Made by a program: the position numbers and the translations under genes
The notes under the pieces: model-generated
What the model was told of the DNA's origin: nothing
What the model saw: only the letters and a program-made list of their open reading frames with translations
Database searches by the model: none
Shown: positions 1-26,196 of the stretch, one piece after another
Position numbering within the stretch: position 1 is the stretch's first letter
Layout of the letters: each line of letters opens with the position of its first letter
Assembly: GCA_002269645.1 (NCBI GenBank)
Contig: NIVC01005107.1
Location: forward strand, 1-26,196
Direction: 5' to 3'
Source of the DNA: Macrostomum lignano
Lineage: Eukaryota
DNA length: 26,196 nt

Positions 1-92
1 CCTTGATACAGAATCAAAGGTGAGATTCTTAATATTCATTGCAAGGGTGAGTTCGAAGCGCAAGCCTCACCAGTCAGCCTCTCCTCTACCAG

Positions 93-235
93 GCGCATTC
101 TTCTGTCTAAGTACCTACCTGAGCTGGCGGACGCCGACCTGAGAGTCGAACCCGGCCCTGCTGGATCGGCCGGCGAACGGCGGCGTTCGAACTAAACTGG
201 AGACCGTGATTGTTCGGCCGCGGCAGCTCATGTCC
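93..235 (+). CDS. Probable upstream AC exon (end of C1a domain), apparently frameshifted
   Basis: Acceptor ctctcctctaccAG at 91-92 and donor GTGAGT at 236. Frame from 94 reads RILLSKYLPELADADLRVEPG (resembles C1a GRVHIS...EVEPG) but stops at 193-195; the +1 frame reads KLETVIVRPRQLMS and ends in phase 0, matching exon 965. Confidence 0.45.
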
Positions 236-339
236 GTGAGTTGGAGCAGAGAGAAGATGAAGGGTTCCCACTGATTTTTTAAGTTCGGCGAGATACCTAG
301 TAACGGGAACTAGGTATAATGAGTCGATTTAAATATAGC

Positions 340-905
340 ATAGCAACCATAGCAACCAACAGCGACCGCATAGCAATGCCAGCAAGAGCAGAACAACAAC
401 ATAACAACCGCATAGTAACCGCATTGAAACCGCATAGAAACGCATAACCGCAGAGTGATCGGATAGTAACAACATACAACCGCAAACAACGGCATAGCAC
501 CACATAGCAACCGCAAAAAAACGGCATAGCAAACGCATAACCGCATAGAAACCGCATAGTAACCGCAGAGTGATCGGATAGTAACAACATACAACCGCAA
601 AACAACGGCATAGCACCACATAGCAACCGCAAAAAAACGGCATAGCAACCGCATAGCAACCGCATAGAAACCGCATAGTAACCGCAGAGTGATCGGATAG
701 TAACAACATACAACCGCAAAACAACGGCATAGCACCATAGCAACCGCAAAAAACGAGCATAGCAACCGCATAGCAACCGCATAGAAACCGCATAGAAACC
801 GCATAGTAACCGAAGAGTGATCGGATAGCAACAACATACAACAGCGTAGCAACCGCGTAGCAACCGTATAGCAACCGCATAGCAACCGCATAGCAAGCAA
901 TAGCA
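340..905. repeat. Composite minisatellite: 11-bp GCATAGCAACC monomers organised in four ~120-bp higher-order units
   Basis: Marker GAGTGATCGGATAG recurs at 453, 568, 687 and 815. Confidence 0.9.
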
Positions 906-964
906 ACCTTCGGGGAAACTATTGGAGCTAAAATTTCTTCCTACAATGTCTTCTTCTATTGCAG

Positions 965-1108
965 TCATCCAAGAGCAGCTCGAGACAGCAGCATCATCTG
1001 GACGAGCGGACCGAAGGACTCAGACGGTTGAGCCAGTTCGCCAATCACCAGTGCGAATCGCCGTTCCAGTACATTGGCGAGACTAAAGTCAACCAGGCTC
1101 AGCGAATG
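965..1108 (+). CDS. AC exon (C1b region)
   Basis: ttctattgcAG acceptor, GTAATT donor, 48 open codons SSKSSSRQQ...NQAQRM, phase 0/0. Confidence 0.75.
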
Positions 1109-4100
1109 GTAATTACCGGGCTGCAAACACTTGATCAAGTTTTTTAGCAAAGCTGAGTAATCAGCTGATTGACTACTCTGACAGCTGGTCAGTTGAATTT
1201 TCAGTGAAAATCGTCAATAGAGTGGTCAGTTGACCAACCCTCTAATCGAACTTCCATTGCGAAGTTTAGCTGACTCCATTTTTAGGGGACCCCGAACCTA
1301 AAAATCTATGGGTAGGTCAATCTAATTATTGACCCCAATCTAATAATCTATAGGGAGGTCAGTTGACCCCCAATCGAATTTTCTAAAGGGAGGTCAGTTG
1401 ACCCCAATCTAATTATCTATAGGGGAGGTCATTTGAACCCCAAGATAATAACCTAAAGGAGAGGTCACTTCACTTTCAATTTAGTTAACTATTGCGAAGG
1501 TCAGTTGACCCCAATATAATAATCTATAGGGGAGGTCAGTTGACCCAACTCATCTTAAATTCGATCTGCTGGCCTCTATCTATCAATTTGTGTAAAAACT
1601 TCACAACTTTAAATGTTAACAAATCTTTCAGAAGCTGACCGAGGAACTTCTGAAGTGCCAGCCCTCAGGAAAAATGTAAGAATCCTAACAACTCGTGGAA
1701 AATGTATTCGAACAAATTTTAAAAGTACATATTCGAACCCACCTCGCAGCAGGAGTTCCGGTGGCAGCTCCAGTCCTCTCATTGGGAACGGGCACGCGGC
1801 TTCGTTCAAAGGCACCGAACTCACCCGCCTGGGCAGCGTCAAGACTTCGTCGACCTCTTCAGGCTGCGGTGGTCAAGTAGCTGCTAGCGGCGCCTCAACA
1901 ACCGTGCTGAGGCGCTGCCGAACCAGCATGAACCCGGTGACGCTGAAGTTCTCAACTCAGGCTAAAGAGAATGAGGTGAGCAGGAGTGCTTAAGTTGAAC
2001 TCGAACCGAAAGTTTGGTTATAGCTTTTGTTTAAGAATTCGAAATTCAGTCTTGACAACAGCTTAGCAAATCGCATGGCAACTGCGTAGAAATAGCATAG
2101 CAACCGCACAGCGACTGCATAGCAATCAAAAAGCATCGGCGTAGCAACCGTGTAGCAACTGTACAGCAAGCGAGAAACGTAATGAAAAAGCAATCAGCAT
2201 AACAACCGCATAGAAACCGTGTACCAACCGCATAGTAACTACATGTACGTAACTCGTAAACAGTAATGAGATAGAAACAGCTATCTCAGCAACCTCAAAG
2301 CAACAGCATAGCAACCGCATCGCAACCGCATCGCAACCGCATCGCAACCGCATAGCAACCGTATGGCAACTGCATAGCAACCACATAGCAACAATATAGC
2401 AACCGCATAGCAACCGCATAGCAATCGCATAGCAACCGCATAGCAATCGCATAGCAACCGCATAGCAATCGCATAGCAACCGTATGGCAACCGCAGAGCA
2501 ACTGCGTACCAACCGCGTTGTAACTAAACAGTAATCAATCAGATAGATACAACCTAGTCTCTACATTGCTTTAAAATAGTATAGCAACCGCTTAGCAACC
2601 CCACAGCAACTGCATAACAACCGAGTAAAATAATAGTTTGAATCGGTCTCGCCCTAAACAGTACAAAAAAACGACGAAAAGATGTCATTCATTTTGCTTA
2701 GAATTTATTCGCTAAATACATTGCAACTGAAAACTCAAACAAACAATTCCAGTACCACAGACAGGAGGATCACACATTCGGAGCGGCAATGCTAGCGGCC
2801 CTATTCATTTTGCTAATTAGCGCCAGCCTTCAGGCTTCAGTGCTGCCCAGGTGAGCTCTTCGCGGAGAAAATGTAGAGATGCTGTTAAAAGCTGTTTTAA
2901 TTAATTATTAATGAACCCTTCCCCATTTTAGAACCATGCTGCTATTGCTGCTATTCATGATTGCGTTCACCTGGATTGGCATGATGCTCATGGTGTTGCT
3001 GGCTGCCAGGCTTAAGGTGAGCAAATTCAAATCAAGTTTGAGTTGGACTCCAATGAACCGCTCCATGCACCTATCTTGTCCCAGATTTGAAGGCCTTGAA
3101 CGGATGGCTTGTTATGTCACACAAGCGCGCGGATGCGTACGCAGTCATACGCACAGGCACACACTCACACAGGAGTGTACAGCGGCCCTAACTTTATTTA
3201 TCGTTAGTCATGTACACTTCACTGTCCTTAGGGTTGGCCTTCAAAGGTGTTAATTGCACGAGCAGAGCCAAGCCGAGATTCCAATTCTGCCTTAAATTAA
3301 TGTGACTGCACTTGGAATCGAGCCTGGGCCGCTGGCACATCAGAGCGCCGAGTTGGACCACTGGGCTATAAGATATTGAATGGCAGTTACTTTAATCTAT
3401 ACCTGTAGAAATTTATGCACCCCATCAACTATGCAGAGATTAATTGAACAATTTCATTGGTGATTAAGTCACGCGTGAAAGAATCTAAATTCACTGTACA
3501 CAATGCAGTAATTGTGAAAACAACCAATTTCCAATCGACAGTGCCTGGAATTCAACATTCAGAGCTCATTCGTCATACGAGTGGTTGTCATCATTACTTC
3601 GGTTCTGTTTGTGTACGCCGTATCGCAGGCCAATGTGGTGAGCTGAGCTGGCGTTTAGTGCTGTCGGGCTTGGGCTGGAGGTGGTTTTAGGATTTTCAAC
3701 CGAATTTATTGATTATTTGGCATCGGTTTTCAGTTCTGCTGCCGTTCGACAGTGGGCAACAGGACCACGTACGGCCCGATTCTGCAGGACTCGGACAACT
3801 CACTGGAGCTGCAGTGCCCGCTGCCGGACTTCATTTACCTGTCTGGCACCCTCTGCCTGATCTTGGTGGCTGTGTTCGCATCGCTGCCCTCCTTCATCAA
3901 GCTGTTCCTGCTCGTGGCCGTGTCCACCACCTTCGGCCTGACTGTAGCTGTCACGCATCGTCCGCTGTTCTCGCTGGTTGACTCCGATGTCAGAGGGCTG
4001 GCGAGTCTGTCCGGTCTGGCCGCCTCCGCTCACGACATGTCAGCTGGCCCTGTGCCAACCTTTGTCTGGGGCCTCGTCTGCCTGACCGCTTTCTCCATCT

Positions 4101-7100
4101 TGATCTTCGTGCACTCTCGGTTTCACGAGTTCGCCCAGCGACAGGAGTTCCAGTGGAAGTCGCAGGTGAGCTTCCATGATAGCCTAGAGTTTTAGCCTAG
4201 TGGCTAGAGCGTCGGAATTGAGACTGAAAGGTCCGGGGTTTCATTCTCGACCCACTCGTAACAATCTATAGTCCTTGACTTCTTGAGCAAGGCATTTAAC
4301 TCTGCATTGCTTCAGATCACCCAGCTGTAAAATGGGTGCCAGCATTAGCTGGAGTAATTCTAGGGGATCTTTGGACTGAACAGCCGTACGCAACCTTCAG
4401 ATTTACTCGGGCTCGAGCTGTCGGTTGCACATCTGCCCATTAGAAGATGGAATAGGAGAGGAGAGGGAGGGGATTAGAGAGTAGGGAGCTGAGAAGAGAC
4501 ACAAACCCTGAGCGGCCCAGATTGCCATTGTGAAGTTTCAAAGGACCCGAGGGCCGGATAGAAAGGCTTTGTGGGCCGGAGTTTGCCGATCCTGAATAGC
4601 AAATGAATCACATATTTGCTTCTCCTGTGGTAAATTCAAAATGTTTTTTTAGAGAAAAAGTTTAAATAATAGTATGGGGTAGCGGAAGCTCTCACAATTC
4701 TGTTGTGTTTTAATTGAGGATTTTGCAAAGATTTTCTTTTTAATAGAAAAATCAACATTTCTACTTAGCAGACTTACAACCCTCGTACAGCCCAAATCGA
4801 ATCATTCTCTTTCATTTTTAACGAATATTTTTTCAGTCCGCCGAGAACCAGCACGACATGTTCCTGGTGAAGGAGGCCAGTTGCTGTTTGCTGAAAAATC
4901 TGCTGCCGCAGCACGTTGCGCTGCATTTCACGGATACGACTTATCGAAATCCTGTGGTGAGTACAGCTGGTAGCGGGTTTCACTTATTTAATTAATCTAA
5001 TCTATTTAAATCAGCTGATAGCAATGATAGAAATATCCTATTCGAGTGTAACGTCAAGTGCAATTCACCAGAAGAATAGGAGCTCGACTTTTTCTGACAA
5101 ATTTATTCATAGACAGCTTATTCATATTTACATAGGGAACTTGGCATGTAGTGTATATTGATAGAATAAGAGGCACAGATAGAGAGGGTTACACAGACTC
5201 GAGGTCAGTTGCCAGGCCACGAATTATTATAAGCATAACTCCGACGCGCAACGACGAAGCGTCGCACTAGAGGCCCGAAATGCCCTCCCCTCATCCACTC
5301 TGGCCCAGCAAACCTTACCGAATGCCTTGATGGATGGGGCATGCCAAAGCCAAAGCCTGCCCCTGCCACCGAGTGCCGGTGGGGTTTGCCGGTTGTTGCG
5401 CAGGGAATGAAGCCGAAAAAAGCGACGCGGAACTATAGGAAAAACTTGCCCGATTCCTCATCAATATATGCATATCTGCGCGTGCCTCGCGTGCCCGCAT
5501 TCGAGCTTGGGTGAGTCATCAGAGCTAGCTGGAGAGGAGAAAACTTCACTATGGCTGGGGGTTTCGGGAGTTTGACGCGCGCGGTTTCGGTAGCAGTCAT
5601 AACTTCGGTTCCCCAGTTGGGAGTATGCTGGGCTGAAGCCGGGAAAGCCTTCGAGTTTCGACCTGTGCAGCAGGGAGCCAGAGGGATGTGGAGTGCGTAG
5701 GAATTTCACAAAAAGCTAGAAAACCGTTTTTACTGACAGAGAAGCTCAGGGGTTAAGGCGTTTGACTCCAGGCACCAAAGTACCTGGGCCACACAAATTT
5801 GAGGCTCGTGAAAAAATTTACCTGACGTTTGGCACGAAAAATCGCCCATGAGGGCCAAAGCCCCAGGTCACAGAGTGAGAAATGCCTGCCAATGAGAAAG
5901 TCAGGGCCGTCTGTACATCCTGTGGATTTTTGCCTGCATTTCCGTGCGCCTTTGTGTGCTCTTTTGATGCCCTCCCCTAACGTCTCTCGCCAACACAGGA
6001 TCTGTACGCCCAAGAGTACCAGCTGCTGGGCATCCTGTGGGCCAATCTACCGGATTGGCAGCCAGCTCCTGGCACTGAGGCTCCCCTGCTTGTCCAGGAG
6101 AGCATCCGGGTGCTCAATGACGTCATCTGCGAGCTGGACGAGCTAATTCAACGTGCCGACCGACACCAGGAGCTCGTCAAAGTGCGCACAGTTGGGGAAA
6201 ACTATGTAGTAGCTGTTGGCATGAATCCGCAACTGCAGGACAACCCGGCCAGCAAGCTGTTCCACCTTACCGGTCTGGTCCAGCTGGCCCAGCTGATGCG
6301 CCGCAGGGTGGCTGAACTCAACGCCACACTGTACGAGGATCGCATCCGTATGCGGGTTGGCATCGACCTCGGACCCGGCTTCTGCGGCGTGGTCGGCGGC
6401 TCCAGGCCAGTTTTCGACATCTGGGGCCAGGCAGCATCTATTTCGAAAGTGCTGGCCTCAGCGGCCGGTCCCGGACAGATCCTAGTGTCCGAACGTGTGC
6501 ACCGGGTGGCTCAGCAGCAGTTCGACTTTACCGAGCATTCGTCGCACAACGTTGACGGCTTGCGAGTTCGCGCCATGGTGCTGCGCGAGGGCCGACCGGC
6601 CACGTCCTCTAGCCGAAATTCTCAAGTGACTGTAAATTCCACTGGCTTCCGTCAGCATCAAGGCAGTCAGCAACACCATCATCAACCGAGCCGCCGACAA
6701 AATAGCCCGCTAGAGTCGCCACAAGAAGCTTTCTCGGTGCTACAGGCCGGAGTCTCCAATAACATTTACTCTGCCCACTGCGGCAGCGGTTCCGGCCTCA
6801 AGCCGATACCCGAGACGCACACACGGAGCGTGGTCGCTGCTGAAACGCAGACGCCGACTCTGCCACCGCCGCCTCCGCCACCTCAACTTCAGCCTCAGAT
6901 TCAACCGCAGCCTCACCAGCAGAAGCCGCAGAGGCCTCGAAGAATTAGCGACACCGTTGCCAGTAGGTCATCCCTGAGCAGTTTCCTCATGCACGAGAGT
7001 GCCGCCTTTCAGTCGGCGGCTAGGCATCCGCCGGGTGACACGCTCGATCAGATTGTCACCTCTGACGAAGATGAAGTAGCAACTGAGGCTACGGACAACG

Positions 7101-9761
7101 CCGCTGCAGTCAGCGCTTCGGCTACCGCCTCTGCTGAGATGCCGGGGCCGGTGAGCCACAGAAACCCGCTGTACACTGACACTGAGTACGATTCTATGGC
7201 TGAGAGTAGCGCAAACATCTTCATGGAGATGGCGGCTGTGAAGTCATCGGCTCCCGTGCCGCCTCCGCCGCGACCTCCACGTGGCAGTCACGGTCATAGC
7301 ACCAGCATGACGCGATCGAACTCCGACACCAGTGGACATCACCAGTCTCAGCCTCAGCACCAATACCGGCCTCCTCCGCCAGTAGCCGCAGCTCGCGCTT
7401 CTGGAAAGTCTCGCACCTCAGCAAGCCCATCAGCCGAAGGTAGCCAGCGCAGCACGCCCAGTGCCCGTCACCTAGACTTCCCCGAGTATACGCGCCCGAG
7501 TCCTCCGATCTTGTCGCCAGCCAGTCGGCTGAGTGACTCCTCTGGAGGTAGCCGTTGCGGCGCTGGAGGCTTGAAGACTTCACCGCCATCAGACACGGCT
7601 GGGGCCACTTTGTCGCTTCCACCAATTGAGGCACCGATCTCTACAGCGTCCGCGACATCAACCAGCGCAGAACCCTCGCAGCGTTCAAACGCAGCCGCCA
7701 ATACTGGCTGGGAAACGACGAACACATGCAGCGGCTCTACTGTGCCTCCAGTACTGTTCCGATTGGCCAAGGAACGCAGCGGAGCGTTCCGACTGGCGCC
7801 AGTAGCTCCACCGACGACTTCAAGTAGTGGCATCGGCGGAGTAGCGTCTGGCGGTGCGGCTGTTGGCGACTCGCTGCTTTCACTGGTCTCCGACTCCATT
7901 GGTGGGGGTCTGACCAGCGGTGACGAGGACGACAACACAGATGGAGGAGTCAGCGGTCGCGGCGGTCGCGATGGCGGCTGCGACACAGACCTGGATGCAC
8001 TTCGCGGCCTGCAGAGCGACGACGGCGAGATCAGCGACGTTCTGGTGAGCGACATCGACGAGGACTGCACCAACTTTTTCCAATACGTGCCGCAGGCGTA
8101 CAGACCGTCGGCGCCGCCGTCTCTGCAGACACCGACAGCGGCAACTGCGGCAAACGACATCGGTAGTGACAGTCGATTTAGAGGGAACTGCAATGCAGGT
8201 ATGACCTTACCTTTTTATTTAAATTATAGTGTGTAAAGAAACGGTTTTTAATAGTTCAATGAACTCCAAAAACATTGAACCAGGAGAGCCAGAGGCAGCA
8301 CTGATGCGCGCCTGGCCAGAAGAGGCAGCCGCTGCCGCCCTCTCTGACGCGGACCCGTCCTACTGCGAGCCTCCGGTCACGGCATCGTACCCTCCACCCG
8401 GGTCAGAGCCGCCGACGCCGGTACCCGCGCAGCGTCGGCTGCCGCAAGTGGCGCCGGTTGGCCTGCCGAACTTTGGCTTTTTACCGCCGACTTCCACTGC
8501 AAGCGTGGCCATCTCTAGCGAAGATCTTGGCAGAGTAAGCGACGGAGAAGTCCTGTTGACGCCATTGAACGCCGGACGTAGATTGCCAGCTCCGAGACCG
8601 CGCCAGCCCAGGCAGAAAACTGGAGAATATGACAACGGCGGAGACACCGACTTCGACGAGTACGGCTACGAAACTAGAGCCGAGGATGACGAAGATGAAG
8701 AGGAGGCTGGCTATTCGTGCGATGTTCCGTCGAGCGCGTACGAAACGCACTCTGAGGCGGAAGATGCGCCAGGGCTCAGGCGCAGCTTTGGCTACAACGG
8801 GTACAGCGGCCACCGGGGTGGCTATCAGAACGGCTTCGGCCGGCTGTTGCAGCCGCCGCATCAAGCTTCCTCACTGACGCCGAACGACACAACTTCGACG
8901 CCGGCATCCAAGAAGTCCGACTACGACAACATGACCGACGAGTCCGACTTCCCGCAGCGGCTGCGAGCTGCCGGTCTGCCGTTTGCTATCGGCAGCGGCA
9001 TGGAAGACAGCTTTCACGAGCGCATCGCCGCGGAGGCACGTCGAATTAGCAGCGTCTTCCGGCGCGACTTCTGCATGCCGGACGGAGCAGACTTATCCGA
9101 GGGCGAGGTGCCCGACCGGCTGTGCCACCGGCAGACTCTTGCGGCGCTGTTGGCTCCGATGCAGCCCACAGAGCAGCAGGGGAAGCAGCAGGCGCTGCCA
9201 GTGCCGCTTCAGCGGGGCAACTCGCACGATCGGACTCGGCCATCCAGCGGCCTGTCTATGTTCGGCTCGCTCGACCGGGCCAGTCGAGGTCAGAACTCGA
9301 CCCCGGGTCAGCCTCGCTTCCGAATGCATCATCAACAGCCGCTGCAGCACCAGTCGGCCGTTGCTGTCAACGGAACATCGCCAGATTGCGCCCTACGACG
9401 GGCATCGAGCCTCGATCAGCTGCAGGCCGCAGTCGCCAACGCGTCGGCGGTCGCCGCCGCCGCGGCTACCCTGGAGCTAGGCGCCGACGCCGACGCGGCC
9501 GACTTGGCCGCACGAAACGGCGTCATTAATGGGCAGGCGCGCGGACTGCCGCAAAGTTTCCAACGGTTCGTGGCTCGTCACGGCAAAATGCGCAGCGTCC
9601 TGCCACCGGAGCTGCAGCGCTACATCCTGCCCGGCTGCATCAGCAGCAGCTCTCTGGCCACCAGCGTCGAGTACCCGAGCGATCCGAGCATGCAGTACAG
9701 CGCCTACGAATCCGAGTACGATAATTACTATTACGAACCGAGAAAGTCCACAGTGGTATAA
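965..9761 (+). CDS. Transmembrane adenylyl-cyclase-like protein, 3' part (C1b, M2 helices, degenerate C2, long tail); join(965-1108,1632-1675,1753-1975,2753-2850,2932-3016,3542-3637,3734-4165,4837-4956,5999-8198,8284-9761); 5' end outside window
   Basis: Ten GT-AG exons whose phases chain without a break (4920 nt, 1639 aa plus stop). AC hallmarks: MNPVTLKF..ENEY (start of M2), hydrophobic TM exons, LLKNLLPQHVALHF, DLYAQEY, LNDVICELDEL, MRVGIDLGP..GVVG..RPVFDIWG. Subtype not assigned. Confidence 0.9.
1185..1550. repeat. ~35-bp minisatellite with AGGTCAGTTGACCC core
   Basis: AGGTCA at 1356, 1391, 1426, 1462, 1498 and 1533, with degenerate copies at about 1187, 1223 and 1314. Confidence 0.85.
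1632..1675 (+). CDS. AC micro-exon (44 nt) KLTEELLKCQPSGK
   Basis: tctttcAG acceptor, GTAAG donor; phase 0/2 is exactly what is needed to join exon 965-1108 to exon 1753-1975. Confidence 0.7.
1753..1975 (+). CDS. AC exon ending RTSMNPVTLKFSTQAKENE
   Basis: CAGCAG tandem acceptor (start 1750 or 1753), GTGAG donor at 1976; conserved pre-M2 motif. Confidence 0.8.
2060..2630. repeat. 11-bp CATAGCAACCG tandem array, same family as 340-905
   Basis: Near-perfect core at about 2305-2520 with degenerate flanks. Confidence 0.9.
2753..2850 (+). CDS. AC transmembrane exon YHRQEDHTFGAAMLAALFILLISASLQASVLP
   Basis: ttccAG acceptor, GTGAG donor, hydrophobic helix, phase 0/2. Confidence 0.85.
2932..3016 (+). 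CDS. AC transmembrane exon RTMLLLLLFMIAFTWIGMMLMVLLAARLK
   Basis: ccattttAG acceptor, GTGAG donor, phase 2/0, hydrophobic helix. Confidence 0.88.
3310..3370 (-). mobile_element. tRNA-Glu-derived SINE head or tRNA pseudogene fragment
   Basis: Minus strand TAGCCCAGTGG (A box) ... TCGGCGCTCTGATGTGCCAGCGGCCCAGGCTCGATTCC closely follows tRNA-Glu(CTC) TCGGCGCTCTCACCGCCGCGGCCCGGGTTCGATTCC; no intact acceptor stem. Confidence 0.6.
3542..3637 (+). CDS. AC transmembrane exon CLEFNIQSSFVIRVVVIITSVLFVYAVSQANV
   Basis: cgacAG acceptor, GTGAG donor, phase 0/0, hydrophobic helix. Confidence 0.85.
3734..4165 (+). CDS. AC exon encoding the last M2 helices to EFAQRQEFQWKSQ
   Basis: ggttttcAG acceptor, GTGAG donor, 144 codons with three hydrophobic segments and an AC-type R.EF.WK.Q motif. 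Confidence 0.88.
4191..4600 (+). mobile_element. tRNA-derived CORE-SINE-like element
   Basis: A box TAGCCTAGTGG at 4193-4203, degenerate B box GTTTCATTC at 4238-4246, then CTTGAGCAAGGCATTTAAC...CTGTAAAATGGG resembling the CORE domain; the 3' part includes a 34-bp block shared with 19932-19965. Right boundary approximate. Confidence 0.65.
4837..4956 (+). CDS. AC exon SAENQHDM...LLKNLLPQHVALHF...RNPV
   Basis: tttttcAG acceptor, GTGAGT donor; LLxNxLPxHVAxHF is the conserved pre-C2 coiled-coil motif. Confidence 0.9.
5999..8198 (+). CDS. AC exon: C2 cyclase-homology domain (about 5999-6583) plus Ser/Pro/Ala/Gln-rich tail
   Basis: caacacAG acceptor, open for 2200 nt, GTATGA donor at 8199 (phase 1). 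Confidence 0.9.
8284..9761 (+). CDS. AC terminal exon, low-complexity acidic/Pro-rich tail ending EYDNYYYEPRKSTVV*
   Basis: An 85-nt AT-rich intron (8199-8283, GT...ccAG) joins the two long ORFs in phase 1; stop TAA at 9759-9761, followed by a switch to AT-rich sequence. Confidence 0.85.
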
Positions 9762-10636
9762 AATTGATATCGAGTCATTAACACCGCGTTCACAGACAAC
9801 GCATCTCGACGGTATGAATTTGTCCCTGTGTAACTTTTAAAGATTGTTTCTAAATAGCTTGTACGTTTACTGTTGATCTCGCGATATTTAACGATTTTCG
9901 TCAGTCAATCAGGTGTATCATGCTGGTTTTGAATTTACTCTCTTGGCAACTTAAATAGTAGACTTTTTGTAAATAATTTTGTCTAAACATTTTAGCGGCT
10001 TTTATTTAGCATTTGCATGCCGACTTTTAAGTAGAGTAGATAGACCGCTTATATTTATCGATTGCTTTTGACAACACAGCTAAAAATGTGCATTAGCCTA
10101 CTGCTAGTAGCGTACTGTGTGCTTTATAATACTTTCACCCGAAAATGTCGGGTGCTACGCAAATTGCTTGAGTATTTAGATTTTGAAAATATTACTTTTT
10201 CGGCTCAGACATAAACTGGTTAACTCTTTTGAACATTTGACAATACACGCAAACGCAAGATAAGATGCGAGAATTGTGCACTATGAAGAAAATATCAGAA
10301 GAGTGCTTTTAAAATTTAAAACGTATTTTGAGTCCAACAACAATAATGGATATTTGATTATGAGGGTAATATTACCAAAGCTCTGTTGTCAGGAGCGTCG
10401 CCAACGGGGGGACAGGGGGGACATGTCCTATTGCAGCTATATTGGCTTGCTAGACTATTTGTCGCTAAAACGCAAAATTTTTTCAAAATATTTCATTTAA
10501 ACACAGTGTTCGACAAAAAGTTTTTTAAATAGATTTTTTGGGGGTAGCGTTTAATATTAATCAGAGTGTTCCGACTGTCCGCTCAATTAGTTAATAAATC
10601 CAAGCCTTGTTTCAATCTTGATTCATGGAGTGTCGA

Positions 10637-12264
10637 TCAGATCTTGTTATCGGTGGTAGAGGTGGTCTGGTTAGTAGCTTTGCTGTTGTTTGTGCACTTG
10701 GTAGTCGCGGTGTTGGCCTTAGGCGATCCTTTGTCGCGCTGGCAGAAGATAGTTTGGATCACTGCCAGCCGGATTTGCCGATTGCTCAGGTGCACCAAAA
10801 TGATGACAGCCGAATGCAGGTGAGCCAGCCAAGTTACGAACAGGTGAACCCGGGGCGGAACCACAGTGTTGCTGACGTCCACCAGAATGACAACAGTGTA
10901 GGGTATCCAGCAGACGCAGAAGGCTACGATCATAGCCAGCAATGTACGGCAAGCTCGTGCTGTCTCTCGCCAGACAGCGCTTGGTCGAGGCGTTGGCTTG
11001 TCCAGATGAGACGTGACGGCGGCGAGAAGGCGAAGCTTTGTAGAGTGAACCTTGACTAGGACTTTTATATTAGCGGCCAGCATCAGAGTCAGCGGGAAAG
11101 AGATCAGACCGACGCCGACAAAGAATGTGTACGACGAGGACGCCGTTCTCTGCCAAGCGCAGCTCTCGCTTTTCCGATCGTAGAAATGGCCGCCCCAACC
11201 GAGAAAGTTACCAGCCTCGGCTGTCAGGCTCAGCACCCAGCACAGGCAGCACTGCACAATGGCCTTTCGTCGGCTGAATAGGCTCTTGTACATTCGGTTG
11301 TGACAGATGAATACCGTTCTGGATGCGGTGATGCAGCCCAGACTGAAGAAGGCGCAGAAGCAGGCTGTCAGGCACAGCGAAGCGACCAGAGTGCAAAGTT
11401 CAGGTCGCTCAGTCAGATATTTTTCGCCTTTAATGGCAGCTGGAGGGGAAACGGAGACGCTTTTTACATTCAAGTAGCTTCGTTTCGACTGTGTCTCAGG
11501 TACTATGTCAGTGTGTTATTGTGACTCCAGCGACGTGTCTTCTTGGACCTACCAGACTTAAGACTTGATCGATGCATCCTTGACCCACAAAAGACCCAAA
11601 ACTAGCTCCAGTGATGTGTCTTGAATACCCTAAGACCCACGACTCAAGCGATGCATTCTTCAACCGCGCCTAAGACTCAAGACTCCAGTGATGCATCATT
11701 GACCCACCTAAAACACAGGCCTCCAGCAATGTACCATTGACCCATCAAACCCCTAAGACTCCAGCGATGCATCATTGATCCGCCTAAGACCCAAGACGCC
11801 AGGGATGGTGTATCGTTGGCCCACCTAAGACCCAAGACGCCAGGGATGGTGTATCGTTGGCCCACCTAAGACCCAAGACTCCAGGGATGGTGTATCGTTG
11901 GCCCACCTAAGACCCGAGATCAACTGAGATTCGAGCAGATAGGACACGACAGCCAGTTAATTCTGACCTTACATACACTGTTCAATAGCAACAGCAACTC
12001 ACCGACAATGCACAGAGGATCGGCCAGTCCAGTGACGCACAGATCAGCCAAGCACATGTTGGCCATGAACTCCCGGCCAACCTTCTGCACATCGGGCCGA
12101 GCCAACAGGGTAATAAAAATGGCGATATTGCCTAAAAACCCAATGACCATGGCGAGGGAAGTCAGACTCACGTAGGGATAGAAAACAATGGGATCAGAGT
12201 CGATCAGAGCTGGTAGGTGCTCAAAAGCAGTCTCCAGTTCGGTAACCGTATCGTTAGCAGTCAT
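10637..12264 (-). CDS. Class A (rhodopsin-family) GPCR, invertebrate melatonin-receptor-like orphan; join(12264-12003,11439-10637), 354 aa
   Basis: Seven hydrophobic segments; TM1 GFLGN, TM2 NMCLADL, TM3 ...SRTVFICH, ECL2 GWGGHFYDRKSESC, TM6 CWIPY. GTGAG donor (12002) and cctccAG acceptor (11440) join in phase 1. N-glycosylation sequon NDT near the N-terminus. Ligand unknown. Confidence 0.85.
11520..11920. repeat. ~41-bp minisatellite in the GPCR intron
   Basis: CTAAGACCCAAGACGCCAGGGATGGTGTATCGTTGGCCCAC occurs three times nearly perfectly (about 11785-11915), with progressively degenerate copies leftward. Confidence 0.9.
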
Positions 12265-12440
12265 GATGTATTTTTTAAGTTGTTTTACTAGTTTAAACAA
12301 TTAAAAAACGATTTTTACAACTCTTTAATAACGCTAAAACCGCTGTATAGCTTCAACAGGCGAGTTGGGACTCCAACAGTTTATCGGTAGCCAGTGTCAA
12401 AATCTGCAGCGAAAATTTCCAGCAAAGATTCGAGAGGCCC

Positions 12441-12448
12441 TTTATATA
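12441..12448 (-). promoter_or_regulatory. Possible TATA box of the GPCR gene
   Basis: TATATAAAG on the minus strand about 180 nt upstream of ATG 12264; motif and position only. Confidence 0.3.
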
Positions 12449-12820
12449 GCAATTTTTTCGCGGAGTAAATCTTTTCAGCGCAAAGCAGCTTTCCTCCTGT
12501 TAATCCGCTAATTACAAGGTGATAATTGGTTGCCCACGTCGTTTTGAGCATTTCATTTGGAAGAAAACGCCAAATGGATTACTTTATTCTTTGGAATTTT
12601 CCTTCCCAAGGAAATGATTGGCAAAGACAATCTGCTTAGGTCTGATTGGGAAAATCTGGACAAAATTGAAGGTGTTTTCCGTCACAGATGCGACTGTGAT
12701 TTGCGGATTAAGCGTTTTACATCAGGATTATTCCTTTTATAGATGCGAGGATTGACGATTTCATCTCAAAAAAACAAAAATATCAGAAAAGAAAAATATT
12801 TTTAGAATAATTACACCGTA

Positions 12821-13550
12821 GATGAGGCAGATGCAGCTCGACTGGACTATACCAAAGCAGATGCAGCTGAGGCAGATGCAGCTGAGGCAGATGAAGCTGA
12901 GACAGATGAAGCTGAGACAGATAAAGCTGAGACAGATGCAGCTGAGACAGATGAAGCTGAGAAAGATGAAGCTGAGGCAGATGAAGCTGAGGCAGATGCA
13001 GCTCGACTGGACTATACCAAAGCAGATGCAGCTGAGGCAGATGCAGCTGAGGCAGATGAAGCTGAGACAGATGAAGCTGAGGCAGATGAAGCTGAGGCAG
13101 ATGCAGCTCGACTCGACTATACCAAAGCAGATGAAGCTGAGACAGATGAAGCTGAGACAGATAAAGCTGAGACAGATGCAGCTGAGACAGATGAAGCTGA
13201 GAAAGATGAAGCTGAGGCAGATGAAGCTGAGGCAGATGCAGCTCGACTCGACTATACCAAAGCAGATGCAGCTGAGGCAGATGAAGCTGAGACAGATGCA
13301 GCTGAGACAGATGCAGCTGAAGCAGATGAAGCTGAGACAGATGCAGCTGAGACAGATGAAGCTGAGGCAGATGCACTTGAGGCAGATGAAGCTGAGGCAG
13401 ATGCACTTGAGGCAGATGAAGCTGAGGCAGATGAAGCTGAGACAGATGCAGCTGAGGCAGATGAAGCTGAGGCAGATAAAGCTGAGACAGATGCAGCTGA
13501 GACAGATGAAGCTGAGAAAGATGAAGCTGAGGCAGATGCAATTGAGGCAG
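12821..13550. repeat. 15-bp tandem array (GCAGATGAAGCTGAG variants) with four 30-bp variant units
   Basis: Variant GCAGATGCAGCTCGACT(G/C)GACTATACCAAA, with GCTCG at 12836, 13001, 13106 and 13241. Confidence 0.95.
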
Positions 13551-14269
13551 CCAAGGTGCCATAATAAAATAAAGAAAGTGTTCACCAAGTGCAGGTTACT
13601 TCCATATCTACAGGTCCTGTTAAAACTGCTGTTACAGTCCTTAGTAATTTATTCCAACATTGCTACACTGCAAATTGGTTGATCATAAAAATTGAATATT
13701 TGTTATGATGATTCTAAAAGTACAAAACAAAATAGATTTGAGCAAATTAGACCCTAGGGATCACTACACATCTACAAATATTTTCGCTCGGACTATCGGA
13801 TATTTTAACAAAGAATAATACACTCAAAAAGAAACAAACTACTCAAAATTACTACTTATACTCGTAGAAACAATGAAAATAGAAAAGCATATTGCCAAGT
13901 TCAACTTTCAAGGCTTGGACAGATACACTGCCGGTGTCTATGGTCTATGGACAGGACCGAATACTCGTGCAAATACTCATTGACTATACCAAAGTCTTCA
14001 AATTCCAAAATACGAGTAAGCACCCCGAGTGCTGAGAAGACACAAATAAATGTTGATAATAAAATTTAGGCCAATTCTATAATTCTATGAAATTGGTTTT
14101 GTATGAAAATATTGTTTCAGATAAAGCGACAGATATCAAATCGATTTCAGGCCTCTGGGCCTGTCGTCAGCCAGAGGAAATGAGAGAGTAAAAGGGATCA
14201 GATCATGCAGTCCTGAGTCCGGAAGTGAATAAGAAGTAAATCAGGGGTGCCAAGTGGATGTCACGTGCC

Positions 14270-14940
14270 CTGCATCTGGTGTCAGGTACTCTACATTGAA
14301 TGTCAGGTACTTTACATTGAGTGTAAGGTACTCTAAAGTGGGTGTCAGGGACTCTGCATGTACATCAGGTGCTAGGGGCTCTACATCAGGTGTCAAGGGG
14401 CTCTATATCAGGTGTCAAGGGCTCCACATGAGGTATCAGGGGGCTCCACATCAGGTATCAGGGGGCTCTACATCAGGGGTCAAGGGGCTCTACATCAGGT
14501 GCCAGGGGCTCTGATCTACATCAGGTGTCAGGAGGCTCTACATTGGGTTTCAGGAGGCTCTACATATACATTGGGTGTCAGGAGGCTCTACATATACATT
14601 GGGTGTCAGGAGGCTCTACATATACATTGGGTGTCAGGAGGCTCTACATATACATTGGGTGTCAGGAGGCTCTACATATACGACGTACATTGGGTGTCAG
14701 GGGGCTCTGCGTTGGGTGTCAGGGGGCTCTGCATTGGGTGTCAGGGGATCTACATTGGGTGTCATGGGGCTCTACATTGGGTGTTAGGGGCTCTACATTA
14801 GGTGTCAGGGAGCTCTACATTAGGTGTCATGGGATCTACATTGGGTGTCAGAGGGCTCTACATTGGGTGTCAGGGGGCTCTGCATTGGGTGTCAGGGGAT
14901 CTACATTGGGTGTCAGGGGGCTCTACATTGGGTGTCAGTG
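14270..14940. repeat. 21-28-bp minisatellite (GGGGCTCTACATTGGGTGTCA family)
   Basis: Degenerate left flank, 28-bp variant with an extra ATATAC in the centre (about 14560-14700), 21-22-bp units on the right. Confidence 0.9.
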
Positions 14941-15021
14941 TCTCTATAAACCGGATTTGATCGCCAGTCAGCCTCTAAACCGGACACCAGGCTCAAAAAA
15001 TCTTCAGTCAGCTCCAGTCGA

Positions 15022-15660
15022 TCACTCTGCCGCATCAGGCAGAACCTCGATCTCCAGGAAGATGACATTGTCGCGCAGGTAGCAGCACTCATCCGAGCCG
15101 CCCTCTGGCCGCAGCAGTTCGTGTGCCGCGAACTTCGGAAATCCAAAACCGAACGCGGCCGAAGCGTCCCTGCCTGGCCGTTTGAAATGCCGCCAGCTGG
15201 GATCCGGGGTGAAGCTCTCCTCCAGGTGACGCCGCGATCCAGCCGACCCGTCCCTCTGATCCAGCAGTCGCATTCGAATCGGTCGAACGAACGGCCAGTC
15301 CAGAATGGGATCGAACTCCCCAGGTAGCAGCTTCACGTAGAGCGACAGGTAGCGACCTGCGCCGCTGCCGTTTCCGTTGAGAAAGGCGGAGGCCTGCAGC
15401 CGATAGCCCGGTCTGCCAGTGTAGAACGGCACGCTGCAGAACTCCAGCTCCCGGTTGGAAGTCGAGTCTGCCAGCTTCTCGGCGTAATTGTCCACCCGCC
15501 AGACCAGGCGACCAGAGTGCACCAGCGGCAGGTGACGCAGCTGGCGCTTCAACGAGTCCAACTCCCGGCGCTGGGCTCGACCCAGTTCGGCCAGCAAGGT
15601 CACGTGATGCGCTGACGCCGCCGGGTCGCGCTGGTGCCGATCGACGGAGGCTCGATCGCC
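15022..15660 (-). CDS. TRAF4: TRAF4 exon 7 (coiled coil plus MATH domain)
   Basis: 639 nt to TGA at 15024-15022; the acceptor is an AAG after a C11 tract, so the exact start is slightly less certain. Confidence 0.9.
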   Translation of the reverse strand, partial: GDRASVDRHQRDPAASAHHVTLLAELGRAQRRELDSLKRQLRHLPLVHSGRLVWRVDNYAEKLADSTSNRELEFCSVPFYTGRPGYRLQASAFLNGNGSGAGRYLSLYVKLLPGEFDPILDWPFVRPIRMRLLDQRDGSAGSRRHLEESFTPDPSWRHFKRPGRDASAAFGFGFPKFAAHELLRPEGGSDECCYLRDNVIFLEIEVLPDAAE

Positions 15661-18600
15661 CTTGAAGTTCGGGGGGGGGGGCGTCGCAATAGAATGAATC
15701 GAGGAGGACGAAACACTTCAACATTGTGTACAATTTGCGCAAAAGTTAGAAATTCGCTTTCAAATGCATTGTCGAGAGGGACATTCTCTTCAATCTCGAA
15801 TCTCTAGGTATCTTTTCTCTCGATCCAAATTCTAGACCCTTGGTTCCATTCCATGCAAAAGTCCATGTGGGCGTGTGTCTCGTACGAATCCTTACGTATT
15901 GTGTAGTAGCCGAAACCACCTGCAAACTAAGTTAGTGAACCTTCTGGATCAGAGGCTCAGTTCTGCACTTCTTGATCCGGAACCATCTAGACCTGTGTTA
16001 GTGTACATCGTAGCACTAGATCCTCACACTTCTAAATCTCTATCACTAATCCCTTAGGATTATGCAAGCATCTCACCTTGAACTGGCAGCCGCACCATTT
16101 CAACGGACAGTCGATCGGAGGCGCTCCTCGGACTCTGCCACCGTCAAGACATTCAGCGGAGGCCGCCCTCCTCGGCACGGGTGGCGGTGCCTCGGCTGAG
16201 GCTTCCGGCTGCTGCCTTCGCTGGCTGTTGAACTGCGGGTTCACCCCGCCGCTGTCGGGCTTGTCCAGCGTGGACTCCGGGGTCACCGCCAAGTGACTGG
16301 TGCCAGTTCCTGAGGAGTTCTTGCCCACTGCGCTGAGAATGGCCGCGTCGTTTGATGAGGAATTTGACGTTGATGTCGAAGTGTTGTACTGCGGCTGCTG
16401 CTGTTGCTGATGCTGCTGATGATTGCTACTGTGGCTTTGCTGACCAGAAACTGGAGTGGTCACACCTTTCAGTGTGCACTGCTGAATATGAGTCTGTGAG
16501 TGTTGGCAATTTGGTTTGAAGGATTATTAGTATTGGGAATATCTTTATAATGAGCTCTATGGCTTTAGGGATGGGATCTATGGCTTTAGAAATGGGATCT
16601 ATGACTTTAGAGATGGGATCTATGGTTTTAGAGATGGGATCTATGGCTTTAGGGTTGGGATCTACGGCTTTAGGAATGGGATCTATGGCTTTAGGGGTGA
16701 GATCCATTGCTTTAGAGATGGGATCTATGGCTTTAGGGATGGTATCCATGGCTTTAGGGATGGGATCGATGGCTTTAGAGATGGAATCTATGGCTTTAGA
16801 GATTGGATCTATGGCTTTAGGGATGAGATCTATGATATCTGTGGGGTTGGGATGAACTATTTTTCTTCTATGATTTTTTTGTCAGGATTTGGTTTCCTCG
16901 AGCAGGATCGAGTACTCGTTTTTTCTAATTTATGAATAGCAGCTTATGTAGGTGTGACTGAAGTTCGAACCCAGGACCACAGCAGCAGCCATCACAAACC
17001 AACCTGCAGCGTGTCGAACAGGAACCGCTTCCGGCAGAAGCTGCAGCCGACCTCCCGCTTGACGCATTCGTGCTCAGCGTGCCTGGCCAGCTTCCTCCGC
17101 GGAATCCGCAGGCCGCACTTGTTCTCGCACCACACCTGCTCGTCTGGACAGGTGCCTTCGTGCTTCTGAAAGCCAGTTTTTTACAAGGTGTAGGGCTGGT
17201 TACCTGTGCGGGCTATACTAACTATACTACTCAAGACTTGGGATTCGATTGAAAGTTGGCATTCCAATGAGAGATTTTTTGCGTTTCGGAGAGAATTTTA
17301 GATTCAGGATTCAGGATCTGAGATTTGGGATTCAGGATCTGAGATTTGGGATTCAGGATCTGAGATTTGGGATTCAGGATCTGAGATTTGAGATTCAGGA
17401 TCTGAGATTTGGGATTCAGGATCTGAGATTTGAGATTCAGGATCTGAGATTTTGGATTCAGAATCTGAGATTTGGGATTCAGGATCTGAGATTTGGGATT
17501 CAGGATCTGAGATTTGAGATTCAGGATCTGAGATTTGAGATTCAGGATCTGAGATTTGGGATTTAGGATCTGAAATTTGGGATTCAGGATCTGAGATTTG
17601 GGATTCAGGATCTGAGATTTGAGATTCAGGATCTGAGATTTGGGATTCAGGATCTGAGATTTGGGATTCAGGATCTGAGATTTGGGGTTCAGGATCTGAG
17701 ATTTGGGATTCAGGATCTGAGATTTGGGATTCAGGATCTGAGATTTGGGGTTCAGGATCTGAGATTTTGGATTCAGGATCTGAAATTTGGGATTCAGGAT
17801 CTGAGATTTGGGATTCAGGATCTGAGATTTGAGATTCAGGATCTGAGATTTGGGATTCAGGATCTGAGATTTGAGATTCAGGATCTGAGATTTGGGATTC
17901 AGAATCTGAGATTTGGGATTCAGGATCTGAGATTTGGGATTCAGGATCTGAGATTTGAGATTCAGGATCTGAGATTTGAGATTCAGGATCTGAGATTTGG
18001 GATTTAGGATCTGAAATTTGGGATTCAGGATCTGAGATTTGGGATTCAGGATCTGAGATTTGAGATTCAGGATCTGAGATTTGGGATTTAGGATCTGAAA
18101 TTTGGGATTCAGGATCTGAGATTTGGGATTCAGGATCTGAGATTTGAGATTCAGGATCTGAGATTTGGGATTCAGGATCTGAGATTTGGGATTCAGGATC
18201 TGAGATTTGGGGTTCAGGATCTGAGATTTGGGATTCAGGATCTGAGATTTGGGGTTCAGGATCTGAGATTTGGGATTCAGGATCTGAGATTTGGGATTCA
18301 GGATCTGAGATTTGGGGTTCAGGATCTGAGATTTTGGATTCAGGATCTGAAATTTGGGATTCAGGATCTGAGATTTGGGATTCAGGATCTGAGATTTGAG
18401 ATTCAGGATCTGAGATTTGGGATTCAGGATCTGAGATTTGAGATTCAGGATCTGAGATTTTGGATTCAGAATCTGAGATTTGGGATTCAGGATCTGAGAT
18501 TTGGGATTCAGGATCTGAGATTTGAGATTCAGGATCTGAGATTTGAGATTCAGGATCTGAGATTTGGGATTTAGGATCTGAAATTTGGGATTCAGGATCT

Positions 18601-21277
18601 GAGATTTGAGATTCACGATCTTATAACAGGCATCCTTACTGGGTATTCCTCAGCGCTGAAGCTGTTCCTACAGAACTGACACAGGCGTCGCCTCCTTGAG
18701 CAGGCATGATCGACGTGCTCCTTGAGAAACGCTCTGCACACCATGTCCCCGCAGTTCTGGGGGCAGAGCACCGCCACGTAGCGGCAAGTCTCCAGGTGGC
18801 TCTGCAAGCCGGTTTGAGCAGAGTGAATACGATTGCAATCGTGACTCCAGTTCCAGACCGAGGATTAGTTTGCGTCCTCGGGTTACAGGTTTAGGTTGGG
18901 AAATATTGATGTTTGAATAGGAGCGCTCTGAGGTGTGTCGGGTTTCATGAGTTTCACTTTATGCCTACGAGGTTTGCCTCAAAAAGCAAAAAAACTTTTG
19001 GAGCAAAAGCATGTTGGAAAAGTCTAACAACTATTGGCGCCAGAGTCAAACATCTATTGGCGCCAGAGTCAAACAACTATTGGCGCCAGAGTCAAACAAC
19101 TATTGGCGCCAGAGTCCAAACAACTATTGGCGCCAGAGTCAAACAACTATTGGCGCCAGAGTCAAACAACTATTGGCGCCAGAGTCCAAACAACTATTGG
19201 CGCCAGAGTCAAACAACTATTGGCGCCAGAGTCAAACAACTATTGGCGCCAGAGTCCAAACAACTATTGGCGCCAGAGTCAAACAACTATTGGCGCCAGA
19301 GTCAAACAACTATTGGCGCCAGAGTCCAAACAACTATTGGCGCCAGAGTCCAAACAACTATTGGCGCCAGAATCAAACAACTATTGGCGCCAGAGTCATT
19401 GCACCAGAGTCAAGTATTTATTGGCGCTAGAATCAAGCATCAGGATTTGTTATCGGCACAGCAGTTCATGGATTTTAGCTCTGGGATATTAAGGCTCTCA
19501 ACCGCGGCAAAAAATACGAAATAAAAATGTTGGGTAATAAATGCACAAGCAAAGAGAAGAGAAACAGACACTTGAAGAGACGAAGTGAAGGCAAGATAAT
19601 TAAGCGTACACACGGTGCTACACAATGGAGCGAGTGTATGTAGCATGTACATGCAAAGAGAGGAGGCAAGAGAGTAAAGAGAACTAAATAATAAGATCGT
19701 ATACAGTAACTTTCAGCCGCGAGGTTGTCCATAGAAATATCATAAAGGCAGGTCGGGGTTGTTCGTAAGAACTGCTTAGCAAACATTTGGACTCGTTGAA
19801 GATGGATTCAAGTTGAATTCCACTGGATATTAAGAAAGAATAAGGAGAAGTGATTGAAACACTCAGTGTAAAGAAGATGAAAGAGGAAATAAGAGTAAGA
19901 GGGAATAGAGGGGAGAGGGGACAGATGGGATGATTGCCATTGTGAAGTTTCAAAGGACCCGAGGGACGGATGGATAGAGAGGAGAGGCTTCGCGGGCCGC
20001 ATGTGGGCTCTGGGAACAGGGAGTCGTGAATGCAGTTTGGACGTGAGCAATGCAATAGGGGAATGGGTCTGCATTTCTGATGCGCAATAAATTGCATGAA
20101 ATTCATCGCTGACAATAAGCTACCCACGCTCAGATCAAAATAGAAAGTATCTGAACTCAATCAGACCATAAAATCTGTTGAGTGCAGCAATAAAGGAATC
20201 TATCCGAGACAAAAGACTACATTTTTTCATAGACGTAGGCTTAACGCTTCAATGACGAATTCCTATCTGTAGTTATCTGTGTACGATATGAGTACCTTTC
20301 AGTTTTTAGATATTTACCATGCATTTCCAATGGCACACGAAGAAAGACCCGAGGACTCCAAAGAATTTCTATAAAGTATCAATTTTTCATGTTGTAGATT
20401 CCAAAGGTCCCTTCGAAAGTGACGCTGCTCTATTTTTTTACCTTTATGGCAGCGTTTCTTGCTGCTGTTGAAATTTTATGCACCTTATGCTGCTTTTTGG
20501 ATGGTGATAACACTGATTGTGATAACTAAATACTGAATGATCAGGGAAAAATGTCATGAAGGCACCGTCCCTGGACATTCACCACTCTCTCACCATATCA
20601 TGCGTTACTCACCGGCACATTTCGGACGATGTCAACCCAGCGACAGCCTTGAGGCTCCTGTGGACATCGAACCATGCAGTTTTCAATTTGGTTGCTCAGT
20701 TCAACGCTGCTTTTCACCTGGTGAATTGATTGGAAATTACCTAATAGAGTGTCTTTGGCGGTTACTGTCGGCGCAAACATTTGACTAATTAAAAAGACAT
20801 TGAGAGGTAATTCCTGGTATCTCAGAGAGGCGATTATAGGTCTCTAAAGAACGATTTCAGGTCACTCTGTCACTCTGGGGCGATTCTTGGTTACTCATGG
20901 GGCAATTCCTATAGGCAGTCTAAGGGGCGATTGTTGCTCACTTTGAACAGCGATATGATTCTCAGTCTTACATTCCTACTATCCACTCGTTGTTCATCCA
21001 ATGGGCACATCAGGCTCGAGTCCAGGTCCAGTGATGCACGATTGTGACTGAAATATAATAGGAAATTTTCATGCTATCGTCTCTACATGATCTAGACAGC
21101 AGAGCACAATAAATCTACTCACCTGTGACCTCGTCTATGCCTCGGTCGTAGACAGGAGTCGCAGAACACGTGCTGACAGGAGGTCAAAACTACTGGAGCC
21201 TGCATCGGCAGCTTGCAGATCGGGCAGATGCACTGCTTCGGCACGCTGTCCACGAAGAAATAAGTGTAGCCAGGCAT
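15022..21277 (-). CDS. TRAF4: TNF receptor-associated factor 4 orthologue; join(21277-21123,21047-20972,20717-20613,18801-18640,17165-17004,16493-16077,15660-15022), 571 aa
   Basis: Starts MPGY.Y.F, RING (CPICKLPM..P....CQHVFCDSC...MCPLD), TRAF zinc fingers (CPQNCG, CENKCG), coiled coil and MATH domain (FYTGRPGYRLQASAFLNGNGSGAGRYLSLY..LPGEFD..LDWPF; FTPDPSWRHFKRP; FGFPKF). Exons 3-5 are 105/162/162 nt, matching vertebrate TRAF4 exon sizes as recalled. All phases chain. Confidence 0.92.
16077..16493 (-). CDS. TRAF4: TRAF4 exon 6 (expanded, low-complexity)
   Basis: 417 nt; begins THIQQC, ends CPLKWCGCQFK; cactcacAG acceptor and GTGAG donor. Confidence 0.8.
16550..16850. repeat. 21-bp minisatellite (TGGCTTTAGGGATGGGATCTA) in TRAF4 intron 5
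   Basis: About 14 degenerate copies. Confidence 0.9.
17004..17165 (-). CDS. TRAF4: TRAF4 exon 5 (zinc finger), not in the ORF track
   Basis: 162 nt, KHEGTCPDEQVWCENKCG...CSFCRKRFLFDTLQ, ctttcAG acceptor and GTTGGT donor. Confidence 0.9.
17301..18620. repeat. 21-bp tandem array (GATTCAGGATCTGAGATTTGG), about 63 copies, in TRAF4 intron 4
   Basis: Highly homogeneous; a few single-base variants recur at 567-bp spacing. Confidence 0.97.
18640..18801 (-). CDS. TRAF4: TRAF4 exon 4 (zinc finger)
   Basis: 162 nt, SHLETC...CPQNCG...CQFC, gcttgcAG acceptor and GTAAG donor. Confidence 0.9.
19025..19430. repeat. 23/24-bp array (ACAACTATTGGCGCCAGAGTCAA) with a 70-bp higher-order period, in TRAF4 intron 3
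   Basis: The 24-bp variant AGAGTCCAAA falls at 19111, 19181, 19251 and 19321. Confidence 0.95.
19880..20000 (+). repeat. Dispersed repeat fragment shared with the SINE-like element at about 4445-4580
   Basis: 34-bp identity GATTGCCATTGTGAAGTTTCAAAGGACCCGAGGG (19932-19965 = 4520-4553), both preceded by GA-rich tracts. Confidence 0.7.
20613..20717 (-). CDS. TRAF4: TRAF4 exon 3
   Basis: 105 nt, VKSSVEL...RCPQEPQGCRW...VP, ttcaccAG acceptor and GTGAG donor. Confidence 0.85.
20800..20960. repeat. Degenerate short tandem repeat (GGCGATT cores) in TRAF4 intron 2
   Basis: Five to six GGCGATT/GGCAATT/ACGATT cores at roughly 22-45-bp spacing. Confidence 0.4.
20972..21047 (-). CDS. TRAF4: TRAF4 exon 2 (HNRASLDLDSSLMCPLDEQRVDSRN), not in the ORF track
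   Basis: tatatttcAG acceptor, GTAAG donor; supplies the final RING CPxD. Confidence 0.85.
21123..21277 (-). CDS. TRAF4: TRAF4 exon 1 (RING N-terminal part)
   Basis: ATG at 21277, GTGAG donor, phase 2. Confidence 0.9.
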
Positions 21278-24200
21278 TCTATCTTCGGGTGGCGTCTTTA
21301 GACTAGTTGAACAAAATCTGGTTGTTTTAAACAACTAATTTGGTATAGATTGCATTTTGGATATCACCTGAATAGGACCCTTTTGTGCCTGAGGCTCGCT
21401 TGACTACAAAGAGATTAAACAGCTTTGTGTACTCAGGCTTAGCAACCTAAAATGGATTTTTCTTTTCTTACATGTCTCTGTGTATATTCTCAGTCTTCCA
21501 GGGGTCTTATGAAAGTTTAAATAACAGACTCGCGAGAGTGAGACCACTCGAGAGAAGGTTTGTGCTGACCCGTCAAGCTCTCGACTCTAGCGCTTTAGCT
21601 GTGCGCTCAGCAGCCAGGATTTCCCTTGTCGCGAAGTAGACGCGACTGGCAAGTCATTGGTCCGAGGACCGTGGGTACGTGTCACTGGTCTCCCCTGTAC
21701 TGCCAACGCTTGTGCTCGTTGTACAGAGTTCTATAGAGATTGGGGTAGAGCAAGACGTACATACCTGGACTAAATTGGCCTCTCGCCTCTCTCTCCTGAT
21801 TTACCCCGTCTCTAGGTCGACTCCGCTTTGACGGGGGGTAGAGAGGACAGAGAGGCTTGCAAAGCAAGCCCGCCTCCCCTCAACCCAGCGTTTCAGTTCA
21901 ATGTGACTCAACTGTGTTGGGGTCGCCATTTATGGAGGTTATAGTTGAGTGCTCTCTTGCACAGCAGAAAGAGAGCTGTTGTTTGGGACAACAGATTTGA
22001 AAATATTTAGTCGGGTGCTAGAGGAGTTCGTGTGGGCTTCTTTACTATAGTAGGACTCATAATTAACCTGCCCAGAGTAATATTCTCTTTACTTGGTCAG
22101 TAAAGGGAACAAGTGTAAGGGTCAGTCCGGCAATTCTGTTCGTTTAGGCGTGCGTTTTGCTTCTAGCACATTCCTTTTATTGAATTGTTTCTTTGCCCGT
22201 TCCTCTTCCACTGTCCCGGTCTCCCCCTCTCTCAACTCAAACCGTTGTTTCATTCCGTCGGACTTTAGCCGACTACATAGACCTCTAGATTGCCTGGATT
22301 GGAAAGCCATCCAAGACATCAGACATTCTTCATACTCCCGATTGTTAAAGGTTCTTCTGTAGGCCCTGCGTGGCTACAGTCCAGGTCTTTAGCCAGAGGT
22401 CCCTTACCGGGCTTGTCAAAGCTCCAAGCTCAGCAGTTCTCTGCTACCCTAAAGATCCAATTATAGAAATGCTACAAAAACACGAGAGCGCCTCTGGCGG
22501 TTTAGGCGGTAAATTAGCGACTGGAAACTGGCGTAATAATGCTATAGGTAGCTAAATTAATTATTAACTGTATTGGCCCGCGCACTGCGCCGGTGTAATC
22601 AATAAACTTTGAGCTAAATATTTTAGCTCTTGTTTAACTGAGGTTCATCAATCAATCGATGAAAGATTTTTTAGATGAAATGAATCGAACAGTGCTAACT
22701 TCTAAACTTTTCTGGTTAAAATTAGGTAAATTAAATTGATTTCTAACTTGCACCAGAGGGAAATTGTTAAACGCAAGATTTACTGGATTTTGTGTTTCTT
22801 CGTCATTTTTCTTTTAGTTGTGTACTATATAACAGATATTTACTACTGTTAGTACTACTGTTAGTACTGATAGTTACTGCCTCGTGTGGAATTCAAAGCC
22901 TACTATAAAAAGGCTATGTTGATAGGAACGATTTTTTAGAATTTGTGCATTTAAGAAGTAACAGTGAAATCAAATAAGTCTTGGCATTGACGGCTATAGT
23001 GTTTGACTTCACCCTTACTAGTACTGCTAGTGCACTTTAACACACATCTTTCGCAGTTTTTATTGATAATAACGCTTGAATCCAACCGAAGTGTCAATTC
23101 TCAAGAGAGCTCTGTCCAAACACTGCTCGATCATTTTTCCCTACAATTTCTGCGGACAGAACGACTATATATATAACTACTTATATATAGTAACTACTTA
23201 TATAGATGGCTATGGATTTTTTAGCATTAAAACTTGCTACTGCATCTAAATATTTTGATTGGACTGACATCTCTGCACCTCATCAGTGTCATCAGTATGC
23301 TGTGATTTCAGCTCGGCACTTATCATATCATAGCATGTGCTACTCCAATTCTCATGGTAAGTTTGTTTTCCATTTTCGGCAACTTAAGCAAGACATTTTT
23401 TTAACTGGAAGCAACTGGAAAATTGATCAAGTCAATATTCGAGCCAGAAGTGCCAGGGCGTTGAGGCGAGAGTAATCGAAGACAGTTTTCGGAATGGCAC
23501 TTTTGTATTTAATTCCAAGGCTATAGCAGCTCTCACTGAGTCTGAAGTCTGGGTTTGCGGAGTCTGGCAAATACAGAGCTGGTCCCTCTGCATGCTTGCT
23601 CGTGCCGATTCAATTATTTTCAGCCATTTCTGCGACAACCGCGCGGACTAAAGGCCAGTCCAAAGATTGGGACGAGCACCCATCGATACAGAAAAATCGA
23701 CTGGTTGAGCACGGGCGGCTTTGCTTTCACTTCTTCAGCCAGCTCAACCAGACTAGTCGGCAACGTTGCTTGCGCGTCTTGTTGCTGTAGCACTTAAGAA
23801 TCTGTGAAGAACCCCGCAGAAGCACTCCGACAAGTTTTAACTGGCCGTTGGCTGGGATTGAGCATGAGTAGCAGGGAAAGGGTATTACGTCGTTGCTTTA
23901 ACTACTTTGCAGACTCGCTTGCAACTGCAGACACTTCAGAACCTGAGCCTTTTCGCGCTCCCAACACTTTGAGCAGCAATGTTTCTAAACCCGAGAACAG
24001 AAATATTTGAATTGAAACGAGCGAGATGACGCAAAATCACTCTTCCAGCTGCACACTGCTTCCCACTAGGCCTCTTGTCAAAAGAACACTATTAGACTTG
24101 TGAGCGTTGATTTTTTTCATATCTGCCTGATTTCACAGTGACATACTCGTATAGTGACCTCAGCTGCTTGAACCTGAATGCAGCATCACTTTCACTACTC

Positions 24201-25025
24201 ACCCGGAAATTTCATGCATTTTTGAAGAAAAAATTATTTATCGGGAAGTTCATGGAATGGCCACTACCTAGCTCTCTCTCTCTCTTCATCAGTCCCGTTC
24301 TTTCTCTCACCCACCTCTGCCCCCCTCCGATCTCATTCGCTGGCCAGCTTGCTTCATTGTGGCCGTGCCCACGCAAACGCAAGCTTTTCATACTCGCGCC
24401 TCACGCCCTCGCACCAGAACTCTACAGCAGACAGCGTTCGAATCCCTTCTTCTCTTAGTCTCCATGGTTGCCTTATTACTGTTAAATCTGACACTGCATA
24501 GAAAAATTCGCTCTAAGTTGGCGGCCCCAACGAAATTGTAGGCCCAAGACTTTCTCAGACAGTCAGCGCAAAGCACACAGCAGGAGCTCCATCTTTTCTC
24601 TTTCTGTATCACTCCTGGCTTGCTTTACCCGAAGGACTCTCTTCCTGCTCTCAAGATTTCGCTCCCGCCTACGCACGGTAACTACTGTACATAGCCAAAA
24701 GCCATCTCAAACACTGCAGCTGTCAAGATTGCCTACCCGAAGGGAGACAATCAGCCAACCATAATTCGACGTTCCCACGCTTCACGGCGTTGTTGAAACG
24801 ACAGGCAGGCCTAAAGTAGACGCTGGAAGTAGAGGCGCCAGGTGCAACTCAACTCTGCACAGTGCTTATTTTAAGCCGCACAGACTGTTTAAGCCCACCC
24901 CAAGCTCCATTGTCTGTCGCCATTCGCTTCTGGTAGCGCGGTTCTTTCCCGCTCAAGTCCAACCCGGTGGTGGGTCGTCCGCGCACCTCCCCTCCGCCTC
25001 ACTTAATAACGAGGATTAAAAGGGA

Positions 25026-25032
25026 TATATAA
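25026..25032 (+). promoter_or_regulatory. Possible TATA box of the neuregulin-like gene
   Basis: TATATAA about 85 nt upstream of ATG 25116; motif and position only. Confidence 0.25.
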
Positions 25033-25115
25033 TGTCTGCATTGTTTGTGAAAATCCAACAGTCTACCTACAGCGCTTACTGATTAACTTGGCTAGTGTTG
25101 CACCGGTCTACCAAA

Positions 25116-25680
25116 ATGCAATTCTGTAACGGCATGCACCGCCTAGCTGCAGTGCTGTTCATTGCGCTCGTCGTGCTTTGCTTCACTTCGGCGAATGCCA
25201 GTCGCCGCAAATGGCGCAGTCTGCACCAAACAGCATTCGGAGAGGCTGATGGTCAGATGGAGTGCGGCAGGCAGTTTCACGACATCCAGTCCAAGTGGCT
25301 GCAGTCGAAGTTGGTGCTGCGGGCTCTCAATTGGCAGATCATTGAATCAGCAAGCGCCTCTCATCGATTCAATCTAACCATTGTGGTCCACTCGGTGCTG
25401 AAAATTGGAGGCTCCAAATCTGGTCCCAGGCTACGAATCAGCAATGGCAGTCGCATCACGGTGGGAGAGTTCAGCGGCGCACTTTCAAGACGGCAGCGAT
25501 CTCGACAGAGACAGCAGTGCACGCCTAGCCGACTCCGCAGCAACGACAAGGGCTACATCTTCTTCCTGAAGCCGACGCTGGACCCGACATACTTTAAGCA
25601 CAGTTTCCTGCCGATAAAGTTCCGCTCCAGGAGGTTGCGCAAGTTCGACCGAGTCAGCTGTGGACGTCGAAACCGATGTC
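25116..25680 (+). CDS. First coding exon of a secreted neuregulin-2/GGF2/vein-like EGF-family ligand (signal peptide plus N-terminal domain); continues beyond window
   Basis: Signal peptide MHRLAAVLFIALVVLCFTSANA. YIFFLKPTLDPTYFKHSFLPI...SC resembles the recalled NRG2 N-terminal segment YIFFLEPTEQPLVFKTAFAPL...LC. Phase-1 GTAAG donor at 25681 fits a following Ig exon. Start could be ATG 25116 or 25134. The EGF domain is not visible in the window. Confidence 0.7.
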
Positions 25681-26196
25681 GTAAGAGCCAAAATCCATTT
25701 TCATGCGAGTATTACATAATGCACTGGTTTGCTGAGTTTGCTTAACTTTTACTGTCACTGATTACTTTGAGACGATGGATAAATAATATGGCTAGTTTGA
25801 AGTCGGAAAGTGGGGCTTTATGGTTGGATTTTGTGCCAGACGCTGCCTCCTACTACAATAGCATATTTTTTCCTACTGTGGAGCACGCATAGACATAGAG
25901 TCAGGTAGAAAGCAAACTAAGGTGGGTGGCGTGGGCACACAAGTTGGCTGACTGACGATTTTCGCTGTTGAAAACTATTTTTAAACCGATTCTAGAATTC
26001 TTTTGTTTAGTTGAGAGGCAATTTGCACCGGCTCAACAGTTTTATGGTGCAAGCCTATAGCCTCTTTTTAGCCGTAGCCGTAACAACGTCGTATGGAGTT
26101 ATTTGGTTTTCATCGTAAATATAGGGCTTTACAAAATCAGACAAACTCTGCTGGTATCCCATTTTATTTTTATGGTTTCAATAGTGTCTAAACATT

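Follow-up and report, generated by a model that had tools for sequence, protein, structure and literature searches.

The adenylyl cyclase gene of Macrostomum lignano described here probably encodes a catalytically dead or crippled cyclase that is retained for non-catalytic roles. It lies on the plus strand of the window, the stretch of 26,196 nucleotides that was analysed in full (contig NIVC01005107.1). Judged by its sequence, the gene product is a class III adenylyl cyclase with 12 transmembrane (TM) helices, of the Ca2+/calmodulin-responsive group (group I, comprising AC1, AC8 and rutabaga). Transmembrane adenylyl cyclases (tmACs) have a single active site at the C1-C2 interface, to which C1 brings two metal-binding Asp and one Arg, while C2 supplies Lys938 and Asp1018 (adenine), Asn1025 (ribose), and Arg1029 and Lys1065 (phosphates, transition state) (PMC6005667 Table 1; PMC3591389). 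A competent cyclase carries all five C2 residues, and only Asp1018 is retained in M. lignano, so that the loss of catalysis-essential residues that marks a pseudoenzyme has occurred. Given the intact membrane-cyclase frame, the identity of the C2 domain, the four lost residues and the fast drift of C2, cAMP synthesis at a normal rate is unlikely, and its absence is the most likely reading. The plain automatic name 'adenylate cyclase' given to the M. lignano protein of the locus (UniProt A0A1I8GG26) therefore overstates its probable activity.

The gene comprises about 12 exons, and the parts contained in the window encode the end of C1, the C1b linker, six TM helices, the helical linker, C2 and the tail (Table 1). 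All of the 8 splice junctions checked are GT-AG. The first, partial exon joins the exon at 93 in phase (AG+G = Arg); the 3' boundary of the latter is uncertain, and its product was compared with the AC8 counterpart. The C1 portion inside the window amounts to the last 25-30 residues (..LIQNQRRILLSKYLPELADADLRVEPGP), which is also where the UniProt model begins; the rest of C1, with the two metal-binding Asp, lies upstream of the window. Among the C1b exons, those at 979-1108 and 1632-1675 are tentative, and the one at 1750-1975 ends in VTLKFSTQAKENE, the conserved entry to the second membrane domain in the alignment with group-I cyclases. Within the TM7-TM9 exons, LPRTMLLLLLFMIAFTWI aligns with LPRTLLLLMLFLASFTWI of the Haliotis AC1-like protein, and the next exon carries VHSRFHEFAQRQEFQWKSQ at the start of the linker (compare GRQQEWTxRLDFLWKxQ); there, the UniProt model takes a weaker donor at 4108, by which 19 conserved residues are lost relative to the donor at 4165/4166. 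The C2 exon starts exactly at 5999 (acceptor cacag/GAT), as did the feature that an earlier note on this DNA had delimited at 5999-6583, whereas the end given there does not stand, the frame being open to the donor at 8198/8199. When 5999-8198 and 8284-9761 are joined, the coding sequence has one stop, the terminal one. A 31-nt intron (8199-8229) that also restores the frame was dropped, the UniProt model using the 85-nt intron. The relatives end in ...SDEDYF...TDV, but no additional 3' exon for such an end gave a convincing match, and downstream of the stop at 9759 the DNA is rich in AT, with no frame open. A contig search with the UniProt model and three open reading frames of the window returned no encoding contig on record.

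Table 1. Features of the M. lignano adenylyl cyclase locus, with positions in the window.
Feature	Position	Strand	Basis or remark
Probable 3' end of upstream C1 exon (..LIQNQ), tentative	1..19	+	Donor AAAG/gtgaga at 19/20, read from sequence
Exon, last strand and helix of C1 (RRILLSKYLPELADADLRVEPGP)	93..173	+	tblastn with UniProt model; acceptor ctaccag/G
Three small C1b linker exons	979-1108, 1632-1675, 1750-1975	+	Exact matches to segments of the UniProt model, GT-AG borders
Three exons, TM7, TM8 and TM9	2753-2850, 2932-3016, 3542-3637	+	Introns gtgagc...ag, hydropathy peaks
Exon, TM9-TM10 loop, TM10-TM12 and start of helical linker	3734..4165	+	Donor CAG/gtgagc at 4165/4166
Exon, helical (coiled-coil) linker SAENQHDMFLVKEASCCLLKNLLPQHVALHFTDTTYRNPV	4837..4956	+	Gapless alignment to ...NRxILxNLLPxHVAxHF... 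of group-I cyclases
C2 cyclase-homology domain	5999..6598	+	Pfam, PDB phmmer, AlphaFold2 and Foldseek
K938 position, Arg (CGC), in VKVRT	6185..6187	+	Lys in 148/149 homologues, Arg in 0
D1018 position, Asp (GAC), sole C2 catalytic residue retained	6416..6418	+	Asp in 148/149 homologues
Alpha4 segment, S-I-S-K-V for N-V-A-S-R	6437..6451	+	Alignment, 149 homologues
D-G-L for K-G-K of the VKGKG motif (NVDGLR)	6554..6562	+	Alignment, 149 homologues
Low-complexity C-terminal tail, part 1 (533 codons), same exon as C2	6599..8198	+	Donor GCAG/gtatga at 8198/8199
Last coding exon, tail part 2; stop 9759-9761	8284..9761	+	Follows 85-nt GT-AG phase-1 intron 8199-8283
Conserved C-terminal block LPPELQRYILPGCISSSSLATSVEYPSDPSMQYSAYESEYDNY	9600..9728	+	Common to protostome AC1/rutabaga-like tails

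The assignment to group I is based on both architecture and similarity. The gene shows the tmAC layout of a second hexahelical domain, here with six hydropathy peaks, then a helical linker, then C2. This is in keeping with the earlier claim of an intact membrane-cyclase reading frame, since both the helices and the linker are encoded by the upstream exons. Rutabaga, AC1, AC8 and the protostome AC1-like proteins have their elements in the same order, from the C1 end through the C1b linker and the six TM helices to a helical linker of identical length and C2; aligned with seven tmACs from the VTLKF motif through C2, the M. lignano protein shows few gaps besides two indels in loops of the membrane domain. 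The 17 best homologues of the TM domain plus linker include 16 named as AC1-like, AC8 or rutabaga-type relatives (E 1e-60 to 2e-34), and the nearest named relatives by C2 and by TM domain are all members of group I; no flatworm is found among the 20 nearest relatives named. The tail, of about 1025 aa in two exons, is similar in length to that of rutabaga (about 1000 aa). The calmodulin sites of AC1 (in C1b) and AC8 (at the N-terminus and in C2b) are weakly conserved in sequence.

The identity of the C2 domain, as proposed in the earlier note, is borne out by profile and structure comparisons. The translation of 5999-6598 matches Pfam PF00211 over residues 3-187 (E 4.1e-26, 92 bits against a cutoff of 21.9), and phmmer against the PDB places an AC8 entry first (whole-sequence E 2.4e-34), its top stretch being the AC8 C2 (domain E 1.2e-22), followed by the C2 domains of AC5, AC9 and AC2. 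An AlphaFold2 model of the domain reached a pLDDT of 83.4 and a pTM of 0.82, although its input alignment consists of canonical C2 domains, and the model therefore does not by itself establish that the fold is retained. In Foldseek, this model scored TM-scores of 0.77-0.79 (query-normalised) and 0.84-0.87 (target-normalised) against AC2 C2 chains, with E of about 1e-16 to AC2 C2, Rv1625c and AC9, the target-normalised range of 0.84-0.87 applying to the single-domain AC2 C2 and Rv1625c. Both the profile match and the cyclase fold of a class III nucleotidyl cyclase domain (PF00211) are therefore present. The beta-hairpin arm that contacts C1 (..GPGFCGVVGGSRPVFDIWG) is retained, as are, in helix alpha2', the residues with the highest conservation (R37, L39, N40, D47 and L49 in domain numbering). 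A homologue search by word index, which does not reach relatives at 30% identity, returned nothing for C2 or for the end of the tail, and a single bacterial match (E 9e-7) for TM2, linker and C2 together.

The catalytic positions were read from a MAFFT alignment of the M. lignano C2 with its 149 best representatives from 1.84 billion proteins. At the pentad K938/D1018/N1025/R1029/K1065, 141 of the 149 homologues have the group-I set KDNRK and M. lignano has RDSVD; none of the 149 carries any of the four replacements, a result far beyond chance. The stretch DIWGQAASISKVL spans the positions of D1018, N1025 and R1029 (Asp at 6416, Ser at 6437 and Val at 6449). N1025 is replaced by Ser (TCT), in a column with Asn in 147/149 homologues and Ser in none, and R1029 by Val (GTG), in a column with Arg in 145/149 and Val in none; the entire alpha4 helix of C2 is rewritten. 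The changes K938R at 6185, N1025S at 6437 and R1029V at 6449, together with the conservation of D1018, had already been read by eye in the earlier note and recur in this alignment, where Ser and Val, and not Asn and Arg, occupy the catalytic positions and the Lys at 6446 falls one residue short of the lost Arg1029. The fifth position needs correction, as K1065L at about 6560 had been proposed. In an AC2-like sequence, counting D+7, N+4 and R+36 leads to the published positions, so that K1065 is the first Lys of VKGKG and its counterpart is the Asp at 6554 (GAC), hence K1065D, a charge reversal in a column with Lys in 142/149 homologues and Asp in 0; the Leu at 6560 (TTG) replaces the second Lys of the motif.

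It is quite improbable that the protein is still an enzyme in which Arg1029 is functionally replaced by the Lys at 6446, Asn1025 by Ser and Lys938 by Arg, or one that has turned to another substrate or reaction. In its favour, Asp1018 and the DIWG hairpin are retained, the exchanges of Lys for Arg and of Asn for Ser are between chemically related residues, a Lys lies one residue ahead of the lost Arg, and single changes are tolerated in other group-I members (Arg to Lys and Lys to Arg in Owenia, Arg to Cys in Tachypleus). In M. lignano, however, four changes occur jointly. One of them reverses the charge at a phosphate-binding site (Lys to Asp), another puts a hydrophobic Val in place of the transition-state Arg, and the four new residues are absent from all homologues aligned. 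Single mutants of AC2 at N1025 or R1029 were reportedly found in 1997 by Yan et al. to lose 30- to 100-fold in kcat, which also argues against it. A swapped active site, with C2 holding the metals, was considered as well and rejected, the two would-be metal positions being Asn (6044) and Glu (6197) instead of an Asp pair.

An artefact behind the apparent substitutions, be it an assembly error, a wrong frame or a canonical alternative C2 exon, is hardly credible. The UniProt model differs from the window in its first 30 residues, and it has micro-introns in the tail that resemble patches over indels. Against this, it is 100% identical to the window translation over the 207 residues compared, each changed codon requires two or three base changes, and the frame is unbroken through the flanking conserved motifs (..RVGIDLGP..GVVGG..DIWG....S...PG.I.V.E), so that a frameshift cannot account for the changes in C2. 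The search for an alternative canonical C2 exon, by tblastn with four full-length group-I cyclases, detected a single segment coding for a cyclase across the 26 kb.

With the substitutions taken as real, the state of the gene as a whole bears indirectly on whether the protein is maintained. Conservation is inverted along it: C2 is the fastest-drifting region, and the membrane domain and the tail motif are at near-normal levels. Relative to seven named group-I cyclases, identity is 35% in TM7-12 (42% among the relatives; 26 of 33 invariant columns retained), 38% in the helical linker (67% among the relatives; 16/28) and on average 29% in C2 (range 28-31%, against 72% and a range of 63-82% among the relatives; 38/102). 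TM domain and linker alone reach E 1e-60 by phmmer to the Haliotis AC1-like protein among 150 retrieved proteins, and their bit score exceeds that of C2 (198.7 against 120.4), the E-values of the two coming from different databases. From open frames, canonical splicing and codon-position GC in C2, we conclude that the gene is not a decayed pseudogene. The open frames of 745 and 491 codons have probabilities of about 9e-11 and about 2e-7 from composition, and GC by codon position is 0.73/0.40/0.71 in C2, while the introns are flat (0.38-0.50).

A dying gene, that is, an old redundant group-I copy under relaxed selection throughout that has lost its function and has yet to acquire a stop or frameshift, is rather unlikely, and would amount to ordinary gene loss in progress. 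General relaxation would fit the change of about half of the highly conserved C2 positions (16 of the 33 that are at least 90% conserved in the homologues), which extends beyond the catalytic ones. The isolation of the sequence also fits, no protein more than 33% identical to C2 being found among the 1.84 billion representatives, and so do the 90% cluster of A0A1I8GG26, which has a single member with no second annotation of the protein turning up, and the lack of codon-position bias in the first part of the tail (0.62/0.61/0.60). Yet the depth of the C2 divergence implies a long history over which more than 1200 codons of GC-rich DNA have stayed open, while the other five frames of the C2/tail exon contain 19-31 stops. 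Additionally, the splice junctions checked are all canonical, C2 keeps a GC1/GC2/GC3 pattern of the coding type, the invariant columns of TM7-12 are largely retained, and the AYESEYDNY block of the tail survives exactly.

Under the preferred reading of a dead or crippled cyclase, the M. lignano C2 would still fold but, with four of its five catalytic residues gone, cyclise ATP below a useful rate. The protein would be maintained as a pseudoenzyme that keeps its hexahelical membrane domain, helical linker, C2 and long tail; C2 may still dimerise and bind partners, and with the retained parts the protein could still localise and could scaffold or titrate members of the cAMP machinery while making no cAMP. 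Roles as scaffold, G-protein sink or dominant-negative partner, as put forward in the earlier note, are plausible candidates. Degenerate second sites are known from the forskolin site of tmACs and from alpha/beta soluble guanylyl cyclase, where, as here, a domain that keeps its fold and dimer interface has only part of the catalytic set, and in pseudo-heterodimeric class III cyclases the catalytic residues are split between two subunits (PMC6005667 Table 1). Those proteins nevertheless keep one complete site, whereas the M. lignano C2 has lost residues needed for the only active site.

The natriuretic peptide clearance receptor NPR-C acts without cGMP output, its cyclase domain having been lost. 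Other precedents for a cyclase scaffold that is active without cyclic nucleotide output are the engineered, catalytically inactive point mutant AC6mut, with cAMP-independent effects (PMC5540275), and the truncated isoform Adcy3-at, described as a truncated AC3 acting as a rheostat (PMC11971047). In contrast to all three, M. lignano has a full-length gene in which the degenerate domain is retained. A literature search turned up nothing specific on M. lignano cyclases or on naturally inactive tmACs, and no paper in the literature searched uses the term 'pseudocyclase'.

The tmACs are usually viewed as enzymes, their large membrane domains and tails as mere anchors. One laboratory has proposed that the isoform-specifically conserved membrane domains of adenylyl cyclases are orphan receptors (bioRxiv 10.1101/2022.02.23.481604). 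If the lineage has become a true pseudoenzyme kept by selection, the M. lignano gene would be a natural separation-of-function allele, and tmACs would have a cAMP-independent role via membrane anchor and tail, as receptor, scaffold or regulator of active cyclases. A natural full-length cyclase without catalysis but with its membrane domain and tail motif retained would argue on evolutionary grounds for non-catalytic functions and offer a clean test of them. Both RNAi and transgenesis can be used in Macrostomum lignano.

The first part of the tail contains no Pfam domain. The C-terminal block has 45-57% identity with AC1-like tails of annelids, nemerteans and molluscs, a level above that of the catalytic domain (BLASTP 45% over 47 aa to Owenia P0126, E 2e-6 against 17 proteins). 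It follows the pattern ..SDP..Y..AYESEYDNY common to M. lignano and its group-I relatives, with the 9-mer AYESEYDNY identical in the mollusc, nemertean and annelid AC1-like proteins. That the Macrostomum rutabaga/AC1-type lineage has turned into a true pseudoenzyme, with selection acting on the membrane domain, this block and the ...STVV end and with catalysis abandoned, is a possibility that we would place slightly short of an even chance. The protein ends 10 residues past AYESEYDNY, without the final acidic block of 50 residues present in the relatives, and its terminus is ...KSTVV, where the relatives compared end in ...TDV or ...SDV; a Ser/Thr-x-Val end such as ...STVV resembles a PDZ ligand.

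The domain that starts at position 5999 was described in the earlier note as a C2 domain without catalytic residues, and the first half of that description is correct, since both sequence matches and superposition on AC2 C2 identify it as such. The window has a eukaryotic character (GT-AG introns, numerous tandem repeats), and a splice acceptor at 5999 (cacag/GAT) starts a 745-codon open frame, of which the first 200 codons encode a class III nucleotidyl cyclase domain (Pfam PF00211, E 4.1e-26). Among solved relatives the AC8 entry ranks first (whole-sequence E 2.4e-34), its C2 being the best-scoring stretch, followed by AC5, AC9 and AC2 C2, with C1 domains far lower. An AlphaFold2 model of the domain, built with 16 canonical C2 sequences as alignment (pLDDT 83.4, pTM 0.82), gives TM-scores against AC2 C2 chains of 0.77-0.79 (query-normalised) or 0.84-0.87 (target-normalised).

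The best match overall is UniRef100_A0A1I8GG26, an 'adenylate cyclase' of the free-living flatworm Macrostomum lignano (100% identity over 207 residues). This partial model of 1468 aa maps to 94-9284 and served, with alignments to relatives, to read the gene structure. All 8/8 introns checked have GT-AG borders, hydropathy gives six TM segments, and the joined C2-plus-tail CDS has 1225 codons and a single, terminal stop. Most of C1 lies outside the window, which holds its final stretch, reading ..LIQNQRRILLSK.. where the canonical sequence has ..MESGGxPGRIHIS... A sequence or annotation artefact is highly improbable as an explanation of the altered catalytic residues described below. The UniProt model itself splices at a weaker donor (4108) and loses 19 conserved residues, VHSRFHEFAQRQEFQWKSQ (4108-4165), which align with the conserved ..RLDFLWK.. 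of relatives. Its tail contains frame hops and micro-introns (7085-7162, 7901-7939, 8499-8525), none of which the open frame of the window needs, and its first 30 residues disagree with the window; it probably derives from an error-prone contig end.

Features of the cyclase gene and of the neighbouring sequence
Feature	Position	Strand
Probable exon end	1-19	+
End of C1	93-173	+
C1b linker exons	979-1108, 1632-1675, 1750-1975	+
TM7, TM8, TM9 exons	2753-2850, 2932-3016, 3542-3637	+
TM10-12 and start of helical linker	3734-4165	+
Helical linker exon	4837-4956	+
C2 and tail	5999-8198	+
Remaining tail	8284-9761	+
11-bp satellite in two cyclase-gene introns	338-908, 2288-2516	
GPCR-like open frame, 292 aa	10640-11515	-
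TRAF-like gene	15025-21334	-
RING finger	21122-21334	-
TRAF zinc fingers	18616-18864, 16995-17180	-
MATH domain	15025-15717	-
Array, 21 bp x 63 (94% identity)	17300-18621	
Array, 23 bp x 16	19021-19398	
Array, 21 bp x 13	16556-16834	
Array, 15 bp x 46	12857-13550	
Other arrays	1329-1546, 14361-14946	
Open frame, 220 aa	25083-25742	+

The catalytic residues were compared across homologues: HMMER, run exhaustively against 1.84 billion representative proteins, returned 9835 matches, and the matching domains of the best 149 of them, self left out, were aligned with MAFFT. The catalytic pentad (AC2 numbering) is KDNRK in 141/149 of these best homologues versus RDSVD in the M. lignano C2, and none of the 149 shares any of the four replacements (Arg, Ser, Val, Asp) at its position. 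Lys938 and Asp1018, which act on the base, are each present in 148/149 homologues; the former is Arg (codon 6185) and the latter is kept (codon 6416). Asn1025 (ribose; 147/149) is Ser at codon 6437, while the phosphate residues Arg1029 (145/149) and Lys1065 (142/149) are Val at 6449 and Asp at 6554, the roles being those of PMC6005667 (Table 1), also checked in PMC3591389. The by-eye mapping of the earlier note holds for K938, D1018, N1025 and R1029, but not for K1065, to which it had assigned Leu at 6560. VKGKG has Lys1065 as its first Lys: counted along an AC2-like sequence, the steps D+7=N, N+4=R and R+36=K land on the published AC2 numbers. The counterpart of Lys1065 is therefore the Asp, a harsher change than the Leu, which stands in for the second Lys. 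Helix alpha4 is rewritten throughout (TVNVASRM to AASISKVL). It is essentially certain that this C2 does not have the canonical catalytic set. Mutagenesis of AC2 supports the need for N1025 and R1029 and, given this and the established residue roles, the predicted protein is likely incapable of cAMP synthesis at a normal rate. Residual or altered catalysis is improbable; the C2 positions where a swapped second site needs Asp carry Asn (6044) and Glu (6197).

Sequence comparison places the gene in the group-I lineage of Ca2+/calmodulin-responsive cyclases (rutabaga/AC1/AC8); its tail, about 1025 residues long, resembles that of rutabaga. This assignment follows from the 20 nearest named relatives, all protostome AC type 1-like, type 8 or Ca2+/calmodulin-responsive (rutabaga) except one AC9-like, from the match of TM and linker alone to Haliotis AC1-like (E 1e-60 in a search space of 150 retrieved proteins), and from a tail-end block (9600-9728) that matches an annelid AC1-like tail at 45% identity in a stretch of 47 residues. 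The exact 9-mer AYESEYDNY of this block also occurs in mollusc and nemertean proteins. Protostome group-I tails have in common the C-terminal block ..IS.SS..S..S.SDP..Y.....AYESEYDNYRPG.., for which we know of no assigned function, and many of the relatives compared end in ...TDV or ...SDV, which resembles a PDZ ligand. The M. lignano protein keeps the block, but ends 10 residues on with ...STVV (9600-9761) and lacks the acidic final 50 residues of its relatives. Degenerating group-I paralogues may extend beyond Macrostomum, since two protostome members carry partial pentad changes: P0126 of Owenia fusiformis (R1029 to K, K1065 to R, and DIYG for DIWG) and P0090 of Tachypleus tridentatus (R1029 to C).

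The most informative result is the region-by-region divergence from seven named group-I cyclases. In canonical cyclases conservation is highest in C2 and lowest in the membrane domain, whereas the M. lignano protein reverses this order: C2 (72% among the relatives, 29% between M. lignano and the relatives) keeps 38/102 invariant columns, the helical linker (67% and 38%) 16/28, and TM7-12 (42% and 35%) 26/33. The tail block (45-57%) also exceeds the catalytic domain in conservation. Of the 33 C2 positions with at least 90% conservation among homologues, 16 are altered, and relaxation is therefore domain-wide, beyond the five catalytic residues. Elements of C2 that survive are its structural glycines, the residues R, L, N, D and L at the core of helix alpha2', and the beta-hairpin GPGFCGVVGGSRPVFDIWG; we take the helix to be the one contacting Gs-alpha and the hairpin to be the dimerisation arm, which offers a lead.

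The depth of C2 divergence implies a long history, through which two frames of 745 and 491 codons have nevertheless stayed open. Their chance expectations from composition are about 9e-11 and 2e-7, and in the C2/tail exon the other five frames contain 19-31 stops. GC by codon position in C2 is of the coding type (0.73/0.40/0.71) and flat in introns (0.38-0.50). Frames kept open despite deep divergence, this GC pattern, and conservation in the membrane domain and the tail block favour a protein that is still under selection. They count against slow decay, which we consider unlikely, although it would fit the lack of any C2 relative above 33% identity among the 1.84 billion representatives (in searches that covered almost no flatworm sequence), the single-member 90% cluster of A0A1I8GG26 and the absence of codon bias in the first part of the tail. 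The best reading, held with moderate confidence, is that the protein would be a pseudoenzyme, maintained for some role other than catalysis. Those proposed in the earlier note (scaffold, G-protein sink, dominant negative) make reasonable hypotheses, but the conserved membrane domain and tail would point rather to localisation/scaffolding or a membrane-domain function.

Regarding the surrounding sequence, a single open frame that directly follows the cyclase gene, but on the other strand, matches rhodopsin-family GPCRs (PF00001, E 2e-22). The TRAF-like gene (MATH domain, E 3e-32) has tandem arrays between its coding segments, which give a false appearance of long open frames on both strands, and the satellite of the cyclase introns has the unit CATAGCAACCG / AGCAACCGCAT. 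The 220-aa frame begins like a signal peptide and may be the first exon of a further gene; its NRG2_N match is weak, at 24.5 bits against a Pfam cutoff of 27.
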